DNA from: Naegleria gruberi
Lineage: Eukaryota
Reading direction: 5' to 3' (one strand)
Assembly: GCA_000004985.1 (NCBI GenBank)
Contig: GG738863.1
Length of the DNA: 64,000 bases
In this document: positions 1 through 64,000 of the stretch, piece by piece
Numbering within the stretch: the first letter of the stretch is position 1
Layout of the letters: every line of letters begins with the position of its first letter
Notes under the pieces: generated by a model
The model's database searches: none
The model's input: only the letters and a program-made list of their open reading frames with translations
What the model was told of the DNA's origin: nothing
Translations under genes and position numbers: made by a program

Positions 1-1
1 C

Positions 2-448
2 AAAATTGATGAATATGAAAAGGAATTATTTGGAGAAAAATTGGCTAATCCTGATAGTACTTTTATTTTGGGAGTTCAAATCAGAAAGAATTTACAGGAA
101 AATCTTTTCCACAATACTCCAGTGAGTATTTACTGGGACTGTGCAAAGCAAAGAATATCAGCCCTTGACACGAAAAAGTATAAGAAGGTCATTATCTTCC
201 TTACAAGTGATTATGTTCCTGCATATGATGAAGCCAAACATGTATTTAGTGAAATGAAAATTAAGGGAATTGAAATATCACTTGTTCACATGCCTCAAAA
301 CGTTCCAAAATCTAGATCTGTAGAATCTGTTCAAACTGCCTTGGTTGACTTGTATGTCATGATGAAAGCAGATGATTTAATTATGAGTGAAAAATCTACA
401 TGTAAGTTTATTGAAATATTTGACAATATTTACAAACTGGTTTGTTAA
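2..448 (+). CDS. 3'-terminal fragment of a glycosyltransferase-like protein (fucosyltransferase motif-III-like); the gene starts upstream of the window
   Basis: The open frame runs from window base 2 to TAA at 446-448 (ORF track 41..448). The C-terminal motif '...VDLYVMMKADDLIMSEKSTCKFIEIF' resembles the conserved C-terminal motif of GT11/GT23/GT65-type fucosyltransferases. The family assignment is weak. Confidence 0.3.
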   Translation, partial: KIDEYEKELFGEKLANPDSTFILGVQIRKNLQENLFHNTPVSIYWDCAKQRISALDTKKYKKVIIFLTSDYVPAYDEAKHVFSEMKIKGIEISLVHMPQNVPKSRSVESVQTALVDLYVMMKADDLIMSEKSTCKFIEIFDNIYKLVC

Positions 449-646
449 TCATTGCAAGTTGGTCATATTATTCACGCAACAGTAGGTATTGCTCCACTTT
501 TTGTCAGAAAGGAAGGAAAATATGAAAAGATTCCAAAATGTGTTAGAGCTCAAAATAGTGAACCTTGGTAAGTTATTTTTCGATATCAATATGTATTTAT
601 TAGATAATAGGTTCCATTTAAGATTTAGAAATCAACTCGAAAATTG

Positions 647-3162
647 TTAATCAGATTGGATTGCTTTCAAGCTGAGATGATCTGATACACTCTTTGGACT
701 TTCTAATGCTAAACGACTTGATCTAAGACCAAGTTTAATACATTTTTCAATTGGTTCATTACAGAAAAGTCCAAAGCAGAAACCTCCTGAAAAATTATCT
801 CCACATCCAGTTACATTAGCTATGAAATTATCAAGTCAGATATTGTAAGCTATCAGTACTATCAAAAATTTAACATACCTTTTGGATCAGAAAGTTTTTC
901 TCTCTTTGGAAGAGCTGCATAGTGCTTGATTACCATCTTCCCCTTTATAAGTGTTCCGTGTTTGAGTCCTTTTGGTCCCTTTTCAAAGAATTAGAATTTT
1001 AGTTTGTGATTCATTCAACTTACCTGTGTTAAAAGTACATGTTTAACACCAGCTTTTTCCAGTAAAACTCTAATGCATTCATCAGCACTCAGTTTAACTT
1101 TCTTTTTCAAAAAACATTCCACAATACTGAATATTTCATGCTCATTAGGTTTGATATAAGTGATACAATCAAGAATTCCTGCAACAACAGCTTGTTTTGA
1201 TTTGGCAATACTCGTTGGATCTAAAAAGATGTCTGCTTTACCTTTCAATAATTTTCCAATTGCTTTAAACGCATCGACTGAGGAGTTACTATCAAGGAAT
1301 ACTATTGGATTTTGCTTTTCATTAAGGAGGGAAGTAAGGCACATCTCTATATGTTTGGTGGTTTTGGCATCTGTCAAAATTGCCATATCTGCGACAGCTG
1401 AAACAAGTTCACCAGTTTCATCAATCAAACAATTGTAAATTGCAGTTCTGTTGTTAATATTCTCAATGACTGTTTTTTCTGGCATTTGAATTTTAAGATC
1501 ATACCTCAAGTGAGAAAGAAGAGATTTTCCAAATGTATCACCACCAACAGATGTAACAAAGTTGAGTGGTAATTTTTCAAGATCTGTAGATTGTAAGAGT
1601 TTTGAAAGTACCTCACATACATTTCTTGCCACACCCCCAAATGACAGTGACACTGATCCAATATTTGAAGTTTTTGGAATTAGTTTAGTACCTTGTTGTG
1701 GTTGACACATAATATCCAAAACTGAACCACCAATAACCACTAATTCACGTTTCTGGGATCCAAACGGAGATAATTTAGAAAGAATTGATTTTTTCTCAGA
1801 TTGAGCATACTTTAAGTCGTCCAAGAATAAATCTTTTTCTAGAGTTTTATCCAAGAAGTTATTCTATTTATTTACAATTACTGTTATTATAGTCAAATAA
1901 ATAATTAAATAAAGAAACTTACATTTAAACTTTGAATCTTGCTCAATTCAACAGCAATTTGTGCACCAACACGAGCATTATTCAAGACTAATTCAATATT
2001 AGCTCTCAAACTATCACCTCCTGTTAATTCGTTAATACGTTGTAAAAGGAATGGTGTAACATCCTTTCCTTTAACGTTCTTTTGTTTGGCTTCAGTTAAA
2101 CCTTGTTCAATGGCCTTAGTCAAGATTCCAGATTTAGCTTCCAAATTTTCTGGAATTGGAACAGCAACCAACATTCCAGAATTTAATCCAAGTTGAAGAT
2201 TTGAATTAATTAATTTGGCACATTCAAGAGGTGAATCCAATCTACAATGAGCTTTACAACCACTCTTTGATGTAAAGAAAGCAGGGAATTCATCAGTTTG
2301 ATAAGATGCTACTGTCACACCTTGAGTTTCTAAATATTCAAGAGTTCTTGGAATATCCAAAATTGATTTAACACCAGCAGAAACTACCAATGTTGGTGTT
2401 CTTCCTAATTCTGTCAAATCACTACTAACATCCATTGGATCAATTTCATTATTATTTAAAACTCTATGTACACCTCCAATACCACCTGTGACAAAGACAT
2501 GAATTCCAAAACGATGAGCCAAAAGCATTGTTGCAGAAACAGTAGTAGCACCATGTTTTTGTTGACTACAAACCAAAGCAACATCTCTTCTCGAACACTT
2601 TACAACTTTCTTTTCAGATCCTAATTTTCCAAATTTATCCAATTCTTGATCATTAATTCCAACATGAATAATACCATCAATAATACAAATAGTGGCAGGT
2701 GTAGCACCATATTTTCTAATTTGATCTTCAACACGTTTAGCAGTTTCAATATTCTTTGGATAAGGCATTCCATGACTATATTCATCGTTAAATTATTATT
2801 CAATTATTATTTAATATATATTTAAATTCAATATTAATATTAATTATTATTCATTGATCAAAAGATGATGAATTTAATTAAACTAACCTAATAATTGTAG
2901 ATTCCAATGCAACAACAGCCTTGTTTTGTGCGAGGGCTTCCTTTACTTCGGGATGAATCTTAGCCTTCACCAAATAATCATCAAATGAATTCTTCTTAGC
3001 CTTTTCAGCAGACATTGTATTCACTAAATTCGATTGATGTTGTTCAACAACAACAGGAGAGGAATTGCTTTGGAACATGGAAGCGAATTGGCTCACTCTA
3101 TTGGAAAACAAATGATCCCTGATGGAAAATAATCTTCTTTGTGTTGTATCGTTGTTTTGCAT
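647..3162 (-). CDS. Bifunctional pseudouridine-5'-phosphate glycosidase (PsuG/IndA-like) and pseudouridine kinase (pfkB family), fused; 5 exons
   Basis: Exons on the minus strand are 2888..3162, 1923..2775, 1024..1863, 879..978 and 647..819; introns are 2776-2887, 1864-1922, 979-1023 and 820-878, all GT..AG and in phase. Exon 1 ends '...KIHPEVKEALAQNKAVVALESTII' and splices to 'S-HGMPYP...', matching the bacterial PsuG N-terminus 'VALESTIISHGMPYP'. Exons 1-2 give a full PsuG (track ORFs 2878..3162 and 1905..2768). Exon 3 (track ORF 1015..1854) continues in frame into a pfkB kinase ('VVIGGSVLD', 'GGVARNV'). Exon 5 carries the pfkB signature 'NVTGCGDNFSGGF'. The stop TAA is the reverse complement of 647-649. 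Confidence 0.8.
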
Positions 3163-3346
3163 TTTTTTATTACTTTAATATTTAAATATTAAATATATTT
3201 AAATATATTAAAGTATTAAAGAATGAACAGATGGTAAAAAGAATGGAAAATCATGTGGTGAAAATTGTCTTTGGAGATTCTTTTTGGAAATCTTCAAAAC
3301 TCCTCGGAAATTCCATGAATTAGTTTCTTCCACACACTAGAAAAAA

Positions 3347-4579
3347 ATGTCTTCATCATCGGAGGAACACGTGCTGTCGCCAGCTCTATCAACATTCAGT
3401 GCTGTCGTATGTAAATCTATTCATCAGATGATTGTGAGATTTGAATTTATTGATTTTTAATATCTTTGTAATTGATGATTTTAATGATTTGATGTTTTAT
3501 TATATATATATTGGAATGATTATGATGATGAATTTAAATGATATAATATATAAACAGGTCGGATGGGGATACTTTTTAGCATGGTCACTTTCTTTCTATC
3601 CACAAAATATTGAAAATTTCTGGAGAAAGAGTGTTGTTGGTTTGAGTTTTGATTTCTTAACTTTGAATATTATTGGACACACTTCCTATTTGATTTTTAA
3701 TTGTGTCTTGTTTTGGGATCCTACAATGAAAAAGCAATATGAACTTAGACATGGCTCAGCAAATGTTCAAACAAATGATGTCTTCTTTTCGATACATGCA
3801 GTGACTTTGACTGCCATTACAATTTTCCAATGTATTATTTATGAAAGAGGTGGACAAACTATTTCAGTTCTTGCTAGAGGAATCAGTTTGACATTATTAT
3901 TGTCAATTAGTGTTGCTGTCTTTTTGGCATTAGGTACTAGAATTGAATGGGTTGACTTTTTAAAGTATTTGGGTATTGTTAAATTGTAAGTTTTTATTGA
4001 TGAGTGTTAAATATTGAAATTTGAAAAGAATTGTTACAACTATTAAGGTATGTTTTCAATCAGTTGATTAATTAATTAATTCATTCATGTAATTGGAAAT
4101 AGTACATTCCACAAGCATTTATCAATTACAAGAGAAAATTAACAATTGGTTGGAGTATTGGAAATATCTTGTTAGATTTTTCAGGAGGAGCTCTTTCAAT
4201 TTTCCAAATGGTCATTGATGGAATTAATACTGGAGATTGGACACCTTTCTATGGTGATTTCGTCAAGACAGGACTTGGATTCCTTTCTATTGCATTTGAT
4301 ATAATTTTCATGATTCAACATTACATTCTCTATCGTAAGAATAATAAGGAATATTATGCAAAATTGAGAGAAACTAGGAAATTATCCATGTATGAGGAGA
4401 TGTGGGAATCATTCAAGACTAAATTCCTTTCAAGATTTAGAAAGAATAGACAACAAGAACAACAACATTCTGAGAATGGTGAATCAAATCCATTAATTGT
4501 TTCGAATGGTGAATCTTTGGAACCAAATAATGTTCAATCATCAACATATTATCAACAAGAAGAAGGAGCAACCATTTAA
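3347..4579 (+). CDS. CTNS: Cystinosin homolog (PQ-loop lysosomal cystine transporter), 4 exons including a 19-nt micro-exon
   Basis: Exons are 3347..3406, 3558..3985, 4029..4047 and 4103..4579. Strong similarity to cystinosin: 'VGWGYFLAWSLSFYPQ...RKSVVGLSFDFLTLNIIG' (PQ-loop 1), 'NDVFFSIHAVTLTAI...YERGGQ' and 'GWSIGNILLDFSGGALSIFQM...IQHYILYRK' (PQ-loop 2). The micro-exon AATTGTTACAACTATTAAG restores '...KL-IVTTIK-YIPQAF', which aligns to human 'IKL-AVTLVK-YFPQAY'. Without it the flanking exons are out of phase. Confidence 0.8.
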
Positions 4580-5072
4580 ATTATGATGGTGTTTTTTTTC
4601 ATTTCAAACATTAAATATTTTGTAAAATACAATACTTCCATTTTTGTATAAACCACTATCTTGTTTAAATTGTCACTAATCATTAGAACAACAATAATTG
4701 TAAAAGATGGTTGTACAATATACCTTACGGTAGTTAGTTTCAGTTTTATGATTCCAAGTCAAGTTGATGAGTACTGACACTATTTCATAAAATAATCAAT
4801 TGACATCTAATGCCAATCTCTGCTTAATGTTTATTGTTTCGCTCTCATTACTCTTTTGAAATCGATTAATGCCTCAAAGATTCAATGTAACGATTTCGTA
4901 CTGGTAGTAGTTTCCTCACTTTTTTACAAATAACCGAAAAACAGTCAACTAACAAAAAACCTTCAAATGCTGTCACTATCTCCTTAATTTTAATGTAAAT
5001 TCATAAAGAAAAAGAGACAACCCTCACACTAATCAACAAGTGTATTTTAATTGGTTGACGTTTAAGAGAAAT

Positions 5073-5951
5073 ATGACTTCACTTTCAAATCCATCAAATA
5101 ACATTTTGACAGCTGCCATGAATAATTCAACAACTACTTACCATCAACAAGGACATGTTTCTGCAGAACAAGCCCTCCTTTCCATGATTAGTAATCCAAA
5201 CTCCTCCCTTTCATTCTCCAATCCAAATTCCAATAATTCCTTCTTACTTTCCAATAACTTTAATCCTCAACAACAACAACAAATCTTGAATTCCTCAGCC
5301 AATTCTCAACAGATTATGAATCCACAACAAGAATATATGAAACACATTCTAATGAGAATTGATCAATCTCTTGATATGGTCTCTCAAAATCTGTTCAGAG
5401 ATTTGGACAGTTTCTACATGATGCAACATCAAGAATTTAATCATAAAAAGAGAAAGTTTTCAGAATATGAAGAAGCTACTGATTACAATCATGGTATTGG
5501 TGCTGAGTTGATTGAAGAAGGTGCAGAGGGAGTTGGTTGTAACAATTCGTCCAATTTCGTCCAAAAATCAGCAGTTCAACAAGAACTTGACAATGAATCC
5601 ATTGAATTACAACAATTAACTGATTGGATTCAAAATAAGAAGAGAAAGAAGAATACCTCTCAAGGAAAAAAGGAAATTTTGAAAGAATTCTTAATGCTCA
5701 ATAAGAATAATCCATATCCATCCGAAAGACAGAAAGAAATTTTCATGAAGGAACTTGATTACGATAAGAAACAACTTAACAATTGGTTTATCAATGCTAG
5801 AAAGAGATATTTACGAAAGAAGGTTGCCTATACTCCACCAGATATTAGAAACAAGAATGAATTTGATTCAATTTTGGAAAATAAGGTTAGACAATCAATG
5901 AATCACAATGGAGAGGAAGATGATGAGCAGAATTTACCACTTCTCAACTAG
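5073..5951 (+). CDS. TALE-class homeodomain transcription factor, Asn/Gln/Ser-rich
   Basis: The homeodomain 'KKRKKNTSQGKKEILKEFLMLNKNNPYPSERQKEIFMKELDYDKKQLNNWFINARKRYLRK' carries the 3-aa loop extension (PYP) and the WFINARKR helix-3 signature. The first in-frame ATG is at 5073; the track ORF starts at 5040 on an alternative start codon. Confidence 0.8.
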   Translation: MTSLSNPSNNILTAAMNNSTTTYHQQGHVSAEQALLSMISNPNSSLSFSNPNSNNSFLLSNNFNPQQQQQILNSSANSQQIMNPQQEYMKHILMRIDQSLDMVSQNLFRDLDSFYMMQHQEFNHKKRKFSEYEEATDYNHGIGAELIEEGAEGVGCNNSSNFVQKSAVQQELDNESIELQQLTDWIQNKKRKKNTSQGKKEILKEFLMLNKNNPYPSERQKEIFMKELDYDKKQLNNWFINARKRYLRKKVAYTPPDIRNKNEFDSILENKVRQSMNHNGEEDDEQNLPLLN

Positions 5952-6043
5952 GAAATGCTAGGAAATTTAATATTCGAGTTTAAATAAATGTAAAATAATA
6001 ATGTAAATAATTATTCGAAAGTGAAAAAGTTTAATCAAAAAAA

Positions 6044-7198
6044 ATGAATAGACTTTGGGATGAATCATCATTGGAATCTGTGGATATTTTTTCTCATGTT
6101 TTTCAATATTTAAAGTTAGAGGAATTATATACGCTTCAAAAAGTTTCTCCCTTTTTTTACCGAACTATCGAATATTTAAAATCACTTCTCATCAAACCAC
6201 TCTTTGATATTGGAATAGTTTCAAGTGATAGGGATCAATTAGAAGACTTTATTCAACTTTTCCTAAAAGAAAAATTAACATCCACCAATCCGAAACCTTT
6301 CCACAATATAAATGAGCTAAAGACAAGCAACCAAAAAGACGAAATGCACAGTGTGAGTTTTAATGGATCACAAATTCACGTCTTCCACCCAATTGAAAAG
6401 GAATTCATTCTCAAAAAGGATCGATACAGAGTATTTTTCTATCCTCTTCTTTGTGAATACAAGACAAGTCTTGCCCATGGAGAATTCGAACGATTGGATG
6501 GGTTTATCTTTCTGAAACCGAAAGATTTGAGTATCTATGCCAGTATGCCGAGAGGTTGTGGCTATTGTGCAACTCTGTTGGAATTGGGAGAGTCTGGAAT
6601 AAGCTCTAATGATGAAGCATTGAGTATGCCAGTTAGTGAATTTGGAAAATTTAAAATTGAGAGAATGGAAAGATTGAATATCGAAAAGGAAATTATTAAT
6701 AGTCTGAATTATATTTCGGAAAATTCAGGTCGAGTATTGGATTTGAATTCTTCGGAGGAGGGTGGAGTGAAAACTTGTTTATTGGAGAAAATAGAGTCGA
6801 TTATAAGAGAGCCAAATGATGGAAAAGTTACTGATATGGTTTACTGTCTATTTAAAAAGAGGTTTAGTTTAAGATATTTGATATTGGCAGAGAAAGTGAG
6901 ATACACAGTAAGAAAATTGAATTTCTTCAATTTACCTCATAATGTTCAATTCAGTCTGTTGGAAAGATTGTACAGAGCTGAAATGGGACAGAATGCTGTC
7001 AAAATAATTGACGATGTGTATTCCATTAAGGTTATTTACAACAGCGGTTTAAAATATGTTCTAAACTATCAAAAAAACAAATGGGAAACAAAGGAATTTG
7101 AAACTACGATATTATTTGATTTGGTTTCTCAGGAAATTAGATTTGACAGCAAGCAAACGAACAGATACACTAATAATTCCAAATGTATAATTTGTTAA
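6044..7198 (+). CDS. Hypothetical protein with an N-terminal F-box-like motif
   Basis: A 384-aa single ORF with no recognisable catalytic domain. The N-terminus 'IFSHVFQYLKLEELYTLQKVSPFFYRTIEYLKSL' is F-box-like. Its stop lies 17 bp from the stop of the convergent neighbour. Confidence 0.4.
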   Translation: MNRLWDESSLESVDIFSHVFQYLKLEELYTLQKVSPFFYRTIEYLKSLLIKPLFDIGIVSSDRDQLEDFIQLFLKEKLTSTNPKPFHNINELKTSNQKDEMHSVSFNGSQIHVFHPIEKEFILKKDRYRVFFYPLLCEYKTSLAHGEFERLDGFIFLKPKDLSIYASMPRGCGYCATLLELGESGISSNDEALSMPVSEFGKFKIERMERLNIEKEIINSLNYISENSGRVLDLNSSEEGGVKTCLLEKIESIIREPNDGKVTDMVYCLFKKRFSLRYLILAEKVRYTVRKLNFFNLPHNVQFSLLERLYRAEMGQNAVKIIDDVYSIKVIYNSGLKYVLNYQKNKWETKEFETTILFDLVSQEIRFDSKQTNRYTNNSKCIIC

Positions 7199-7215
7199 TT
7201 AAATATTAAATTGAT

Positions 7216-9927
7216 TCAGTAATATTGATAACCATCCAACTGCTTAATTTTCGACTCTCTATCTCTATTAAAGGTTATTCTTTTTAGTATGTCACCTTCT
7301 TTTTCGAGGATTGTTATATGATCTAGCTGATCAGAATAAATAGCATCCCTTCGTTGTGTCAAAAAATCTTGTGCACTAAGGGTTGAATAGGTTGGCTCAG
7401 CACTTCCATGTTCAAGAATATCATCATATTCCTCAATGCATACATTAGAAATCATACTGTCATCACTGTAATAAGTTTCCTCATTTGATGATTCGCTGTC
7501 ACTACTTTCAGTATCACTCTCATATCTATTTTTGAGCAAGTTGATTGGTGTTTCAGTTTCATAATCTTTATCCATTTCATCATCTTGAGTTTCATCCAAA
7601 TAACTTGACTCAAATTGTCCTTCAATAATCTCAATTAAGGTGTTCAAAATTGTTTCATCACGAATAAACTTTTCCAGTTGATTTCTTACTTCTTCTGAAT
7701 TAATTTGCATTATTTCTACCAAATTATTTTCAAATTCTCCAAGTTTCACATATTCCCTATCAACACTTTGGTAATCTAAATTTGTTGTGGAGGTAATCAA
7801 AGATCCAGCCAAAGACACATCTGCACCAATAATAAAATCTCTCTCAGAGAAATTGGCAATATCTTCAGCAAGAGTGAAATTGTTGGAGATTAAATTCTCA
7901 CAAGCTTGTTGAATAAACATCTTGGCATTTGGCATGATTTTGATATCACACTTGAAATCGAGTGAAGTTTCTTGAATAAGAGGCCCTATATGATTTTTTG
8001 GAATTACTAAATCTTTTCTGAAAACAAACTCTGGTCCTATTGTAATACTTGTTTCATCATTGGTTGTTTCAGTTACTACCTCTTTTGGTTGTTCGTCATC
8101 TTGATCATTTTCTATTGAATTGGCTTTTCTCTTTAGAATTTTAACAAAGTTTCCATCATCTTGTTCACTCATATATCCATTCATCATATTAACAAAGTCA
8201 AAATATTCGTATCTACTATAACTCCAATCAACAAGCTCAAGTTCTTCAAGAGGTTTCCGTAATTTTCTCAAATTTTCATTGTAAACGTAATCCTTGTGAG
8301 GATTTCTCTTTCTTTTCGATGCTTTTACATTTTTCATTTCCTTCACAACCCATTCGTACGACAATCCATACTCATTTTCAGATTCATCAGATTCGTCAGA
8401 ATCATCAGAATCTTCATCCATTAATTCATCATTGAATGATTTTTCTACAATTACGAATTCCTTCATTGGTGTATAATGTTTGTCATCTACAACACCTGCT
8501 TCATCCAACAAGATGCCCTTCTCCAAGCTCAGCTTGTGAAGATCGTTTGGTCTGTCGACATCTTTGATTTTCTCCACTGTATCAAATGTTATATTCACTT
8601 GTCCATATTTTCCTTCCAATATTTCAAGTATTTGAGATTGTTCTGAATTGACTTCACCAATTTTGCAAAGAGTGAAACAGTTGAGTTTCCTTCCTCTGTG
8701 TTCAATTTTTGATTCAACAAATGGATTTGCCAAGTATTTGTGAATTAGCAATTCACACATTTCAACATTTCTCTTTTTGACTGCATGATGAAGAATTGTC
8801 AATCCACATCCATCATGAATATAGGTCTTTACATGTGCCTCAAGACAAACATTCAAACAATCCAAACTTGATGTATTCGAAAGAGAGGCAAGTGTTGTTT
8901 CATTCTTATTTCCAACATTTAAACACCATTCCAATAATTGTGAACTGTTTATCCAAACTGCCAAATGTTGTAAATAAAATCCTTTTGATATCTTTGGTAT
9001 AAAACTATCAAATACTTCACATGTTTCATAATTTCTCTTCATACCAATATCACTGAATCTCATTCTATCAACCTTAATTCCACACACTCTCAGTTTTTTC
9101 ATTATATTGGTTACTAAACATGAACTGATTGAACTACCAGATACTAAACATGAACTATCTGAGTTATTTGATTCTTTTTTCAAACAGTTAATACCTTGAA
9201 ACTTTTCAATAATAAATAAAATGTAATCTCTTGGAATGCAAGAGTATGTATCATCCAATTCACTCCAGCAGTTCGCAATATCTTCATCAAACAAACTTCG
9301 TGTTTCAATGATTTCTAATAAATTCTTGTCAAAAATGATTTTATCATTCCATTCAATTTCTTTTGGTTTCTCTTGCCATGAATTCACAAGTTTAACAGCT
9401 GGTTCAAATAATTTGCCAAAAAACAATCCAATAGGAATTGAGACTTGACCCATTCCAATGTGTGAAATCATCTCTCTTCCTAAACATGATTGAATCATTG
9501 CTTTTAACACCAATGCCTTCTCTTTCGAATAACTTTTAATCCATTCTTCAAATCTTTCAAATAAATTCATTGATTTATCATCATTTTCAGATTCATACGT
9601 AATTAATTCTTCATCTCTTGTAAGATAGACAACCTGGCTTTCTTCATCCTTGGTAAAATCTTTGAATTTGTTTCTATGAGTTTTAAATAATAATTGATCA
9701 TGAAATGCATGTGTTGGAAAGAAGGAATCGGAATCTGAAAATTTATTATTCTTTCCTCTCAATTGATTCATCAAAACATTCCAAAAAGCAGCTTCATCAT
9801 CAAGCAGAACTCGGAATGTTTTGTTAATGTTTCTAAAAGTGATAATTTGATGAAACAATTGATATGGATCCACTTGAAAATAAAAGATGTTTTCCAATAT
9901 TTCATTGGGCAGATCTGTTAATAACAT
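7216..9927 (-). CDS. F-box-like / ankyrin-repeat protein with acidic low-complexity tracts (903 aa)
   Basis: The N-terminus 'LLTDLPNEILENIFYF...FRNINKTFRVLL' is F-box-like. An internal ankyrin-like segment reads 'GLTILHHAVKKRNVEMCELLIHKY'. Several D/E/S-rich runs are present. Single long ORF. Confidence 0.5.
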   Translation of the reverse strand: MLLTDLPNEILENIFYFQVDPYQLFHQIITFRNINKTFRVLLDDEAAFWNVLMNQLRGKNNKFSDSDSFFPTHAFHDQLLFKTHRNKFKDFTKDEESQVVYLTRDEELITYESENDDKSMNLFERFEEWIKSYSKEKALVLKAMIQSCLGREMISHIGMGQVSIPIGLFFGKLFEPAVKLVNSWQEKPKEIEWNDKIIFDKNLLEIIETRSLFDEDIANCWSELDDTYSCIPRDYILFIIEKFQGINCLKKESNNSDSSCLVSGSSISSCLVTNIMKKLRVCGIKVDRMRFSDIGMKRNYETCEVFDSFIPKISKGFYLQHLAVWINSSQLLEWCLNVGNKNETTLASLSNTSSLDCLNVCLEAHVKTYIHDGCGLTILHHAVKKRNVEMCELLIHKYLANPFVESKIEHRGRKLNCFTLCKIGEVNSEQSQILEILEGKYGQVNITFDTVEKIKDVDRPNDLHKLSLEKGILLDEAGVVDDKHYTPMKEFVIVEKSFNDELMDEDSDDSDESDESENEYGLSYEWVVKEMKNVKASKRKRNPHKDYVYNENLRKLRKPLEELELVDWSYSRYEYFDFVNMMNGYMSEQDDGNFVKILKRKANSIENDQDDEQPKEVVTETTNDETSITIGPEFVFRKDLVIPKNHIGPLIQETSLDFKCDIKIMPNAKMFIQQACENLISNNFTLAEDIANFSERDFIIGADVSLAGSLITSTTNLDYQSVDREYVKLGEFENNLVEIMQINSEEVRNQLEKFIRDETILNTLIEIIEGQFESSYLDETQDDEMDKDYETETPINLLKNRYESDTESSDSESSNEETYYSDDSMISNVCIEEYDDILEHGSAEPTYSTLSAQDFLTQRRDAIYSDQLDHITILEKEGDILKRITFNRDRESKIKQLDGYQYY

Positions 9928-10321
9928 TTTTTTTAGCTAATTCTATTCATAATCGATTGGATTTGAAATTGGCATTCTGTTCACTCAAGTTTTATTATCA
10001 ATACAAGTCAATTAATCTGTTTTAAGGGAAGTTAATTCTAGTTTACTATATCTTTTGGTAATTGTAAATTATTTGATTCCATTCATTCACACAACCTTAA
10101 TTGTTAGTGTTTGTACTTGTAATTTGCAACTTGATTTATGTAATAAATTGAAAATTGAGGACCTTATCATCAATAACTTACCAAGTTGTTCAAACAATAG
10201 TTGTTCAAAATCAATGATCTAAACTATACACCTAGATTTTTTACAAATCCAAACGTATCGATAGGATATTACGACTCTATTGTAAAATGTGATTGGAATT
10301 AACTCCGAGGACAATTTAAAA

Positions 10322-11722
10322 ATGAAAAGAAAGGCAGAAGCAGATTCTATCGAAAACGAGAAGAAACAAAAACCAAATAATTTCCAACACTATCATGATG
10401 ACTCGGAAGACAAGGTAACATTCTATCTCGATTTAAACATTGCATCAAAATTGCTTTCAGATAAAATCAGAGACAACACAGACAAGACGAAAATAAGGAG
10501 ATTTGTTACCAAGATCAAAAACAGCTCCACAGAAGAAGAAGGAAGAAATATTATGCGAGAATTCAATGTTGATGTGGTAAAAGAGAGATTTTTACTCACT
10601 CAATTGTGTAATTCAATTTTTAACAAGAAAATAATTTGGATTGGATCTTTATTCAAGTTGTGGAATAATAGAACATTTGTGGAGAATATAGTTAAACAAA
10701 GTGGTAAATATTATTCATACTTTGAGTACGCATCTGAATCATTAAGGAATGACAGAGAAATGGTGATGATGGCAGTTCAACATGACAGCTTTGCACTTGG
10801 ACGTGTATCTAAAGAATTAAAGAATGACAAAGAAATTGTAATGCTTGCTGTACAAACACTTGGCCTCACTCTTATTCATGCATCGACAGAATTGAAAAGT
10901 GATCGAGAAATTGTTTTGAAGGCAGTTCAGAAGGATGGTAAAGCACTTTCGTGGGCAGCTGAAGAATTGAAAAGCGACAGAGAAATTGTAATGGCTGCTG
11001 TGAAACAATGGGGAAAATCAATCCAAAATGCATCTAAAGAATTGCAACGTGACAGAGAAATTGTACTAAATGCCGTTCAACAGGATGGAAGAGCTCTTGA
11101 TTATGCATGTGAGGAACTGCACAGTGATAGAGAACTTGTATTGGCTGCTGTCAAACAATATGGTAAAGCAATAGAAATTGCATCCACCAAATTGCAACAA
11201 GACAGAGAAATTGTAATGGCTGCCATTCAACAAGACATTGAAGCACTCGAATATGCATCTGAATTATTAAGAGATGATAGAGAATTTATCAAAATGTTTG
11301 CTCTCTACAATGGAATTAGAGCACTTTCTTATGCAAGTGATGAATTTCAAAGTGATAGAGAAATTGTAATGCTTGCTGTAAAACAAAATGGTGTAGCACT
11401 TGCGTATGCATCTGAAAAATTGCAAGGTGATAGAGAAATTGTAATGCTTGCTGTTCAACAAGATGGATTAGCTCTTGAGTCTGCATCTGAAGAATTGAGG
11501 AATGATAGAGAAATTGTATTGGCTGCTGTTCAACAAGACGGATCAGCTCTTCAATTTACATCTGAGGAATTTCAACGTGATAGAGAAATTGTAAAAGCTG
11601 CAGTGAAACAAAATAATGATTCAATTATTTATGCAGCCGATGAAATGAAATATGATAGAGAAATTTGTGAATTACTTTCTGAGGAGGAAGATGAAGAAGA
11701 AGATGAAGAGGAGGAAGAATAA
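10322..11722 (+). CDS. DUF4116-type tandem-repeat protein with about 13 repeats of 25 aa and a poly-acidic C-terminal tail
   Basis: From about residue 150 the protein is a perfect 75-nt/25-aa periodic array, for example 'DREIVLKAVQKDGKALSWAAEELKS', 'DREIVMLAVQQDGLALESASEELRN' and 'DREIVLAAVQQDGSALQFTSEEFQR'. This matches the DUF4116 repeat consensus. It ends 'EEEDEEEDEEEEE*'. The ATG is at 10322; the track ORF starts at 10289 on GTG. Confidence 0.6.
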   Translation: MKRKAEADSIENEKKQKPNNFQHYHDDSEDKVTFYLDLNIASKLLSDKIRDNTDKTKIRRFVTKIKNSSTEEEGRNIMREFNVDVVKERFLLTQLCNSIFNKKIIWIGSLFKLWNNRTFVENIVKQSGKYYSYFEYASESLRNDREMVMMAVQHDSFALGRVSKELKNDKEIVMLAVQTLGLTLIHASTELKSDREIVLKAVQKDGKALSWAAEELKSDREIVMAAVKQWGKSIQNASKELQRDREIVLNAVQQDGRALDYACEELHSDRELVLAAVKQYGKAIEIASTKLQQDREIVMAAIQQDIEALEYASELLRDDREFIKMFALYNGIRALSYASDEFQSDREIVMLAVKQNGVALAYASEKLQGDREIVMLAVQQDGLALESASEELRNDREIVLAAVQQDGSALQFTSEEFQRDREIVKAAVKQNNDSIIYAADEMKYDREICELLSEEEDEEEDEEEEE

Positions 11723-11971
11723 ATATTTCGTGAGCCAACTCTTATTCTATGTTCTAATTGTCGAATTATGATTTTCTGATTTAAAGTTATTTCATTAATT
11801 CCTATTGCAGGAATTATTTCCAAGGTTATAAAAACTATTGTAAGGCAAATGAGGGTACAAAACATTTTTAAGTTATTTTTATCATTTCCACCAAAGAGAA
11901 TTCTTCCCGCCAACGAAATTCAAAAAAACCTTGAAGCCTCTGTTATGTGCTGAAGAAAAGGCTTAAAAAAA

Positions 11972-14764
11972 ATGCAACAACAACCTAGCGAACAAGACTT
12001 GACCAACTTTGGTATTTTGATGCAAAATACACTCAATCATGAAAATAATGTGAGAGTGAAGGGTATGTAGATTGTTGTAGGAATGTATATATAACGTATT
12101 TTTTAACAGCGGAACAAGATTTAAAGTTAATGGAAAAACAACCTGGTTTTGTGATGTTGCTCCTTACTTTTATTTCTAAACAATTAACTAACAAGTTTAT
12201 GGGTGCCCAATCGGCTATTATATTGAAGAATTTGGTGAAGAGAGATTGGGATGTTGGTTTGATTTTAAAAAACGAAGACAAGGAAATTATAAAATCAGGA
12301 GTTGTGGATATTATGATTAGAAGTGATCTTACAATCCAAGAAATTTTGTCAGAAGTAATTACAATCATTAGTTTACATGATTTTTACAAGAATTGGACAA
12401 CTTTACTGCCAGTAAGTTTATTATTTTCAACCATTTTCTTAAGAAATTTAGTATTTGGTTAATTTATTAAAAACAAACACTGATAAATTTGAATCCACTA
12501 GAGGTGTACTTGCCACTTGCCATTCACTTTTTAAGAAATATAGAGAACAAGCTAAATCCGACGAAATTGAAGATGAATTAATTTATATTATGAAAGAATT
12601 TGCCGAACCAATGTTAGGTTTATTCCAACATTTCATTTCCCTTGTCCCACAAATTACCGACCCAGCCAGCTTGAAATCAATTTTTACATGCATTAATTTA
12701 CTTTTGGAAATTTACTATTCTTTGAATTGGATTGATATTCCTGAATTTTTCGAAGATCACCTTCCAGAATATAGCAACATCTTCCTCTTCCTTTTGAATT
12801 ACCAAAATTCTTCCCTCGATAATAATCTCTATGAAGAACCAAGTCTTCTAGATACAGCTCAATCCCTTGTGTTCCAATCAATTAACTTGTATTTGGAGAA
12901 ATATGATGAAGCTTTCATTCCTTATGTTGAAAACTTTGCTACAGCAACATGGCAATTAATATCAAAGCTGGACATGAAGATCAAGTACGATAATCTTGTA
13001 TCTAAAGCTCTAGAATTTTTGACCGTCACAAGTAGAAGTGAAAAGCACATTATTTTCAAGGATGCACTTCCTGCAATTTGTGAAAATATTATCATTCCAA
13101 ACATCTCACTTCGTGAAGAAGATGAAATCATCTTCTCAGAAGAACCAATCGAATATATAAGAAGAGATATTGAAGGATCTGATTCTGACTCTAGAAGAAA
13201 ATCAGCTAGTGAACTCATCAAAACTCTTAGTATTCACTACGAAANNNNNNNNNNNNNNNNNNNNNNNNNNNNNNNNNNNNNNNNNNNNNNNNNNATTTGT
13301 ACATTCAGACAACACTTACCAATTGAATCATTCACCACCATCTTCCCATTGATTCTTAACTTGTTGAACTCCCCAGAACCTGTTGTTCTTTCTTATGCAG
13401 CTTGGTGTATTGAAAGACTTCTTACAGTCAAGGAAGATAATGGAAAGCCAAGATATTCCCAAGTTGAAATTTTGCCATATGCCCAAACATTATTGCAAGG
13501 ATTATTCTCTGCTTTGGATAACACTGAAGAAAATGAATATATTATGAAAGCCATTATGAGAGCTACAGCTGTATTGAAGGAACAAATGAAGCCAATTATG
13601 CCTGCATACATTTCCAAGATTACTAGCGTGCTTTCTGAAGTCTGTAAAAATCCAAACAATCCAATGTTTAACCACTATTTATTCGAGTCATATGCTACTG
13701 TAATCAAATTCAACAGTGATTACATTTCAGAGTTTGAAGCATCTCTTTTCCCACCATTCCAAACCATCCTGAACCAAGGCATTGAAGAATTCACACCTTA
13801 TGTTTTCCAACTTATTTCTCAACTTTTGACTGTAAGACAAGCTCCATTACCTGCTATTTATATTAGTTTGTTCCCTAATTTCTTACAAGCCCATTTGTGG
13901 GAAAGTGAAGGAAACATTCCAGGTCTCGTTGCCTTTACCTCCACTTTGATTACCAAGGCTCCTCAAGAACTTGGAAAGAATAATCAACTCGAACAAGTTT
14001 TGGGCATTTTCCAAACATTGGTCAAATCTAACACCAAAGACTACCATGGTTTCCGTATTTTGGACAGTATCATCCATGCTCTCCCATACGAAACTGTTGC
14101 TAATTTCCTCCAAGGAATTTTCTTCGTCTTGTTTGGAAGACTTCAATCTAAGAAGACTGGTCAATTCTTGAGATGTTTGATCCTTTTCTTCTCTAACTTT
14201 GCTGTTAGATATGGAGCTGATAAGCTTATCCAAGCCATTAATCAAATCCAAGCAAACATTTTCTCTCAACTTGCAAAGGCTGTGTGGCAATCCTCATTAA
14301 GAAAGGTTACAGGTAAAATTGAAAAGAAGGTCTGTGCTGTTGCTTTGATCAAGATTTTATTCAATACAGATCTTATTCAATCATCTGCTGACACATGGAA
14401 GATGCTTATTTCAGAGCTTGCTCTCTTCCTCAACCCAACAACAGATTCAAAGAATGAATTTGATGAAGATGATGAACAACATGACGATGAAGAAACAGTC
14501 CTTCAAACTGAAAAGGGAATTTCTGGAGGTTACAAAGTTACTTTCACCAAGCTCAGTTTTGCTGCTATGGGTATTGAAGATCCTGTACGTGAGGTTCAAA
14601 ATACCAGACTTCATTTCTGTCAATCTCTCACCAATTTCATTTCACCATTAGACCCACAACAAGTTCAGTTTGTTAAATCTTTAATTGTTTCTAATCCTGA
14701 ATCTGCTCAAGCCATTCTCGTTTTGATGCAAAACAATGGGTTCAGCACTTCGTTTTTACAATAA
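11972..14764 (+). CDS. CSE1: Exportin-2 (CSE1/CAS importin-alpha re-exporter), 3 exons
   Basis: Exons are 11972..12062, 12110..12411 and 12452..14764; introns are 12063-12109 and 12412-12451 (40 nt). Exon 3 contains the 50-N gap at 13245-13294. Extensive identity to CAS, for example 'RGVLATCHSLFKKYR', 'EDEIIFSEEPIEYIRRDIEGSDSDSRRKSA', 'ENEYIMKAIMRA', 'NPMFNHYLFES', 'EFTPYVFQLISQLL' and 'KKVCAVALIKIL'. Track ORF 12130..12462 is exon 2. Confidence 0.85.
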
Positions 14765-14783
14765 ATAATTTAATGAAAAATGT

Positions 14784-15815
14784 CTAATTGTCATCTTCCT
14801 TAAATGCTAAACAGAATGCTTGACCAATTTTTTCAATAATATTTGGAGTAGTAGTTGCTCGGTGATGGTCATGGAAAGCCAATTCAGCAGCTTTCTTAGT
14901 AACTAAACAACCACCATAGCATGCTGCTAACATTCTATCATCATGACCTATCTCACCTCCAGCTTTTCTATTAGCCCAAAAGCAGAATGTTGCAATGACA
15001 CCACTCAAAACATCACCTTGACCACCACATCTTCTTGGGGAGGCGTTAAATATATCACATTCCAAAACCTTATCTCCTTTAGCAATAATATCAGTCATTC
15101 CCTTTCTTACAATACAAACATCTCCAAGAGTTTTTGAAACGAAAATTATTTCCTCAGTTTCGTTTTTAAATTGAGAAATTGAGACCTTATTTTCATTGTT
15201 TGAATTGTGATACTCCACAACTGATTTCAATAAACGAGAAAATTCTGCAGGATTAGGAGTCAAGACAACATTTGAGTGTCCAACAATCAAGGCAGGATTT
15301 TCTCCAATTAAGAATAGGCCATCTCCATCCAACACCAATGGCATATTCAATTCCTTACAATATTCAATAAACCATTCTGCTTGTTGTAACATTTCTTTAG
15401 ATCTTCCAAGACCAGGTCCCAACACCACACTATTAAATCTCTTAAACATTGTTTCATAAGTTTTCCTCATAAATTCACTCAATTCCACCTTACTATTAAA
15501 CATTGATGGTATACTAGCCTCTGATTGACCATAAGAAATAGCAGATTTTTCAAATAAATATGGATAGACAACCAATTCAGGTGAATAATTTTTGATCATT
15601 AGTGCAGATTTTGAACAAATTACAAAAGACAAATCCGCACCAGTTTTCAAAGCACTAATTGCTGCATAATATGGAGCACCTGTATACTCCTCACATCCAC
15701 CAATAACAACAACTCTACCAGCCTCTCCTTTATGAAAATGATGAGTCAGAGGAGGAATAATAAATTGTCTAAGCTGCGAGAGAACAATTCCCGATGATCG
15801 AAGGTATAAAGACAT
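14784..15815 (-). CDS. NAXD: ATP-dependent (S)-NAD(P)H-hydrate dehydratase (CARKD/NAXD; YjeF C-terminal domain)
   Basis: Single-exon 343-aa ORF with 'HKGEAGRVVVIGGCEEYTGAPYYAAISALKTGADLSFVIC', 'LGPGLGR', and a C-terminal 'GGQGDVLSGVIATF'. Convergent with exportin-2, with 19 bp between stops. Confidence 0.85.
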   Translation of the reverse strand: MSLYLRSSGIVLSQLRQFIIPPLTHHFHKGEAGRVVVIGGCEEYTGAPYYAAISALKTGADLSFVICSKSALMIKNYSPELVVYPYLFEKSAISYGQSEASIPSMFNSKVELSEFMRKTYETMFKRFNSVVLGPGLGRSKEMLQQAEWFIEYCKELNMPLVLDGDGLFLIGENPALIVGHSNVVLTPNPAEFSRLLKSVVEYHNSNNENKVSISQFKNETEEIIFVSKTLGDVCIVRKGMTDIIAKGDKVLECDIFNASPRRCGGQGDVLSGVIATFCFWANRKAGGEIGHDDRMLAACYGGCLVTKKAAELAFHDHHRATTTPNIIEKIGQAFCLAFKEDDN

Positions 15816-15857
15816 TTTTTTGAAAATAAGCCAATTCTATTTTTAAACTTAAAAAAA

Positions 15858-16400
15858 ATGACCATTCTTGTGCCTCCAATTAACTTTGGTTATGTGCAGG
15901 AGAATGTCTTTCGATCGGGACAACCTACCTCTGTCAATTTCCCTCATCTAGCAACACTCAATTTAAAAACAATTATTTATTTAGCACCGGATCAACCTAC
16001 ACAAGAATTTGTAAATTTTGCAAAGGATCAAAATATTAATTTAATACACTTGACTAATCAATCTACGAAAATGAAAAAGAGTGGAACTTCTTCATCACAT
16101 ACAGGAATGGCACAATTGGGATTAATTTCGGAGGAAATTGTTGTTGAAGCTCTTGAAATAATTTTAAATAGAGAAAATTTACCTCTTGCTATTATGTGTA
16201 ATTTAGGTAGACATAGAACTGGAACTGTAGTTGGATGTCTTAGAAAAATACAACGATGGAATTTAACTAGTATTTTAGACGAATATAGAAGATATGCTGG
16301 CTCTAAAGTCAGATTACAAAACGAACAATTTATTGAATTATTTGATACAGACCTTGTTTCATTTAGGACTGACAACAAACCTGATTGGTTATATGATTAA
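15858..16400 (+). CDS. Plant-and-fungi-atypical dual-specificity (Siw14/OCA-like) protein tyrosine phosphatase
   Basis: 180-aa protein with 'FRSGQP...NLKTIIYL' and the CX5R P-loop 'MCNLGRHRTGTVVGCLRK', typical of the PFA-DSP family. It is transcribed divergently from NAXD; the two start codons are 42 bp apart. Confidence 0.8.
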   Translation: MTILVPPINFGYVQENVFRSGQPTSVNFPHLATLNLKTIIYLAPDQPTQEFVNFAKDQNINLIHLTNQSTKMKKSGTSSSHTGMAQLGLISEEIVVEALEIILNRENLPLAIMCNLGRHRTGTVVGCLRKIQRWNLTSILDEYRRYAGSKVRLQNEQFIELFDTDLVSFRTDNKPDWLYD

Positions 16401-16666
16401 TCATCGAACCATTATAAACACATCATGATCCCATCTTCTCCATCTTTCCAATTGAAAAATCCACATCCCACATTATAAAACTTATCAATATCTTTAAAGA
16501 AATACCATTTTATTGAACTGAACTTGTCTCCTATAAACACACTCGAAAGAACTCTATCACTACAGTTACCACCAATGATTTAACCACCTCAACTTCCATC
16601 TCAATTTTTTCCGTTATTTTTCATCAATTTTTCAAATTCTTAATCTACAGAAAAAAACAGCACAAA

Positions 16667-18691
16667 TTGAAAATGCCCAAAACTTCATCAGCTGCTTCAA
16701 GTGCATCTTATTTGAGCAGCTCGACAAAGCTTCCTCGTCTCGGAAGTAGAAAAGTTATTGAGGAGGAGGATTGTCCAATTTCATCACCCGAAAGGGTGGA
16801 AAGACTTTCATCAGCCAATTCAAAACTTCAATCACCTAAAAGTAATTATTCAAGTCCAACTGCAAAATCAGGTGTTTCCATAAGGGAAAGAGCTTTTTCG
16901 AGAGCAAGGAGTGGAATGGTACAACCAATATTACTATCTAGTGATGATGAAGATGGAAATGGAGGAACATTTTACCTGACTGAGGTTGGGACGATGGCCA
17001 AGAAGAAATTAAGGAAAAAGAAAATTGTTGGATGGAATGTTAAGGAAGTTGAATTAACTGCTGATGGGCCACTTCCTTTTGAATTGAAATTTGATCCTTT
17101 AATTGATAATTTAATGAAAAATATAAGAATTTCTGATTCGGATATTAAAGCAGTGTTTGAGAAGAATTTCAGTCCATACAATCATTTAAATAGGAGTATC
17201 ATACAGAATTCTTTCTGGTTTGTCTATTCATTGTTTTTCCAGGATAAACCAGAAGTTTGTGAGAGATTCATCTCTGAACTATCACTTGATAGTGCAAAAT
17301 TTGCTCTCAATTTAGGAAGGCATCACAGAGATGCCTTTTTTGAAGTGTATCATTTAGCTGTTGCATATTGTATTTTGAAAGCTTTGAGGAAACATTTTTC
17401 TGCTTGTAAAAAGTTGTTTACAACAAATTTCAAGGTTAGAGTTTACGAGGTTATATGTGAAGTGTTTTTAGGAATTAGATATAAGAGAGAATTCCTGCAC
17501 AGTCAACGAACAAAATATTTTCCAAAGAAGAGCGAAGATACCTTCTTTGAGAAGCTATTGAGGAAACAATCTAAAAAGTCAACAGAAACTTCAAAATCTA
17601 AAAAGAAAGAAGTTGATCAGTCAACTGTTTCTAAATCGACAACAGCACCTAGACCTGATTCAGCATCAGAGAAGGAATTTTATTCATCTAGTGAAGAGGA
17701 AGAAGAAACTCCAGACGAAATGGAAGAAATAGATAATACCTCAAAAGATCACATTTCTGATCAAATTCAAAAACTTGGTCTTGATGAAAATTATCATGCC
17801 CTCCCATCAGAAGTTTTAGAACAAGAGATTGAAGCAATCGAGAATAGAAAGAAGAAACTTAAATTAGCCAATAAGGAAGCATCTAAAAGTAATGTCGAAC
17901 AAGGCAAGAAACAAAAGGAATTGAGTCCAAGAATTAGAAATCCTGAATACTTTAAATACTTTTCAAATGGTCAGACAGCTCCAATGCAAGACAAGTATTG
18001 GTATACATTCCAAATGTCTCCACTGATGTTAAAAGCACTGAGGAAACCTCCAGCAGAATTTGCCTTGAATTACACATCACCCGAACTGGGTAAAAACAAA
18101 GTAAGACTAATTCACAAAGATGGTTTCTCAAAACCAATCTTCTTTGGAAGTCTGTCCGATCCAAATAAGCTTGTCAATAATGTGAAAAAATTCCAAAAAG
18201 TGTGGAATCCTGATAGTATAGAGGAAGTTGAGAAGGTTCGTCAAAGGCTCAAGACCAATAAGGAAATGAGGAAAAGAAGTACACAAGAATCTGATAGAGA
18301 TATTCGGTGGATTAAAGGGAGTACTAGGGAGGAACTGAGGGTGATCGAACAAGAAAAGAGGGAAGTGCTCCAAAATAAGGACTCTGTATCAAATGTTTGC
18401 AACCAAATAATTAAGAAGAATATTGAAGAATCAACCTCACGAGCAGAGAAACGATATCAAACTGTTCCTTCTTCTAACTTTAAAGGAAGTGCGTTTGCTA
18501 CAGTACTACATGAAAATTATAATACCATGAACAAAAAACTTCAAAAACTTGACAAGCTCCTTTCTACGACTGGTGATAGATGTTTAATAACTAAGGAACA
18601 ACATTTGAAAGAGGAAGAAGATCTTGGGACTGATCTTGATAAGAAAGATCCACCAAAAGCTCTTAATGTATCCTTATTTGATTATCTGTAG
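16667..18691 (+). CDS. Hypothetical Ser/Lys/Glu-rich protein (674 aa)
   Basis: Long ORF with clean codon usage but no recognisable domain. It has basic and acidic low-complexity stretches. Confidence 0.4.
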   Translation: MKMPKTSSAASSASYLSSSTKLPRLGSRKVIEEEDCPISSPERVERLSSANSKLQSPKSNYSSPTAKSGVSIRERAFSRARSGMVQPILLSSDDEDGNGGTFYLTEVGTMAKKKLRKKKIVGWNVKEVELTADGPLPFELKFDPLIDNLMKNIRISDSDIKAVFEKNFSPYNHLNRSIIQNSFWFVYSLFFQDKPEVCERFISELSLDSAKFALNLGRHHRDAFFEVYHLAVAYCILKALRKHFSACKKLFTTNFKVRVYEVICEVFLGIRYKREFLHSQRTKYFPKKSEDTFFEKLLRKQSKKSTETSKSKKKEVDQSTVSKSTTAPRPDSASEKEFYSSSEEEEETPDEMEEIDNTSKDHISDQIQKLGLDENYHALPSEVLEQEIEAIENRKKKLKLANKEASKSNVEQGKKQKELSPRIRNPEYFKYFSNGQTAPMQDKYWYTFQMSPLMLKALRKPPAEFALNYTSPELGKNKVRLIHKDGFSKPIFFGSLSDPNKLVNNVKKFQKVWNPDSIEEVEKVRQRLKTNKEMRKRSTQESDRDIRWIKGSTREELRVIEQEKREVLQNKDSVSNVCNQIIKKNIEESTSRAEKRYQTVPSSNFKGSAFATVLHENYNTMNKKLQKLDKLLSTTGDRCLITKEQHLKEEEDLGTDLDKKDPPKALNVSLFDYL

Positions 18692-18692
18692 T

Positions 18693-21138
18693 TTATTCCA
18701 TTAAATCAATTAATTGTTTGATAAATCTCAAATCACTAGCATTATCACGCTTTTCGCTTAAAACTTTCCAATAAAGAGAAAAATCATTCAGATTAGTTTT
18801 TTTCCTAAACCTCAAGTAGCTTGTGAAAAGTTGACTTGCCTTTTTTACCCTTCCTCCAAAGAAAAGCTTGGTTCTTTCCTGATACTCAGAGGCTTGATCT
18901 TCATATGGTAATAAATTATTAGAATAAAAATCATTGACCTCTCTCACTAGAGACATGTAAGGATACTTTAAATTCACATATGATTTCAAAAATATTCTAT
19001 TCAGTTCACTAACAACCTTTTCATCTCCTTTGTCAGTCTCAGAAAATTTGGATCTCACAATTAAACAAATTAGAGTGTCATAATTATGTTTTGATTCTAT
19101 TAGATCGGGTGGTGGATTCGAAATTACCTCCTCATCCAGTAAAGAATCAACATAATTGGTATTAGTAATTCTTAAATGTGGAATGGAAGACCTTAAATCG
19201 GATTTGATTTGAAAACTCCTATAATTGTTCGTAAAGTTGATACATTCGAATCCTTCGAAAAACATTGGAGGGAATTGATTAAAATCATTCACTGCCTCCT
19301 TGATATCTTCAATTGAATCGAAGAAGAGTTGCTTGACTTGATCTTTCCAATTGTATTGCTCTCCCAAGTCTCTCCAAACAATTTCCTCTTTCATTGTACT
19401 GAGGTTTCTACATCCACAATAAATAATTCTTCCTGATTGAGGTTGGTATGTGAAAAAGAAAGTAAAATTACTATTTTGTTCTGTTGGTTTCTTCATATCT
19501 AATTTTTCCCATAATTTTAAGAACGGCTCAGATATTTCATTTACAAAATCTCTATCCAAAATCCATTCATTTTGCCATTTCTGACTTTCGTTACCAAAGC
19601 TAAATCTCCATTCATTTCTATAATAGTACAAATTAACTCTGGTGCCAGAAGGGTTCTCTAATATTGCATAGTCTGATAGTTTTAGCTTAGTAGTGAATCC
19701 ATTGCCATGTCTTTTATCCAAGTTGTGATATTCTTCAGACAAGAACCTTGGCACACATAAAGGAGAGTAATGAGTCTCATTCTCGTTAGAAATGGCTTCT
19801 ATTATAGAACCATTACATTCCAAATACAAGTCCATTTCTCTAAAACTTAATGAGTTTTCTGCTTCTTGGAATACAAAGTCAATATCCAATTTGAAAAGAT
19901 TGCAATCATTTGGATTTGAAACGTTATCTCCCTCAATAAATATAGGTGTTACACTAATACCAAATACTCTATTTAGTGAAAAAGGTCCAAAGCTTAAAGT
20001 GATATTTTCGTAATCTCTCCTTTTAAAAGTAGATTCCTTGGAAAATGTTGTGACAAACTTATTCAAAATATCAGAAACTATTAAATTAGACTCCCTCTCC
20101 ATGGATAAACATTCTTTTCTGCATTCTCTCATAACAGCTTTAATATCCTCTTTATATTCAACCATCCATTTATCGTAAAGTGTTTTAACCAACGATTCAT
20201 ACTCTTCCCAGGTTGTATAATTGTCTGTTCCATAAACCACTTCATCATAAAGTGCATTTGTTTCCAAATAATCATAAATACACCCTCCAAACGCAATTTG
20301 ATATCCATATTTACAAAATCTAACAATTAAAGTTAAAAAAAATAAATTAAATAATTACATACCTAATTCCATGAGCCAAATTCTTTTTGACTTTTTTCAA
20401 TGCATCCTTCTTCTCCTTTTCTGTGATGTATTGCCCTTTTTGAAGACCTACCCAAAAACGGTGTGCCTTATTGAAACTAAAATTCAATTCATGTAATATT
20501 GCATTTCTTGATCTTGGCAATCTCAAAAACCAGCTATTCCAATTTTCTCTCCATCTTTTCATCTTTTCATCCTCGAATACTACAAATGCATCATTTGGTT
20601 GTTGTACTGAAAGTAAAATGACAGGTAAATGAATATGAGCATAGCCCAGTAAAACAGAAGTGTTCATCATCATAACCTCAAGCTCATAACTGACTAATTG
20701 ACCATTTGAATCAGAAACTGTTATTTCACTATGTAAATTATATTGAGTATTTCTTGAATAACCTCCGTCTGATGAGTTTGAGGAACAGAGATCATCAGCA
20801 ATAAATAATAAATCAAAATCAGAATCATTGACATTAGTATTAAACACTCTAGATCCATACAANNNNNNNNNNNNNNNNNNNNNNNNNNNNNNNNNNNNNN
20901 NNNNNNNNNNNNNNNNNNNNNNNNNNNNNNNNNNNNNNNNNNAATTTTCCCTGACATGATTCAATAGCTGATCCGATGAGAAGGGAACCCCTTCCGAGCC
21001 TTTCTTATAATTTTTACTTGGCCTACTCGACTCAGGTTCATACTTTTCATTGTATTTTAAAGCTTTAACCTCCGAGCCATTGTCAGATTTTGTTAAGGAG
21101 GCCTCTGATGAGCTTTGAATCATTTTTTTAAAGTTCAT
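18693..21138 (-). CDS. Nucleotidyltransferase-fold (polymerase-beta superfamily) protein with a large uncharacterised C-terminal domain; 2 exons
   Basis: Exon 1 is 20363..21138 and contains the 80-N gap at 20863-20942. Exon 2 is 18693..20319. The intron is 20320-20362 (43 nt, GTATGT..TAG), phase 2, joining '...HGI-R-FCKYGYQIAFGG...ETNALYDE...'. The NTase signature is 'LYGSRVFNTNVNDSDFDLLFIADD' (hG[GS]-x8-DxD). The 520-aa C-terminal part has no match I recognise. Confidence 0.45.
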
Positions 21139-21618
21139 GTTCAGAATATAACTTCTTTTTAATACAATAATAAAACATGATATGAAACTCTCGTGCTATG
21201 AACATTGTCATTACTCGAGCCAAACCGTCGGATGCTAGCTTCTCAACAATGGCTTGATAATTTTGCATTACTCAAATTGTCAACAACAATGAACGCTCAC
21301 TGCTGAACCATCTCCCTTCCTTAAGCATAAAAAAATTAGAAAGAAGGAATCAAAACTGATTTCTTTAGATTTTTGGCGGCGTTTTGATCAAGAGCAAGAA
21401 TAACGTTATTCTTGTACGAGCCATTTGTTTGGAATTATTGGATAGTAATATAATTGTTGTTATTATTGGAAAAACGATCATTATTGATCATTGTATTATT
21501 ATTATTATTAAAATTGGAATTGTATCATCATCGGGAACATTTCAGCGGAATACTTTGTAAACTTTGGATCATATTGAATTGTATTTTCATCATACAATAA
21601 TATTAGTAATAATATAGA

Positions 21619-22368
21619 ATGAGAAAGACATTGGTACTTGACCTTGACAATACTCTTGTTGCATCATTTTCAACAAGTAAAGCACAATTACTAGGATCTT
21701 GTGATTATGTTGTGTCAATACCAAGAGAAAAATATCATGACACAATCACAATAGCTGTCTTTAAGAGACCACATTTAGAAGAGTTTTTAGATGTTGCTTG
21801 TAGTTTATTTGATGTTTGGATTTTTACAGCTTCCGATAAATCATATGCTCAACCTGTTTGTGAAAATTTACTGAACAGTAAGGAAAGATTTAAAGGATGT
21901 CTATTTAGAGATTCACTGGTAAAAGGAGGAAAGGACTTGTCGATATTTAATGTAAATATGGATCAAATAATGATTATAGACGATGATGAATTTAATTTTC
22001 AAAATAATCCAAAAAGTAAGTACAAAAAAACTATTTAAATTAAATTTTGAAAAGATGGTGTTACCATTAATTCATTTGGATTTGATACTATTACAATACA
22101 GAAAGAGTTAAGATTGGATCATGAGCTCAGAGATTTTATCCCTCTTCTGAAATCTGTTGCAGACTCTCCAACTGTATTTGAACCAATATTACAATATAAG
22201 CAATTCCACTCGAGCAATTTCCAAAATTGTGACATTTCCCCATTAACATCCTCTTCCTCTAATACACCAGCTGTCACATCTTTCCATGCATTTTCACCTT
22301 TCGATGATATGAATGATGAAAAATCCCCAAACTCTGCAACTTCAGCAAGTTCTGACATTTTAATTTAA
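21619..22368 (+). CDS. NIF/FCP1-like HAD phosphatase (CTD small phosphatase-like), 2 exons
   Basis: Exons are 21619..22015 and 22055..22368; the intron is 22016-22054, phase 1. The DxDx(T/V) motif is 'LVLDLDNTLV'. Other matches are 'RPHLEEFLDVACSLFDVWIFTAS' and 'LRDFIPLLKSV', consistent with the SCP/Dullard family. Confidence 0.75.
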
Positions 22369-22640
22369 AATCCTTGTAAACTAACAAATAATTCCATAAA
22401 GAATTTTTGAATAATAGCAAATCCATTATTGTTTTTATCTAGCTCGCTAAGTCTTTCGATGTATTAAGAAATTTTCAAAGCATGATAAAAAATTTGAATT
22501 TTATTGGACTTGGTGAACATTGAGATCAAAGCACAACTACTAAGTCTTATTGATTTTCAATTATCCAGTAGTATTATTATTTTAAAAAGAACAAGAAATG
22601 AAAAAAAGCAAAATTGTAATTTTTTAATCCAACAAAAAAA

Positions 22641-22951
22641 ATGTTAGGCAAATCCACTCAAAGTCTTTTCTACAATCTCATCTGGAAGAGAACCTCAACA
22701 ACCGCTTTGTTCGTCGGTGTTGGTGCTCTCTGTTTTGAACAAGTTGTTGATAGAGGTATCGATGCTTTCTGGGATAACTACAACAAGGGTGTAAGTTTTT
22801 GGATAATCAAAATAATATTTAACTAAAATATCGGATGCGCAAACATCATCAATATCATCTTTTTATTATAAATAATTACTAACAGAGACAATTCAAGGAC
22901 ATTGAACCAATCTACAGAGAAAACGGATGGCTCAAGGAAGAAGAAGAATAA
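22641..22951 (+). CDS. QCR9: Ubiquinol-cytochrome c reductase subunit 9 (QCR9/UQCR10, 7.3 kDa), 2 exons
   Basis: Exons are 22641..22790 and 22886..22951; the intron is 22791-22885 with a TACTAAC branch-like motif just before the AG. The product 'MLGKSTQSLFYNLIWKRTSTTALFVGVGALCFEQVVDRGIDAFWDNYNKG|RQFKDIEPIYRENGWLKEEEE' matches the QCR9 architecture: TM helix, 'W..NKGK', acidic tail. Confidence 0.7.
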
Positions 22952-23404
22952 ATTTAATCTTCTCTATTTTTGAACACAACAACAACATCTTCTATTTCAT
23001 AGGGAAAATTTTAAAACATAATGAAGGAATCTAATCGATTATCTTTGATAACAATAAAAAAAGCTTTAAATTATAATTTAAATAGTATCCTATTCTAATT
23101 AACAATTTCAATAATTGGTAATGTTATTAATCTGGTTCGACATCAAACTACATTCCAAAAGTACAATTCATTTTCATCATGTAAGGTTCTTCAATCATAT
23201 GAAAGTACATTGTTGGATTGAAAAGGGATGACTTTGATCTGTGCAAAAACACGTATTTATTCCTTCCTCGTTTTTGCACGCCATCAAGACATTAAGTCCA
23301 GGTTAGTCCTTTCGTTGGTTGTGTGAGAGAATTATAAATTAAATCGAATTGCTGATCCACGTCTAACAAGAAACAATTCGATAAAAAATTACAAGATAAA
23401 AAAA

Positions 23405-24835
23405 ATGAAGAGCATTATCATCGCAATCTTGATTGCTCTCTTTGCTTGCACTTTTGTGTTTGCACAAGATTCTGTTGTTGATCTTACATCAAAGAACTTT
23501 GAAGAAAAGTTACAAGAAAAGGAATTTGCCTTGATTGAATTCTTTGCTCCATGGTGTGGTCATTGTAAGAAATTGGTCCCTGAATATAATAAGCTCGCTG
23601 AAAAGTTTGCTACCAATGAAAAGGTTAACATTTTCAAGGTTAATGGTGACCAAGAATCTGATGTCATGTCTAAGTTTGAAATTCAAGGTTTCCCAACTAT
23701 CAAGTTGTTCAAGAATGGTAAATTCTTCAGAGATTATGATGGTGAACGTACTGCTGATGCTATTGCTTCTTGGTTGCACAAGAAGACTGGTCCTGTCAGT
23801 ATTCCAATTGAATCTGCTGAAGCTTTGGATCAATTGAAGGCTTCCTCTAAGGTTATTGTTGTTGGTTTCGTTTCATCAAAGACTTCTGAAACCTACAAGA
23901 AGTTCCTCCAAGCTGCTGATGATAAGGATTTGGAAGAATTCATTGTTGCTGAAGTTGTTGACAATGCTGAATTGAATGCCAAATTCGATATTAAGCAAGA
24001 TTCTGTTGTTGTTATCAGAGATTTTGATGCTACTCCTGCTGTTTCTACTGATTTCGATGCTATTGCCACTTTTGTCAAGGATAATGGTTATCCATTGGTT
24101 GATGAAGTTAGTGGTGCTACTTTCCAAAGATTTGTTGATAAGGCTTTGCCAATTGGTGTCCTTTTCATTGATTTCTCCAATGCTGAAACTAAACAAAAGC
24201 ACGTTGAAGAATTGAACGAAATTGCTCAATCATTCAAGGGTAAGGTTTCATTGGGTTACTCTGATGCTGCTGTTTATGGTGGTCAATTGGAAGTTATGGG
24301 TGGTAAGAAGGATGCCATTCCAGGTTTCGCTGTCATGGATTTGGAAACTAGATCAAACTATCCACTCAATATTGATACTGTTAATAAGGAAGAAATCATT
24401 GCTTTCCTTACCAAGGTTTTGGCTGGTGAAGTTCCAAAGTTCTTGAGATCTCAAGAAATTCCAGAAGAAAACAATGAAGCTGTTAAGGTTGTTGTCGGAA
24501 AGTCATTTGATGATTTGGTTATTAACAATGATAATGATGTTTTGCTCGAATTCTATGCTCCATGGTGTGGTCACTGTAAGTCACTCGAACCAAAGTACAC
24601 TCAATTGGCTGAAGAATTGAAGTCTGTCTCTGGTTTGGTTATTGCCAAGATTGATGCTTCTGAAAATGATACTCCAATCAACATTGAAGGTTTCCCAACC
24701 ATTTACTTCTTCCCTAAGGGTGGTAAGGCTTCTCCAGTTTTGTATGAAGGTGATAGAACTGTTGAAAGCTTAAAGACTTTCTTACAAAAGAATGCTGTTG
24801 GTGCTGTTTTCACTGAAAAGAAGGACGAATTGTAA
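23405..24835 (+). CDS. PDI: Protein disulfide isomerase (a-b-b'-a' architecture)
   Basis: It has a signal peptide. Two thioredoxin active sites read 'APWCGHCK' at about aa 48 and aa 387. The ER-retention tail is 'KKDEL'. Single exon. Confidence 0.9.
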   Translation: MKSIIIAILIALFACTFVFAQDSVVDLTSKNFEEKLQEKEFALIEFFAPWCGHCKKLVPEYNKLAEKFATNEKVNIFKVNGDQESDVMSKFEIQGFPTIKLFKNGKFFRDYDGERTADAIASWLHKKTGPVSIPIESAEALDQLKASSKVIVVGFVSSKTSETYKKFLQAADDKDLEEFIVAEVVDNAELNAKFDIKQDSVVVIRDFDATPAVSTDFDAIATFVKDNGYPLVDEVSGATFQRFVDKALPIGVLFIDFSNAETKQKHVEELNEIAQSFKGKVSLGYSDAAVYGGQLEVMGGKKDAIPGFAVMDLETRSNYPLNIDTVNKEEIIAFLTKVLAGEVPKFLRSQEIPEENNEAVKVVVGKSFDDLVINNDNDVLLEFYAPWCGHCKSLEPKYTQLAEELKSVSGLVIAKIDASENDTPINIEGFPTIYFFPKGGKASPVLYEGDRTVESLKTFLQKNAVGAVFTEKKDEL

Positions 24836-25460
24836 ATTTACATTTTAAACCCAATCTCTAAATAAATATATTTATTCATAAAAAGTTATTCTTCAATCAA
24901 TAATTAGAACTTCAACAATATTAAGGTTGTTTTCAAAAGAATTTAGTTGTACTATTATTGCACAGCTGTTTTCTGTAGATGAGAAAATGGACAAAAAAAT
25001 CACAAGTAAATGATCAACAATTAAAACTAGTGAATGTAGTGTTCGATATCGATAGAAAAGAGAATAACCACATACATTGTTTGGTTGGAATTAGTGTTAT
25101 TTTAACATGGGTATGACTCATAGTAGGAAATAGATGATGTTCATAAAATGGTTGAAGTACAAACAAAGAAGAAAATAGAGGATAATGGATGACAATTTAA
25201 AGTTTTTAAATTATGTGGATGACAAATTTCTTCATATGAAACTCCAATGTAAAATATTATTCAATATTAAATTATATTATAAATTTGTTTTATTTATCGC
25301 GGAAGAGAGATTATCATTAAAATTTTAATTGGTTCTATCAATTAACAACAATTTTCTCTTCGCCAGGTGTTCTTTTTGTAAACGGTTGACTTGGTCATTG
25401 GTAACAAATTTGTTTTTAAAAAAAAAGTCTCTACGTAGATTTATCCACCATTATATAAAA

Positions 25461-26110
25461 ATGTCGAACAGTTTCAATCTTTTGGAACACGCTTCAAACA
25501 GCGATCCACTCGAAATTGCTTCATCTGCCAAGAAGGAAGTTAAGCAAGAAAAGCCAAAAGTTGAAGAAAAGAAGCCAGTTCAACAACAAAGAAAGCCAAA
25601 GCCAACTTCTGCTCCATCCGAAGTTGTCGAAGAAGGTTTCCAAGGAACCCGTTCTAAGACTAGAGGTGGTAGACAACAACACCAAGGATACCAACCACCA
25701 AAGAAGGGTAGAACTTTCGATCGTCATGTCTCTGGTACTGGTANNNNNNNNNNNNNNNNNNNNNNNNNNNNNNNNNNNNNNNNNNNNNNNNNNTTCCAAA
25801 AGGAAAAGAAGAAGGTTGAAAAGGCTGCTGAAAAGAGTCTGCTGCTTCTAAGCCAAAGACTGTTGCTGTTTCTGAATTCTTAGATACTGCTTCAATTGAA
25901 AAGATCAAGGAAAGAAGAGATAAGGAATTGTTGGAAGGTCCAAAGCAACCAAGAGGTCCAAGACAAGACAGACCAGAAAGAACTGATAGAAAGGGTGGTA
26001 AGCCACAAAACAAGGGTCAAAAGGGTGCCAAGCCAGCCTCAGGCCAAAAGAAGCCACGTCCAGTCATCAACAAGGAAAAGGACTTCCCTGCTCTCAGCCC
26101 ACAAAACTAA
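25461..26110 (+). CDS. Stm1/SERBP1/HABP4-family mRNA-binding, ribosome-associated protein; interrupted by a gap and an apparent frameshift
   Basis: N-terminus 'MSNSFNLLEH...RGGRQQHQGYQPPKKGRTFDRHVSGTG' (Stm1_N-like). The C-terminus 'PRGPRQDRPERTDRKGGKPQNKGQKGAKP...KEKDFPAL' is typical of the family. The 50-N gap at 25744-25793 and a +2 frame change near 25838 (AAEKS|SAASKPKTVAVSEF) split it into three track ORFs. Confidence 0.6.
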
Positions 26111-26162
26111 ATTTGTTGAACCTAAAAAAAACCATATAAATATAATTTAAAATTCTTAAAAT

Positions 26163-26861
26163 TTATTCATAATTTATTTTAGCACTTTTCCATGTTTTTC
26201 CCCAATTTTCATCTGTTTGAATATGACCCTTTCTTACATACTTGGCAATATTTCGTTCAAAATCCTTGTTTGCAAATGTTTGAGTTGATTTGATAACAAA
26301 TCCTTCTAGACCTTCTCCTCCTCCGACTTGACTAATCTTCTTATCTTTAATTCTTTCATCCATCCATTGTTTAATTTCATCAAGAGAAGTGAATGTACCT
26401 CTGTATAGAACTGGAACAATTGGAACCATACTCGATAAATCATTATCATTAATAAAATTGATCATTTCATCCCATCCATACCATCTATTATCTTGTAAAT
26501 CTAAAATTGCAAATAAATAAAAGTATGATTTCAAATTATTATATTCTATAGAGTGAATTCCGTACATATTCTCTCCAAACAATACTAAATGATCAGGTAT
26601 CAGAAATGAAAATTGAGAATATAATTGTTTGATAGGTCCAAAACTTGCATGTGTTGCCTCCTTATTTGTTGTTCTAGCAAAGATCTTTCCTTGAAATAAT
26701 TGACAATTGCCACCATCCATCTTTTCGGTAATAATCACTTCTTGACCAACAAATTGTGTACAATGTTGATTGGAAAGTACAACATCATCATCTTGATGTT
26801 CGGGAGAGAATGGTAAATGTGGTGTTTTTGGATACTTTTGTGTTTGAAATTTAGATGCCAT
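26163..26861 (-). CDS. ATP-dependent RNA ligase-like nucleotidyltransferase domain protein (Rnl2/PF09414-like, stand-alone)
   Basis: 232 aa. Motif I is 'ITEKMDGGN' (KxDG with the lysine nucleophile). Motif III-like is 'LFGENMYG'. Motif IV is 'EGFVIK'. Motif V is 'KYVRKG'. No kinase or CPD domains are attached. Confidence 0.6.
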   Translation of the reverse strand: MASKFQTQKYPKTPHLPFSPEHQDDDVVLSNQHCTQFVGQEVIITEKMDGGNCQLFQGKIFARTTNKEATHASFGPIKQLYSQFSFLIPDHLVLFGENMYGIHSIEYNNLKSYFYLFAILDLQDNRWYGWDEMINFINDNDLSSMVPIVPVLYRGTFTSLDEIKQWMDERIKDKKISQVGGGEGLEGFVIKSTQTFANKDFERNIAKYVRKGHIQTDENWGKTWKSAKINYE

Positions 26862-27540
26862 TATTATTAAAAGTGTTGATTGTTTTTTTTGATTTTCTTG
26901 TTCTCAATAGTAATTTAAAGATAAAGTATTCTGAGATTCAAATCTATATTTAACTCTCAGTTTTGAATTTGAAACTTTTTTACAACAAATGTTTATTTAA
27001 CAGATTCTGTTAAGTTCAAATGAGTTACATATTCCAATCCTCACTTTCAACAGTTTTCATCAAATAATTAAATATATTGAAAGTGGGATCACATAATCCA
27101 TTCCTCATTATACTTGCAGGCATCAATGGCAGGTATCCATAGCATTAATCATCAATGAAGAACCTCTAATATCAGTGAAATTGGAGGCCTTGTTTGACAG
27201 CTGGATATCATTTACATAATATGATGCTTTTAAGGAATAATCCATAAGATAAGATCCAGAAAATTCGTGAAATGATTTAACAAGTAGTAAATCAATACTA
27301 TTTCATTGACTTTTGCTCTAGTACCACTATTATACCAATTCAATTTTTGATGGCTGTATGTTAGCCAATCTGTTTCTGATTGCTGTGCTAATAGTTTGAG
27401 TGTATTGAACAATATTTGTTGGACCTATCACTTGATACAGCTTATGTGGGTAATTGAAAGTTTAACTAAAATAAATAAATAATACAAAAGCTTCAATAAT
27501 TACATAAATAAAAAGCTTCAAAACTGTTCGCGTTTTAAAG

Positions 27541-27614
27541 AAATAAAAAATACGCCGTAAGGGAGTCGAACCCTTGACCTTCAGCGTGTAAAGCTGACGA
27601 TCTAACCAACTGAT
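27541..27614 (-). tRNA. tRNA-Val (anticodon UAC)
   Basis: The reverse complement GCGCCGTTAGATCAGTTGGTTAGATCGTCAGCTTTACACGCTGAAGGTCAAGGGTTCGACTCCCTTACGGCGTA folds into a canonical cloverleaf with a 7-bp acceptor stem (G1·U terminal pair). The D-arm is GATC/GATC with an AGTTGGTTA loop. The anticodon stem is TCAGC/GCTGA, the loop is TTTACAC (anticodon TAC). The T-arm is AAGGG-TTCGACT-CCCTT. The discriminator is A. There is no intron and no encoded CCA. Confidence 0.85.
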
Positions 27615-27821
27615 CTAACGGCGCTTGCAACATTTCCAAAAAATTTCCTAACTAATCAAATCAACATTAAAATCCTAAATGTAAACTTGTCCTTTTTCTT
27701 GTTCTTAATAGCTATCAGTAAAGATAAAGTAAATTTTCATTTCTTCTCCTCACTTTCAATAGTTTCATCAAATAATAAATTTATATTTAAATAAATTCGC
27801 AAATGAACAAGAAGTAAAAAA

Positions 27822-28502
27822 ATGCCTAAATTCTATTGCGATTATTGTGATGTATTTTTAACAAATGATTCAATTTCTGTCCGAAAACTTCATTGCAAAG
27901 GTTGGAGACATAAAACCAATGTAAGAGCTTTTTTTGCTCAATTTGTTGGAGATCCTACAAGTGCTCTCATGGTTTCAACTCAACAAGTGCCTAAAGAAGA
28001 CGCAAAGGAAGTTCCAAGTTTAATGATTGGAGTACAACCCGAACAAATGATGATGGGTGTACCTTTACTAGTGAATGGAATGCTTGTACAAAATGGAGTT
28101 ATTCTTCCAAATCCTTCAGCATCAGGAACAATGATGATCTTACAAAATAATTTATCAAATACAAACAATAATCAAACAATACAAACATCATCAACAACAA
28201 CAACAACATCATCTTCTGCTGCTAGTAATCCTACTCAACATATTTCTAATAATGTACTTCATGCAATAGGTCAAATGACAAAAACACCAGAAAATTCAAT
28301 TCCTCCATTCCCTGATACCTCATTCAAGCCACCATTTGCAGATGAAAATTCACAACAACCAAATTGGTTTTTATTTCCTCCACCACCTCCTCCTCACTTG
28401 ATTAATTTATGTCCAAATATTCCACTTACAGGAAGTTATCAGCAAACAGCACCATCACCTCCATTCCCATACATGTTACAAAAACAAAAAGTTGTAAATT
28501 AA
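27822..28502 (+). CDS. SNRPC: U1 small nuclear ribonucleoprotein C (U1-C) with a Pro/Met/Thr-rich C-terminal tail
   Basis: The N-terminus '[38 protein letters not shown]' is near-identical to the U1-C C2H2 zinc finger '[34 protein letters not shown]'. The downstream low-complexity tail is typical of the family. Confidence 0.85.
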   Translation: [226 protein letters not shown]

Positions 28503-29957
28503 TTGATCAATGTCACTAAGAGTTTGAATAATTGCAATTACCACAAAAAACAGATGGGATTTGCACTTAATAAAATAGCCATTTCTGTTCTCAATCTTGT
28601 TCTAAATATTTCATAATGTGAAATTCATAAATATTGTGTTTGCCTCAATGATTTTGAACTATTTGTTTGTTGGACCATCAAGTCAATCTCATCTTTTAAT
28701 TATTGTTTAATGTCTTGTTCTTTTAATTTCATTACCGTGAAAGGATGAATGGTGATATTAATCAAGATTGTAGATATTTTTTTAACTGAAGGAGATGAGG
28801 ATTGGTTGACTTGTTGTGAAAATTAAGGTAATGGTCAAGCAAAACTGTAAACACCTTACAATGTGACTCACTACAGAAAGGCTCTAAAATGTTTCCAATA
28901 AGTGCATTTAGTCCAGTTATTCACCAACTCCTTTAGTGAATTGGATTTATTCGAATCATCATATTTGACCACAAGACCGACGTGGACTTCCTCTATTGGA
29001 AACCTCACACAACCAATTCATACTTGAACAATAACATCCGTAGTTTAACACGAAGTGAACAGTAGTTTGATTTGTAAACTTGTCAATTGAGAATCTACTT
29101 TTTTAAAAAATCTGTAGTTGAATTTTGGCACTTTTTAATTTATTTCTTTTATTGGTTTGAAATCACATGAAAAAGAAAGACAGACCCACATTAATTTCAA
29201 AATAACAATTGTCACTATTATACCTTCATTTTGATGTTTCAGTCCGTTCCTTCTATTTTTTAACACGAATCTCTTAATTTACCAAAATTTTCTAATTTCA
29301 GTAAATTGTGCACAAATAATCACAAACATTTCTTGATTGGATTACAAAGCAACAAAAGCAACACGGCTCCCAAAACTCACTCTTATTGTATTGAACTATA
29401 AAGATGTTTCATCATTGTAACATATATTCTATTGGTTCGCCCAACCATTTAATACTACTGCAGCATTTACTTGAGAGCTGTTGTAGTTGAACTGTAAAAC
29501 TGTAACAATTAGCTTATCCACACACACATCGTGTGAACATCAACGTTTAGAGCCGTTAATGGTTCAGTGCAGTGGTTGAAGAAGAGGAGGTTTCACTGAT
29601 GTGATGTAGTTCAGTGTGTGAAGGTAATAATAAGTATTTTTGGGTAAATCATGAGAGGCTTCAAGAAGAGCACTGCAATAGGTGTTAATAACATCAAATT
29701 GATGCGCATCGTTTAGGCGCCCAACGAATCCTGCAGTGCATTAAACAGGTCGTTCAACGGAGCAATTTGTACCAACACCAAAATTTCTGGCTGGTTATTA
29801 TTATCTTTGTTGTGTGGTTTTAAAAAGAAGCCGACGCAGTAATTTTTTATTTATTCATCCAAAAAAACACAACAACAACATTGCCACACAGCAACCAATA
29901 GCGAATTGATTGCCCGCCATTTTTCACTTCCAATATTCACTCGCACTCTAGTCTGAA

Positions 29958-30284
29958 ATGTGTCATCCACAAACTATTCAATATCAAACCATCGAATGTG
30001 CTTCACCAAGTTTACATTTTGTGAATCCAAAGATAATGTTTGCTAGTACTCCTGTTTCAAAAAGAGTTGTTCAACCTCCAGAACAATTTGCAATTTATAA
30101 GAGAGCTAAGGAGGAATTGAGAAGAGATACACATAATCAACTTTTAATGGAACAAGCTTCTGGACAATCATATAAGAATGTTTGTCGTAAGCTTGTTTTT
30201 GATAATATGGATGATGATGATGTCACAATTACATCACCATCTAACTTTCAAATCCATACTCCAAAGTTGTTTGGTCAACCATAA
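29958..30284 (+). CDS. Hypothetical small protein (108 aa)
   Basis: ORF only; no recognisable domain. It lies downstream of an unusually GC-enriched intergenic island. Confidence 0.2.
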   Translation: MCHPQTIQYQTIECASPSLHFVNPKIMFASTPVSKRVVQPPEQFAIYKRAKEELRRDTHNQLLMEQASGQSYKNVCRKLVFDNMDDDDVTITSPSNFQIHTPKLFGQP

Positions 30285-30643
30285 TTTTCCTTCTAACATC
30301 TACCCCCTACCTACCCTGTAAATTATTCCCTCAATTTTGAAGTATTTATTTCTCTAGGCATGCAACTGAGTAACTTGTAAATATCTGAATGACATTTTGG
30401 TAATAAACATTAAAGTCAATTTTCACCATTCAACACATAAAAAATGTTATTTTAGCAATGAACCCCTAAATCGTTTGGGCTTCTAGGGGAATTCGCTCTT
30501 ACAACCTTCAACTAAGAACAAGCAAAGAAGTTTCACACAAGTTGTTGTAATCGATAGGTGAAACTACAGATAATCCTTCCTTCCATTGCAAAACTGTAGA
30601 TGATTTTATTGTGTACTAGATTCTACTTCATTGTCGAACATTC

Positions 30644-31975
30644 TTATAATTTTGATACATTTTGAAAAGAGGGAAGAAATCTATCCACAATAACTGACCA
30701 TCTCTGATTAATATCAATTCCTTGTTCTAATTTTCTTGATACTATTTCTCTGATTCCTGTATTCGAATTTTGTTTGAAAAGATTGAAGAGCATTAAAATT
30801 TCATCATCTGTTAATCTAAATAGAATGCATGAAGCTGTGGATGGCGAAATATTTTGTTTCACCGTTAAATAGTTGAAGGCACCATTTAAATATTGTTTGC
30901 TTCTCATTAGACGAAACAATCCAATAAGTGTCAGTATTATGAATGGTATCTTTGATACTCTGGCAAACCATCTTGGAAAAGATGGAAGATCTGATGTGAT
31001 ACTAATGATTGAAATCAAGTAGAAAAGCAATGACTCTGATGAACCTCTTGTAATTGGAGAAAGCAATTTCCTAAGTCTACTTGGTGAAAGAGAGTAAGCA
31101 AACTCTTCCTCAAACATTTCAGATCCAACACATTCCCTACATGCATGTATAATTTCGTGTAATATCAATTCGTTTCTATCGAGAGAATAATATATTTGTT
31201 TATCCTTGAGAAGTGAATGTAATTGAATGAATACTCCAAATCCTTTCACAGAAATACTAATACCTCCACTTGTCAATGGAAGTGAGTTGCTTTCATAAAT
31301 TCCAGGAATCCATAAACAATTTTGAATTCCAAATTTTTCTTTCAATGGCTGTGTTACTTCTGCATTTTGAAAATGTTCCACAGGAATAAATTCATTCTTT
31401 CCCTTTAGGTAGATTTTTCTATATGATTCACATTTTAAAACTAGTCTAATTTGTTTGATGATAAATGAAATATACTCGTGATATGTTTTGGTTTTACCCC
31501 AAATAAATCCACATTTGTCAAGATAGATCAATATTTCTTTTGGAATTGGTTGACCATCTTTCAACTCGTTCAGATATTTAATAATTGTTGGCAATTCCTT
31601 ATTAATCGTCATTAACTGTACAAATTGAGATTTTTCGAGTGTGGTCAAAATATCCACTCCACCTCCCAAAGATTCTACCAAACTATTTACAATAAATTTA
31701 ACATTTAATTCCAACCAATTATTATTCAATATAGTATTCAATGATTCTTTCCGACCTTGAACATCAACTTTAAAATTATTCAACCATTTAAATATCCTAT
31801 TCTTGTTCTTGTAATAATAATCATCCTGATATTCATCTTTAAATAATAAGAATAGCAAACTAGTCTTGCTCTTTACATAAACAATTAGTAATTTCAGAAT
31901 TTCAATCCTCATCAAATCCAAGTCTTCTTCCGATCGATCAACATTCGGAACAAGTGCTTGTTGTTTAATTTTCAT
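30644..31975 (-). CDS. Hypothetical protein with an HExxH motif and C-terminal hydrophobic segments (possible membrane zinc metalloprotease-like)
   Basis: 443-aa ORF. It contains 'ELILHEIIHACRECVGSEMFEEEFAY' (HExxH...E) followed by predicted TM segments 'LLFYLISIISIT' and 'IPFIILTLIGLF'. The family is not identified. Confidence 0.4.
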   Translation of the reverse strand: MKIKQQALVPNVDRSEEDLDLMRIEILKLLIVYVKSKTSLLFLLFKDEYQDDYYYKNKNRIFKWLNNFKVDVQGRKESLNTILNNNWLELNVKFIVNSLVESLGGGVDILTTLEKSQFVQLMTINKELPTIIKYLNELKDGQPIPKEILIYLDKCGFIWGKTKTYHEYISFIIKQIRLVLKCESYRKIYLKGKNEFIPVEHFQNAEVTQPLKEKFGIQNCLWIPGIYESNSLPLTSGGISISVKGFGVFIQLHSLLKDKQIYYSLDRNELILHEIIHACRECVGSEMFEEEFAYSLSPSRLRKLLSPITRGSSESLLFYLISIISITSDLPSFPRWFARVSKIPFIILTLIGLFRLMRSKQYLNGAFNYLTVKQNISPSTASCILFRLTDDEILMLFNLFKQNSNTGIREIVSRKLEQGIDINQRWSVIVDRFLPSFQNVSKL

Positions 31976-32212
31976 CCTTTATGCATTGGTGTATAGGGAA
32001 TATTTTGAAAGGCTTTAAATTATTTTTTTGAATTACAAATAACTAATAAGAATTAACAAATATATTATTGAGGAAGATTGTGATGAATGTTTGATTTATG
32101 TGTATGATTGATTCATCTTTTAAAATTTCAAATCTAGCCTTGATCCTCTTTAATACAATTTTTCATTAAAATTTATTACAAAATTAAAAAAAACTAGGCT
32201 ACAAGAAAGAGG

Positions 32213-35200
32213 ATGGATAGAGGAGGTTCATCATCCAGTCAAAATGATCTGATGAACTCTCCGAATAATACAAATCCAACAAATTTAGACTTGTTCAATA
32301 TTATTAAAGAGTTGGTAACAAAAGTAAAGTAAGTGCAAATTATTGTAAAGAATAGAGAGGATTTATTAATAATCGGAATAGTTCGTTGGAAAATCAAGTG
32401 ACTGATCTTAAAAACCAAATTTCAGCCTCTTCTTCTTCATCATCTAATAGTAATAATAATAGTAGCGAACCTAAGAAAAAGAAAAAAGAGGAAAAGAAAT
32501 CAAAGAAAGAGGATAAGAAGGATGTTAAAACCAAAGAAAATAAGAAAACAAAGAAGAATGAAAAAAAGAAAAAGTCACAACAATTATCTCCTTCTACACC
32601 GCCTCTACTTGAGCAACCTCTTCCTCCTCCTTCTGTAGAGATTCCGATTCCTAGTGCTGAAGTGTTGGATGATTTAACGCCTCCGATTATGGAAGAAACA
32701 TGTGAAGTTTCCTTGTTGGCACAACCAAATTTTGTTGAGCAAATGCTTCAAATGGATGAAATTGAGGAAGATAGAATGTATGAATCTCATTCACATTATG
32801 AACCTGGAGATGAGTATGAAAATGTAATGGATTTGGATGAAGCTGAATATTGTGATATAAGTGATGAAGATCCAGAAAGAATAGAACATGCAAGAGAGGA
32901 AGATCTCTTGAAAAGAAAAGAGGAAGAGGAATGCACAAATGAGGATTTACTTGGATTATCAAAGCAATTCCCTCAAATGATGTTGGATAAATTATACTCA
33001 CATCAAAAGAGAGGAGTAAAGTTTCTTTGGGAAAATCTTGCAAAGGGAAATGGCTGTATTCTTGCTGATTTTATGGGCATGGGAAAAACTTTACAAACAG
33101 CTTCGTATGTATCATGATCATTATGAAATAATTTATTAACATTGAAAGATTTTTACATATATTTTTCGCTGAGAAGCAAGCTAAAACTGCTCTTATTGTT
33201 TCACCAGCATCTGTAAATACTCATTGGGAAAGAGAATTTAAAACAATTGAAAAATGGGTTTCTGATCCTAATATTTCATGTATTAAACCTTTCCTACTCT
33301 CATCAAAGAACTCAATTCAGGATAGAAAAAAAACAACAGCAAATTGGCAACAAAATGGTGGTGTTATGATAACATCCTATGATATGTTTAGAACACTTTG
33401 TGTAGATGAAGATTTTAAGGAATATTTACTAAACCCAGGACCTGATGTCATAGTTTTGGATGAAGGGCACAAAATTCGTCATTTATCTTCAAAAATTACT
33501 CGTGCTTTAAACTCTGTAAATACACAAAAGAGGATAATTTTAACTGGATATCCATTTCAAAACAATTTATTGGAATATTGGACAATGATTAATTTTGTAT
33601 GTCCAATGTACTTGGGAGAAAAGAATGAATTCAAGAGGAAATATTCCAAGCCAATTCAAAAAGGACAACTCTCCAAAATACCCTATGAACGTAGAATAGC
33701 TAGAAGAAGATCATGGCTATTATATGAAAAAGTTAAATCCATCATTTTGAGAAGAGATGCATCCCTTTTGAAAAAGTTGTTGCCTCAAAAACAAGAAATT
33801 CTATTGACCTTGTCAAATAGTGAAATTCAAAGAAAAATGTACAAAATTCTGATTGATTCTCTCAAATTAATTGGAAAGCCGAGTATCTTCTGGACCTATG
33901 ATGTGGTTATCATGCTTTGTAATCATCCAGATGTTCTGTATAATTACTATAAGTGGAAAGAAAAACAAGCAGAAACCCAAAAAATTGAGAAGGAAGCCAA
34001 AGATTCTAAAAAGAAGGAAAAAGAATCGTATTCAGCTGAAGAAGAAACAAATAATGGTGAAGTGTTTGATCCCTCAATAGATGATGAGGAGATAGAATCA
34101 TACATAGATAAAGAGGTTGATACTGGGGAAGAAGGAAAAGAACCTCAAAAGAAGGATAGTACTGAAGCAATAGCAAAAACTATTTTATCAGAAATATTTA
34201 AATGTCCAGAAAATATGGGATACAAGAGAGGAGCACTAGATAATGGAGGTAAAATGATACTCTTATTCAGTGTTATGTTTCAATGTAAAAGCGTAGGAGA
34301 TCGTCTCATAGTATTCAGTAGAAGTATTAACACCTTGAATTTCATTGAAAACACTCTTAAACGATACAATAAGGATAAGGATGCAAAAGGTCAACTTAAT
34401 TTTATGCGATTTGATGGAAGTACTCCATTTGATCAAAGACAATCCTGTATCGATAAGATTAACGATAATACTAACAATATTACAGTTCTACTTATTTCAA
34501 CACTTGCCGGTTGTGAAGGTATTAATTTAATGGGAGCAAATAGAGTTGCACTCATTGATGTAAATTGGAACCCTTCTCATGATAGTNNNNNNNNNNNNNN
34601 NNNNNNNNNNNNNNNNNNNNNNNNNNNNNNNNNNNNNNNNNNNNNNNNNNNNNNNNNNNNNNNNNNNNNNNNNNNNNNNNNNNNNNNNNNNNNNNNNNNN
34701 NNNNNNNNNNNNNNNNNNNNNNNNNNNNNNNNNNNNNNNNNNNNNNNNNNNNNNNNNNNNNNNNNNNNNNNNNNNNNNNNNNNNNNNNNNNNNNNNNNNN
34801 NNNNNNNNNNNNNNNNNNNNNNNNNNNNNNNNNNTTAAAGAAAATACCAAGTGGATCAAACGAGCAGATTTTAGAGATCAATTATTACGAGATGATCCTC
34901 TCAATATTCTGACTGAGGAAGAAAAACAGTTGGCTCATAGCGAAAATGAATTTGAATCTGTTTATGGAGCTAAAAGAAATTATGATAGGAAAAAAGTAGA
35001 TTCAACTCAAGAACAGAAAGCCAAAGCAACTACTGTCCCAACGATACCTAAGAGGCCAGAAGAGCCAATTAATACCAATTATCTCAAAGATCAGGAATCG
35101 CTTTGGTTGAGAAGACAACAAATAATAGTGGAAAAGGAAACTGTAGAAGCCTCAAAGCTTTTACAAATTTTACAAACAAAAGATATTCCACTAACAGTTG

Positions 35201-35703
35201 TTCCTGAAAAACAAGTAGTTTCTACACCGCCTTCAACACCAGAATCAAAACTATCCCATTCTAAATTTGAAAAGGAAAAGAATAATATTATGAAACAATT
35301 GGTTTCCAAAAATAAGGTCAATCCTGTTCCAAAAAACCATCGTCCTTCTTCAAGCAATACCACTTCATTTGAAGATCCATATGAATTAGAGATGGAACGA
35401 TCAAGAACGCAATCTGAATTTCAAAAAAAGAGACCTTACAAAGATGTTAATGATAGCAAGGGTGGAGAATACAGAAATAACAGAAACCATCCACCATATG
35501 ATTCTCGAGATTACAATAGCAGAGACAGAAGAGATTATAGAGAAAACCATAAAGATAGAGACTATAGGGATAACAGAGATAACAAGGAACGCAATTCTTA
35601 TTACAGAGATAGTAGTAGAGACAATACAGACAAGGATAATCGTGACCAGAGAGACAAAAGGCCCAACAATTATGATACCAGCAAAAGATACAAGAAATAT
35701 TAA
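32213..35703 (+). CDS. SNF2-family ATPase/helicase (Rad54/ATRX/ARIP4-like) with an RD/RS-repeat C-terminal tail; 3 exons, interrupted by an assembly gap
   Basis: Exons are 32213..32328, 32382..33104 and 33149..35703; introns are 32329-32381 and 33105-33148. Motif I 'LADFMGMGKTLQTA|SFLHIFF' spans intron 2. Motif Ia is 'ALIVSPASVNTHWEREF'. The DEAH box is 'VIVLDEGHKIRH'. Also present are 'ILTGYPFQNNLLEYW' and the helicase-C start 'KMILLFSV...RLIVFSRSINTLNFIE...FMRFDGSTPFDQRQ'. The 248-N gap at 34587-34834 removes part of the helicase-C domain. The C-terminus reads 'RDYNSRDRRDYRENHKDRDYRDNRD'. Confidence 0.8.
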
Positions 35704-35716
35704 TTTTAATAATAAA

Positions 35717-37441
35717 TTAAAGTTGAGGAGCCATATTAACCCAATCAAAAGCAAATCTGACTGGTTGATCAGTGTGAATATTTGTCTTATCCCAGTTAGC
35801 AGTCCATTCGAAAACAGGTTGAGTGTCATGAGTTGGACCAGATTGAGCAACAGCTCTATTGAGTTTAGCCATGTGGACATCAGTAACCTTAGCGTCAATA
35901 GCACCGAAAGCTTGAGCTCTCATATTTGGTGGATTCAAATCACATCTAGCAGCAACAGCATGGCAAGCATCACCACCAGAGAATGGATCAGTTTGGTACT
36001 TGTTTTGTCTGATCAAAGATTTAACACCTTCAATATCAGTAACAGCTGGAAGATCACGTCTGAAAATGTTAGCTCTTGGACAATGTTCATAACTCCAGAA
36101 ATCACCATACTTTTGGAATTGAGCTGGATAACCAGAAATGTTGTAAATATAAGGGAAGTATGGAATATTGTAAGAAGCCCAATAAGAACTATCAAGAATA
36201 TGGCTGACACTAGCAATCTTACAATCACCTGGAATTTGTTCCAAAATGTAGAGAAGATCTGGGTGAGATGTTTTAGCATATGGAACAAACTTGTTAATAT
36301 CAAGAACGATCCATTGATTGTTGTAAGTACCACTGTTGTACTTGGCAAACAATTGAGTCCATTCCTTACCAGAAGTGGCCAATCTGTTAGCAACAATATT
36401 TCTGATCCAGTAGAACAAAGTTTCTGGAACAACCTTATTATAGAGAGTCAAGTTGAAAATATTGTTTGAAGTTTCAGTAATAACCAAACCAGCATCTGTA
36501 ATGTAGAAATCATCAACAGAAACCAACCAACCAGGAGAGGATGAGAAACTGACCAATTTAGCTGGAACATTCTTAAAGTTAATTCTGTAATGTTTGAAAA
36601 TTCTGAGCATGTTTTGGAAAGTATCCCAAGTAGCATGAGTCAAGAATACATTGCTTCTATCATGACTTAACTTAACAAAAGCACTACATTTAGTCTTGAA
36701 AATAGCAAATGATTCCAATTCAAATTGAGTCATTGTGTGGAAAGATGGAGGAGACCACTTGTTTGACAAATCCTCAATATCACCATCCAATTGGAATTTA
36801 AACATGTCAATCAATGAAAGTTGAGGCAAGGTATCTTTTTCAGCCATAGCCTTCAAATAACCTGCAAATAAACCTTCAACTTGTTCCAAAACCAAAGCAA
36901 CATGATGCCAGTAAAGCTTTTCACTTGTATCAGTTGAATTCTTTGATTCAGCAATCTTTCTCTTCATGAAACGGAAGTTACCATCCAAGAATGCATTCAA
37001 TTGCTTGTTTTGACTATCATCAAAAGTATATTGTTTATATCCAGTCCAATATTCTTGCATTAATTCTCCAGTAGTAAATCCTTCAATAAAACCAGCAGCG
37101 AAGGCTTGTTCTTCATCACTGTGATCTGGATTAGTACTCAAGCTCAAAGTAGCCCAACCAGTCTTATTAACAGTTTGTTCATAGTGTACTTGAGCAATTG
37201 GTTCTCCGACCATCATTTTCATCTTGTTATTGTTTTGGTCAACAATTCTATAAGATTCAATGTTCTTATAGGCAAGAGGACTCTTATCCTTTGGTTCATA
37301 GTAGAGGTTGAGTTTTTGGGAGGCTTCAACATGTTGAACAGATAATGCCAACATGGCAATAAGTGCCAACACTGTTGCGATAAAACAACCAAACCGCACG
37401 GAAGAATGTTGTTGCATTTTTTTCTTGTAATTCTTCCACAA
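35717..37441 (-). CDS. Phospholipase B-like protein (LAMA/PLBD family, as in Dictyostelium plb genes), secreted
   Basis: 574-aa single ORF with an N-terminal signal peptide 'FGCFIATVLALIAMLALSV'. Family-typical segments include 'ANRLATSGKEWT', 'NNQWIVLD' and 'CDLNPPN'. The length and layout match PLB-like proteins. Confidence 0.8.
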   Translation of the reverse strand: MWKNYKKKMQQHSSVRFGCFIATVLALIAMLALSVQHVEASQKLNLYYEPKDKSPLAYKNIESYRIVDQNNNKMKMMVGEPIAQVHYEQTVNKTGWATLSLSTNPDHSDEEQAFAAGFIEGFTTGELMQEYWTGYKQYTFDDSQNKQLNAFLDGNFRFMKRKIAESKNSTDTSEKLYWHHVALVLEQVEGLFAGYLKAMAEKDTLPQLSLIDMFKFQLDGDIEDLSNKWSPPSFHTMTQFELESFAIFKTKCSAFVKLSHDRSNVFLTHATWDTFQNMLRIFKHYRINFKNVPAKLVSFSSSPGWLVSVDDFYITDAGLVITETSNNIFNLTLYNKVVPETLFYWIRNIVANRLATSGKEWTQLFAKYNSGTYNNQWIVLDINKFVPYAKTSHPDLLYILEQIPGDCKIASVSHILDSSYWASYNIPYFPYIYNISGYPAQFQKYGDFWSYEHCPRANIFRRDLPAVTDIEGVKSLIRQNKYQTDPFSGGDACHAVAARCDLNPPNMRAQAFGAIDAKVTDVHMAKLNRAVAQSGPTHDTQPVFEWTANWDKTNIHTDQPVRFAFDWVNMAPQL

Positions 37442-37788
37442 GGTGGGAGATGAGGAGTTTCACTTTCCGGGGTGCTACTTGACAATTTGTGAATAGATCA
37501 CAGGTATTACGTTATTCATTGTGTAAATAATTTGTAATGAAATCAAAAGTGATGGAAATTGATGAATATTATTAGCTCTTAACTGTTTATTAATCATGGA
37601 AATAAATCGCCTCTTCCTTAATTTACTAATTATTGCAACACTGTTTCCTTCATCAGGACTATTCAATTTTGAATGATAATAAGATCATTGACCAATGTTT
37701 CTTTTATGTTTCTTTTCTAATTTCTCTTACTAAAAAGAACTCTTTTTGTATTTTATTTAATAATTATTATTAATTACAATAATAAAAA

Positions 37789-39305
37789 ATGGCTCCATCA
37801 CTCGAAGAACTTTCAAATGCTCAACCGATCACTCAAAAGATGGTTGATTTTATCAATGAATCCAAATCACCTTATCATGCCGTCGGATCAATTAAAAAAA
37901 GATTGTTAGATAGTGGATATGAACAACTCTTTGAAAGAGAAGCAAATTGGGAACAAAAAATTAAGCCTTGTGGAAAGTATTTCTTCACCAGAAATCACTC
38001 AACAATTGTTGCATTTGCTGTTGGTGGAAAATTTGCTGCTGGAACATCAGGATTGAAAATTATTGGAGCCCACACTGACAGTCCTCATCTTGTCATTAAA
38101 CCAATTTCATCACAAAAGAGTTCTGGTTATCTTCAAGTTGGTGTACAAACTGTAAGTGATGATTTTATATTTCGGAAATGGAAGAAATATTATTAAATAG
38201 TATGGTGGAGGTTTGTGGTATACTTGGTTCGATAGAGATTTGACAGTTGCTGGTAGAGTTATTCTTTCTGATGGACAAGGAAAATTCAAGCAACATCTTG
38301 TCGAAGTTAAGAGACCAATTCTTCGTATTCCTTCTTTAGCTATTCACTTACAAAGAGAAGTTTCAACTGATGGTTTCAAACCTAATACTGAACTCCATGT
38401 AAGTAGTTTGACATTTTGTAAACTAAATTCAATAGTTACTTCCAATTATTGGTACTGAATTGGGAGAATTGAGTGATGATCCAAATACTAAGGGATTTAT
38501 TGCTAACCATCACTCTGTTTTATTGAAAGCTATTGCTGAAGAATTGAAATGTAATGTTGCTGATATTCGTGATTTTGACATGTCAATTGCTGATGTTCAA
38601 CCTGGTGTTATTGGAGGTGTAAATAATGAATTTGTTTTTGCTCCAAGATTGGACAATTTGGCATCATGCTTTGTTTCTCTTGAAGCTCTCCTTAACAGCG
38701 AGAATACTTTGGCTACTGAAAAGGATATTAGAATGATTTGTTTATTTGATCATGAAGAAGTTGGTAGTACAAGTTCTTATGGTGCTGATTCTAGTCTTAT
38801 TAATGATACCATTAATAGAGTTATTCAATGTACACATGCCTCCTTTGATAAGAATGCTCCAGTTGACTCTTATGGAGCTTGTATTGCAAACTCATTCATT
38901 ATTTCATGTGATATGGCTCATGCTGTCCATCCAAATTATTCTGAAAAGCATCAAGCTAAACACAGACCACAAATCCATCAAGGTTTGGTTATCAAGACTA
39001 ATGCCAATCAAAGATATGCCACCAATGGACATACTTCATTCTTGTTTGGAGAATTGGCTAAACGTCACAATATTCCAATTCAACAATTTGTTGTAAGAAA
39101 TGATAGTGCTTGTGGATCCACAATTGGTCCAATTACATCTTCCAACACTTCAATTCGTACCATTGATGTTGGTATTCCTCAACTTTCAATGCACTCTATC
39201 AGAGAACAATGTGGTTGTGTTGATATCAAATCAACCATTGACCTTTTCACTGAATACTTTAATGAATTTAGTGAAATTGATTCCACATTGCACATTGATG
39301 AATAA
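37789..39305 (+). CDS. DNPEP: Aspartyl aminopeptidase (M18 family, DNPEP), 3 exons
   Basis: Exons are 37789..38151, 38201..38398 and 38436..39305; introns are 38152-38200 and 38399-38435 (37 nt). The joins '...VGVQT|[21 protein letters not shown]...TELH|[11 protein letters not shown]...' align with human '[27 protein letters not shown]...LVPILAT'. The downstream part '[14 protein letters not shown]' is conserved. Confidence 0.85.
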
Positions 39306-39358
39306 ATCATAATATTAGAAATACGTTCAACAATTTAATTTAAATATTTAATTAAAAA

Positions 39359-39550
39359 ATGGAAAATTACAACAAGGCATACAGAGGAGGTCGAGGAGGT
39401 CATAGAGGTGGTAGAGGTGGTAGAGGAGGATACAATAACAATGGAGGAGGACATCGTAACTATCATCACAACAAGCATCAAAAGAAAGAATTTGTTTTTG
39501 ATGTTGCCCAATATTATAAAGAATCATTTTGGACTGATCCTTGGAATTAA
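39359..39550 (+). CDS. Hypothetical small RGG-box protein (63 aa)
   Basis: 'MENYNKAYRGGRGGHRGGRGGRGGYNNNGGGHRNYHHNKHQKKEFVFDVAQYYKESFWTDPWN'. The N-terminal half is a glycine-arginine-rich RGG array. It has a clean ATG and sits in a 360-bp interval between two genes. Confidence 0.3.
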   Translation: MENYNKAYRGGRGGHRGGRGGRGGYNNNGGGHRNYHHNKHQKKEFVFDVAQYYKESFWTDPWN

Positions 39551-39671
39551 TTGTCAAGAAATAGTATCATCATCATCATGATGTTTAGATTATTTGATTA
39601 TTATTGCATTCATTTCATTGAATACAAAAGAATACAAATCATTAGATGATGAAATATCATAATACAAAAAA

Positions 39672-40339
39672 ATGGAACCTCTTCCTACATTCGAGGATTT
39701 CTTCAATAGTAAAGTATGTCTTGAAATAAAGAATCAACATGAAGAATTATTAAATAATAATATTTATAATTTTATAGGGAGGAAGTAAAGTCAATCATGA
39801 TGCAGGAATTTATGGAATGACAAATATTCATATGGTTGGAAAAAGTCTAATTAATAAAGGAGCAATATTGAGAGGAGATTTACAAACTATCAAGATTGGA
39901 AAATTAACAATAATTGGAGAAAATGCAATTATTAGACCACCAACTGCAAATTATGGAATGGAATTGATGCAAGATATAGGAGCTTATTTACAATTGTCAA
40001 TCGGAGATCATGTTTATATTGGAGATAATTCTGTTGTACAGGCAGCTGCTATTGGTTCATTTGTGTACATTGGCAAAAATTGTGTTATTGTAAGTTAATT
40101 AGCAGAGGATTATATAGAATTTAGAAATAATTATTTAGGGAGAAAGATGTATTCTAAGCGATTGTTGTAGAGTTGAGGATAATTCTGTTGTTGCTTCTGA
40201 TACTGTTATTCCTACCTTTACTTCATTTTCTGGAAATCCAGCCTTAATGACTGATTCTGATTTACCTGAATCAACAGAAATAACCATGAAAGAATTGACA
40301 ACCAAACTTTATATTCAATATTCTCCAAAAATTATTTGA
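39672..40339 (+). CDS. DCTN5: Dynactin subunit 5 (p25, left-handed beta-helix / hexapeptide repeat), 3 exons
   Basis: Exons are 39672..39713, 39778..40089 and 40139..40339; introns are 39714-39777 and 40090-40138, both phase 0. The product '...SKVNHDAGIYGMTNIHMVGKSLINKGAILRGDLQTIKIG...IIRPP...LSIGDHVYIGDNSVVQAAAIGSFVYIGKNCVI|GERCILSDCCRVEDNSVV...' aligns with human DCTN5 '[41 protein letters not shown]...IRPP...[49 protein letters not shown]'. Confidence 0.8.
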
Positions 40340-40465
40340 ATGTTTATTGTGTTAAACAGTCACCTAGCTGTCCAGCATACCTCTCTGTGAGTCTATTCTT
40401 TAATGTGTCAGTTTGTTGTGTTAACATTGATGACAATGTCAATAGATCTCCTTCAGTAGAAATTT

Positions 40466-42850
40466 CTAAAATCGATTAGATATTAACGAGAGACAATACT
40501 TACGCTGATTAAAAAGTTTAGATTGTGAAGTTTCCAATCCGTCTGTCTCTACAAGTGTTAAAAGATTGTTCACATCCTTAATAGTTGACGACATATTTCT
40601 TCTAATAAAGTCTATTTGTTGGAATGCCTTCTCATTGTTCTTATATTTGAAATTTTCTGTTCTTAGAGAGTTTGATATTCTTCTTTCCTCCTCAATTAAT
40701 CTCAATAACTCTTGCTTCTTTGTTTCGTTATCATCCATAACACCAACAAGTTTCTTTTTGTATTTCTCAACTAGATTTTCCAAAAAGTGGATTCTTTCCT
40801 CTTTTGTCTGCCCTTCTTTGATTTGAACACTTATTTCTTCTTTCACTTGTTCAGTAAAGTCTCTTCTTTCTTCGAGAAGGTGTTGTGTTTGTTTTTTGAA
40901 TCTATCAATTTCTTGCAAATTATTTTCACTGAACAGTTTGAGAGTTCTTATTTCTTGATCCTTTCTCTCTATTAATGCATTGAGTTCCAAAATTTGCTTG
41001 TCTTTTTCTCCATTCTTTCTAATCTCATCCTCTTTGCAAGCAATTAATTCCAGTAACCTTGCTTTCTTTTCCTCGTAGTGAAGCCTTTCTCTTTCAATGT
41101 CAGATCTTAATTCTCTGATTGTCCTGTTATGCTCTTCGATTATTGGCCTCAAATGTTGTCTGTCTTGATCTCTTACTTGAACTTCTTTTTCTCTTAGGTT
41201 TTGGTTGAGCGATTCAATTGTCTTTTTTAAACCCTCAATCACATTTGTATGAGTCTGGGAATCAGAATCCAATTTAACTTGAAGCTCATCTATTCTCTTA
41301 TTTAACTCTGACACAGCTGTATCCTTGCTGCTAGAAATAAATTGAAGGGCTTCAAGCGAGTCTTCCAGAGATTTGTTTTGAGATTCTAAATTGGTATTCA
41401 TTGAGTGCAATTTGATGATCTTATTTCTGAGGTCAATAATTTCCCTGTTCTTCTTTTGAATCTCGTCTATCAATGTTGTTTTAGAAAATTCTTTTTGTTT
41501 AAATAAATTCACATCTATTAAACCTTGTTTATCCTCCCCAAAAGAAATATTCTGTTTCATTGGAGATTCTTTTTTTGGTGTTATTTGAGGCTTAACATTA
41601 GTATTTTCATTAATTGCTGTTCTCGATTTTTTGATTTGTGAAAGAATATTTACAATTTCTCTATCTTCGTTATCTGTGGTATTACCCTCATCATGATTAT
41701 TGAATATTATTGAGGTCTTTTTAGGTCTTGAAGTAGAAATTTTGATTGGTTCAATGTCAGATGTTGCAAACTCCTCAGTAAAGTAGCTGTTTTGCACATT
41801 CTTAATTTTCTCTTGTTGTACCTCTGCCATTTTGAAGGCTTTATCTGTTTTTTCACTCAGTAAAAGTTGTTTGATGAGATCTTCCTTTTCTTTACGAGGT
41901 GAAATTTCAATTTCCTTCATACCAACAGAAATTCCACTTTGTCTTCCTGATTTTTGTTCCGATTCAAAATCATAAGGTTTAAACGAAGGAGGAGTAAAAT
42001 ATGCCGTACTTGGTGTTGTATTTGCTCTTGACATTGTAGATAAGAAAGGATGAGGGGATTTACTAATGTACATTTCCCGATCCCTTGGAGTTAATGTTGG
42101 TGATTCTCTTCTCATTCGTTGTTGTTGTGTTCCAATTTTTTCCTTATTAGCTAAATAATAATAATGATGATGTTCCTCAACAGCTGCTTTGTTATTATTT
42201 GATGATGTATTAAATACAGTTGGAGAGGCTGCTCTTCTCCTAAAGATTGCTGGATCAAACGTTTGAGTTTCTGGCGCAAAATTTGTAGAAGGTGAGCGCG
42301 GTCTGTTTTTTTCTGGGTTTGTATGAGGAACATATTGTTCCGTATTATTGTTGCTTAATGTTGCAGTTGAGGGAGAATATTCATTTGTTGTTCTGTATTG
42401 AGTAGATGAGGCTCTTGGGGAAGAAGGTGAAAGAGAAGGAATTTGTCTTTGAAATTTGATAGCAGAGAAATGACCAGGTGTATGATTGATTGCAAGGGAT
42501 GATGTTGGACGTTCGGCGTCATTTAATAACGTTAGAGAGGGAGAAAGAGAAGGATTATTAGTTGCATAGGTAGTTGGTGTTGAGGTTTTTGAGGAAAACA
42601 CTGTTGGACGAGAATTTGTTGGTGAGGGAGCATATCTATTTGATGAAGATGACGAATGCTCTGCGTAGGGAGATGGTTTAGAAACAAACAATCTTGAAAA
42701 TCCATTTTTCGTTGATTCCAAGTGCATAATTGTTGGGTCATCTCCTGTATGATGATTTTTTAAGGCTGAATTTCTTGCAGGTGATGATGCTTGACTCCTC
42801 TCTCCATAACCCTCATAATTTGATGATGTAAGGAGTGGCATTTTTTTCAA
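40466..42850 (-). CDS. Long coiled-coil protein with a Ser/Thr/Asn/Pro-rich N-terminal region (794 aa)
   Basis: Single ORF. The C-terminal 450 aa are heptad-rich (IDELQVKLDSDSQTH..., ERLHYEEKKARLLELIACKEDEIRK...). The N-terminal 350 aa are low-complexity S/T/P/N. No enzymatic domain. Confidence 0.5.
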   Translation of the reverse strand: MKKMPLLTSSNYEGYGERSQASSPARNSALKNHHTGDDPTIMHLESTKNGFSRLFVSKPSPYAEHSSSSSNRYAPSPTNSRPTVFSSKTSTPTTYATNNPSLSPSLTLLNDAERPTSSLAINHTPGHFSAIKFQRQIPSLSPSSPRASSTQYRTTNEYSPSTATLSNNNTEQYVPHTNPEKNRPRSPSTNFAPETQTFDPAIFRRRAASPTVFNTSSNNNKAAVEEHHHYYYLANKEKIGTQQQRMRRESPTLTPRDREMYISKSPHPFLSTMSRANTTPSTAYFTPPSFKPYDFESEQKSGRQSGISVGMKEIEISPRKEKEDLIKQLLLSEKTDKAFKMAEVQQEKIKNVQNSYFTEEFATSDIEPIKISTSRPKKTSIIFNNHDEGNTTDNEDREIVNILSQIKKSRTAINENTNVKPQITPKKESPMKQNISFGEDKQGLIDVNLFKQKEFSKTTLIDEIQKKNREIIDLRNKIIKLHSMNTNLESQNKSLEDSLEALQFISSSKDTAVSELNKRIDELQVKLDSDSQTHTNVIEGLKKTIESLNQNLREKEVQVRDQDRQHLRPIIEEHNRTIRELRSDIERERLHYEEKKARLLELIACKEDEIRKNGEKDKQILELNALIERKDQEIRTLKLFSENNLQEIDRFKKQTQHLLEERRDFTEQVKEEISVQIKEGQTKEERIHFLENLVEKYKKKLVGVMDDNETKKQELLRLIEEERRISNSLRTENFKYKNNEKAFQQIDFIRRNMSSTIKDVNNLLTLVETDGLETSQSKLFNQRKYCLSLISNRF

Positions 42851-42987
42851 AATGACTTGCTTGACGTTAAGAAAAATGGAGGGAAGATGTTACTAAACTC
42901 TCTCAATTAATATGAGAGGTTCTGTAAATGGTTGCAGTTCAGTTTTCAAAGAGGAAGAAATAATGGATTTGCCAAGAATATATTTAT

Positions 42988-44073
42988 TTACGATACTCTT
43001 TCAGAACTTTCTGTCATTTCAATATCTTGGACTCGTCTTTGTCTATTGACTTTTTCACTTGGAATGTCAGCAGAGAAGATGTTGCTACTTTCAAAATCAG
43101 AAAGCATAAAACTGTTGATATACTTTGGGACTGATTGAGAGAGAAAATTGTCCCTCATATCAACATCATTATCAGTGTCGTGTTTTGAGGAAAATTGACT
43201 ATTAGTTGAGGAAAATTGGTAGGAGCTTTTCTTACTTGTCTTGCCTGGTGAGGAGAGAGGTCTCTTGTTATTTCCAACTGCTTGTGTAGTAGTTGATGAT
43301 TGGAAAAAGGTAGAAGTGGAGGAAAGAAGTGGAGGAGGAGCTGTTGCACTGCTGTGGAATCTCTTTTGTCTATTAAGAATGGAAGTTGTCTTCTTTGGAC
43401 CTAGAGAATACTTTGGACTGCAACTGTTGGTGGTATTAGAAGTGGTTGGAGGTGAGCTGGTATGTTGTTTGGAAGGTGAAACAAGGAGTGAGGATAAGTT
43501 ATTTGAAGGGAAACACTCTGGAGAAAGTGAACGGGTAGTAGAAAGCAAGCTAGTTAGAGAAATGTCTGAGACTGTACTAGAAGTGGTGGAAGAGGTTGAG
43601 AGAGCATCATATGATCTGGCTCTTCTCTGTGAGAGGTACCTTTCTTTTCTTTCATTAAAAACTTCAGCCTTCAAACAGACACAAAACTTTGGAACGGAAA
43701 CAGTTTCACATTGTTTGTGAGTTATGGTATGGTCAATTGAATTAGTCTTTTTGTTTTCAATTTCAATTTGAACTAAATCTTCACATTCATCTTCATCAAA
43801 ATGGCCTAAACCAACAATTGTTCCGACCTTACCATGCAACATTGGATCAAGTGTTTGTAATATTTCAAACTCTTCTGGAACAATGATAAGAACTAAATCA
43901 TTTAAACGAAGTAAAAGTGAAGTGAGCTTGTGATGAACAAACTCAATTCTCTGTTTGTTATCTTTGTCATCAGTGGTGGATGATGAATCATCTTCAATAG
44001 TACTGCCGTGTCTTGAATTACTACTAGAAGGCTTGTAATTAATAAGTCCTTTGAACTGTTTTGTAGGCTTCAT
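42988..44073 (-). CDS. Hypothetical Ser/Thr-rich protein (361 aa)
   Basis: ORF with a structured N-terminal 150 aa ('LLLRLNDLVLIIVPEEFEILQTLDPMLHGKVGTIVGLGHFDEDECEDLVQIE') followed by S/T-rich low complexity. No family assigned. Confidence 0.4.
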   Translation of the reverse strand: MKPTKQFKGLINYKPSSSNSRHGSTIEDDSSSTTDDKDNKQRIEFVHHKLTSLLLRLNDLVLIIVPEEFEILQTLDPMLHGKVGTIVGLGHFDEDECEDLVQIEIENKKTNSIDHTITHKQCETVSVPKFCVCLKAEVFNERKERYLSQRRARSYDALSTSSTTSSTVSDISLTSLLSTTRSLSPECFPSNNLSSLLVSPSKQHTSSPPTTSNTTNSCSPKYSLGPKKTTSILNRQKRFHSSATAPPPLLSSTSTFFQSSTTTQAVGNNKRPLSSPGKTSKKSSYQFSSTNSQFSSKHDTDNDVDMRDNFLSQSVPKYINSFMLSDFESSNIFSADIPSEKVNRQRRVQDIEMTESSERVS

Positions 44074-45881
44074 GTCGATTGAGTAAAAAGTGAGTTGACT
44101 ATTCAGTTAGATGTAATAGAGAGATTAGAGTGAACGCTGTTAATAACTAGCAGGTTGTTGTTGTTGTATGGTTACTTGTTGTTGTAGTCAGCAAAGGCTT
44201 GATAAAAACGCAACACACGATAAGGCTTAAAGTGGACAGATCAAGGCTACTTTCCGCTAATGTTGTTGTATGAATGCTCAGAGCAGAAGTGAGGGAGCAG
44301 TGTGTTGTTTTTTTTTAAGAACAATCTTGAAAGAAATGTGTAGTGAATTTTGATTGTTGTTTGTTGTTTTTGCATCAAGCGATTCTTCTTGATTTACGAA
44401 GAGCGGCAAGCATGAAAATTACTTTTTGATGGTTTTGGACTTTGTGTGCTTCACGGTCATTTACTTGACAATTGACAGGTAAGCCAATGTGAGCTCTATA
44501 AGGAAGACATCTTCACATATTAACTTCACTCAAGGAATGAAAAACCACATTAAACAATATTCTATCTCTTTTATATTAAATGACAAAGATTCCACTTTTT
44601 CATTTGGAACTATCTTTGTTAATGAGATTTCACATTCAATTGAGTAAAGTTTTATTCGAAACACTTGTAATTCAATAAAATTGAGTTCCATTGTCATTGT
44701 ATTAAATGATTAATTAACAATTAGTACAGACCAAGCATAGTCCCTGCATTCAACATTAAAAGCGAAGAGTCTTTTTCTTACAAAAAATGTGAAAAGGATT
44801 ATTTCACAAATTGTGCGAGTGTCTTTTCAACAAGCTTTGTGTGAATACATGCTTGCTATATTTGGTCTATCTATTCAATAAATTATTTGAAAACATTTTT
44901 CATTGGGGAAATGAGTTGCTTTTTAGTTAAAACTTGCTTTTGAGATTCACTTCCGTATGTGTAAGATTTTGCAGGAAATTTAATAGTGTGAAGTTGTATT
45001 TGTTAAAAAGGTATATCTTCTTTTTAATTTTACTGTAATTCACTTTTGACTACAGTTATTCGAAACTTGTGGAAAGCTTTTAATAAACAAAATTTCACAT
45101 TTTGTAACATATTTGGTGGCCATAAATGTTAATTTGTTGAAATAAAATGGCATTGGTTCATTATTGTCCTTTTGTGGATGTATGCACTCTCTTTGGGATT
45201 TAAAATTGTCAATATTAGAAAGTTGACTTTTACAATGACATTTCTAGTTCGATTTCTTGTATTTTCACCAAACTTGGACAGCACTACAGTATTTAATTGA
45301 AATACAACAATTTCTCAGCCTTAAATTCCATCAACTTTATTGTAATAAAATTTGAATATTCCTAAAATCAACTATTGACCAACTTATTATATTCTATCAC
45401 AATAGTTCCTTTACCAATGAATTATACACAATAATTTAGCACGTATTCCTCCACATTAAATGTTTGTTCTCTGATTAAGTGTATTTTGGCTGAATGCTGC
45501 CAAACTATTCAATATTTCATTTTACCATTTATCCTAAACTTGACAATGTCAAACATCAGATAATGTATAAATGATAAAGTTGAGTGTAAAACTAGCTCCA
45601 TTGAATGAGTTCCTTGAGCAATGATTTTGAATTGGGAGAAAACATTGGATAATTTGGACATGTTTTCAAGGGTTTTGGGCCAATACGAAACAAGTCGATA
45701 TTCCCAAATTAAATACGAAAAATTAGTGAAATTATTGCACGATTATTGGTATCAAGAACCAACTGAAAGAAGTAATATTTTCAGTTATTTCAAGTTATTA
45801 GAAAATATCAAAACAACAAATAGAATGAAAACTTGACATTTTGCTTTTCATTGTAAAAGAATTGAAATTGATTAAAAAAAA

Positions 45882-47741
45882 ATGGACTTGACCAATCTCA
45901 CACCCGATCTCAAATTAAAACTCCTATCAATGCTTTCATCTTTAAATGATGCTGATGATAGTAAAAAGAAAAATCAATCATCTAAAAAATCATCATCCGA
46001 CAACGATTATTATCATCACGAATTCTCACAACAAGATAAATTATTTATTCTTGATTTAATTAATTCTATTCAAAATGATGGTTTCTTTGTGAAAGATGAT
46101 TTTCAAAATGAAGAATTAACTAGTAATACTAAAGATCAATTATTAAATATGAAGAATGAATTAAATCAAGCAGGTATAGGTGAAGGATCAGCTAAATATG
46201 TTAATACTGAATTAAGAGGAGATTTATTTAAATGGTTATCTGATTCCGATGTACCTGATAAAACTCCATTGAAGGAAACTCTTTCAAAATTGAATAATTT
46301 TAGACGTGTATTAAATTATTTATTCGATTTGGAATTAGATAGAAATAGTATTCAAGTTGCTTTTTATACTAATGGAGCTAGATATATTAGACATGCTGAT
46401 GCTTCACCACTTCAATCATCTGATAGAAGATTAACATTTTTATTATATTTCAATAAGGAAATTAATGGTGGATCATTGAAATTATATAGAAAGGAAAGAT
46501 CATTTGATAACGATATTAGAAAACCATATAATTATCAATTTAAGGAAAATGCAGAGAATGAAGCAACAGTTCAACCATTATTTAATAGACTTTTGAGCTT
46601 TTCAAGTGAATATTATCATGAAGTTTTACCATCACTCTCAGATAGATTTTCATTAACAATGTGGATGTATGGGAAAAAGGATGTGTGGAAGCAAATTAAT
46701 GATTTAACACAAAGTACAATATTTATTTCTATTTGTTCATATAGAGATTCTGAGCTACAACACACTATTAATGACATGTTTAAAAAGGCTTATTATCCAA
46801 ATAGATTGCGTGTCGGTATATGTTTACAAGTTGAAGAAAATGATTCAATTAATGATGTATTCGATTATAGAAATCAATCTTACTCTAAACAAATTAAGGA
46901 AATTGTTTTAAATTACAAACAATCACAAGGCCCATGTTTTGCTCGATATTTAATTCAACAAAATTTATATGATCAAGAAGATTATTACTTACAAATTGAT
47001 TCACATATGAGATTTGATGAAGGATGGGATGTTACACTAATCAAACAATTGAAACAAGTTGATGATGGAAGCAAACATTCCATTCTATCTACATATCCAG
47101 TAGGATATGAACAACCAAATCAAATTCCCGAACATGCCAAACCAACAATCATTGTTGCTAAAACATTTTCAAAGGATGATAATGGATTTGAAATGGTTAG
47201 ATTGGGAGCTAAAATTGTTTTGGAAAATCATATTGAAAAACCAATTCCTTCACTATTCTTTGCAGCAGGTTTTGCATTCAGTTTTGGAAAGATTGTAAAA
47301 GAATGCCCCTATAATGAATTACCATTTATTTTCTTTGGTGAGGAAATGTACATGCTTAAAAAATTCATATCTAAAGGATACAAGTTATTCTCACCAACTG
47401 AGCCAATCATTTATCACTTGTGGAAGAGAAGTTATAGAAAGGTATTTTGGGAGTTATCAAATGAATCTATGGAAGCTAAACTAACATTTGATAATTGGAA
47501 TAGTTTTATTGAAAATTTTGGAAAATTAACACAAACTCAAATCATTCAAATTGATGAAAGCACGGCAAAGGAGCACGATTCAGAACAAATCAAAGTTATT
47601 AGACAATCATCTCAAGAAGATGTAATGAATTATCTTGGAATGACATTATCCAATAATGAAACAGATGAATTTTCTGAATATTGTGGAATTGATTTCAAGA
47701 ATCGTACAATCAGTGAGAAAGCTCTCAACGGTGAAATTTGA
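45882..47741 (+). CDS. Fused prolyl 4-hydroxylase (Skp1 PhyA/PHD-like 2OG-Fe(II) oxygenase) and GT-A-fold GlcNAc-transferase-like (Gnt1/GT60-GT27-like, DxH) protein
   Basis: 619-aa single ORF with no signal peptide. The N-terminal domain has the 2OG-oxygenase triad 'RHADAS' (HxD), '...YYHEVLP' (H) and 'RFSLTMWMY' (2OG-binding R). The C-terminal domain starts 'IFISICSYRDSE...' like the GT27/GT60 N-terminal beta-strand. It has 'YYLQIDSHMRFDEGWD', matching the DxH metal-binding motif of polypeptide GalNAc/GlcNAc transferases ('LDAH...GWLEP'). Confidence 0.7.
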   Translation: MDLTNLTPDLKLKLLSMLSSLNDADDSKKKNQSSKKSSSDNDYYHHEFSQQDKLFILDLINSIQNDGFFVKDDFQNEELTSNTKDQLLNMKNELNQAGIGEGSAKYVNTELRGDLFKWLSDSDVPDKTPLKETLSKLNNFRRVLNYLFDLELDRNSIQVAFYTNGARYIRHADASPLQSSDRRLTFLLYFNKEINGGSLKLYRKERSFDNDIRKPYNYQFKENAENEATVQPLFNRLLSFSSEYYHEVLPSLSDRFSLTMWMYGKKDVWKQINDLTQSTIFISICSYRDSELQHTINDMFKKAYYPNRLRVGICLQVEENDSINDVFDYRNQSYSKQIKEIVLNYKQSQGPCFARYLIQQNLYDQEDYYLQIDSHMRFDEGWDVTLIKQLKQVDDGSKHSILSTYPVGYEQPNQIPEHAKPTIIVAKTFSKDDNGFEMVRLGAKIVLENHIEKPIPSLFFAAGFAFSFGKIVKECPYNELPFIFFGEEMYMLKKFISKGYKLFSPTEPIIYHLWKRSYRKVFWELSNESMEAKLTFDNWNSFIENFGKLTQTQIIQIDESTAKEHDSEQIKVIRQSSQEDVMNYLGMTLSNNETDEFSEYCGIDFKNRTISEKALNGEI

Positions 47742-48971
47742 ATGTATCAAACAAATAAATCATTTATGAATTCATATTTTCCGATTTCATATTTAACTTC
47801 TTCAAATTGATAGAAATAATTTCATATTGAATTGTTTTCAACTCATCCAACCTTGCCTTTGAATTTAATCTCAATGATGATGGATAAAATTAAGTAATTT
47901 CCTAATNTAATACATCTTTGTTCTTGGTCCAATCAGCATTTTATGCAACATTTTGATTGAATGGTATTAAAATACATTCATTGTTTGATATGATGTTATT
48001 TTGATTAGCTTCCGAAAATCCGAACTGATAAACATGATGATAGTAGAAGTATGCAATTTTTGTAAGAATGTAGAGAGGATTGAAAATTAGGACAATTAAA
48101 TCGTATTATGAACAGGATCCTCAAATTCATCATCACAAATGCACTGAAAATTGAGATCTACAGTTGACTAGTAACAAGATGCTGCATTCAATCAATTTGT
48201 TTACTTTCTGCGGATTAGAGTTTTTAAAAAATTTTACAATGTGAAATGCCAATAGCGGAGTTGACAGGACATTGATCCAATATGACGTCATGTGCTTCCT
48301 CAAATCCTCCGAATAGAAATAAATTATCCAGACAAGTTTGTTGTATTAGAATTTAATCAAGGCAAACACTTGTCCCACCTCTCATATCCTTAATGAACAG
48401 CAATCAACATTTTAATTGATATGATGATTACAAACACATTAAATAAGGCTATAGGATTCAAATCAATGAGAGCTGGAAGGATTTTCTGTTCTGGTTTGTG
48501 TGCCTCCACTTAATCGCCAAAGTGAATCGGCCAAACACATAACAGTAGTAAGCATCAATTTCGCTATAATAAATCCCTTATTATACTGTACAATGAATTG
48601 ATGCTGCAGACCGAGACCGCAACGAGTTTGTTTTACCATCACTAGAAGTGAATTATGCAGAAATGATCAAGGGTTTTGTTTGGTACAGATAAGGAGAGTA
48701 TTAGTTGTAAGAAGAGTCTCTGAAAGCTCCTTAATATTCGAGAGTAAGCGCCTTTTTATGCTTATTCACAGAGACTCGGAGGTTTATACAAATCCGCATT
48801 TAGAAAAATGGCGAAAAAACAAAGCGCGTCACTGTTACAAGAGAAAGAGTCAAAATCGCTTGCGCTTTGCTCAGAAGAACCACTGTTTACAAAACCATCT
48901 TGTATTAAAGCTCGGATGTTATTGTTCACTTTTAAAAAAAAAGCAACAACACCATCTGTATAACATAAAAA

Positions 48972-50348
48972 ATGAGATCTTCTCTTAAACTCACCAAGAT
49001 CCTCTCCAAGGCTTCTACTCAACAAAGATATTACTCTGCTGAATTAAAGTCAATTTTGGCTGCTCAAATTCCACAAAAGCAAGCCGAACTCAAGGAAATT
49101 AAAGAAAAATTTGGTAATGTCTCCCTCGGTGATACTACTGTTAGAATGGCCTATGAAGGTATGAGAGGTATCAAGGGTTTAGTCACTGAAACTTCTCTCT
49201 TGGATCCTGAAGAAGGTATCAGATTCAGAGGTTACAGCATTCCAGAATGTCAAGAAAAGTTGACAAAGGCTCAAGGTGGTCAAGAACCTCTCCCAGAAGC
49301 TATGTTGTGGTTGTTGTTAACTGGTGAAGTCCCAACTCCTCAACAAACCGAAGGTTTGAGAGCTGACTTGCAACAAAGAGCCCAACAAGTTGATCCAAAA
49401 ACTGTTGAATTCGTTAAATCCATCCCAAATAATCTCCACCCAATGACACAATTCTCTATGGCTATCTTGGCTTTGCAAAAGGACTCTAAGTTTGCTCAAG
49501 CTTATCAAGATGGTGTTCACAAGAGAGAATACTGGATTCATACTTATGAAGATGTTTTGAACTGTATTGCTCGTTTGCCACTTGTTGCTTCTATTATCTA
49601 CAGAAAGACTTATCACAATGGTCAATATATTAAGAGTGATTCATCATTGGATTGGGCTGCCGATTATGCCTCAATGATGGGTTTCGGTGGAAACAAGCAA
49701 ATTGCTGAATTGTTCCGTTTATATTTGTCTATTCACACTGACCATGAAGGTGGTAACGTTTCTGCTCACGCTACTCACCTTGTTGGTTCTGCTCTCTCCG
49801 ATCCATACTTGTCACTCTCTGCTGGTATGAACGGTTTGGCTGGTCCATTGCATGGTTTGGCCAATCAAGAAGTTTTGAAATGGTTGAAGGAAGTTCAAAA
49901 GGATTTGAATGGAAGAGAACCAACTAAGGAAGTTTTAAGACAATTAATTTGGGATACTTTGAATGGTGGACGTGTCGTTCCAGGTTACGGTCACGCTGTT
50001 TTGAGAAAGACTGACCCAAGATATACTTGTCAAAGAGAATTTGCTCAAAAGTACATGAAGGACGATCCATTGTTCAAATTGGTTTCTACTTTATATGAAG
50101 TTGTTCCTGATGTTTTGACTGAACACGGAAAGACCAAGAATCCATGGCCAAACGTTGATGCCCACTCTGGTTGTTTGTTGCAACATTACGGACTCGTTGA
50201 AGAAGATTATTACACTGTCATGTTTGGTGTTTCTCGTGGTATTGGTGTTTTGTCTAGTTTATTGTGGGACAGAGCTTTGGGTCTCCCAATTGAAAGACCA
50301 AAATCTGTGACTACTGAATGGATTAAGAAACACGTCAAGATGAACTAA
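48972..50348 (+). CDS. CIT: Citrate synthase, mitochondrial
   Basis: 458-aa single exon with an N-terminal presequence-like '[15 protein letters not shown]'. Diagnostic citrate synthase segments are '[30 protein letters not shown]', '[12 protein letters not shown]', '[12 protein letters not shown]' and '[16 protein letters not shown]'. Confidence 0.95.
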
Positions 50349-50421
50349 ATAAATCTCTAAAATATCTAAGTTATTTGTAATTGCAATTAGCCGATTCTTA
50401 TCAGAAATCAATCGAAAAAAA

Positions 50422-52068
50422 ATGAATATTGCTAGAAGATTAGTTTCAAAGAAAAAGAAGAGGTATCAAGAAGGTGGTTTTGATCTTGGTAAGTGTCAGT
50501 AATCACAAATATTGACAGTTATTATAGATTTGACATATGTAACACCAAATATTATTGCCATGGGTTTTCCGAGTGTTGGTATGTATTTTTACATCATCAT
50601 TATAATTCATCATCATAATTAATTTTAATTCATATCATTATAAAGGAAAGGAAGCATTATTTCGTAATCCAATGGAAGAAGTACAAAGAATGTTAAAAAG
50701 AAATCACGGAGAACATTACAAGGTTTATAATTTATGTTCTGAAAAAACCTATGAACCTTCTTCTTTTGAAGGAAGAGTTGAAAGATTTCCATTTGATGGT
50801 TTGTTTCTAATAATATTATTATTATTAATGTTTATATTAATGTTTATATTTAAATAATTCATTATTGAAACATTGATGAAATTCATTAATTCAGATCATA
50901 ATGCTCCACCATTTGAAATGATGTTACCTTGTTGTCGTTCTATGGATGAATGGTTAAAACAAGATCCAAGAAATGTTGCAATTATTCACTGTAAAGCAGG
51001 TAAAGGTAAAGTACTTGAGTATAATAATATTATAATCAATGCTGAATTTTAAAATCATTTTTACAATAATAATAACATATCTAATATATATATAAATATG
51101 TAAATATATCTAATATATATATAAATATATGTAAATATCTAATATAAATATATATATATATAGGAAGAACTGGTACAATGATATGTGCCTATTTATTATA
51201 TAATGGATCTCATAAAGATCCAATCAATTCAATGGATTTCTATGCAGAATCTAGAACTAGAAATAAGGAAGGTGTAACAATTCCTTCTCAGAGACGTTAT
51301 GTTGAATATTTTAGTGAATATGTTAAAAATGGATTTCAATATCCAAGACCAAATGCAACACTTTATTTAGATTTAATGTTATTATTTAATCCACCTATTT
51401 CTATTTTAGGAGCAAGTTTTAAAATGGAAATTAGAGATAAAGATGGAGAAGTTTTATGTTCATTTAAATATAAATCTAAAAGAGAAAGTGAATCTTTAAT
51501 TACAATTCCATTACAACAAGTTAAAAAAAAGATTCCAATTTGTGGAGATTTAAAAATTTTATTTTATGAAGTTAATTTAACAAAAACTAAATTATTATTC
51601 CATTTATGGTTAAATACTCAATTTATACCACAAAATAATAGTGTAACATTACAAAAAATAGAAATTGATAAAATTAAAAGTAAGAGTACATTCCCAGATG
51701 ATTTTAAATTAGAATTACAATTTTCAGAAACACCAAAAGAAGATTTAGAAAAATTAAAATCACCTAAAAAGGTAACAAGTAGAAATATCAATTCAAGTTC
51801 TAATTTATTAGATCGTTCAAGTTCCTCTTCAACACTTGATATTGAAGAAGATTCAAGTATTGTAATTGATGAAGATGAAGATGAAGATAGAACAACAATT
51901 TCAAATAATTGTGGAAATGAAGAAGTTGATGATGAAATTATTGATTCAACAATTGATTATGATTCTGATAATTCATCTGGATGTGAATATAATGATGGTT
52001 ATCAAGATGAAAATGATTTTATTAATCAATTAGAACAAAAATATAATCAATTAAAATTAAATTGTTAA
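50422..52068 (+). CDS. PTEN: PTEN-like phosphatidylinositol 3-phosphatase (phosphatase + C2 domains with a C-terminal acidic extension), 5 exons
   Basis: Exons are 50422..50488, 50528..50578, 50646..50798, 50895..51005 and 51164..52068, all phase-1 joins. The product '[47 protein letters not shown]...HYKVYNLCSE...FPFD|DHNAPPFEMM...AIIHCKAGKG|RTGTMICAYLL...GVTIPSQRRYVEYFS' is highly similar to human PTEN ('[28 protein letters not shown]', 'HCKAGKGRTG', 'KGVTIPSQRRYVYYYS'). The track ORFs 50672..50857 and 51178..52068 are exons 3 and 5. Confidence 0.85.
51078..51165. repeat. AT-rich tandem repeat (about 30-bp unit, about 3 copies) inside PTEN intron 4
   Basis: 'atatctaatatatatataaatatgtaaat' recurs three times with minor variation immediately upstream of the acceptor TATAG|GA at 51163. 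Confidence 0.5.
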
Positions 52069-52235
52069 CAAAAATATTTGATATATATTTCATGATAATG
52101 ATAAAGATATGATAAAGATATGATGAATGATTATATTTAAATGTACATATGAGAATAAATGATTATTTTAATAATAATAATATTTTTGATATATATTCAA
52201 TAATTATTATAATATTAAAAATAAAATTGAAAAAA

Positions 52236-53291
52236 ATGTCTCAATTAGCATCTTCAAATAATGTTGCAGGAGGAGGTACTGAAAAGAAGGCTATAAAAAA
52301 GCCTTTAAAAAAGGCTTCAACCAAATCATCAAGTCAATCATTGGAAATTAAAAAGAAAACATCAACTAGGAAATCCAAAGCAGCATCAACAACATCTAAT
52401 AATGATCATGATGGGTTTCTTGATACAACAGCAACAACAACAACATCAAATGTAGTTAAAAAACCTGGAACTTGGTGGTTTTGGTATTATAAACAAGCCC
52501 TCGCAACTGGAAGTGAAATTCCTAAATTTACAATTCAAGGAAGAAAAAGTTTATTAGGATTAATATTAGGAAATAGAAATCAATTATCAAGTGATGAATT
52601 AACAAAAAGCCATTGTTTAATTTTCTTTCCAAAGGCTGATCACTCAACTGATCAATTTACAACTTCTTTATTACAATCATTTAAATCATCGGTAGTATTA
52701 TCAAAACAACAAAAGAATATTCATATTTTTATTACTTGTCCAAGTTTGGAAACATTTGATTTGAATACTAAAAATGTTCCATCTGGTATTAATATTTGGG
52801 CAGATTTAAATGGTGAAATTGCAAATTTATTTGGAATGAGACCTTTAATTCAAGATATTAATTTGGATGATTTATTATCTGATGAAAAAAAGAAGAATAC
52901 TTATTCTAAACAAACTATTATTGGAATGTTTTTCACTTTGGATAAAAAGATTGTAAAATCACCTGCTTTTCAACCAAAATTACAAACTGTTACTTTGGAT
53001 ATTATAAAGAGTATTTATGATTTTATGGATAAATCTCAATATAATTTTGCTAAAATTACTAATAAGGATTCATTGGCATCTGATTTGAGTGAAAATGATT
53101 TGAAAACTCTTCATGCAGCTGCCTATAATGATTATCAAAGAGAATTAAAACAAATGGAATCTGATTTGAATCCATCAAAGAAATCTACAAGTAGTAGTAC
53201 TAATAAGAAAAAGACTACAACATCCAAAACCAAATCAATTAACAAGAATACACCAACAAAAGAACCACCCCAACGTTATTCAAAGCTTTGA
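52236..53291 (+). CDS. Hypothetical basic Ser/Thr/Lys-rich protein; the middle region may be thioredoxin-like
   Basis: ATG at 52236 (track ORF 52149 starts on an alternative codon). N- and C-termini are K/S/T-rich. The central 200 aa ('WWFWYYKQALATGSEIPKFTIQGRK...CLIFFPKADHSTDQF...IFITCPSLETFD') are loosely redoxin-like. The fold call is low-confidence. Confidence 0.35.
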   Translation: MSQLASSNNVAGGGTEKKAIKKPLKKASTKSSSQSLEIKKKTSTRKSKAASTTSNNDHDGFLDTTATTTTSNVVKKPGTWWFWYYKQALATGSEIPKFTIQGRKSLLGLILGNRNQLSSDELTKSHCLIFFPKADHSTDQFTTSLLQSFKSSVVLSKQQKNIHIFITCPSLETFDLNTKNVPSGINIWADLNGEIANLFGMRPLIQDINLDDLLSDEKKKNTYSKQTIIGMFFTLDKKIVKSPAFQPKLQTVTLDIIKSIYDFMDKSQYNFAKITNKDSLASDLSENDLKTLHAAAYNDYQRELKQMESDLNPSKKSTSSSTNKKKTTTSKTKSINKNTPTKEPPQRYSKL

Positions 53292-53382
53292 ATTAATTTT
53301 ATTTACATATATATGAATATATAATTATTATTATAATAATAATGAAATTAAGAGGAGGGGTTAAAGGAGGAAGAAATTGAAA

Positions 53383-54291
53383 TTATTCAATTTTAATTTC
53401 ATCAGTATATTCTTGTTTAATCTTTAACAATGGAGAGAGAATATTTGGATTTGAAATTACAGTTTGATCAAAACTGAATTGAGCATTAAAAGAATGATTA
53501 TTCATCAAATCTTTCCAAGCAGATTCTCTAATTGAAAATTCACGTAATAAGTGATCTTCTCCAAATTTATGAAATAATCTAGTTTCAATACATCTAACAC
53601 AAACACCATCAACACGTAAAAAGAATCTCATTAAAACATAAAAACAATGATTCATAACACGAATTTTGACAGTTGAATGTGAAACACCATGATCATGTAA
53701 ATCATCTTCAAATAATACAATTTCATCATAGAATAAAATTGGATCATCTTTTCTTTTTAAAAGTTCATAATCAATTTTTCTTGATGTTTGATTTGCTTGT
53801 TGATTTGTTGTTCCTTTGTAAATTGTTGTAAATGTCCAATCAATTTTATCATCTCTTTCAGATACAATAGTTTCTTCTCCATCAAGTTTCTTATTTGCCC
53901 AAGTATCAGAACAATTTACTTTAATTTTTTGTAAATGTTCAATTTGATTAATTACTTGATTTCTTGCAAATTTAATACAATCTTTTGGAAGATAACTAAA
54001 TTCAAAATTACCATGTTTAATTGATAAATATGAATTAAATGTTTGTTCTGGAAGTGCATAAACATCCAATTCATCTTTTAATTCATCCATTTCTGTTTGA
54101 TTTAAAATTGGTGTTTTTAATGTTTGGAATTTCCATTCATGAAGAGTAAAATTTTCTTCCTGATTTGTTGCATTGGTTGTAAAATTATTTGATGATGAAT
54201 GAATCATTGGAGTTGTAAGATTACTTGATGTTGAAGAGGCTACTTTTTTCATTATGGTTGGGTTGGTGTTTAAAGGAAAACGAGTTGTCAT
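53383..54291 (-). CDS. TIP41: TIP41-like protein (TIPRL; PP2A-family phosphatase regulator)
   Basis: 'DWTFTTIYKGT', 'ILFYDEIVLFEDDLHDHGVSHSTVKIRVMNHCFYVLMRFFLRVDGVCVRCIETRLFH' and 'LLREFSIRES' closely follow human TIPRL: 'DWTYTTDYKGT', '[50 protein letters not shown]', 'MLREYTSRES'. Confidence 0.8.
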   Translation of the reverse strand: MTTRFPLNTNPTIMKKVASSTSSNLTTPMIHSSSNNFTTNATNQEENFTLHEWKFQTLKTPILNQTEMDELKDELDVYALPEQTFNSYLSIKHGNFEFSYLPKDCIKFARNQVINQIEHLQKIKVNCSDTWANKKLDGEETIVSERDDKIDWTFTTIYKGTTNQQANQTSRKIDYELLKRKDDPILFYDEIVLFEDDLHDHGVSHSTVKIRVMNHCFYVLMRFFLRVDGVCVRCIETRLFHKFGEDHLLREFSIRESAWKDLMNNHSFNAQFSFDQTVISNPNILSPLLKIKQEYTDEIKIE

Positions 54292-54534
54292 TTTTTTATA
54301 TTTTTATTGTGTTTGATGATTAATAATATCAAAAGAATCCCGTGATGATGAATCTTGTAGTTGATTAAAGATCAGATTCTGAAACAATCTACAACAAGGT
54401 TATTTGTAGAATTGATTGAATACTAACTTGTAAACTTTTGAAATATATTTAGTCAAGTTCTTCCAGGCCTTTGATCAATTATTATATTAATAATAATATT
54501 TAATATTATTATTTGATTAAAATAGATAAAAAAT

Positions 54535-54825
54535 ATGACTTCAACAACAACCACTAGTACTCCAATAGTTCTTGATAATCAATCTTCATCATCATTATCA
54601 TCAATCTTTTCTGTATTCACACCTGTATTTTCTAAATTATCATCCGTAGTTGTTGTTCCTTTTATTTCGGGTGCTCTTATATCGTTGGGAGAATATTCAG
54701 TCAGAATGATGTATTTACGTTATCAAAAATTATTTAATCCTTCATCAAAATATGATCCAATGGCTACATTTGTTACTAATGGTATACCTTTAAAGAGAAG
54801 AGTAGTAAATAATGAAAAGAAATAA
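54535..54825 (+). CDS. Hypothetical small membrane protein (96 aa)
   Basis: Ser/Thr-rich N-terminus followed by one predicted TM segment 'SSVVVVPFISGALISLG' and a basic tail. ORF only. Confidence 0.3.
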   Translation: MTSTTTTSTPIVLDNQSSSSLSSIFSVFTPVFSKLSSVVVVPFISGALISLGEYSVRMMYLRYQKLFNPSSKYDPMATFVTNGIPLKRRVVNNEKK

Positions 54826-55088
54826 ATTCGGAATAATTGAAATTTTAATATTGAACTGAATCTCTCTAATAATATCAACATCAATAGAAATTGTTTGTCA
54901 ATATCAATCAATATCATAATATAATAATTATTTCACTCAATCATGTTACTGATTTTTGGGAAGGTTTGATATAAAACACAAAATTAACAAACCTCCAAAA
55001 TCCTGTTAAGGTTCATTACAGGTACATATTGAGATATAACGTTTAAACTTTTAAAAAAAAGCCTAGATAACATTTTACTGTATTTATT

Positions 55089-56470
55089 ATGAAAAAACCA
55101 AAAAACCTCAATAACAAGAAGGCTAATAAAAAGCCCTTCAGACAACAACAACAAACCACCACCACCACCTCAACAACAAAAGCCTTATCAGAACTAAACA
55201 CCTCACCATCAATAACAACACCATATAAATATGAAAATGGTGATTCACCCACAACAACACCAACCTTAGTTAATAAGCGTTCAATTCAAGATGATAGCAT
55301 GGTTATATATACAAATAATACAATCAATCAATCACCAATTCCTAACTCAACACCACCTCCTCCTAGTAGTATTATTCACAATGATGGTCAATCAAGTATT
55401 AATCAAAGTATAATGGAAGAAGAATATGATGATTATATTCATATTCCTTCTCAAATTCAAAATATGACATTAAATTCAAGTAATACATCAGATTATGAAT
55501 ATTTTGGATCACCAATGATGACCATGATGAGTACTCCACCTTCAATAGCCTATCAACAAAGATTAGAACATTTACAATTAATTGATGATTCTGATAATAC
55601 TCAATTTTATTCCCCTAATACTCCTTTACCAATTCCATCTTCAACTCCATGCATTCTTAAGAAATTATCAAATCAAAGTTCTATTGAGGGAAATGAAGAT
55701 ATTTCCAATAGTTTTAATGTTTCAAATAATTTGTCATTTAATTCAACTAATAGTACACTAAATTCATCTAGGATAAATGACTCTAGTTTACAATTAGATA
55801 TTTCGCAAATTAATGAAATGTCCAATATACCCAATTCAGTAATTGAACAAAAATTGAAAGAATTAAAACATCAAGTCAATGGAATTCATCATAATTTAAA
55901 ATCATCACCAATACACAAAGTTGATAATCCAACTCATTCACTTAATAAGAATTATACTGCAACTGTAGATACAGATAGATTATTATCATTTCGATCTTCA
56001 ACTAGTAGAAGATCTATGCATGTACATAGAGATGATATATTGAGATATGTGAGAGCAATACAGGATCCAGATGATCAAGTAAGAAAGAGAGCTGTAAGTA
56101 TTTAAATATTATTGATAAATATATACTTAATAATTCATATTAGATTGAAATTGTAAAATTGTTGGATGCAACAATGAAAGCTCCATTACCTGAAAAATCA
56201 AAAAAGAATTCAAATTTCGATCATATTCAAGCTAGAGTTTCACATAATCCAAAAACAATTCCAAAAGAAGAAACCAATACTGATTTATATAGTGATTTTA
56301 AATCTAAATTGAAAATGACAAGGAAAGCAACAAGTAGATTTAGAGAATGTTTTGATAATTCCTCTTCAACTTTATCGCTGGAGCAAAAAACACTTTCAAG
56401 AAGAGAACAAGTTGAATTGGAAAAACAAGAATTTTTAAAAAAATGTCCACGAAAAAGTCATAACAAATAA
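55089..56470 (+). CDS. Hypothetical Ser/Asn/Thr-rich protein, 2 exons
   Basis: Exon 1 is 55089..56093 (GCT|GTAAGT). Exon 2 is 56144..56470 after the acceptor TTAG. The in-frame join is '...DDQVRKRA|IEIVKLLDATMKAPLPEKSKK...'. Low-complexity protein. Confidence 0.4.
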
Positions 56471-56566
56471 ATTATTATACAAATGTTTCAATAAGATTAA
56501 TTTTCAATGCAACAGATAATAAACTATTTATGCGATTAAAATAATTTAAAATTCAAATTAAAAAAA

Positions 56567-57241
56567 ATGAGTCAAGATAAAAAGGTAGAACAACATATTG
56601 CGGATGAAATTTTTAAACCTGATGTCATTGAAATTTCGGAATCACATATTAATGAAAATAAGAATGTAATAATAACAAAACCATTAAATGATAAACAAGA
56701 TGCACCTCAAGTACAATTCCGAATGGAATTTGATGAATTAAGTGAAAAGAAAGATAAAAGATTAAAAGATATTTTAAGAAATGATGAATATCAATTTAAT
56801 TATCCTGTATTTAATTTTGATCAAAAAGGATATCGTCGTATTCCATATGTTGATCCTAGATTTGCAACATTTGAACAACAAGTTGAAGAATCATTTTCAT
56901 TAAATGTTGCCAAAATGAGAGATATTGCATCTTCACATGAAAAGCCTTTAATTTTATCATCTTTAGCAACAGCTGGTTTATTATGGAAGAAACCAAAAGA
57001 TAAAATTACAGCTGCCATGTTATTTATTACTAGTACATTGGGTGTTAGTTATTTATACTTTTCAAATATGGGATTTGGTAATATGATTAATAGAGTTAAT
57101 ATTGAAGCTTTTAGAATTTTAAATCAAGAAAAGAAAGCTTATTTACTTAGTGACCAAGAAGTTCAAACTTCTCAACAATTAATTAAATCTCAAATTGATA
57201 AAGAAATGGAAGAATTTAAAGAAAAGTACAAACAAGAATAA
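56567..57241 (+). CDS. Hypothetical protein (224 aa) with one predicted TM segment
   Basis: ORF with ordinary codon usage. The hydrophobic stretch is 'ITAAMLFITSTLGVSYLYF'. No recognised domain. Confidence 0.4.
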   Translation: MSQDKKVEQHIADEIFKPDVIEISESHINENKNVIITKPLNDKQDAPQVQFRMEFDELSEKKDKRLKDILRNDEYQFNYPVFNFDQKGYRRIPYVDPRFATFEQQVEESFSLNVAKMRDIASSHEKPLILSSLATAGLLWKKPKDKITAAMLFITSTLGVSYLYFSNMGFGNMINRVNIEAFRILNQEKKAYLLSDQEVQTSQQLIKSQIDKEMEEFKEKYKQE

Positions 57242-57474
57242 TAACACTCTAAATTTAGGGTTTAACAAATAATTATCATAATAGGATGGGATAATTGAAT
57301 TGGATTTTGATTGTAAATATTTCAACATCATTTACAGGTTATATTATTGGGTGTATGATACACTTTGTTTGTACACTTTATTCACACATTTTGTAAACAA
57401 CATGCATGATAGAATTATTATAATAATAATATTGAATATTAATATATTTAATTACTTTTGTTCATGTTCTTGTT

Positions 57475-58589
57475 TCAATAAGATGGCCAATCTCTTACAT
57501 GCTTCATCCATTTGTTCTTAGAAGCAGTATAAAAGATGTCTNNNNNNNNNNNNNNNNNNNNNNNNNNNNNNNNNNNNNNNNNNNNNNNNNNNNNNNNNNN
57601 NNNNNNNNNNNNNNNNNNNNNNNNNNNNNNNNNNNNNNNNNNNNNNNNNNNNNNNNNNNNNNNNNNNNNNNNNNNNNNNNNNNNNNNNNNNNNNNNNNNN
57701 NNNNNNNNNNNNNNNNNNNNNNNNNNNNNNNNNNNNNNNNNNNNNNNNNNNNNNNNNNNNNNNNNNNNNNNNNNNNNNNNNNNNNNNNNNNNNNNNNNNN
57801 NNNNNNNNNNNNNNNNNNNNNNNNNNNNNNNNNNNNNNNNNNNNNNNNNNNNNNNNNNNNNNNNNNNNNNNNNNNNNNNNNNNNNNNNNNNNNNNNNNNN
57901 NNNNNNNNNNNNNNNNNNNNNNNNNNNNNNNNNNNNNNNNNNNNNNNNNNNNNNNNNNNNNNNNNNNNNNNNNNNNNNNNNNNNNNNNNNNNNNNNNNNN
58001 NNNNNNNNNNNNNNNNNNNNNNNNNNNNNNNNNNNNNNNNNNNNNNNNNNNNNNNNGCATCACGAATTTTATCCATTTCTTCTTTTTGTTCATTATTATT
58101 ATTATTACTATTAATATTATTATTATTATTATGATTATTATTAAAAAGATCCAAGGCTTGTAATTGTACATTGTATGGATTTAAAAACATTTCAAAGGCT
58201 TTTGTTAAACCATCTTGAGAACCACTTGTACAAATAACATCCCACAATTGTTTGTTTTCATCGGATGGTAATTGATGAGTTACTTGTTGATGTTTTCTCA
58301 TATATTGTGTGAGTGAAGGTAAACCTTGACTTGGATGATATTGTAATCCATCACTTAATTCTTTACCTCCAATTTCTAGGCTTGTTTGATTATTTAAATC
58401 AACTTTAATAGATTGAAATGGAAATGTTTGAGAGTTTGGTAAACCACCTGCAAGTGAAATCATACCAGGTAAATTCATAATTGGCATGAGTGCACGAATT
58501 GGACTTGGTTTTCTCAATTTTGAAATTACTGAAAAGAATGGTGTAAAATCTGTGATACGATTCACTGCTGCTGTTGTTGTTGAGGCCAT
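57475..58589 (-). CDS. Class-I aminotransferase (kynurenine/alpha-aminoadipate aminotransferase, ARO8/AADAT-like), interrupted by an assembly gap
   Basis: The N-terminal 145 aa before the gap read 'FFSVISKLRKPSPIRALMPIMNLPGMISLAGGLPNSQTFPF...LQYHPSQGLPSL...DVICTSGSQDGLTKAFEMF', matching the KAT/AadAT N-terminal arm and core. The 515-N gap at 57542-58056 removes the PLP-lysine region. The short post-gap coding segment has an uncertain frame; the 57475 end is tentative. Confidence 0.6.
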
Positions 58590-58795
58590 TTTTTTAATTT
58601 GTTTTTTTCAAAGGCTATGAAAAATCAAAAAAGGTTAGATTCACTTATTTGTCAATGATGTTGAATTCTCTGAGTTATTGTTGGTGAAGAGTTAAGGGAA
58701 TTAAATTGAGTTCAGGTGGTCCAGAATCCTTAATTTTTGTTTTGTTTCTATCAGGCTATAAATGATGTTTGGCGCCAAAATCAACTACAAAAAAA

Positions 58796-59908
58796 ATGAG
58801 CAGAAACGACTATTATGATTCTGATGAGGAAGTAATTGAAGAAAACAACACAATGGTGACCAATAAGAGAATGAGCAAGGAAGATGTGGATCATATCATT
58901 GAGGAAATAAAGGCTCATTTAGGAGAGTTGTGTTTATCAAGAACAGGTCTCGGACACATCTTTGCTTCTTTAGATTTATCGGTAGGTTTTATCAAGCAAT
59001 GATGAAATTGATAACTTATTAAAATTGTGTAGAACTTGAAAATATCAAATATTAGTGATGGATTTATTATTTCGGAATTTTATCCTCAATTACAAAATAT
59101 TAATCTAAGTGGAAATGAATTAACTAGTTTAGAATGTTTGACCAATTTAAAAACACTTGTAAAATTGAATGCTTCAAATAATAATTTAGAAACACTACTT
59201 GATTTTATTATTGATAAAAATCCACTCAAGGTCTTTTTAGCTGAAGCAAATTTTGAAAATAATTCTCTTTCTAGATTTGATACTAATTTACATCAATTCT
59301 CAATTTCATTGAAAAGATTGAATATTTCTAATAATTCTATTAATTATGATTTATCAGAATTAAATACATTATCTAATTTAATAGAATTGAATATTTCTAA
59401 TAATCAAATTACTCATCTCAATCTTTCCAAATTGAAATATTTAAAGATTTTAAATGCAGAAAGGAATAACATTAATTCAGTTACAGGTATATGTCCAGAT
59501 TCACTTCAACAATTAAATTTGAAAGAAAATTCTCTATCAAAACTATCAGAATTTCAAGTATTTAAATATTTGTATAGATTAAATTTAGATAATAATCAAA
59601 TTAATGATTTTAATGAATTGAGTTATTTAAATAATTTAAGTTATCTATATGAAATATCATTACTTGGTAATACATTTGATTTTGGTCAAAGTACATTGGA
59701 AGAAATTGCCAATATTTACAAAAATTCAATTCTCTATCAAATACCACAAATTGTTGTTTTGGATGAATTTGAAGTGAGTAGTGAAGAGAAGGTTAGAGCT
59801 AAAATATATATTGAAACCATTGTTGAAAATATTCAATTAGCAGAGGCAGCAGAAGCAGCAGTAGCAACAATAGGTGAATCCAATCCTGCAAATAATGAAG
59901 GTAATTAA
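58796..59908 (+). CDS. Leucine-rich-repeat protein (SDS22-like LRR array), 2 exons
   Basis: Exon 1 is 58796..58981. The intron is 58982-59032 (GTAGGT..TGTAG). Exon 2 is 59033..59908. There are at least 8 LRRs ('NINLSGNELTSLECLTNLKTLVKLNASNNNLETL', 'LNISNNQITHLNLSKLKYLKILNAERNNI', 'LNLKENSLSKL...'). A C-terminal LRRcap-like part follows. Confidence 0.6.
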
Positions 59909-59909
59909 T

Positions 59910-60734
59910 TTATCTTAATGTACTAAACATTGAAAATTGTAAAGTATCAAATTGATTTGAAGCATTTGAATTATTTAAAGATAAATCTATTGGATTAATA
60001 TTTGAAGAATGATCTAAATGTTCAACTGGACCATAAACTTTAACTTGTCTCACATGAGTATCTCTACCATTTTGATGATTTTGTGAAATTACAATTTGTA
60101 ACATGTTACATCTACAATGTTCCAATAAATCTTTTTCTGAACTATTTAACATGTTAATATTTACATAACCAACTGGTTCTTCTAATTCAATAGTTTTAAT
60201 TTGTATCAAATCATGAAAATTACTTCCACATTTAATACTAATAACTTGTGGTGTATAGGATTCATCTTTTTTATAATCCAAATATATTGCTACTTCTTGT
60301 ATGGTTAATACTTTATGAAATTGTATATTAATTGTATGTGGTTGTGGTCCATCTGATTGCCAATAGGTTTCTAAATTATCATCTCTCAATTCTTCAACTC
60401 CATTTCCTTGTTTTGCTGTTGATACACTCCACACTGCATATTTACCAATTTCTATTAGTGATGAATGTTGTTGTTGTTGTTGTTGATTGGAATTGGAATT
60501 GGAATTGGAATTTTTATTATAGGAAGGAATTGAATGATTGTTGGAGTCTTCATGTTGTTGTGATGGAGGTAGAAAAGATGAATCGGTACTCAAAATGTTT
60601 AGAAATATATTATCAAAAGTATGATCCAATACATTTGTTGTATTACCACTACCACTACTACTTGATGATGATGAATTGGTGGTAGTAGTAGCTGAAGATG
60701 TTTGAACTGAAGAGAATTGAGCAAGCCTAAACAT
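59910..60734 (-). CDS. APC10: Anaphase-promoting complex subunit 10 (APC10/DOC1) with an Asn/Ser/Gln-rich N-terminal extension
   Basis: The DOC domain reads 'EIGKYAVWSVSTAKQGNGVEELRDDNLETYWQSDGPQPHTINIQFHKVLTIQEVAIYLDYKKDESYTPQVISIKCGSNFHDL'. Its stop codon lies 2 bp from the convergent LRR gene stop. An (AATTGG)n hexamer repeat encodes an NSNSNS run. Confidence 0.85.
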   Translation of the reverse strand: MFRLAQFSSVQTSSATTTTNSSSSSSSGSGNTTNVLDHTFDNIFLNILSTDSSFLPPSQQHEDSNNHSIPSYNKNSNSNSNSNQQQQQQHSSLIEIGKYAVWSVSTAKQGNGVEELRDDNLETYWQSDGPQPHTINIQFHKVLTIQEVAIYLDYKKDESYTPQVISIKCGSNFHDLIQIKTIELEEPVGYVNINMLNSSEKDLLEHCRCNMLQIVISQNHQNGRDTHVRQVKVYGPVEHLDHSSNINPIDLSLNNSNASNQFDTLQFSMFSTLR

Positions 60735-60929
60735 TTTTTATTTAAATACGACGATGAAAAAAATACCTCAACAAGACCATCCTCCGGATACGGAAGGGAG
60801 TAATTTGCTTGCTGACAGGATTTTTGTGTTAGAGAGAGCAATTGAAACCTACCAAAAGGAAAACAATAATCTCCGTGACTATCTTCAACAACTTGTAAAT
60901 ATATGTAATGGTCACCCGTTATGAATAAT

Positions 60930-62398
60930 NNNNNNNNNNNNNNNNNNNNNNNNNNNNNNNNNNNNNNNNNNNNNNNNNNNNNNNNNNNNNNNNNNNNNNN
61001 NNNNNNNNNNNNNNNNNNNNNNNNNNNNNNNNNNNNNNNNNNNNNNNNNNNNNNNNNNNNNNNNNNNNNNNNNNNNNNNNNNNNNNNNNNNNNNNNNNNN
61101 NNNNNNNNNNNNNNNNNNNNNNNNNNNNNNNNNNNNNNNNNNNNNNNNNNNNNNNNNNNNNNNNNNNNNNNNNNNNNNNNNNNNNNNNNNNNNNNNNNNN
61201 NNNNNNNNNNNNNNNNNNNNNNNNNNNNNNNNNNNNNNNNNNNNNNNNNNNNNNNNNNNNNNNNNNNNNNNNNNNNNNNNNNNNNNNNNNNNNNNNNNNN
61301 NNNNNNNNNNNNNNNNNNNNNNNNNNNNNNNNNNNNNNNNNNNNNNNNNNNNNNNNNNNNNNNNNNNNNNNNNNNNNNNNNNNNNNNNNNNNNNNNNNNN
61401 NNNNNNNNNNNNNNNNNNNNNNNNNNNNNNNNNNNNNNNNNNNNNNNNNNNNNNNNNNNNNNNNNNNNNNNNNNNNNNNNNNNNNNNNNNNNNNNNNNNN
61501 NNNNNNNNNNNNNNNNNNNNNNNNNNNNNNNNNNNNNNNNNNNNNNNNNNNNNNNNNNNNNNNNNNNNNNNNNNNNNNNNNNNNNNNNNNNNNNNNNNNN
61601 NNNNNNNNNNNNNNNNNNNNNNNNNNNNNNNNNNNNNNNNNNNNNNNNNNNNNNNNNNNNNNNNNNNNNNNNNNNNNNNNNNNNNNNNNNNNNNNNNNNN
61701 NNNNNNNNNNNNNNNNNNNNNNNNNNNNNNNNNNNNNNNNNNNNNNNNNNNNNNNNNNNNNNNNNNNNNNNNNNNNNNNNNNNNNNNNNNNNNNNNNNNN
61801 NNNNNNNNNNNNNNNNNNNNNNNNNNNNNNNNNNNNNNNNNNNNNNNNNNNNNNNNNNNNNNNNNNNNNNNNNNNNNNNNNNNNNNNNNNNNNNNNNNNN
61901 NNNNNNNNNNNNNNNNNNNNNNNNNNNNNNNNNNNNNNNNNNNNNNNNNNNNNNNNNNNNNNNNNNNNNNNNNNNNNNNNNNNNNNNNNNNNNNNNNNNN
62001 NNNNNNNNNNNNNNNNNNNNNNNNNNNNNNNNNNNNNNNNNNNNNNNNNNNNNNNNNNNNNNNNNNNNNNNNNNNNNNNNNNNNNNNNNNNNNNNNNNNN
62101 NNNNNNNNNNNNNNNNNNNNNNNNNNNNNNNNNNNNNNNNNNNNNNNNNNNNNNNNNNNNNNNNNNNNNNNNNNNNNNNNNNNNNNNNNNNNNNNNNNNN
62201 NNNNNNNNNNNNNNNNNNNNNNNNNNNNNNNNNNNNNNNNNNNNNNNNNNNNNNNNNNNNNNNNNNNNNNNNNNNNNNNNNNNNNNNNNNNNNNNNNNNN
62301 NNNNNNNNNNNNNNNNNNNNNNNNNNNNNNNNNNNNNNNNNNNNNNNNNNNNNNNNNNNNNNNNNNNNNNNNNNNNNNNNNNNNNNNNNNNNNNNNNN
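60930..62398. other. Assembly gap: 1469 N, the largest of six N-runs
   Basis: An uninterrupted run of n. The other gaps are 13245-13294, 20863-20942, 25744-25793, 34587-34834 and 57542-58056. ORF-track entries made of X residues across these gaps are artefacts. Confidence 0.99.
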
Positions 62399-62960
62399 CT
62401 AATGCTTGACAAGATAGAGAGTCACCCCAATCACATACCTAACCTAGATTGGAACTCTATCAACGTCAGCTACCTTAAATCCCATTTGTCTCCTAAATCT
62501 AAATATTATATTTGGAGAAACTCTTCAAATGCCCACATCAATTTTGGTGAGGGTAAAAGTTTCTGTCATGATTGTAACACAGAATCTGACCTTAATCACT
62601 ATATTCATGAATGCCCTGCTCTGGATAGTGCCAGATACTTTTGCTTGTCAAAAATATCTGATATTCTTGATCAGAGAGAGTGTAAACTCACTCATATTCA
62701 ATTCAGACCAGAAAAGCATCACCATGTACTCTTCTTCCACCATTCTGGAACCACATTCTTCGAAGATGGATACGTACAACAATACCCAGACATTGCAGAG
62801 AAATGGCCTGAGATCCAGGGAGCCATTTCTAACTTTGTCGGCCGCTCCTATAGATATTATTATATTGACTCAATGTAAATTTACAAATTCAAAGAGAATC
62901 TGAATAGATTCGTTATTATTGCAATAAAAGATTTTTTATTTAAATAAAATTAAACGATTT
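62399..62960 (+). mobile_element. Non-LTR (LINE-like) retrotransposon 3' fragment: C-terminal end of ORF2 with a CCHC zinc knuckle, followed by a 3' UTR with an AATAAA signal
   Basis: ORF 62402..62878 is open from the gap edge. It contains 'CHDCNTESDLNHYIHEC' (C-x2-C-x7-H-x4-C), the zinc finger characteristic of the ORF2 C-terminus of non-LTR retroelements. The region is visibly less AT-rich than its surroundings. AATAAA at about 62925 is followed by A-rich sequence. The 5' remainder lies in the 1469-N gap. Confidence 0.5.
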
Positions 62961-63027
62961 AAAAATGGCGGGAAAGAGAAAAAATTGAGTGCTAGCATTT
63001 ACTCGAACACCCAAACTGTTAAAAAAA

Positions 63028-63979
63028 ATGAGTCTACGAATCAAGAAGAGAACTTCACCCTCCTCCACCTCTTCATCCAATCCAAATGACATCGAGCATG
63101 ATACATCTACTTCTACCATACCTCCTCGTTCCGAATCATCCAACAACACTAAACATTCACTTTTAAAAAGACCAAGTTTAATTTTACCTAAAGTAACCTC
63201 TCTATTCAATAATAATAATAATAACCACTACTACAAATAATCATATAAATAATTCTATAAATAGTAAGACTATTTCAAATACTATCATTAATAATAATAA
63301 ATTAATAAATATTGAAGATGAAGAAGAAGAGGAAGAAGAATATAATTTATCTTCAAATGAATCTAATCATTCAGATATTGATCAATTTAAATATAAAAAA
63401 GTAAAAAAAAGAATTAATTTTGAATATAATTGCCAATTATGTAAAAAAGATATAACTAATTGTAGTAAAACAGATAGAAGTAAACATATTAAATTATGTT
63501 GTAAAGTATATCAAATAAGTAATGAACAATTAAAAAATTATTTAAATGAATTAAAAGAAAAACAAAAAGAAGAAGCAAATTATTTTAAATTAATTAAACC
63601 AAAAAGGAAAAAAATTAAAAAGGAAGAAAAAAATGAAGTAATTAAAAATGATTTATTAGATTTATTTAAATTTAATAATCAACATTCACTTTGTAAAAAT
63701 ACAAATATAGTAATTTATAATAATTTAAATGAATGGTTAGAATCAATTAAAATGATTAAATATTTAAATAATTTTATTAATAATGGTTATGATAATTTAG
63801 AAATTATTTGTAATTTAAATGAAAATGATTTAATTAATCCTTTAAATATTAATTTACATGGTCATAGAAAATTACTAATTATAGAAATTAACAAATTAAA
63901 ACAAAATTTAATTTTAAAAAAGGAAAGAGATTTATTTGAAAAGAGAAAAAATGATTTAATTGAAAGAAGAAATAAATAA
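63028..63979 (+). CDS. Ser/Asn/Lys-rich protein with a C-terminal SAM (sterile alpha motif) domain; one apparent +1 frameshift
   Basis: ATG at 63028. Frame 1 runs to TAA at 63238-63240 inside an AAT-repeat run. The +1 frame then stays open from 63243 to TAA at 63977-63979 and encodes '...WLESIKMIKYLNNFINNGYDNLEIICNLNENDLINPLNINLHGHRKLLIIEINKLK', a SAM-domain pattern. The track lists only 62989..63240 and 63752..63979. Confidence 0.5.
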
Positions 63980-64000
63980 AAGAAGAATTGAAAATAATAA

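Follow-up and report, generated by a model that had tools for sequence, protein, structure and literature searches.

A five-exon gene on the minus strand

The 64,000-nucleotide window of Naegleria gruberi DNA carries, at 647-3162 on the minus strand, a gene of five exons and four introns whose product joins an N-terminal pseudouridine-5'-phosphate glycosidase-like (PsuG) domain to a C-terminal PfkB kinase domain. A first-pass annotation, made from the letters alone, had assembled this structure from three open reading frames (2878..3162, 1905..2768 and 1015..1854, all present on the minus strand), and its reading of the gene is confirmed. All four introns that it proposed start with GT and end with AG, and the joins are as claimed: ALESTII|SHGMPYP, SKIQSLN|NNFLDK, HVLLTQ|GPKGLKH and SDPK|ANVTGCGDNF. 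The spliced product comprises 2241 nt, i.e., 746 codons and a terminal TAA, and is free of internal stops, including at the exon 2/3 junction, which had been singled out as the place where an in-frame stop would matter. In-silico splicing, Pfam matches and alignment agree on the 746-aa length and the PsuG-then-PfkB order.

Exon 1 (2888..3162, 275 nt) encodes aa 1-91 plus 2 nt and covers an N-terminal extension and the first part of the PsuG core as far as ...VALESTII. Its start codon at 3160-3162 is the first ATG downstream of an in-frame TAA at 3175-3177, and the orthologue in N. lovaniensis begins at the equivalent Met (MLNNNAQRRLFSIRDHL). Intron 1 (2776..2887, 112 nt, GTTAGT...TAG, 12% GC) lies in phase 2 within the Ser92 codon, at a site where N. 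lovaniensis has no intron and reads contiguously as ALESTIISHGMPYP. The remainder of the PsuG domain, including the putative Mn ligand D207 and catalytic K228, is encoded by exon 2 (1923..2775, 853 nt, aa 92-376). Intron 2 (1864..1922, 59 nt, GTAAGT...TAG, 15% GC, phase 0 after aa 376) marks the point where the PsuG part gives way to the linker and kinase part, and the join at 1923/1863 reads ...CAAAGTTTAAAT|AATAACTTCTTG... across it. Exon 3 (1024..1863, 840 nt, aa 377-656) then supplies a 42-aa linker followed by the larger part of the PfkB kinase domain, including S442, Y519, N569, D591, K597 and E619. It is followed by intron 3 (979..1023, 45 nt, GTAAGT...AAG, phase 0 after aa 656, LLTQ|GP), whose position and phase are kept in N. 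lovaniensis, and by exon 4 (879..978, 100 nt, aa 657-689 plus 1 nt). The last intron (820..878, 59 nt, GTATGT...TAG, phase 1) is again missing from N. lovaniensis, where the sequence is contiguous (SEPNANVTGCGD). Exon 5 (647..819, 173 nt) encodes aa 690-746 and the TAA stop at 647-649, and carries the TGCGDNFSGG motif with the predicted catalytic Asp697.

The four introns have a GC content of 12-25%, against 34-41% for the exons, and positions 1-4000 are free of assembly gaps. Orthologues support all four junctions: the N. lovaniensis gene is 69% identical and syntenic, with microsynteny kept on both sides, and an alignment of seven proteins shows no gaps at the junctions. From this comparative evidence only, we infer that the introns are spliced in vivo. 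The end-to-end Pfam match to Indigoidine_A and the match to PfkB are obtained only from the spliced product, and chance is excluded by a wide margin as the source of the match between gene structure and domain families.

A predicted pseudouridine-catabolising fusion

The PsuG half matches Indigoidine_A (PF04227) over the entire profile (aa 72-368, profile 1-291 of 291, E 5.7e-128, 426.7 bits against a cut-off of 25.2), while the NCBIfam profiles returned no match to a PsuG model. Its best matches in the Protein Data Bank are Arabidopsis PUMY (At1g50510, IndA; 8K05, E 2e-108) and E. coli PsuG (YeiN; 4GIJ, E 2e-84), with which it would share the same chemistry by homology. When the active-site residues listed in PMC10761123 are placed by alignment, all named catalytic and pseudouridine-binding residues are intact in the Naegleria protein. 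The catalytic Lys would be K228 (EcK166, AtK185) and the Mn2+ ligand D207 (AtD164), with phosphate and base recognition falling to R155, T188, S209, S210, E241, T332 and N351 (AtR116, T149, S166, S167, E198, T289 and N308, respectively).

We propose, with considerable confidence, that this single nuclear gene encodes a bifunctional pseudouridine-catabolising enzyme, orthologous to SPBC1861.05/'PsuKG' and most likely peroxisomal. The following mechanism is drawn by homology from the characterised E. coli and Arabidopsis enzymes. The kinase would act first, though encoded second, with the C-terminal PfkB domain using ATP to phosphorylate free pseudouridine released by RNA turnover to pseudouridine 5'-monophosphate. 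The N-terminal, Mn2+-dependent PsuG/PUMY domain would then cleave the C-C glycosidic bond through attack of Lys228 on the ring-opened ribose, yielding uracil and ribose 5-phosphate. The earlier description of the route as salvage/catabolism thus holds for catabolism, while 'salvage' is a loose term for a path that runs from pseudouridine to uracil and ribose 5-phosphate. Fusion would keep the two activities close together at a 1:1 ratio, and this plausibly limits the escape of pseudouridine monophosphate. Pseudouridine monophosphate is toxic in plants.

The first-pass annotation was right to recognise the two-step pathway on one polypeptide, but this arrangement is not unusual for a eukaryote. 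In fungi, metazoa and amoebozoa the two enzymes are commonly fused, as described earlier (PMC9247573, PMC7797080, PMC12411936), and a homologue search brought up more than 100 two-domain proteins at 37-69% identity over 89-100% of the query. Identity is 37-48% across roughly 90% of the length for members from fungi, animals, oomycetes and dictyostelids, and 69% for N. lovaniensis. Many are already named 'pseudouridine-metabolizing bifunctional protein C1861.05'. The S. pombe SPBC1861.05/'PsuKG' (PMC9247573) and C. albicans PUG1 (PMC12411936) proteins have the same order of an N-terminal PsuG and a C-terminal PfkB domain, and fusions of this type are similar in length (650-870 aa) and conserved in their active-site residues. 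Candida also has an intron between the two domain-coding parts. In comparison with these fusions, the N-terminal extension of the Naegleria protein is longer, four residues are inserted after GGVHR, a 42-aa linker is present and the kinase signature is GCGD rather than GAGD. According to PMC7797080 and PMC9247573, none of the fused enzymes of the family has been biochemically characterised. PsuG forms trimers and PsuK dimers, and PMC9247573 asks how a fusion accommodates both. Since the fusion is so well documented across eukaryotes, the find is an ordinary one, with the exception of the likely peroxisome-import signal discussed below.

A confident name for the locus is bifunctional pseudouridine kinase / pseudouridine-5'-phosphate glycosidase; in public records, its closest orthologue bears only the label 'hypothetical protein'. 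Beyond annotation this adds little, and the import signal is a modest addition. To our knowledge the pathway of pseudouridine breakdown is absent from mammals, so that the enzyme would in principle be parasite-specific in pathogenic Naegleria; the analysis gives no indication that it is essential.

The N-terminal extension and probable peroxisomal import

The Pfam domain starts at aa 72, in agreement with the extension of about 70 aa noted in the first reading of the sequence. The accompanying suggestion that it might be a targeting sequence is supported and can be sharpened to a predicted PTS2 peroxisomal signal, the nonapeptide RLFSIRDHL (R-L-x5-H-L; 3109..3135, minus strand) encoded by codons 10-18. 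RLFSIRDHL fits both the simple R-[LIV]-x5-H-L consensus and the pattern [RK]-[LVIQ]-x5-[HQ]-[LAF]. The PTS2 literature also holds a strict consensus, R-[LVIQ]-x-x-[LVIHQ]-[LSGAK]-x-[HQ]-[LAF], from which the nonapeptide departs because its position 6 is Arg. Shuffling of the first 31 aa gave P = 0.001 for the tight PTS2 form. No PTS1 is present, as the protein ends in ...KAIQSD.

A parallel is found in Arabidopsis, where PUMY bears an RIx5HL PTS2 at aa 9-17, almost the same place as in the Naegleria protein (aa 10-18), and has been detected in peroxisome proteomes (PMC3355810, PMC7710942). The two-step peroxisomal pathway of this plant is the same as that predicted here. However, PUMY and the kinase PUKI (At1g49350; 7C1X) are separate polypeptides, with the PTS2 on PUMY and a PTS1 (SML>) on PUKI (PMC3355810), whereas in the Naegleria protein, with its C-terminal QSD, one PTS2 would carry both activities. 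Given the nonapeptide in the extension, the most likely outcome is that the whole enzyme is imported into peroxisomes by PEX7, as are the separate Arabidopsis enzymes. Three Naegleria species possess PEX7; no PEX13 or PEX14 was detected in Naegleria, and the import machinery would therefore be atypical (PMC7549135).

The main alternative accepts the fusion but denies the extension a peroxisomal role, leaving the enzyme in the cytosol or making the extension a mitochondrial presequence or a disordered tail. We regard this as improbable, although it has several points in its favour. Beside the mismatch to the strict consensus at position 6, PTS2 is absent from many of the fusion homologues checked (Dictyostelium, fish and oomycetes), the Nannochloropsis fusion has been judged non-peroxisomal (PMC7710942), and four Arg in the first 30 residues give the extension a mildly presequence-like character. 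Against this, Asp5 and Asp16, read from the sequence, are atypical of a mitochondrial presequence, and both the presence of PEX7 and the use of PTS2 by the homologous plant enzyme speak for import. The nonapeptide is identical in N. lovaniensis and, together with its immediate flanks, forms the conserved part of the extension between the two Naegleria species, while aa 27-60 diverge. Other heteroloboseans carry the motif, and Willaertia and other fusions have variants of it; related versions in relatives read RLNTLQNHF, RINVLTKHL and RVAVLTRHL. Among 61 diverse fusion N-termini, 15 have the motif at positions 3-19, where 0.7±0.8 would be expected, a 20-fold enrichment.

The similar signal on plant PUMY and the PTS2-like N-termini in about a quarter of diverse fusions form the basis for a wider reading of peroxisomal import. 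Here a single N-terminal PTS2 would bring the whole two-step pathway into heterolobosean peroxisomes, and compartmentation would be ancient in eukaryotes, not peculiar to plants, and repeatedly lost; we give this reading an even chance. On an ancient origin, the losses of peroxisomal compartmentation would fall in animals, dictyostelids and oomycetes.

The literature found to pair PTS2 with pseudouridine is confined to discussions of plants and Nannochloropsis. If the Naegleria signal is functional, peroxisomal pseudouridine catabolism, so far demonstrated in Arabidopsis alone, would extend to Discoba, and the poorly characterised peroxisomes of Naegleria would gain a further predicted PTS2 cargo.

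The kinase substrate and the integrity of the fusion

The kinase half matches PfkB (PF00294) at aa 419-732 (profile 6-294 of 302, E 2.3e-24, 86.7 bits against a cut-off of 25.8) and has the TGCGD signature, with D697 as the catalytic Asp. This Pfam match is generic, and the C-terminal domain could conceivably phosphorylate another substrate, such as ribose or a different nucleoside, which would leave the two-step pathway incomplete. The top NCBIfam model is indeed that of pseudouridine kinase (NF007355), but its score of 54.2 bits is far under the equivalog cut-off of 540 and only slightly above the 46 bits of the ribokinase model. Since NF007355 is built on close bacterial YeiC relatives, this shortfall says little about eukaryotic members, and the substrate is instead predicted from residues and context. 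The best matches in the Protein Data Bank are 3kzh, AtPUKI (7c1x, itself only weakly similar at E 1e-10) and EcPsuK (7vkp), so that both characterised pseudouridine kinases are among the nearest solved relatives, and ribokinase ranks lower.

The kinase half was also compared with the residues described in PMC9247573 and PMC7797080. By alignment, the positions that read the pseudouridine base in EcPsuK (YeiC) and AtPUKI are all conserved, with S442 corresponding to Ec Ser30/At Thr26, Y519 to Ec Tyr97, N569 to Ec Asn143/At Asn137 and K597 to Ec Lys170/At Lys166. The predicted acids of the Mg shell are D591, an Asp as in bacteria, and E619, with At Glu160 and Glu186 as the plant counterparts. Furthermore, that the kinase is obligately fused to PsuG across eukaryotes points to coupled chemistry, and we consider a different substrate very unlikely. 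E. coli differs in that psuG and psuK are separate operon genes with neither introns nor a targeting signal.

The least probable reading of all, rejected here, is that the locus holds two adjacent, separately expressed genes, a PsuG that stops shortly after entering intron 2 and a PfkB kinase of its own, and that only in-silico splicing created the in-frame join. Separate genes do occur in plants and bacteria (PMC7797080), the kinase half is missing from some Candida species (PMC12411936) and the unspliced intron 2 would give a plausible stand-alone PsuG. Yet the 59-nt, 15% GC spacer with GTAAGT...TAG ends is too short for a terminator and a promoter, the kinase would have no start codon of its own, and intron 2 is conserved. 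The frame holds no Met between aa 293 and aa 428, and the first ATG of the kinase part, Met428, lies inside the domain, past the conserved VIGGSVLD strand. Intron 2 is shared with N. lovaniensis in codon position and phase, and Willaertia has a domain-boundary intron at the equivalent place. The more than 100 homologues with both domains on one chain include complete open reading frames from transcriptome assemblies of relatives. With the single fused gene as the preferred reading, it is also conceivable, though less likely, that intron 2 is retained in a regulated manner to produce a PsuG-only isoform, in which five intron codons (VSFFI) would be added before the stop (...SLNVSFFI*).

Elsewhere in the window, the neighbouring open reading frame at 41-448 has no Pfam match and was identified by tblastx as the tail of a conserved XG_FTase-like gene. 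The low GC content at the 3' end of the window was considered as a sign of something exotic and rejected, as it is largely due to assembly gaps (runs of N), with a modest real drop in GC to about 26%.

Gene structure and the fusion of the two domains

On sequence evidence, the locus at 647-3162 on the minus strand is very probably a single fused, functional gene, in which a pseudouridine-5'-phosphate glycosidase (PsuG) is followed by a PfkB-family pseudouridine kinase (PsuK). The first-pass annotation had built it from three minus-strand ORFs (2878..3162, 1905..2768 and 1015..1854), all found in the mechanical ORF list, and four minus-strand GT..AG introns at 2776-2887 (112 nt), 1864-1922 (59 nt), 979-1023 (45 nt) and 820-878 (59 nt), every coordinate of which was confirmed. 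The 5' sites of all four introns fit GT(A/T)(A/T)GT, and GC content is 12-25% in the introns versus 34-41% in the exons, within a gene region of ~32% GC, typical of AT-rich protist nuclear DNA. Splicing yields a 2241-nt frame without internal stops, i.e., the 746 codons originally proposed plus TAA at 647-649, and this portion of the window is free of assembly gaps.

Comparison with relatives supports the splice model independently. A seven-protein alignment runs without gaps across all four junctions of the conceptual product. Among its relatives in the database, a Naegleria lovaniensis protein of 752 aa ranks first (69% identity across 100% of the query), ahead of those from Willaertia magna and Acrasis kona, which places the window in a Naegleria-like heterolobosean. 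We retrieved the N. lovaniensis locus DNA and rebuilt its exons exactly. One intron lies after codon 376 in phase 0, coinciding in both codon and phase with window intron 2 at the PsuG-kinase join, and a second, also in phase 0, follows LLTQ|GP and matches window intron 3. N. lovaniensis lacks counterparts of window introns 1 and 4; there its genomic DNA is contiguous (ALESTIISHGMPYP and SEPNANVTGCGD), with a reading that the window gene gains only once spliced. Willaertia too carries an intron at the PsuG/linker boundary. Its 867-aa orthologue, at 3001-6022 of the W. magna locus L002 (JBEGDK010000031.1), has four introns, after aa ~125, ~199, ~334 and ~389, whose positions mostly differ, only the boundary intron being common with Naegleria; long Asn-rich insertions occur in its linker and kinase domain.

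That PsuG and the kinase are two separate genes is argued against by the spacer of just 59 nt between the two parts, by the lack of an in-frame Met from aa 293 to Met428, which itself lies inside the kinase domain, and by the presence of both domains in complete ORFs of several relatives, from transcriptome assemblies. The fused polypeptide is instead supported by the open frame, both Pfam domains and the conserved join intron. The contrast originally drawn between a bacterial operon and a eukaryotic fusion is real, but the fusion is well documented rather than unusual. Named PsuKG, it has been reported in metazoa, amoebozoa and fungi (PMC9247573). It is also noted in animals (PMC7797080) and described for a C. 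albicans gene which, like the query, has an intron between its domain-coding parts (PMC12411936). Orthologues are already named 'pseudouridine-metabolizing bifunctional protein C1861.05' in databases, and the query gene is an uncharacterised member of this documented type.

Domains, active-site residues and proposed reactions

The Indigoidine_A/PsuG domain is complete at aa 72-368 (Pfam; profile 1-291 of 291, E 5.7e-128), and the PfkB kinase domain lies at aa 419-732 (Pfam; E 2.3e-24). The closest solved structures are Arabidopsis PUMY (8K05, E 2e-108) and E. coli PsuG (4GIJ, E 2e-84) for the N-terminal half, and 3KZH, Arabidopsis PUKI (7C1X) and E. coli PsuK (7VKP) for the C-terminal half, with ribokinase behind all three. 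In NCBIfam, the kinase half scores highest against the pseudouridine-kinase equivalog, but at 54 bits it falls far under the curated cut-off of 540, so that the hit is informative in rank only.

Residues were taken from HMMER alignments and placed in the 746-aa product, in which every residue named in the structural papers was found, in both halves. The PsuG half holds R155, T188, S209/S210, E241, T332 and N351, together with the Mn2+ ligand D207 and the catalytic lysine K228, equivalent to AtK185/EcK166 (PMC10761123). In the kinase half, S442 corresponds to Ec Ser30/At Thr26, the position that reads N1 of pseudouridine, Y519 to Ec Tyr97, N569 to Ec Asn143/At Asn137, K597 to Ec Lys170/At Lys166, and D591 and E619 to At Glu160/Glu186, while D697 is the GxGD aspartate (PMC9247573, PMC7797080).

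By homology, the C-terminal kinase would use ATP to convert free pseudouridine from RNA turnover into pseudouridine 5'-monophosphate, and the N-terminal glycosidase would then cleave the C-C bond via a lysine-ribose adduct, giving uracil and ribose 5-phosphate. The adduct mechanism is established for E. coli PsuG. Fusion would set stoichiometry and hold the intermediate nearby; pseudouridine 5'-monophosphate is toxic on build-up in Arabidopsis (PMC7797080). The biochemistry of the fused enzymes themselves is described as uncharacterised (PMC7797080, PMC9247573), and the accommodation of trimeric PsuG and dimeric PsuK within one chain is a question raised in PMC9247573.

The N-terminal extension as a putative PTS2

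The suggestion that the N-terminal extension serves in targeting gains support from a conserved PTS2-like nonapeptide that is enriched among fusions. We consider it rather likely that the extension is a PTS2, predicted to bring both activities into the peroxisome, on the basis of consensus match, conservation, enrichment, Arabidopsis precedent and the lack of a PTS1 at the query C-terminus (…KAIQSD). Residues 10-18, RLFSIRDHL (coded at 3109-3135, minus strand), match the consensus R-[LIV]-x5-H-[LA]; a stricter consensus does not accommodate the Arg at position 6. The nonapeptide is unchanged in N. lovaniensis, where the next ~30 residues diverge. Its counterpart is RLNTLQNHF in Willaertia, two other fusion homologues have RINVLTKHL and RVAVLTRHL, and Acrasis has the near-match RLSVIANHM. 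When residues 1-70 of the query are shuffled, 0.1% of trials produce the tight motif within positions 1-31. A PTS2-like nonapeptide falls within residues 1-30 in 15 of 61 non-redundant fusion N-termini, against 0.7±0.8 in shuffles (maximum 4 in 2000). The motif is missing from many fusions (fish, Dictyostelium, oomycetes), the Dictyostelium N-terminus being hydrophobic. The Nannochloropsis fusion is considered non-peroxisomal (PMC7710942), and PEX13 and PEX14 went undetected in Naegleria (PMC7549135).

Arabidopsis PUMY/IndA is peroxisomal, as supported by proteomics, with a PTS2 of the form RIx5HL, and the kinase that partners it carries a PTS1 (PMC3355810, PMC7710942); RISNLQNHL occupies residues 9-17 of the 8K05 chain. 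PMC7797080, citing Chen & Witte 2020, places the pathway in the plant peroxisome. Whereas Arabidopsis thus has separate enzymes with separate signals, a single PTS2 is predicted to serve both activities of the query. A PTS2 on fused enzymes of heteroloboseans or other protists was the sole element for which we found no earlier description in the searchable literature; it may have been noted already, possibly in the primary pathway paper (Chen & Witte 2020).

Neighbourhood and the rest of the window

Gene order and orientation are conserved between window 1-6000 and 2878-9256 of the N. lovaniensis locus L001 (PYSW02000017.1). The colinear genes comprise an XG_FTase-like gene, represented by its tail (2-570, plus strand), PsuG-PsuK itself, a gene for a PQ-loop protein (3441 to about 4579, plus strand; PF04193 E 1e-16) that is interrupted by one or more introns, and a homeobox-KN-like gene (about 5300-5930). 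By tblastx, conservation with N. lovaniensis is about 84-86% in the PsuG half versus about 60-69% in the kinase half.

In W. magna, a citrate synthase gene (L002 980-2371) adjoins the PsuG-PsuK gene; the window's candidate, a 458-aa intronless ORF at 48972-50348 (plus strand), citrate synthase-like by eye and locally about 40% GC, lies 46 kb off. From about 50500 to 64000, GC falls from about 32% to about 26% (N ignored), and ORFs are rich in Asn/Gln/Thr/Ser homopolymer runs. Assembly gaps appear as N runs of 50-1469 nt (13245-13294, 20863-20942, 25744-25793, 34587-34834, 57542-58056 and 60930-62398), which create spurious long 'X' ORFs and apparent 0-14% GC bins toward the 3' end. ARAGORN predicts a single tRNA-Val (anticodon TAC) at 27551-27624 (minus strand).

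Follow-up and report, generated by a model that had tools for sequence, protein, structure and literature searches.

The name RlaP was reportedly given by Burroughs and Aravind in 2016. RlaP nucleotidyltransferases (NTases) add one or two NMPs to RNA 3′-OH ends and are defined by their genomic association with RNA ligases (PMC12776372); they are predicted to replace lost nucleotides ahead of ligation (PMC7824862). For the RNA ligase T4 Rnl1, roles have been assigned to individual residues, including the nucleophile, the metal-water ligands and the residues contacting the α- and γ-phosphates; R54, which contacts the γ-phosphate of ATP, is essential (PMC6379707). N. gruberi has an unusually large set of RNA repair enzymes (PMC4408790). 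Here we describe a gene, located in a 64,000-nucleotide stretch of N. gruberi DNA (the window, that is, the whole stretch analyzed), in which an NTase and an Rnl1-derived module are part of one polypeptide. We propose, with a probability of about 60%, that it encodes a two-module RNA-end-processing protein, in which a competent NTase is coupled to a pseudo-ligase that recognizes RNA for 3′-end nucleotide addition.

The window product is 98% identical to an N. gruberi predicted protein (EFC45506.1 / XP_002678250.1). The public model of this gene differs from ours at both ends; it is wrong at both and hides the NTase domain (Table 1). A preliminary description of the locus had joined two ORFs in frame across a 43-nt intron and treated them as a single gene, and both the splice and the alignment to homologs bear this out. 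Excision of the intron brings the ORFs into frame through a split Arg codon and rebuilds KKNLAHGIR followed directly by FCKYGYQ (KKNLAHGIR-[FY]CKY). In every intron-independent homolog this motif is unbroken and invariant, which lends the splice good support. The region 3′ of the intron comes to 541 aa, compared with the earlier figure of about 520 aa. The 80-N gap is likewise found in the NTase exon, as had been reported, and the reading frame is kept across it as given (196 nt + 80 nt = 92 codons). Since homologs read through the same position without a break, the two flanks of the gap belong to one gene. The spacing from 'HVR' to 'LYGS' is 23–25 residues in gapless homologs as against 29 implied in the window gene, and roughly 21–27 NTase residues fall inside the gap.

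Table 1. Features of the window gene (positions within the window; residue numbers refer to the window product unless marked T4)
Feature	Positions	Strand	Details
Whole coding region, NAEGRDRAFT_66737	18693..21138	(-)	Product 800 aa, 27 gap residues counted; from ORFs, splice and translation
Exon 1: N-terminal leader, NTase core and most of helical domain	20363..21138	(-)	Homolog alignment
N-terminal module, aa 1-321	20133..21138	(-)	Pol-beta-type NTase domain and helical bundle (HEPN/KNTase-C-like) second domain
Assembly gap, 80 N, in exon 1	20863..20942	.	Hides ~21-27 codons just upstream of NTase hG[GS] strand
NTase signature LYGSRVFNTNVNDSDFDLLFIADD, aa 93-116	20791..20862	(-)	G95-S96 (20851-20856), D107 (20818-20820), D109 (20812-20814)
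Strand YELEVMMMNT with third catalytic carboxylate	20659..20688	(-)	E154 (20677-20679); clade alignment and hhalign vs RlaP
Helical-domain motif KKVKKNLAHGIR, aa 248-259	20319..20397	(-)	Intron within span; K252, N253, H256 and R259 invariant across whole fused family
Intron, 43 nt, GTATGT...TTAG	20320..20362	(-)	Phase 2; splits Arg259 codon between AG and A
Exon 2: end of NTase helical domain and entire ligase-derived module (aa ~366-800)	18693..20319	(-)	TAA stop 18693-18695 included
'ECRG'-equivalent element	19809..19991	(-)	ECNG (19809-19820) replaces Rnl1 ECRG; T4 R54 = N428; hhalign
Degenerate motif I hairpin ILENPSGTRVNLYYYRNEWRFSFGNE	19587..19664	(-)	T4 K99 = N481 (19653-19655), D101 = S483, G102 kept = G484; hhalign and hmmalign
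Motif III equivalent NFTFFFTYQ	19443..19469	(-)	Metal/ribose-binding T4 E159 = F547
Motif IIIa region IIYCGCRNLS	19398..19427	(-)	T4 R182 kept = R563
Motif IV FFEGFECINF and motif V YRSFQIKSDL	19194..19262	(-)	E614-G615 kept; T4 K240 = Q629; T4 K242 kept = K631
All-helical C-domain, aa 637-800	18696..19187	(-)	Homologous to Rnl1-type C-domain; AF2 helices pLDDT 72-93

An assembly gap inside an exon, a public gene model that differs at both ends and the missing catalytic residues of the ligase (see below) might together be taken to mean that the locus is mis-assembled at the gap, or that it is a pseudogene with a neutrally drifting ligase part. This explanation is effectively refuted. The reading frame stays open for 800 codons, its intron is precisely placed, and N. 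fowleri, N. lovaniensis, Willaertia magna, Balamuthia and many metagenome contigs all encode gap-free proteins of the same single-polypeptide architecture. The N. fowleri ortholog (FDP41_002753), with 52% identity, is also syntenic. Furthermore, the ligase-like module retains about 65 invariant positions at 35–52% identity among species, and such conservation across genera would not result from neutral decay.

The N-terminal module is a Pol β-superfamily NTase with a fold like that of HalB/ANT enzymes and a core like that of RlaP. A Pol β-type NTase had already been recognized in the preliminary description, which set it apart from both PAP/TUTase and OAS/cGAS/Mab21 enzymes. Our searches agree on both counts, as the nearest relatives are minimal NTases (PF18765, PF01909), the HalB/ANT two-domain NTases and RlaP. 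In the hG[GS] element (L-Y-G95-S96), Gly and Ser are invariant, both in six clade members and across a diverse set of 14 from the family; the metal-binding [DE]x[DE] pair (D107-F-D109) is invariant in the clade and the same 14-sequence wider family. A third acidic residue, for which the preliminary description had only suggested a search downstream of this pair, is present as E154. It is invariant in the clade, is matched by D or E in 12 of the 14 wider members, falls within a strand predicted by AF2 and, in hhalign alignments, stands opposite the invariant third Asp (D62) of T4 NrdC.11-type RlaP. The gathering score of Pfam PF18765 is passed by five of the six homolog N-termini (31 bits, with the cut-off at 26.9). 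Of the 14 wider family members, 13 match this Pfam family. The window protein alone scores 16.7 bits, below threshold, only because its NTase domain loses its first strand and helix to the gap. A search for homologs with the N-terminal profile found only five proteins and no annotated outgroup. When the profile was built from 14 sequences, it matched solved minimal NTases (E 9e-6), and the best PDB sequence matches of the NTase are MNT antitoxins and ANT enzymes. The AF2 model of the module has a pLDDT of 84. With its triad conserved, the enzyme is apparently active and probably template-independent.

The NTase core is followed by a helical second domain. Two His/Arg-rich segments listed in the preliminary description (GYAHIHLPVIL and RNAILHELNFSFNKAHRF) are indeed there, and we can now assign them to this domain, which carries the family-invariant K-N-x-x-H-x-x-R motif. 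In the comparison with RlaP we used T4 NrdC.11-clade sequences, confirmed as genuine by PF10127 (45.9 bits). The N-terminal family matched them in hhalign at 92% probability (E 6e-7) over 89 columns of the NTase core only, including the strand with the third acid. When the helical domains alone were compared, the best local hhalign match was KALSHAxR...G, which is not significant by itself (E 0.005–0.03, probability <10%). PF10127 (threshold 23 bits) did not match the window protein or its clade; in the wider family it matched five of 14 members, all below threshold (best E 2e-4). A PDB search with T4 NrdC.11 as a query yielded no solved RlaP structure among the entries searched. Thus, the window NTase appears RlaP-like at its core and is at most a candidate member of RlaP.

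The C-terminal half, which the preliminary description could not place, turned out to be a divergent full-length T4 Rnl1-type ligase, consisting of an N-subdomain, an adenylyltransferase domain and a helical C-domain. When the window protein was scanned directly against Pfam, NCBIfam and PDB sequences, this half matched nothing and the NTase gave only a sub-threshold match. PF09511 did not match any of five clade members, even at E<=5. The ligase link is visible only by profile searches, so direct scans could not identify the C-terminal half. An exhaustive profile search with this half collected 73 relatives, and distant relatives of 320–400 aa pass PF09511 (RNA_lig_T4_1) at 51–79 bits. In hhalign, T4 Rnl1 together with seven canonical ligases matched the window family at 99.3% probability (E 1e-20) over 285 columns, covering T4 residues 46–349. 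The alignment carries on through the C-domain (T4 residues 255–349, window aa ~640–765). In Foldseek searches with the C-terminal model, the top three matches were all T4 Rnl1 (E 1e-8), with 411–453 columns aligned and low TM-scores; the AF2 model of this half is itself only moderate (pLDDT 70.6). Both the covalent-nucleotidyltransferase (adenylyltransferase) fold and the Rnl1-specific N-subdomain are found in the window protein. The C-terminal profile also produced a PDB match to pyruvate dehydrogenase kinase (E 0.04), which we dismissed as chance, as it involved only a helical stretch and structure searches gave no support.

We then mapped the T4 Rnl1 active site onto the window protein. YLECNG was considered as motif I and rejected, since hhalign places YLECNG at the Rnl1 'ECRG' element and identifies motif I as 'ENPSG'. 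The motif I hairpin is modeled by AF2 as two well-predicted antiparallel strands (pLDDT 79–86). In place of KxDG it reads E-N481-P-S483-G484, and the N. fowleri ortholog reads the same, including Asn at the K99 position. The position of T4 R54 is occupied by Asn, invariant in the clade, and that of T4 E159 by Phe or Tyr throughout the clade. The Rnl1 KFFN element is not conserved in the window protein, where the region reads VPRF...EEY. The E227-G228 pair (T4 numbering) is kept in the window protein; other clade members lose either E-G or both motif V lysines. The conserved aromatic/Cys clusters that had been singled out in the C-terminal region (NLYYYRNEWRFSFGNE and YCGCRNLS) are real, and they are not marks of a novel domain: one is the degenerate motif I strand (ENPSG-TRVNLYYY) and the other the motif IIIa region (CGCRN). 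Judging by these residues, the window ligase module is a pseudoenzyme that keeps its fold, with substitutions at the nucleophilic lysine and at most of the positions that bind ATP and metal.

How this state is distributed in the family is informative for a bifunctional alternative, with the NTase trimming or filling in RNA 3′ ends and the ligase sealing them, either through a non-canonical nucleophile or through later, lysine-independent steps on AppRNA. The complete set of catalytic residues is present in all of the 30-odd stand-alone relatives and in no NTase-fused member; each of the fused relatives (Naegleria, Willaertia, Balamuthia, metagenomes) has lost at least three. In favor of such an enzyme, the ligase architecture is preserved as a whole, down to the C-domain that confers substrate specificity, and E-G of motif IV remains together with one lysine of motif V. 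The motif I lysine is still found in several paralogs and relatives (P0003, P0005, P0009 and P0085), and P0085 also keeps motifs IV and V; because of relatives of the P0085 type, residual nucleotide binding or partial ligase chemistry is possible in the family. In addition, T4 Rnl2 and NgrRnl can synthesize a phosphodiester at a pre-adenylylated end without the motif I lysine. Separation of the N-domain and step 3 has been noted as well (PMC4408790). Against sealing by the window protein stand the Asn in place of the nucleophile, shared with the N. fowleri ortholog, the substitution of all of R54, D101, E159 and K240, which serve ATP binding, metal coordination and transition-state stabilization, and the bulky aromatic residue at E159 across the clade. 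We therefore consider this alternative very unlikely. The loss of ligase catalysis appears to be old and maintained.

The fused family has undergone lineage-specific expansion in amoebae, with at least three paralogs in N. gruberi. A search for orthologs in 'other amoebozoa' had been suggested; N. gruberi belongs to Heterolobosea rather than Amoebozoa, and one family member does occur in Balamuthia. Unciuleac & Shuman 2015 listed seven Rnl1 members for N. gruberi, and the window gene is not one of them. We also considered and rejected descent from giant viruses, or a connection to them, as two IMG/VR scans, one with the C-terminal and one with the N-terminal profile, gave no relatives. In the genome, an intact Rnl2-type ligase adjoins the window gene. 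This linkage is part of general Naegleria synteny and is not retained in Willaertia, so we do not count the neighboring ligase as functional evidence.

Expansion of this kind is typical of conflict systems, and it is one reason to consider that the protein might be a sensor–effector. According to this explanation, the pocket of the pseudo-ligase would bind a nucleotide or a modified RNA end (AMP/ATP, AppRNA or a cap-like structure) and switch on the NTase, whose output would be a signaling oligonucleotide, or nucleotidylation of a protein or small molecule, rather than RNA repair; HalB in Hailong defense and MNT-type AMPylation offer parallels. The MNT antitoxins and ANT enzymes at the top of the PDB matches fit this explanation, as does the survival of part of the nucleotide pocket (motif IV E-G, R182 and K242). 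PADLOC candidate-defense NTase models also matched, but the matches are weak and confined to the generic NTase core. No defense-type neighbors or effectors were seen in the genomic context, which is one of ordinary housekeeping synteny. Moreover, R54, D101, E159 and K240, the residues contacting adenine, ribose and phosphates, are all replaced, and replaced differently between paralogs, which argues against a conserved nucleotide ligand. On balance, we regard a sensor–effector role as unlikely.

The most likely role of the pseudo-ligase is that of an RNA-end-binding module of an RNA-repair-type enzyme. We infer NTase activity, RNA as its substrate and RNA binding by the pseudo-ligase. A non-RNA acceptor is possible, as the structural neighbors of the NTase include ANT and KNTase, which have small-molecule substrates, and HalB, which produces signaling oligonucleotides. 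The dead ligase module would keep the substrate-recognition role of its ancestor and bind broken or structured RNA, such as tRNA-like stem-loops and 5′-phosphate or 3′-OH ends. It would then offer the 3′ end of this RNA to the tethered NTase for the addition of one or a few nucleotides. Sealing, if any, would be done in trans by one of the many intact ligases of Naegleria. The proposed addition to RNA 3′ ends is the reaction that has been shown for bacterial RlaP; in bacteria and phages, RlaP is encoded beside RNA ligases. The conservation of a ligase half that no longer serves in catalysis suggests that ligase scaffolds have a role in substrate recognition.

A more far-reaching version, which we put forward as a long shot, is that the dead Rnl1 ligase serves as a dedicated 'reader' of damaged or marked RNA ends, hard-wired to a nucleotide-adding enzyme, in an expanded and previously unrecognized amoebal family (Naegleria, Willaertia, Balamuthia). 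If so, the family would represent a ligase-independent pathway of RNA end-tagging or signaling, in which, for example, cleaved tRNAs or mRNAs are marked for decay, rescue or immune signaling, and it would include the first documented case of a pseudo-RNA-ligase acting in regulation. Apart from such a role, the analysis yields a testable hypothesis for what was an anonymous 'predicted protein' and adds at least three genes, unlisted in the published ligase census, to the large RNA-repair repertoire of N. gruberi. The family offers a natural system for asking what the Rnl1 fold recognizes once it no longer ligates, and an ortholog is present in the pathogen N. fowleri.

How does the window protein compare with known systems? 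With respect to the T4 Rnl1 family (PF09511; 2C5U, 5TT6, 9DO4), its ligase module differs in having a dismantled active site and in following a Pol β NTase rather than forming a protein of its own. The covalent-nucleotidyltransferase fold also has non-catalytic derivatives, such as the m3G-cap-binding domain of snurportin-1 and the ligase-like domain of poxvirus A22. However, these domains come from the capping-enzyme and DNA-ligase branches, not from Rnl1, and lack a fused Pol β NTase; the window module is far less similar to them than to RNA ligases. HalB (the Hailong anti-phage NTase, 9DBH) and ANT/KNTase share 8–12% sequence identity with the window NTase and have no fused ligase-like module. 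Their acceptors, self-primed DNA and aminoglycosides, have no evident link to the architecture of the window protein.

The comparison with RlaP goes further. Both RlaP and the window protein have an N-terminal NTase with GS, DxD and a third acid, followed by a helical domain, and both RlaP and the window family display a K-x-L-x-H-x-x-R-(x11)-G motif with identical spacing, a similarity that is not statistically significant. Unlike RlaP, the window protein falls below the PF10127 threshold, its partner ligase is, by its residues, predicted to be catalytically dead, and its host is a eukaryote. Both are tied to RNA ligases, RlaP as an operon neighbor in bacteria and phages and the window protein through covalent fusion to a degenerate Rnl1-derived module. 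The operon partnership between RlaP and ligases thus appears here as a eukaryotic gene fusion, whose ligase half is apparently non-catalytic yet conserved.

The closest database match to the product of the two-exon gene was the N. gruberi 'predicted protein' NAEGRDRAFT_66737 (EFC45506.1; 98% identity), and every peptide string quoted in the preliminary description was found in the window. The spliced coding sequence comprises 800 codons in frame. Its splice divides an Arg codon (AG/A) and rebuilds the peptide KKNLAHGIR-FCKYGYQ, contiguous and invariant in every homolog, so the intron is real. The assembly gap in exon 1 keeps the frame at the length given. At this position homologs carry 23–25 residues between 'HVR' and 'LYGS' and read straight through. 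Therefore, the gap hides about 21–27 codons, and its two flanks are parts of a single gene, as had been proposed for the two ORFs. The public model (631 aa) appears to contain two errors: it removes ~21015–20717 by splicing, taking the gap and the catalytic core of the nucleotidyltransferase (NTase) with it, and it introduces a 40-nt 3′ intron (18899–18938), causing a frameshift that truncates the C-terminal helical domain. The alignment of homologs is continuous across both disputed regions.

Features of the gene, its product and its neighborhood (T4 residues refer to T4 Rnl1)
Feature	Position or residue	Strand	Description
Exon 1	21138..20363	minus	ORF, splice and translation
Assembly gap	20863–20942		80 N
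Intron (43 nt)	20362..20320	minus	GTATGT...TTAG; in-frame join of both exons
Exon 2	20319..18693	minus	ORF, splice and translation; ends in TAA
FWWh gene	16667–18691	plus	convergent; 674 aa; PF14922
Rnl2-type RNA ligase	26163–26861	minus	intact, stand-alone; 232 aa; PF09414
tRNA-Val	27551–27624	minus	anticodon UAC
N-terminal module	aa 1–321		NTase sheet, then helical bundle (AlphaFold model)
C-terminal region	aa ~366–800		divergent Rnl1-type ligase
T4 R54 ('ECRG')	N428 ('ECNG')		γ-phosphate contact
T4 K99	N481		nucleophile
T4 D101	S483		motif I
T4 G102	G484		motif I; kept
T4 E159	F547		motif III
T4 R182	R563		kept
T4 E227-G228	E614-G615		motif IV; kept
T4 K240	Q629		motif V
T4 K242	K631		motif V; kept

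The N-terminal NTase assignment made from the sequence alone holds. Complete homologs pass PF18765 (31 bits versus the 26.9 cut-off), and 13 of the 14 members of the wider family, which are much more distant, match both PF18765 and PF01909. The window copy scanned alone falls below the Pfam threshold only because the gap takes away the start of the domain. The family profile also matches solved minimal NTases (E = 9e-6), and AlphaFold modelled this module confidently in an ortholog without the gap (pLDDT 84, pTM 0.79). The catalytic triad is intact: G95-S96, D107-x-D109 and the third carboxylate, E154, whose presence had been left to be checked, are all invariant in the six-member clade. Across the wider family G-S and D-x-D remain invariant and the third position is acidic in 12/14. 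A K-N-x-x-H-x-x-R...Q...G motif in the helical domain is likewise invariant.

We then considered kinship with RlaP (PF10127; the name stands for 'RNA ligase-associating Pol-beta'). Pfam gave only sub-threshold PF10127 matches, in 5/14 wider-family members. A profile built from T4 NrdC.11 (confirmed PF10127, 45.9 bits) and five phage homologs matched the NTase core with 92% probability (E = 6e-7), aligning E154 with the invariant third Asp of RlaP. In the helical domains the alignment brought K-x-L-x-H-x-x-R-(x11)-G into exact register but fell short of significance. On these grounds the kinship, as judged by profile comparison, is probable but unproven.

The C-terminal domain had been considered unplaceable, and direct scans against family and PDB sequences indeed returned no match. 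However, an exhaustive profile search detected 73 relatives, the closest being full-length homologs and the distant ones (320–400 aa) bona fide PF09511 T4-Rnl1-type RNA ligases (51–79 bits). T4 Rnl1, its sequence checked against PDB 2C5U, was aligned with seven canonical relatives; compared with the window family, this profile matched across 285 columns with 99.3% probability (E = 1e-20). T4 residues 46–349 are covered, from the N-subdomain through the adenylyltransferase domain to the helical C-domain. The AlphaFold model of this half is of moderate confidence (pLDDT 70.6) with a well-predicted core, and Foldseek returned T4 Rnl1 as its top match (E = 1e-8, >400 columns). The profile and structural matches thus identify the region as a divergent but complete Rnl1-type ligase.

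In Trl1 and T4 Rnl1, residues responsible for lysine adenylylation, metal–water coordination and contacts with the α- and γ-phosphates are essential (PMC6379707). Judged by its residues, the ligase site of the window protein is dead, catalytically dismantled. The pattern among relatives is binary: every stand-alone ligase has the full catalytic set, whereas in every NTase-fused relative (marked by the KN-x-x-H-x-x-R motif) three or more catalytic residues have been lost, always R54, nearly always D101 and usually E159. The motif I lysine, absent here, is kept in some paralogs. A bifunctional enzyme with non-canonical ligase chemistry seems improbable.

FDP41_002753 of N. fowleri, the closest relative at 52% identity, is the positional ortholog, both genes being flanked by FWWh, NIF-phosphatase, PDI and Stm1/HABP4 genes. 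Its lysine position is likewise occupied by Asn, so the loss is ancient and stably inherited. The ligase-derived module persists at 35–52% identity with ~65 invariant positions and therefore shows, at the sequence level, the marks of selection on a pseudoenzyme rather than of decay. An artefact or pseudogene is contradicted by this conservation and by orthologs without the gap, and is very unlikely indeed. At least three paralogs are present in N. gruberi (NAEGRDRAFT_66737, _68423 and _81464), none of them among the seven Rnl1-family accessions of the published Naegleria ligase census (PMC4408790). There are several copies each in N. fowleri, N. lovaniensis and Willaertia magna, and one in Balamuthia mandrillaris (Amoebozoa); Naegleria itself, earlier taken for an amoebozoan, is a heterolobosean. 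Further members occur on metagenome contigs; none were found on IMG/VR viral contigs.

As for the neighborhood, 1 nt separates the end of the FWWh gene from the stop codon of the NTase–ligase gene (18693), so the 3′ UTRs must overlap; in N. fowleri this convergent pair is conserved, 72 nt apart. The highly conserved Rnl2-type ligase (motif I EKMDGGN, motif IV EGFVIK, motif V KYVRK; 76–78% identity to Willaertia and N. lovaniensis orthologs) lies ~5 kb away. This proximity is kept in N. fowleri and N. lovaniensis within a larger syntenic block (ligase-HABP4/Stm1-PDI-NIF-...). Since the linkage is not retained in Willaertia, it probably represents synteny, not a functional cluster. The tRNA-Val gene lies between this ligase and a U1-type zinc-finger gene. 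Other neighbors (12455–16400 and 21619–25883) belong to the usual housekeeping set of eukaryotes: CSE1/CAS exportin, NAD(P)H-hydrate dehydratase, Y_phosphatase2 tyrosine phosphatase, NIF/FCP1-like phosphatase, protein disulfide isomerase and a Stm1-like protein. Six more N-runs occur (13245–13294, 25744–25793, 34587–34834, 47907, 57542–58056, 60930–62398), the second breaking the Stm1/HABP4-like ORF. The N. fowleri ortholog has a PAP/TUTase-like gene for a non-canonical poly(A) polymerase (VFQX01000030.1, 16980–18134; PF22600, PF01909, PF03828) 4.5 kb away, on a side that shows no synteny to the window.

In bacteria, RlaP extends RNA 3′-OH ends by one or two nucleotides, preferring damaged RNA, and its genes adjoin RNA ligase genes (PMC12776372); it has been proposed to replace nucleotides missing from cleaved RNAs ahead of ligation (PMC7824862). 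The most economical reading of the architecture, to which we assign a probability of about 0.6, is that the NTase half would perform RlaP-kind nucleotide addition at an RNA 3′ end. The ex-ligase half would grip a broken tRNA-like RNA through its N-subdomain, nucleotidyltransferase surface and helical C-domain, holding it without sealing. The NTase activity, its substrate and this binding role are our inferences. Alternatively, though rather doubtfully, the protein might be a HalB-like sensor–effector, its remodelled pocket binding a ligand and the NTase making a signal. The fusion of an NTase with a pseudo-Rnl1 is apparently undescribed in the literature searched. RlaP-like NTases and Rnl1 ligases are both already known kinds; here they are fused, and the ligase is inactivated.

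Follow-up and report, generated by a model that had tools for sequence, protein, structure and literature searches.

Naegleria gruberi encodes a DR_B0100 (LigB)-type adenylyltransferase as a stand-alone domain

The locus and its product

The window considered here is a stretch of 64,000 nucleotides from Naegleria gruberi (assembly GCA_000004985.1, contig GG738863.1). At 26163..26861, on the minus strand, it carries an uninterrupted open reading frame that runs from ATG to TAA in a single exon and specifies 232 amino acids. The product matches, at 100% identity, N. gruberi XP_002678251.1 (EFC45507.1, NAEGRDRAFT_66741), which the databases annotate as "predicted protein." The frame is a real gene for a small ligase-type enzyme, and the whole coding sequence corresponds to a stand-alone adenylyltransferase domain of the DR_B0100 (LigB) type, an assignment that draws on the frame itself, the Pfam match, the AF2 model, and similarity to DR_B0100.

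The Pfam RNA_ligase profile (PF09414), against which the preliminary description had suggested a search, matches with an E value of 7.2e-30 and 104.8 bits (cut-off 27 bits), over positions 2-171 of the 171-position profile and residues 41-209 of the protein. The AF2 model (pLDDT 93.8) contains one nucleotidyltransferase domain and nothing further; the C-terminal tail is modeled at pLDDT 67-80, with about 20 low-confidence residues after motif V. Forty residues stand ahead of motif I, and the protein ends 22 residues past R210. Neither the Pfam match nor the model includes a kinase, CPD, OB, or C-terminal domain, which upholds the earlier statement that healing and OB/C-terminal domains are missing. 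Among NCBIfam models only TIGR01209 matched, below its threshold, and a search of PDB sequences with the Naegleria protein alone returned no match. An mRNA capping enzyme (GTP:RNA guanylyltransferase), the non-ligase family named at the outset as a competing assignment, is not the best match by profile or by fold, and there is no OB domain. Neither this protein nor DR_B0100 matched any PADLOC defense-system model, and the Naegleria protein is therefore not a component of a catalogued anti-phage system.

A tRNA-Val(TAC) gene, likewise on the minus strand, occupies 27551-27624, which places it 690 bp upstream of the frame's ATG. Flanks of 6 kb on each side of the orthologues in N. lovaniensis, Willaertia, and Acrasis contain no tRNA, nor do the flanks on a related eukaryotic contig; with tRNA absent from these four other eukaryotic loci, functional linkage was rejected, and the placement is therefore coincidental, as had been supposed. 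Elsewhere in the window, an apparent AT-rich stretch with long open reading frames on both strands (60.9-62.4 kb) is in fact a gap in the assembly, written as N.

Motifs and conserved residues

Each of the four motifs first noticed in the translation (EKMDGGN, LFGENMYG, EGFVIK, and KYVRKG) is present and in the order given; all features below lie on the minus strand, and all conservation figures refer to an alignment of 76 family members (A1). Motif I, EKMDGGN, comprises residues 46-52 (26706..26726), with the codon for K47 at 26721-26723; motif III, LFGENMYG, comprises residues 94-101 and includes E97 (26559..26582); motif IV, EGFVIK, comprises residues 186-191 (26289..26306). Two further elements are family specific: an N-terminal motif, KYPKTPHLPFSP, at residues 9-20 (26802..26837), and a C-terminal motif continuous with an atypical motif V, AKYVRKGHIQTDENW, at residues 206-220 (26202..26246), in which KYVRKG occupies residues 207-212. 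The corresponding family signatures, KYPxTxHLPxSP and KxVRxxHxQTDxxW, are both present in the Naegleria protein.

Residues K47, D49, G50, R63, E97, E186, G187, and K207 are invariant (76/76), as are, outside the classical motifs, H15, S19, D26, V209, and H213; K9, Y10, T13, L16, P20, G96, R210, Q215, and W220 are conserved in at least 90% of members. Together with the PF09414 match, the invariance of the motif-I lysine bears out placement in the ligase superfamily, and by these sequence features the Naegleria protein belongs to the covalent nucleotidyltransferases of the polynucleotide-ligase superfamily, stands alone, and keeps its motif-I lysine intact. K47, which aligns with K35 of T4 Rnl2 and K40 of DR_B0100, is the predicted AMP acceptor.

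Comparison with T4 Rnl2 can be carried through the remaining motifs. E97 aligns with E99 and F117 with F119, 20 residues separating Glu from Phe in both proteins; the position of Rnl2 D120 is taken by Ala118, which is not conserved within the family. E186 aligns with E204, and the five-residue interval from Glu to Lys in motif IV is that of E204/K209. K207 follows the motif IV glutamate by 21 residues, precisely the spacing of Rnl2 K225, so the invariant V209 occupies the position of K227. As a motif V, KYVRKG is atypical: it has the first lysine, and an invariant valine where the second would stand. With valine at the K227 position and alanine at the D120 position, the chemistry after step 1 may differ from classical ligation.

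Membership in the DR_B0100 (LigB) family

BLASTP aligns residues 9-220 (91% of the Naegleria protein) with Deinococcus radiodurans DR_B0100 at 36% identity (E 3e-41), the DR_B0100 locus having been identified by an exact match to the published cloning primer and by its LigB / PARG-like / HD-Pnk operon. This similarity places the Naegleria protein in the DR_B0100 (LigB/DdrP) family, as one of its eukaryotic members, an affiliation that the preliminary description had missed. The family was already recognized; the Naegleria protein is a newly assigned member.

DR_B0100 has 210 amino acids and is encoded by the first gene of the radiation-induced operon DR_B0100 / DR_B0099 (PARG) / DR_B0098 (HD-Pnk). 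Both proteins consist of the nucleotidyltransferase domain alone, and they have in common the motifs KYPxxPHLPxSP, VxTEKxDG (motif I), and KxVRxGHxQTDxxW (motif V and tail). In contrast to DR_B0100, the nuclear Naegleria gene forms a monocistronic unit, without an HD-Pnk or PARG neighbor, and its product has about 20 extra terminal residues, a longer loop ahead of motif IV, and a place in a eukaryote-specific clade.

The domain-only architecture is the family norm, typical members measuring 205-235 amino acids. At E 1e-30 or better the family comprises 854 cluster representatives (50% identity), and its range takes in jumbo phages as well as at least 544 bacterial species; a coherent eukaryotic branch can now be recognized within it, stand-alone in Heterolobosea, diplonemids, and one choanoflagellate. 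Small eukaryotic members had at first been called rare. The family is in fact widespread in bacteria, and its eukaryotic members are patchy but not exceptional.

Biochemistry of the homologues

LigB/DR_B0100 has been a puzzle since 2007: a widespread, radiation-induced "ligase" that becomes charged with AMP and yields no joined product in standard assays. AMP attaches covalently to K40 of DR_B0100 and the K40A mutant is dead, while no substrate was sealed and no DNA ligated, whether by the protein alone or together with its operon proteins (Blasius 2007, PMC1997131). A ligase-like protein of Runella slithyformis, whose gene precedes that for HD-Pnk, likewise takes up AMP covalently and left every tested 3'-OH/5'-PO4 substrate unsealed (PMC6097658). 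The Runella cluster, which is bacterial and operonic, has the order Tpt1 / MTase-HIT / ligase / HD-Pnk (PMC6097658), and its ligase frame overlaps the HD-Pnk start, as in family loci of other Bacteroidota (for example L002, L019, and L064). It presents the same puzzle as DR_B0100, an AMP adduct without sealing, its family membership being deduced from gene arrangement only.

One report departs from this pattern. As related in a review (PMC6300522), Kota 2010 described DNA ligase activity of D. radiodurans LigB in the presence of PprA and the operon partners; the activity requires PprA, which is absent from many LigB-bearing species. The same review records that the DR_B0100 operon is induced by ionizing radiation (IR), that loss of HD-Pnk renders cells IR-sensitive, and that a DR_B0100 mutant had wild-type IR resistance in one study (PMC6300522). 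Within these sources Kota 2010 is the sole positive report, and no reproducible ligation by any member of the LigB family is on record.

Relation to other ligase families

By fold, the Naegleria protein is about equally close to NgrRnl (Rnl5), T4 Rnl2, MthRnl (Rnl3), and REL1; the closest folds are RNA ligases, not DNA ligases. When the family profile was compared with solved structures, the best match was the ligase domain of Candida glabrata Trl1 (E 9e-6, a partial match covering motifs III-IV only), with T4 Rnl2 at E 0.07; both matches are weak.

The first label given to the protein, "Rnl2-like," is apt at the level of the superfamily but does not extend to the family. Its strongest form would be a classical nick-sealing RNA ligase of the Rnl2 type, one whose single domain suffices for all three steps at 3'-OH/5'-PO4 nicks in duplex RNA, and this we consider improbable. 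T4 Rnl2 and the kinetoplastid REL1 have a signature C-terminal domain that the Naegleria protein lacks, and the Val209 and Ala118 replacements fall at K227 and D120 of Rnl2. The isolated nucleotidyltransferase domain of T4 Rnl2 is impaired in overall ligation. Rnl5 and Rnl3 equal Rnl2 in closeness of fold, and the Trl1 domain is closer by sequence profile. Finally, the nucleotidyltransferase domain of NgrRnl alone retains 4% of nick sealing (PMC4408790), and neither DR_B0100 nor the Runella protein seals nicks (PMC1997131, PMC6097658).

The other families are set apart by their architecture. Rnl5 enzymes (NgrRnl, DraRnl) are defined by an N-terminal domain of about 125 amino acids on which both adenylylation and nick sealing depend (PMC4408790), and this family, also put forward initially for comparison, proves a poor fit: the N-terminal domain is absent from the Naegleria protein, where only the 40 residues noted above precede motif I, and identity is 17%. 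Rnl1 and Rnl6 enzymes (T4 Rnl1, fungal Trl1) have a C-terminal domain of their own family and, in Trl1, a kinase and a CPD, none of which is present in the Naegleria protein.

Bacterial gene neighborhoods and eukaryotic domain fusions

Bacterial family members keep close company with enzymes that act on nucleic acid ends. An HD-Pnk-like sequence (HD plus AAA_33 kinase) lies within 2.5 kb on the same strand at 70 of the 81 bacterial family loci, and some of these loci, L037 and L039 among them, carry it as a fusion with the ligase domain. The next gene in Actinobacteria encodes a protein with MJ1316 RNA-cyclic-end recognition, EEP, 2H phosphoesterase, and PAP-like nucleotidyltransferase domains, the Runella neighbors are Tpt1 and the MTase-HIT protein, and the Deinococcus neighbor is PARG. 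Other recurrent neighbors in Bacteroidota loci were only DUF6265, DUF3841, and a PIN-domain gene, none of them informative. Around the Naegleria gene, the neighbors in the window are housekeeping genes, with no HD-Pnk or other partner among them; eukaryotic operons are not expected.

In other eukaryotes, partners are found within the same polypeptide. DR_B0100-type domains occur in multidomain proteins of the euglenids Peranema and Entosiphon, of the labyrinthulid Hondaea, and in metagenomic proteins, joined to a P-loop kinase, 2H-SAK (PF22547), PTP-SAK (PF22784), and a second, divergent ligase domain; a Bolivina member runs on into a kinase P-loop. The fused domain is 42-50% identical to the Naegleria protein, with motif I in the form VVxTEKLDG and motif V in the form KYVRxxH. 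The N-terminal family motif, found also in DR_B0100, was recovered in 5 of 10 fused proteins with a strict pattern. We take these multidomain proteins to be the eukaryotic "Swiss Army Knife" RNA-repair proteins, which Burroughs and Aravind reportedly described in 2016. One of their two ligase domains is of the DR_B0100 type, like the Naegleria protein; they measure 650-2357 amino acids and include kinase-like, 2H phosphoesterase, PTP-type phosphatase, and second ligase domains, whereas the Naegleria protein is a bare domain. A query with the kinase and second ligase of the Peranema protein recovered a large fungal and protist family, with no Naegleria protein among the best 120 matches. The fusions provide independent "Rosetta-stone" evidence for a family role in RNA end-healing and sealing, and the fusion partners are candidate cofactors for biochemical assays.

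These associations bear on whether the natural substrate is RNA or DNA. Induction of the operon by IR and the IR phenotype of HD-Pnk suggest DNA as much as RNA, and HD-Pnk is said, by Munir and Shuman in 2017, to heal DNA ends as well as RNA ends. Combined with the activity reported for LigB with PprA, this gives some footing to a DNA-repair ligase, one that would perform ATP-dependent DNA end joining or nick sealing only with accessory proteins. Set against it are the failure of DR_B0100 to ligate DNA with or without its operon proteins, the wild-type IR resistance of its mutant in one study, the many species that have LigB and not PprA, the RNA specificity of the linked and fused modules (MJ1316 cyclic-end recognition, 2H phosphoesterase, Tpt1, and tRNA-ligase-type kinase), the nearness in fold of RNA rather than DNA ligases, and the absence of an OB or DNA-binding domain; we regard a dedicated DNA function as quite unlikely.

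The same evidence may be read to mean that the domain is no ligase at all, halting after AMP transfer. It might then adenylylate RNA at the 5' end or mark it in the manner of a cap, AMPylate a protein or small molecule, or process modified ends such as ADP-ribosylated or 2'-phosphorylated ones. Enzyme-AMP without a joined product has been obtained in two laboratories (PMC1997131, PMC6097658), an invariant valine replaces the second motif-V lysine, and invariant His, Ser, and Asp residues stand outside the classical motifs; PARG and Tpt1, to which the family is linked, are enzymes of ADP-ribose and 2'-phosphate chemistry, and the second, different ligase domain that always adjoins this one in eukaryotic fusions could do the sealing. 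Conservation of motifs I, III, and IV and of the first motif-V lysine nevertheless speaks for ligase chemistry, tight linkage to makers of 5'-PO4/3'-OH ends is the syntax of heal-and-seal repair, and no alternative acceptor is known. On balance a non-ligase adenylyltransferase appears unlikely.

Genomic setting and inheritance

The possibility of horizontal acquisition, raised in the preliminary description as a matter for phylogeny, can be addressed from several directions. In its strong form, the gene would be bacterial or phage DNA present as a contaminant or through very recent transfer, with no integrated eukaryotic function. The family is mostly bacterial or phage-borne, its eukaryotic distribution is patchy, and the N. 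gruberi copy is intronless. The gene lies, however, on a scaffold of 468 kb, flanked by ordinary eukaryotic genes (PDI, a Stm1/HABP4-like gene, and U1-C), and its GC content matches that of its surroundings. Orthologues at 56-78% identity are present in N. lovaniensis, Willaertia, and Acrasis, while the best bacterial identity is just 43%. N. lovaniensis and Willaertia both retain the convergent arrangement of this gene and its HABP4/Stm1-like neighbor; two introns interrupt the N. lovaniensis orthologue where the N. gruberi copy has none, and an intron in the Acrasis gene can be inferred from the gene span only. In a neighbor-joining (NJ) tree of Kimura distances, in which most metagenomic sequences are taxonomically unlabeled, 80 of 100 bootstraps grouped the labeled eukaryotes in a clade that held no labeled bacterium or phage. 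Recent bacterial transfer to Heterolobosea is unlikely because of the synteny in N. lovaniensis and Willaertia and the introns of the N. lovaniensis orthologue, and the tree agrees; a contaminant or very recent import into N. gruberi is largely refuted and must be regarded as highly improbable.

Proposed function

The reading we favor, and hold to be reasonably probable, is that the Naegleria gene is a vertically inherited nuclear orthologue of the DR_B0100 family whose product serves as a sealing or adenylylating component of RNA end repair and needs a partner or an unusual end. The protein would be of a simple type, a ligase nucleotidyltransferase domain of about 210-230 amino acids without an accessory nucleic-acid-binding domain. 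In a first step, enzyme-AMP would form at K47, by extension from the homologues in which this has been shown experimentally (K40 of DR_B0100 and the Runella protein). In a second, the protein would contribute the adenylylating or sealing activity to a heal-and-seal pathway that mends broken RNA ends, working on 5'-PO4 and 3'-OH termini prepared by a distinct 5'-OH kinase and 2',3'-phosphoesterase; this step is proposed because of the bacterial gene linkage and the fusions seen in other eukaryotes. AMP transfer and phosphodiester formation, the third step, would probably call for a protein partner or a non-standard end, since the protein has neither a substrate-binding appendage nor the second motif-V lysine. 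The gene would have come down vertically as a nuclear gene of Heterolobosea rather than as a recent import from bacteria.

A more specific proposal, on the unlikely side in our estimation, is that the LigB clade, with the Naegleria protein included, acts on a non-canonical RNA end or is a dedicated 5'-adenylylating subunit that feeds a second ligase. Candidate ends may be 2'-phosphorylated, or may have ADP-ribose on a 5'-phosphate or 2'-OH end. Either arrangement would explain why two laboratories saw no sealing, why the family is linked to Tpt1 and PARG, and why a second, different ligase domain always accompanies this one in eukaryotic fusions, and Naegleria-like eukaryotes would then carry a previously unrecognized step of RNA end repair.

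For the N. gruberi genome itself, the present annotation, "predicted protein," can give way to "LigB/DR_B0100-type RNA-ligase-like adenylyltransferase," and the gene becomes the 14th candidate ATP-dependent ligase of an organism for which the published census is 13.

The ligase-type gene and its surroundings

The ligase-type gene (window 26163..26861, minus strand) runs from ATG to TAA without interruption and encodes a 232-aa protein. This protein adds a new member from a eukaryote to a family that is known but whose function is unresolved, typified by DR_B0100 (LigB/DdrP) of Deinococcus radiodurans. The product is 100% identical to N. gruberi EFC45507.1 / XP_002678251.1 / NAEGRDRAFT_66741, labeled only “predicted protein” in the databases. 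The open reading frame and four ligase motifs of the preliminary description hold, in the same order (EKMDGGN at 46-52, LFGENMYG at 94-101, EGFVIK at 186-191, and KYVRKG at 207-212), and the RNA_ligase profile proposed there as a check, PF09414, matches over all 171 profile positions (E 7.2e-30).

The gene sits on a 468-kb scaffold among ordinary eukaryotic genes encoding PDI, a Stm1/HABP4-like protein, U1-C, a SNF2 helicase, and phospholipase B, and its GC content (~31%) is the same as that of its surroundings. The sole tRNA gene in the window, tRNA-Val(TAC) at 27551-27624 (minus strand), stands between the ligase and U1-C genes; its proximity is coincidental, as had been suspected, because no such gene was found in the fetched flanks of ligase orthologues at four other eukaryotic loci, including those of N. 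lovaniensis, Willaertia, and Acrasis. Two assembly gaps affect the window: an N run at 25745-25793 splits the Stm1/HABP4-like gene directly downstream of the ligase gene, and another of about 1.47 kb (about 60930-62400) gives rise to spurious ORFs of 490 aa on both strands, besides lowering the apparent GC content of the 60-62 kb bins.

Relation to the classical RNA ligase families

The AlphaFold2 model, built from a family alignment of 76 sequences, is a single domain (pLDDT 93.8, pTM 0.91) that is less certain solely in its last ~20 residues. Fold-comparison values are highest for RNA ligases, namely, NgrRnl of the Rnl5 family (5cot; 15.9), the T4 Rnl2 N-domain (15.4), MthRnl of Rnl3 (14.2), and REL1 of Rnl2 (14.0); DNA ligases follow at 10-12.6 and capping enzymes at 9 or less. 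By sequence profile, the closest solved structure is the ligase domain of Candida glabrata Trl1 (E 9e-6), with T4 Rnl2 behind it (E 0.07). The fold values and this profile ranking together identify a generic RNA-ligase-type nucleotidyltransferase, not one specifically of the Rnl2 type. The defining C-terminal domain of Rnl2 is missing, as are the defining N-terminal domain of Rnl5 (family definition in PMC4408790) and the flanking domains by which Rnl1, Rnl3, Rnl4, and Rnl6 are told apart. Thus, of the stand-alone Rnl2-like ligase initially described, the stand-alone ligase nucleotidyltransferase stands, while placement in Rnl2 does not, given the absent C-domain and the closer Trl1 profile.

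Much of the active site can be aligned with T4 Rnl2: K47 corresponds to K35 (motif I), E97 to E99 (motif III), F117 to F119 (motif IIIa), E186 and K191 to E204 and K209 (motif IV), and K207 to K225 (motif V), the last lying 21 residues from the motif IV Glu in both proteins. A plain Rnl2-like nick sealer is unlikely: besides lacking the Rnl2 C-domain, the protein has A118 at the position of D120, so that the Asp is absent, and V209 at that of K227, so that the second motif V lysine is missing; V209 is invariant in the DR_B0100 family. Further family signatures lie at both ends of the domain. Outside the classical motifs, the N-terminal KYPxTxHLPxSP has invariant H15 and S19, with an invariant D26 shortly after (76-sequence alignment); in the C-terminal KxVRxxHxQTDxxW, H213 is invariant and R210, Q215, and W220 are at least 90% conserved.

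A published census of N. gruberi ATP-dependent RNA ligases (Unciuleac & Shuman, PMC4408790) lists 13, comprising seven Rnl1, five Rnl2, and one Rnl5. XP_002678251.1 is not among these accessions and is therefore a candidate 14th.

The DR_B0100/LigB family

Known relatives had been overlooked in the initial family placement: by BLASTP, residues 9-220 match DR_B0100 with 36% identity (E 3e-41). The match from a plasmid search lies on D. radiodurans megaplasmid MP1, in a CDS whose start exactly equals the published DRB0100 cloning primer and whose downstream neighbors are a TIGR02452 (PARG-like) gene and one for a 413-aa “AAA family ATPase”; this locus is the DR_B0100 / DR_B0099 / DR_B0098 operon. 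When bacterial and archaeal species genomes were scanned, at least 544 species proved to have relatives, with up to 43% identity, among them Paenibacillus, Brevibacillus, Streptomyces, Myxococcota, Deinococcus, and Saprospiraceae. Counted as representatives of clusters at 50% identity, an exhaustive profile search yields 854 members at E ≤1e-30 and 2255 at E ≤1e-10. The family matches phrog_34045 and phrog_24030, and jumbo-phage members occur in Atu_ph07, XacN1, the CcrBL9 group, SCTP-2, and uncultured phages of 460-735 kb. The member in Xanthomonas phage XacN1 (ORF260, L087:2983-3633) is named “2′-5′ RNA ligase,” probably a misannotation.

Linkage and fusion to end-healing enzymes

In 70 of 81 bacterial loci, a sequence of the HD-Pnk type (HD plus AAA_33 P-loop kinase, as in DR_B0098) is encoded on the same strand no more than 2.5 kb away. 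It is upstream of the ligase-type gene in Firmicutes, in kinase-HD order; downstream outside Firmicutes, in HD-kinase order; and fused to the ligase-type domain in some Actinobacteria. In Actinobacteria, the gene that comes next specifies a protein of 962 aa that combines an MJ1316 RNA-cyclic-end recognition domain with EEP, 2H (LigT-like) phosphoesterase, and PAP-like nucleotidyltransferase domains and looks like an uncharacterized RNA-end processing machine.

Among eukaryotes, the best-scoring family representatives are multidomain proteins combining two ligase domains with AAA_33/tRNA-ligase-type kinase, 2H-SAK, and PTP-SAK; named examples are from the euglenids Peranema (P0130) and Entosiphon (P0131) and the labyrinthulid Hondaea (P0146), and metagenomic two-ligase-domain proteins are P0132-P0141. 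Each fusion has one DR_B0100-type domain, 42-50% identical to the full-length Naegleria protein and bearing the family motif I and motif V signatures, and another ligase domain with a mere 22-30% identity. The foraminiferan Bolivina member runs on into a kinase P-loop. Bacterial linkage and eukaryotic fusion therefore tie the ligase-type domain to 5′-kinase and 2′,3′-phosphoesterase end-healing activities, mostly of RNA-specific type.

Other features of these loci and proteins were also seen. In Thermomonospora echinospora, the MJ1316/EEP/2H/PAP-like gene (L037:7869-10757) is directly downstream of a ligase-HD-Pnk fusion, and similar ORFs of roughly 960-1480 aa occur at loci L065, L066, L071, and L078. 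Downstream of the paired Pnk-HD and ligase genes, about 15 Firmicutes loci have a SUFU-family gene and eight have a gene for a 554-aa DUF6138 protein; examples of these conserved neighbors are L001:6859-7938 and L011:7871-9535, from Paenibacillus / Brevibacillus loci. The second, divergent ligase domain of the eukaryotic fusions is of the FPRTSHL / EEKVDG / AKIVR type; a P-loop kinase accompanies it, with 2H-SAK and PTP-SAK phosphoesterases in some. A Capsaspora owczarzaki kinase and RNA-ligase-domain protein (P0301) is named “DNA ligase III,” probably in error.

Proposed activity

DR_B0100 becomes covalently adenylylated at K40, and the K40A mutant is inactive; whether by itself or together with DR_B0098 and DR_B0099, DR_B0100 ligated no DNA or RNA substrate across many conditions (Blasius et al., PMC1997131). 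For a Runella ligase-like ORF upstream of HD-Pnk and clustered with Tpt1 and an MTase-HIT protein, assigned to the family from gene arrangement alone, a report from Shuman’s group describes formation of enzyme-AMP and no sealing of any tested 3′-OH/5′-PO4 substrate (PMC6097658). Such results would suit a non-ligase adenylyltransferase, a reading that is less likely in view of the linkage to end healing. The Deinococcus operon is induced by ionizing radiation, with contradictory ligB mutant phenotypes (PMC6300522, PMC5397189), and DR_B0099 is a PARG acting on ADP-ribosylated nucleic-acid ends (PMC11833690). Activity solely with PprA and operon partners (Kota 2010, as summarized in the review PMC6300522) would favor a PprA-type DNA ligase; with DNA ligases ranking behind RNA ligases in fold comparison, this is the less likely reading.

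A LigB/DR_B0100-type adenylyltransferase is the best-supported reading of the Naegleria protein. By homology to experimentally tested proteins, it would self-adenylylate at K47; gene linkage and domain fusion suggest that it serves as a sealing or activating component of RNA-end repair, acting in trans with end-healing enzymes. A partner or special end is probably needed, because an accessory domain and the second motif V lysine are missing and the biochemistry is negative. The value of the finding is that it points to a eukaryotic LigB branch and its fusion partners, not to a new kind of system.

Distribution and inheritance among eukaryotes

Orthologues are 78% (N. lovaniensis), 76% (Willaertia magna), and 56% (Acrasis kona) identical to the Naegleria protein, and the ligase gene is convergent with a HABP4/PAI-RBP1 gene in N. 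lovaniensis and Willaertia too. Two GT..AG introns interrupt the N. lovaniensis orthologue, and the 836 bp span for 257 aa implies an intron in the Acrasis gene. Eukaryotic members with a taxonomic label belong to Heterolobosea (Naegleria, Willaertia, Acrasis, Pharyngomonas, and strain BB2), diplonemids (Diplonema and Flectonema), a choanoflagellate (Didymoeca), and Rhizaria (Bolivina and Amorphochlora); euglenids and a labyrinthulid have the DR_B0100-type domain in fused form.

In a crude neighbor-joining tree of 196 sequences, where most metagenomic entries are taxonomically unlabeled, the 13 labeled eukaryotes form a clade without labeled bacteria or phages in 80/100 bootstraps, and Heterolobosea are monophyletic in 72/100. 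These values argue against recent transfer into Naegleria, so the horizontal acquisition raised earlier is not borne out as a recent event; they are compatible with one old acquisition or several early ones, patchy among eukaryotes. Recent transfer or contamination, for a family so widespread in bacteria and phages, is likewise unlikely in view of the eukaryotic neighbors, matching GC content, heterolobosean orthologues, and N. lovaniensis introns.

The sole two labeled bacterial sequences that sometimes join the eukaryotic clade are from Candidatus Multivorans (L033) and a Spirochaetia MAG (L055). Neither has an HD-Pnk adjoining its ligase-type gene, and in L055, an AAA_15/AAA_21 ATPase gene lies about 370 bp upstream.

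What the first reader, a model, noticed from the sequence alone, without database searches (positions are those of the whole stretch)
45882..47741. Single ORF fusing a Skp1-type prolyl 4-hydroxylase domain to a DxH GT-A GlcNAc-transferase-like domain
Residues 1-250 carry a 2OG-Fe(II) oxygenase core (HxD 'RHADAS', distal His 'YYHEVLP', Arg 'RFSLTMW'). Residues 270-619 look like a GT27/GT60-type GT-A glycosyltransferase with the 'IDSH...GWD' motif instead of DxD. There is no signal peptide, so both domains are predicted cytoplasmic. In Dictyostelium the first two steps of Skp1 modification are catalysed by separate proteins, PhyA and Gnt1: Pro hydroxylation, then alpha-GlcNAc addition. A covalent fusion would couple the two steps on one polypeptide.
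Basis: partly seen in the sequence, partly recalled or inferred. Interest (0 to 1): 0.6.

Follow-up and report, generated by a model that had tools for sequence, protein, structure and literature searches.

The report
Known Naegleria phyA-gnt1 fusion gene
The ORF is a real single gene of the amoeba Naegleria gruberi that joins an oxygen-dependent proline hydroxylase to the sugar transferase acting next on the ubiquitin-ligase subunit Skp1, but this fusion, in this very species, is already listed in the literature and a related enzyme has been studied biochemically.

Summary
Window 45882-47741 (+) is one uninterrupted 619-aa ORF. It has a PHD/PhyA-type 2OG-Fe(II) prolyl hydroxylase domain (aa ~50-264; H171-x-D173, H246, R255, Y189). 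A 13-residue linker joins it to a Pfam PF11397 (GT60, Gnt1-type) GT-A domain (aa ~278-520; D373-S374-H375). There is no signal peptide or TM segment.

The window is Naegleria gruberi NEG-M. N. fowleri has a syntenic single-ORF orthologue (63% identity, each catalytic domain ~72%). The protein is collinear with the Pythium ultimum PhyA-Gnt1 enzyme across both domains (34% identity, E 4e-82).

Florimond et al. [quoted passage not shown] Their Table S2 lists N. gruberi ("in contig 20 of scaffold 19") as phyA-gnt1, and every fragment I searched in their Fig. S2 'Ng' row matches this ORF, through the junction. The Pythium fusion was characterised by van der Wel et al. 2019 (Glycobiology 29:705).

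Not tested: whether Naegleria Skp1 keeps the target proline, and any enzymatic activity.

Verdict: a correct reading of an already known gene. Interest is low.

The parts
45882..47741 (+). Complete phyA-gnt1 ORF: 619 codons plus a TGA stop, with no intron needed
   Evidence: single-ORF orthologue in N. fowleri (L001:10001-11989)
45882..45947 (+). Conserved N-terminal helix (aa 1-22, MDLTNLTPDLKLKLLSMLSSLN). It is not a signal peptide.
   Evidence: 73% identical to N. fowleri; related motif in other fused homologues; helix 8-22 in the model
45948..46028 (+). Low-complexity, poorly conserved segment predicted to be disordered (aa 23-49)
   Evidence: pLDDT below 50 at aa 29-39; 26% identity to N. 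fowleri
46029..46673 (+). PhyA/PHD-type 2OG-Fe(II) prolyl 4-hydroxylase domain (aa 50-264)
46392..46400 (+). H171-A-D173, proximal His and Asp of the Fe(II) facial triad
   Evidence: Aligns with 'khrd' of DdPhyA, i.e. His191/Asp193; invariant in A1
46446..46448 (+). Y189, predicted 2OG C-5 carboxylate ligand (DdPhyA Tyr212 equivalent)
   Evidence: Alignment; residue role from PMC7864055; invariant. The residue mapping is my inference from the alignment.
46617..46619 (+). H246, distal His of the facial triad
   Evidence: Aligns with HEVL of DdPhyA, i.e. His266; invariant
46644..46646 (+). R255, 2OG-binding arginine (DdPhyA Arg276 equivalent)
46674..46712 (+). Short inter-domain linker (aa 265-277, KKDVWKQINDLTQ), mostly helical in the model (helix 268-277)
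   Evidence: helix 268-277 and block-mean pLDDT of about 93 over aa 261-280; 31% identity to N. fowleri; stramenopile homologues have about 30-40 more residues here
46713..47441 (+). Gnt1-type (GT60, PF11397) GT-A glycosyltransferase catalytic domain (aa 278-520)
46998..47006 (+). D373-S374-H375, the DxH motif (predicted Mn2+/UDP-sugar binding)
   Evidence: Invariant in 62 homologues. The metal-binding role is inferred from GT27/GT60 knowledge.
47331..47345 (+). FFGEE 484-488, an invariant GT-domain motif of unknown exact role
47415..47417 (+). H512 (YHLW), invariant His and a candidate third metal ligand by analogy with GT27
   Evidence: Invariant. The role is inference only.
47442..47738 (+). 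C-terminal extension (aa 521-619) ending in the conserved tail EYCGIDFKNRTISEKALNG
   Evidence: Tail motif shared with N. fowleri, oomycetes and other fused homologues; pLDDT about 96 at the tail, below 50 at aa 523-532

Best explanation
This is the Naegleria gruberi orthologue of the PhyA-Gnt1 dual-function enzyme (I recall it being called Phgt in Pythium). It is a soluble cytoplasmic protein.

Proposed mechanism, step 1: the N-terminal PHD-type 2OG/Fe(II) dioxygenase domain uses O2 and 2-oxoglutarate to make 4-hydroxyproline on one proline near the C-terminus of Skp1, the adaptor of SCF ubiquitin ligases.

Step 2: the C-terminal GT60 GT-A domain, with a DxH metal site, transfers alpha-GlcNAc from UDP-GlcNAc onto that hydroxyproline. 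This primes the Skp1 glycan.

Shown here: the ORF, both domains with all catalytic residues, the absence of a secretory signal, orthology and synteny with N. fowleri, and collinearity with the Pythium protein.

Inferred from characterised relatives in Dictyostelium, Toxoplasma and Pythium: the substrate (Skp1), both chemistries and the O2-sensing role.
For: Anatomy:
- Domain calls.
- Best solved-structure relative by sequence is DdPhyA.
- H171/D173/H246/R255/Y189 align with DdPhyA His191/Asp193/His266/Arg276/Tyr212.
- DxH 373-375 is invariant in 62 homologues.
- No TM segment.

Orthology:
- The N. fowleri orthologue is a single ORF followed by the same genes: citrate synthase, PTEN-like, unknown, TIP41.
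- Both catalytic domains are about 72% identical between the two species.
- BLASTP against the Pythium/Globisporangium ultimum fused protein covers both domains in one HSP (34% identity, E 4e-82).

Literature:
- N. gruberi is listed as phyA-gnt1 in clade A1.
- All four sequence fragments searched occur in the published 'Ng' alignment row, which reads through the junction.
Against: - No Naegleria Skp1 sequence could be obtained, so the presence of the target proline is unverified.
- No other Skp1-pathway glycosyltransferase was seen among the ORFs scanned in the window.
- There are no expression or activity data for Naegleria.
- The exact ORF product is not in the 15-billion-protein collection, so the deposited gene model, if any, differs from the ORF.
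- From my recollection of its abstract, the Pythium enzyme showed no kinetic processivity. The paper is not held, and physical coupling therefore need not mean channelling.
Confidence: 0.85

Rival explanations
1. The protein is the same bifunctional enzyme, but in Naegleria it modifies a protein other than, or in addition to, Skp1.
For: The substrate was not tested. Naegleria Skp1 could not be retrieved and is not in the window. PHD-family enzymes have switched substrates elsewhere: HIF-alpha in animals and EF-Tu in bacteria.
Against: The hydroxylase falls in the published A1 clade with the validated Skp1 hydroxylases. In that paper, linkage to a Gnt1 domain is taken as support for a Skp1 role. 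DdPhyA is the best sequence match among solved structures.
Confidence: 0.08
2. The ORF is an artefact that joins two separate genes, phyA and gnt1, which are expressed as separate proteins.
For: The exact 619-aa product is not in the protein collection. One metagenome gene call (P0248, 242 aa) holds only the hydroxylase part.
Against: - The frame is continuous, with a 13-residue, mostly helical linker.
- N. fowleri has the same single ORF in three independent assemblies.
- 68 of 120 homologues carry both domains, including transcript-derived sequences.
- P0248 ends because its contig departs from the window sequence at window 46604, inside the hydroxylase domain and before H246, not at the domain junction.
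Confidence: 0.02
3. The C-terminal half is a Golgi mucin-type ppGalNAc-T or pp-alpha-GlcNAc-T whose signal-anchor exon was missed.
Against: - Identity to GT27 is only 13%.
- The Pfam family is PF11397, with no GT2/GT27 or ricin-lectin match.
- A cytoplasmic-type hydroxylase domain sits in front in the same frame.
- There is no TM segment.
- The N-terminus is conserved in orthologues.
Confidence: 0.01
4. The gene is a decaying or catalytically dead copy.
For: None, apart from the lack of expression data.
Against: All catalytic residues of both domains are intact and invariant. Both domains are about 72% identical to N. fowleri, while the linker and low-complexity parts have drifted to 26-31%. 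That is the pattern expected under purifying selection on both active domains.
Confidence: 0.02

Closest known systems
Pythium (Globisporangium) ultimum PhyA-Gnt1 dual-function prolyl 4-hydroxylase/GlcNAc-transferase (van der Wel, Gas-Pascual and West 2019, Glycobiology 29:705; P0026 here)
   Same: Same domain order (hydroxylase then GT60). It is collinear over both domains (34% identity, E 4e-82). It shares the catalytic residues, the DxH motif, a conserved N-terminal helix and the C-terminal 'G(I/V)xF...I...A..G' tail.
   Different: The Naegleria linker is only about 13 residues, against roughly 45-50 Pro/Ser-rich residues in oomycetes. Naegleria has a longer insert at aa 521-590. The taxon is Discoba rather than a stramenopile. 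There is no biochemistry for Naegleria.
Dictyostelium discoideum PhyA (PDB 6t8m) and Gnt1, encoded as separate genes
   Different: In Dictyostelium the two activities are on two polypeptides. Here they are one. I did not compare the DdGnt1 sequence directly.
Animal HIF prolyl hydroxylases (PHD2/EGLN1, TaPHD) and bacterial EF-Tu prolyl hydroxylase (PPHD)
   Different: They act on different substrates and have no glycosyltransferase attached. The published phylogeny puts them in clades A2 and C, and the Naegleria protein in A1.
GT27 polypeptide GalNAc-transferases (e.g. 8v9q mouse GalNAc-T1)
   Different: Only 13% identity. From my own knowledge they are Golgi type II membrane proteins with a lectin domain, and both features are absent here.

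Membership tests
PhyA-type (PHD clade A1) Skp1 prolyl 4-hydroxylase | HxD...H Fe(II) facial triad | tested here: met
   H171, D173 and H246 align with DdPhyA His191, Asp193 and His266. They are invariant in A1.
PhyA-type (PHD clade A1) Skp1 prolyl 4-hydroxylase | 2OG C-5 carboxylate ligands Arg and Tyr (DdPhyA Arg276, Tyr212) | tested here: met
   R255 and Y189 align and are invariant.
PhyA-type (PHD clade A1) Skp1 prolyl 4-hydroxylase | Double-stranded beta-helix fold of the PHD type | tested here: met
PhyA-type (PHD clade A1) Skp1 prolyl 4-hydroxylase | Closer to validated Skp1 hydroxylases than to other P4H clades | tested here: met
   By sequence, 6t8m scores E 5.8e-16 against 5e-10 for PPHD and about 3e-8 for PHD2. 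The published maximum-likelihood tree places 'Ng' in A1. By fold alone the PHD-type enzymes are not separable.
PhyA-type (PHD clade A1) Skp1 prolyl 4-hydroxylase | The organism's Skp1 carries the target proline (Dd Pro143 equivalent) | tested here: inconclusive
   There is no Skp1 in the window (tblastn).
PhyA-type (PHD clade A1) Skp1 prolyl 4-hydroxylase | O2/2OG-dependent hydroxylation of Skp1 | not testable with these tools
   Needs an enzyme assay or mass spectrometry.
Gnt1 (CAZy GT60, Pfam PF11397) Skp1 Hyp alpha-GlcNAc-transferase | Match to the family profile above the curated cutoff | tested here: met
   PF11397 scores 206.5 bits against a cutoff of 21, E 1.1e-60.
Gnt1 (CAZy GT60, Pfam PF11397) Skp1 Hyp alpha-GlcNAc-transferase | DxH in place of DxD | tested here: met
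   D373-S374-H375 is invariant in 62 homologues.
Gnt1 (CAZy GT60, Pfam PF11397) Skp1 Hyp alpha-GlcNAc-transferase | GT-A fold related to GT27 | tested here: met
Gnt1 (CAZy GT60, Pfam PF11397) Skp1 Hyp alpha-GlcNAc-transferase | Cytoplasmic: no signal peptide or membrane anchor (this separates it from the Golgi GT60 pp-alpha-GlcNAcTs) | tested here: met
   The maximum KD-19 value is 1.42 and lies in a conserved core segment. The N-terminus is a conserved amphipathic helix followed by the hydroxylase domain.
Gnt1 (CAZy GT60, Pfam PF11397) Skp1 Hyp alpha-GlcNAc-transferase | UDP-GlcNAc:Hyp-Skp1 transferase activity | not testable with these tools
   Needs an enzyme assay.
PhyA-Gnt1 fusion (dual-function enzyme) | Both domains in one reading frame, hydroxylase first | tested here: met
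   Of the 68 fused homologues, 61 have the same order.
PhyA-Gnt1 fusion (dual-function enzyme) | Collinear homology to the Pythium ultimum protein | tested here: met
   A single BLASTP HSP covers aa 59-527, E 4e-82.
PhyA-Gnt1 fusion (dual-function enzyme) | The fusion is conserved in a sister species | tested here: met
   N. fowleri has a 662-aa single ORF with syntenic downstream genes.
Golgi GT27 ppGalNAc-T (considered and rejected) | N-terminal signal anchor, GT2/GT27 profile and ricin-type lectin domain | tested here: not met
   There are no such Pfam matches, no TM segment, and only 13% identity.

The most novel reading that the evidence does not exclude
Naegleria may be a special case of the fusion. 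Its linker is only 13 residues and mostly helical, and the two-domain model is confident (pTM 0.86). This could fix the two active sites in one rigid unit that hydroxylates and GlcNAc-ylates Skp1 processively, unlike the long-linker Pythium enzyme (for which, as I recall, no processivity was found).

The fusion also appears to have arisen more than once. Dinoflagellates carry the reverse order, Gnt1 then PhyA. Because animals lack Gnt1, the N. fowleri orthologue would be a parasite-specific oxygen-sensing target.
Probability: 0.12. Interest if true: 0.4.

Novelty: already known. Interest (0 to 1): 0.15.

Why it matters
The Skp1 hydroxylation and glycosylation pathway is the protist counterpart of animal HIF oxygen sensing, and it tunes SCF ubiquitin ligases. 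A fused PhyA-Gnt1 argues that both enzymes are dedicated to one substrate. Its presence in Discoba supports an ancient origin of the pathway.

These points have already been made in the literature, with N. gruberi included (PMC6437050). This window therefore adds only modest detail:
- exact coordinates of an intronless ORF whose exact product is not in the protein collection searched;
- a syntenic N. fowleri orthologue;
- a very short linker;
- a confident two-domain model.

The N. fowleri orthologue could matter as a drug-target idea, but nothing here tests that.

Tried and rejected
1. Finding the substrate. The big protein search returned 7991 Skp1 homologues, and none of the listed 120 is named as Naegleria. 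So the target proline could not be checked.

2. Reading the key papers. PMC6774341 (Glycobiology 2019), PMC4623824, PMC4813455 and the 2010 BBA review are not held. What I say about the Pythium enzyme's kinetics and its name rests on my memory of the abstract.

3. An idea I abandoned: 'the gene is unannotated in N. gruberi'.
   - The exact product is absent from the collection, and no N. gruberi hit appeared.
   - However, the homologue search is erratic. One search missed P0248 (99% identical). One search missed N. fowleri P0001.
   - The UniProt accessions D2VD03 (gene at 42991-44073) and D2VD05 (citrate synthase) leave D2VD04 for this interval. A differing model may therefore exist.
   - The 2019 paper cites a genomic contig rather than a gene identifier.

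4. Two minus-strand look-ups used wrong coordinates (Met dropped, stop included). They were repeated correctly.

6. A neighbour-joining tree of the GT domains is crude. I use it only to note that Naegleria groups with other short-linker fused sequences and that the reverse-order fusions form their own group.

Full report
**Observation.** Window 45882-47741 (+) is a single ATG-to-TGA ORF of 619 codons. An in-frame stop lies three codons upstream of the ATG. Pfam gives PF13640 (2OG-FeII_Oxy_3, aa 158-263, E 3.4e-16). It also gives PF11397 'Glycosyltransferase (GlcNAc)' at E 1.1e-60, 206.5 bits against a cutoff of 21. The highest 19-residue hydropathy mean is 1.42, and it falls in a segment conserved across the homologues, so there is no signal anchor or TM helix.

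**Organism and orthologue.**
- Six other ORF products in the window, including the neighbouring citrate synthase (48972-50348) and a disulfide isomerase (23405-24835), are exact matches to Naegleria gruberi NEG-M proteins XP_002678141.1, XP_002678133.1 and others, on a 467,654-bp contig.
- The best homologue of the ORF is N. fowleri FDP41_002796 (P0001, 662 aa, 63% identity).
- In three independent N. fowleri assemblies it is also one uninterrupted ORF. It is followed by citrate synthase, a PTEN-like phosphatase, an unknown gene and TIP41 on the opposite strand. The window has the same order.
- Between the two species the hydroxylase domain is 72% identical and the GT domain 73%. The linker (31%) and the low-complexity stretch (26%) have drifted. 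That is the pattern expected if both catalytic halves are under selection within one protein.

**The hydroxylase half.**
- Among solved structures the best sequence match is Dictyostelium PhyA (6t8m, E 5.8e-16, aa 53-263). It is ahead of Pseudomonas PPHD (5e-10) and human PHD2 (about 3e-8).
- In that alignment H171, D173, H246, R255 and Y189 sit opposite the residues that PMC7864055 defines as the DdPhyA metal and 2OG ligands: His191, Asp193, His266, Arg276 and Tyr212. All five are invariant in a 10-sequence alignment from Naegleria to brown algae.
- DdPhyA has an unusually short C-terminus. It ends right after ...TTWIY, which is exactly where the linker begins here (...TMWMYG-KKDVW).

**The transferase half.**
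- D373-S374-H375, W382-D383, FFGEE 484-488 and H512 are invariant in 62 homologues.
- An AlphaFold2 model built on that alignment has mean pLDDT 88.2 and pTM 0.86.
- So this half is a GT-A enzyme of the GT60/GT27 kind, but it is not a GT27 member.

**Is the fusion real and general?**
- Of the 120 listed homologues, 68 carry both domains.
- They come from oomycetes (including Pythium/Globisporangium ultimum, P0026), brown algae, diatoms, green algae, a haptophyte and dinoflagellates. Amoebozoan relatives (Soliformovum, Protostelium) have a stand-alone Gnt1.
- BLASTP against the P. ultimum protein gives one HSP through both domains (aa 59-527, 34% identity, E 4e-82).
- The N-terminal helix and the C-terminal tail motif are also shared.
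- Naegleria differs in its very short linker, about 13 residues and mostly helical in the model. The median spacing between the aligned domain ends is 36 residues, against 12-15 in N. fowleri and P0002, the nearest relatives, and oomycete linkers are Pro/Ser-rich.

**Prior knowledge.**
[quoted passage not shown] - Florimond et al. [quoted passage not shown]
- Their Table S2 lists 'Ng, Neagleria [sic] gruberi, in contig 20 of scaffold 19, DOE JGI, phyA-gnt1, Excavate, Percolozoa, group A1'.
- All four ORF fragments I searched for occur in their Fig. S2 'Ng' row. The row reads through the junction: '...LSDRF--SLTMW*MYGKKDVWKQINDLTQSTIFISICSYRD-gnt1'.
- The exact gene has therefore already been recognised as this fusion. 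Its Pythium counterpart has been studied at the bench. That paper is not held. My recollection of its abstract is that both activities were shown and no processivity was seen.

**Mechanism.** The most likely function has two steps on one Skp1 proline: O2- and 2OG-dependent 4-hydroxylation by the N-domain, then alpha-GlcNAc transfer from UDP-GlcNAc to the hydroxyproline by the C-domain. Both happen in the cytoplasm, as in Dictyostelium and Toxoplasma (described). What is shown here is the anatomy, the conservation and the homology. The substrate and the chemistry are inferred.

**The weakest link.** I could not obtain a Naegleria Skp1 to check the target proline. No other pathway glycosyltransferase was seen among the window ORFs scanned.

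**Rivals.**
- A Golgi transferase with a missed exon is excluded by the conserved N-terminus, the in-frame hydroxylase, the lack of a TM segment and the Pfam family.
- Two separate genes is very unlikely given the N. fowleri ORF and the many fused relatives, some derived from transcripts.
- The only 'split' gene call (P0248, 242 aa) comes from a metagenome contig. That contig is 98% identical to window 39973-46604 and then changes abruptly to unrelated sequence, inside the hydroxylase domain. This is a chimera or an insertion, not a domain boundary.
- A different substrate remains formally possible at about 8%.

**Verdict.** However, the finding is an already known gene of a known kind. Interest is 0.15.

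Noticed in passing
P0027 (Biecheleria cincta transcript), P0070 (Durusdinium trenchii), P0034-P0036, P0038, P0051: Seven homologues carry the two domains in the reverse order, Gnt1 first and PhyA second. They group together in a crude tree of the GT domain. This suggests the two genes were fused at least twice independently. P0070 also has a PF01795 methyltransferase domain.
   Followed up: partly
P0089, P0101, P0102 (also P0080, of unnamed origin): PF11397 (Gnt1-family) domains occur in bacteria of the Magnetococcales. In P0089, P0101 and P0102 they are fused to a PF13489 methyltransferase domain, at 34-38% identity (31% for P0102) to the Naegleria GT domain. Two further Magnetococcales proteins, P0096 and P0108, have PF11397 alone.
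   Followed up: no
L004 (ENA ERZ929261, contig k127_125275) against window 39973-46604: A metagenome contig is 98.07% identical to the window over 6.6 kb. It then switches to unrelated sequence at window 46604, which is codon 241 of the ORF, giving a truncated 242-aa gene call. This is either an assembly chimera or an insertion in a related N. gruberi-like strain.
   Followed up: partly
window 44074-48971; UniProt D2VD03 / D2VD05: The exact 619-aa product is not in the 15-billion-protein collection, although six other ORF products of the window are there as N. gruberi entries. Accession order leaves D2VD04 for this interval. The 2019 paper cites a contig, not a gene identifier. The deposited model is therefore probably wrong or different.
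   Followed up: partly
The search for homologous proteins: The homologue search is inconsistent. The full-length query missed P0248 (99% identical over 242 aa). The N-domain query missed N. fowleri P0001 and every other fused homologue. Absence from these lists is therefore weak evidence.
   Followed up: yes
window 7216-9927 (-): A 903-aa protein with ankyrin repeats is named 'F-box domain-containing protein' by UniProt (D2VCY4). It is a likely Skp1 partner lying 36 kb from the Skp1-modifying enzyme. This is probably coincidence.
   Followed up: no
window 1015-2768 (-): Adjacent ORFs on the same strand encode a PfkB kinase (1015-1854) and an Indigoidine_A / pseudouridine-5'-phosphate glycosidase-like protein (1905-2768). 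They may be two exons of one fused pseudouridine-catabolism gene.
   Followed up: no
window 56001-64000: G+C falls from about 31% to 14-26%. Long overlapping ORFs lie on both strands at 60919-62412, which suggests low-complexity AT-rich sequence.
   Followed up: no
window 10289-11722 (+): This ORF consists of seven DUF4116 repeats (E 2e-121).
   Followed up: no
window 42988-45881 against L001:1-10000: Synteny with N. fowleri holds downstream of the fusion gene but not upstream. N. fowleri has a ZUO1-like DnaJ gene there. N. gruberi has a Ser-rich 361-aa ORF on the opposite strand and a 1.8-kb stretch with no ORF of 80 aa or more.
   Followed up: no
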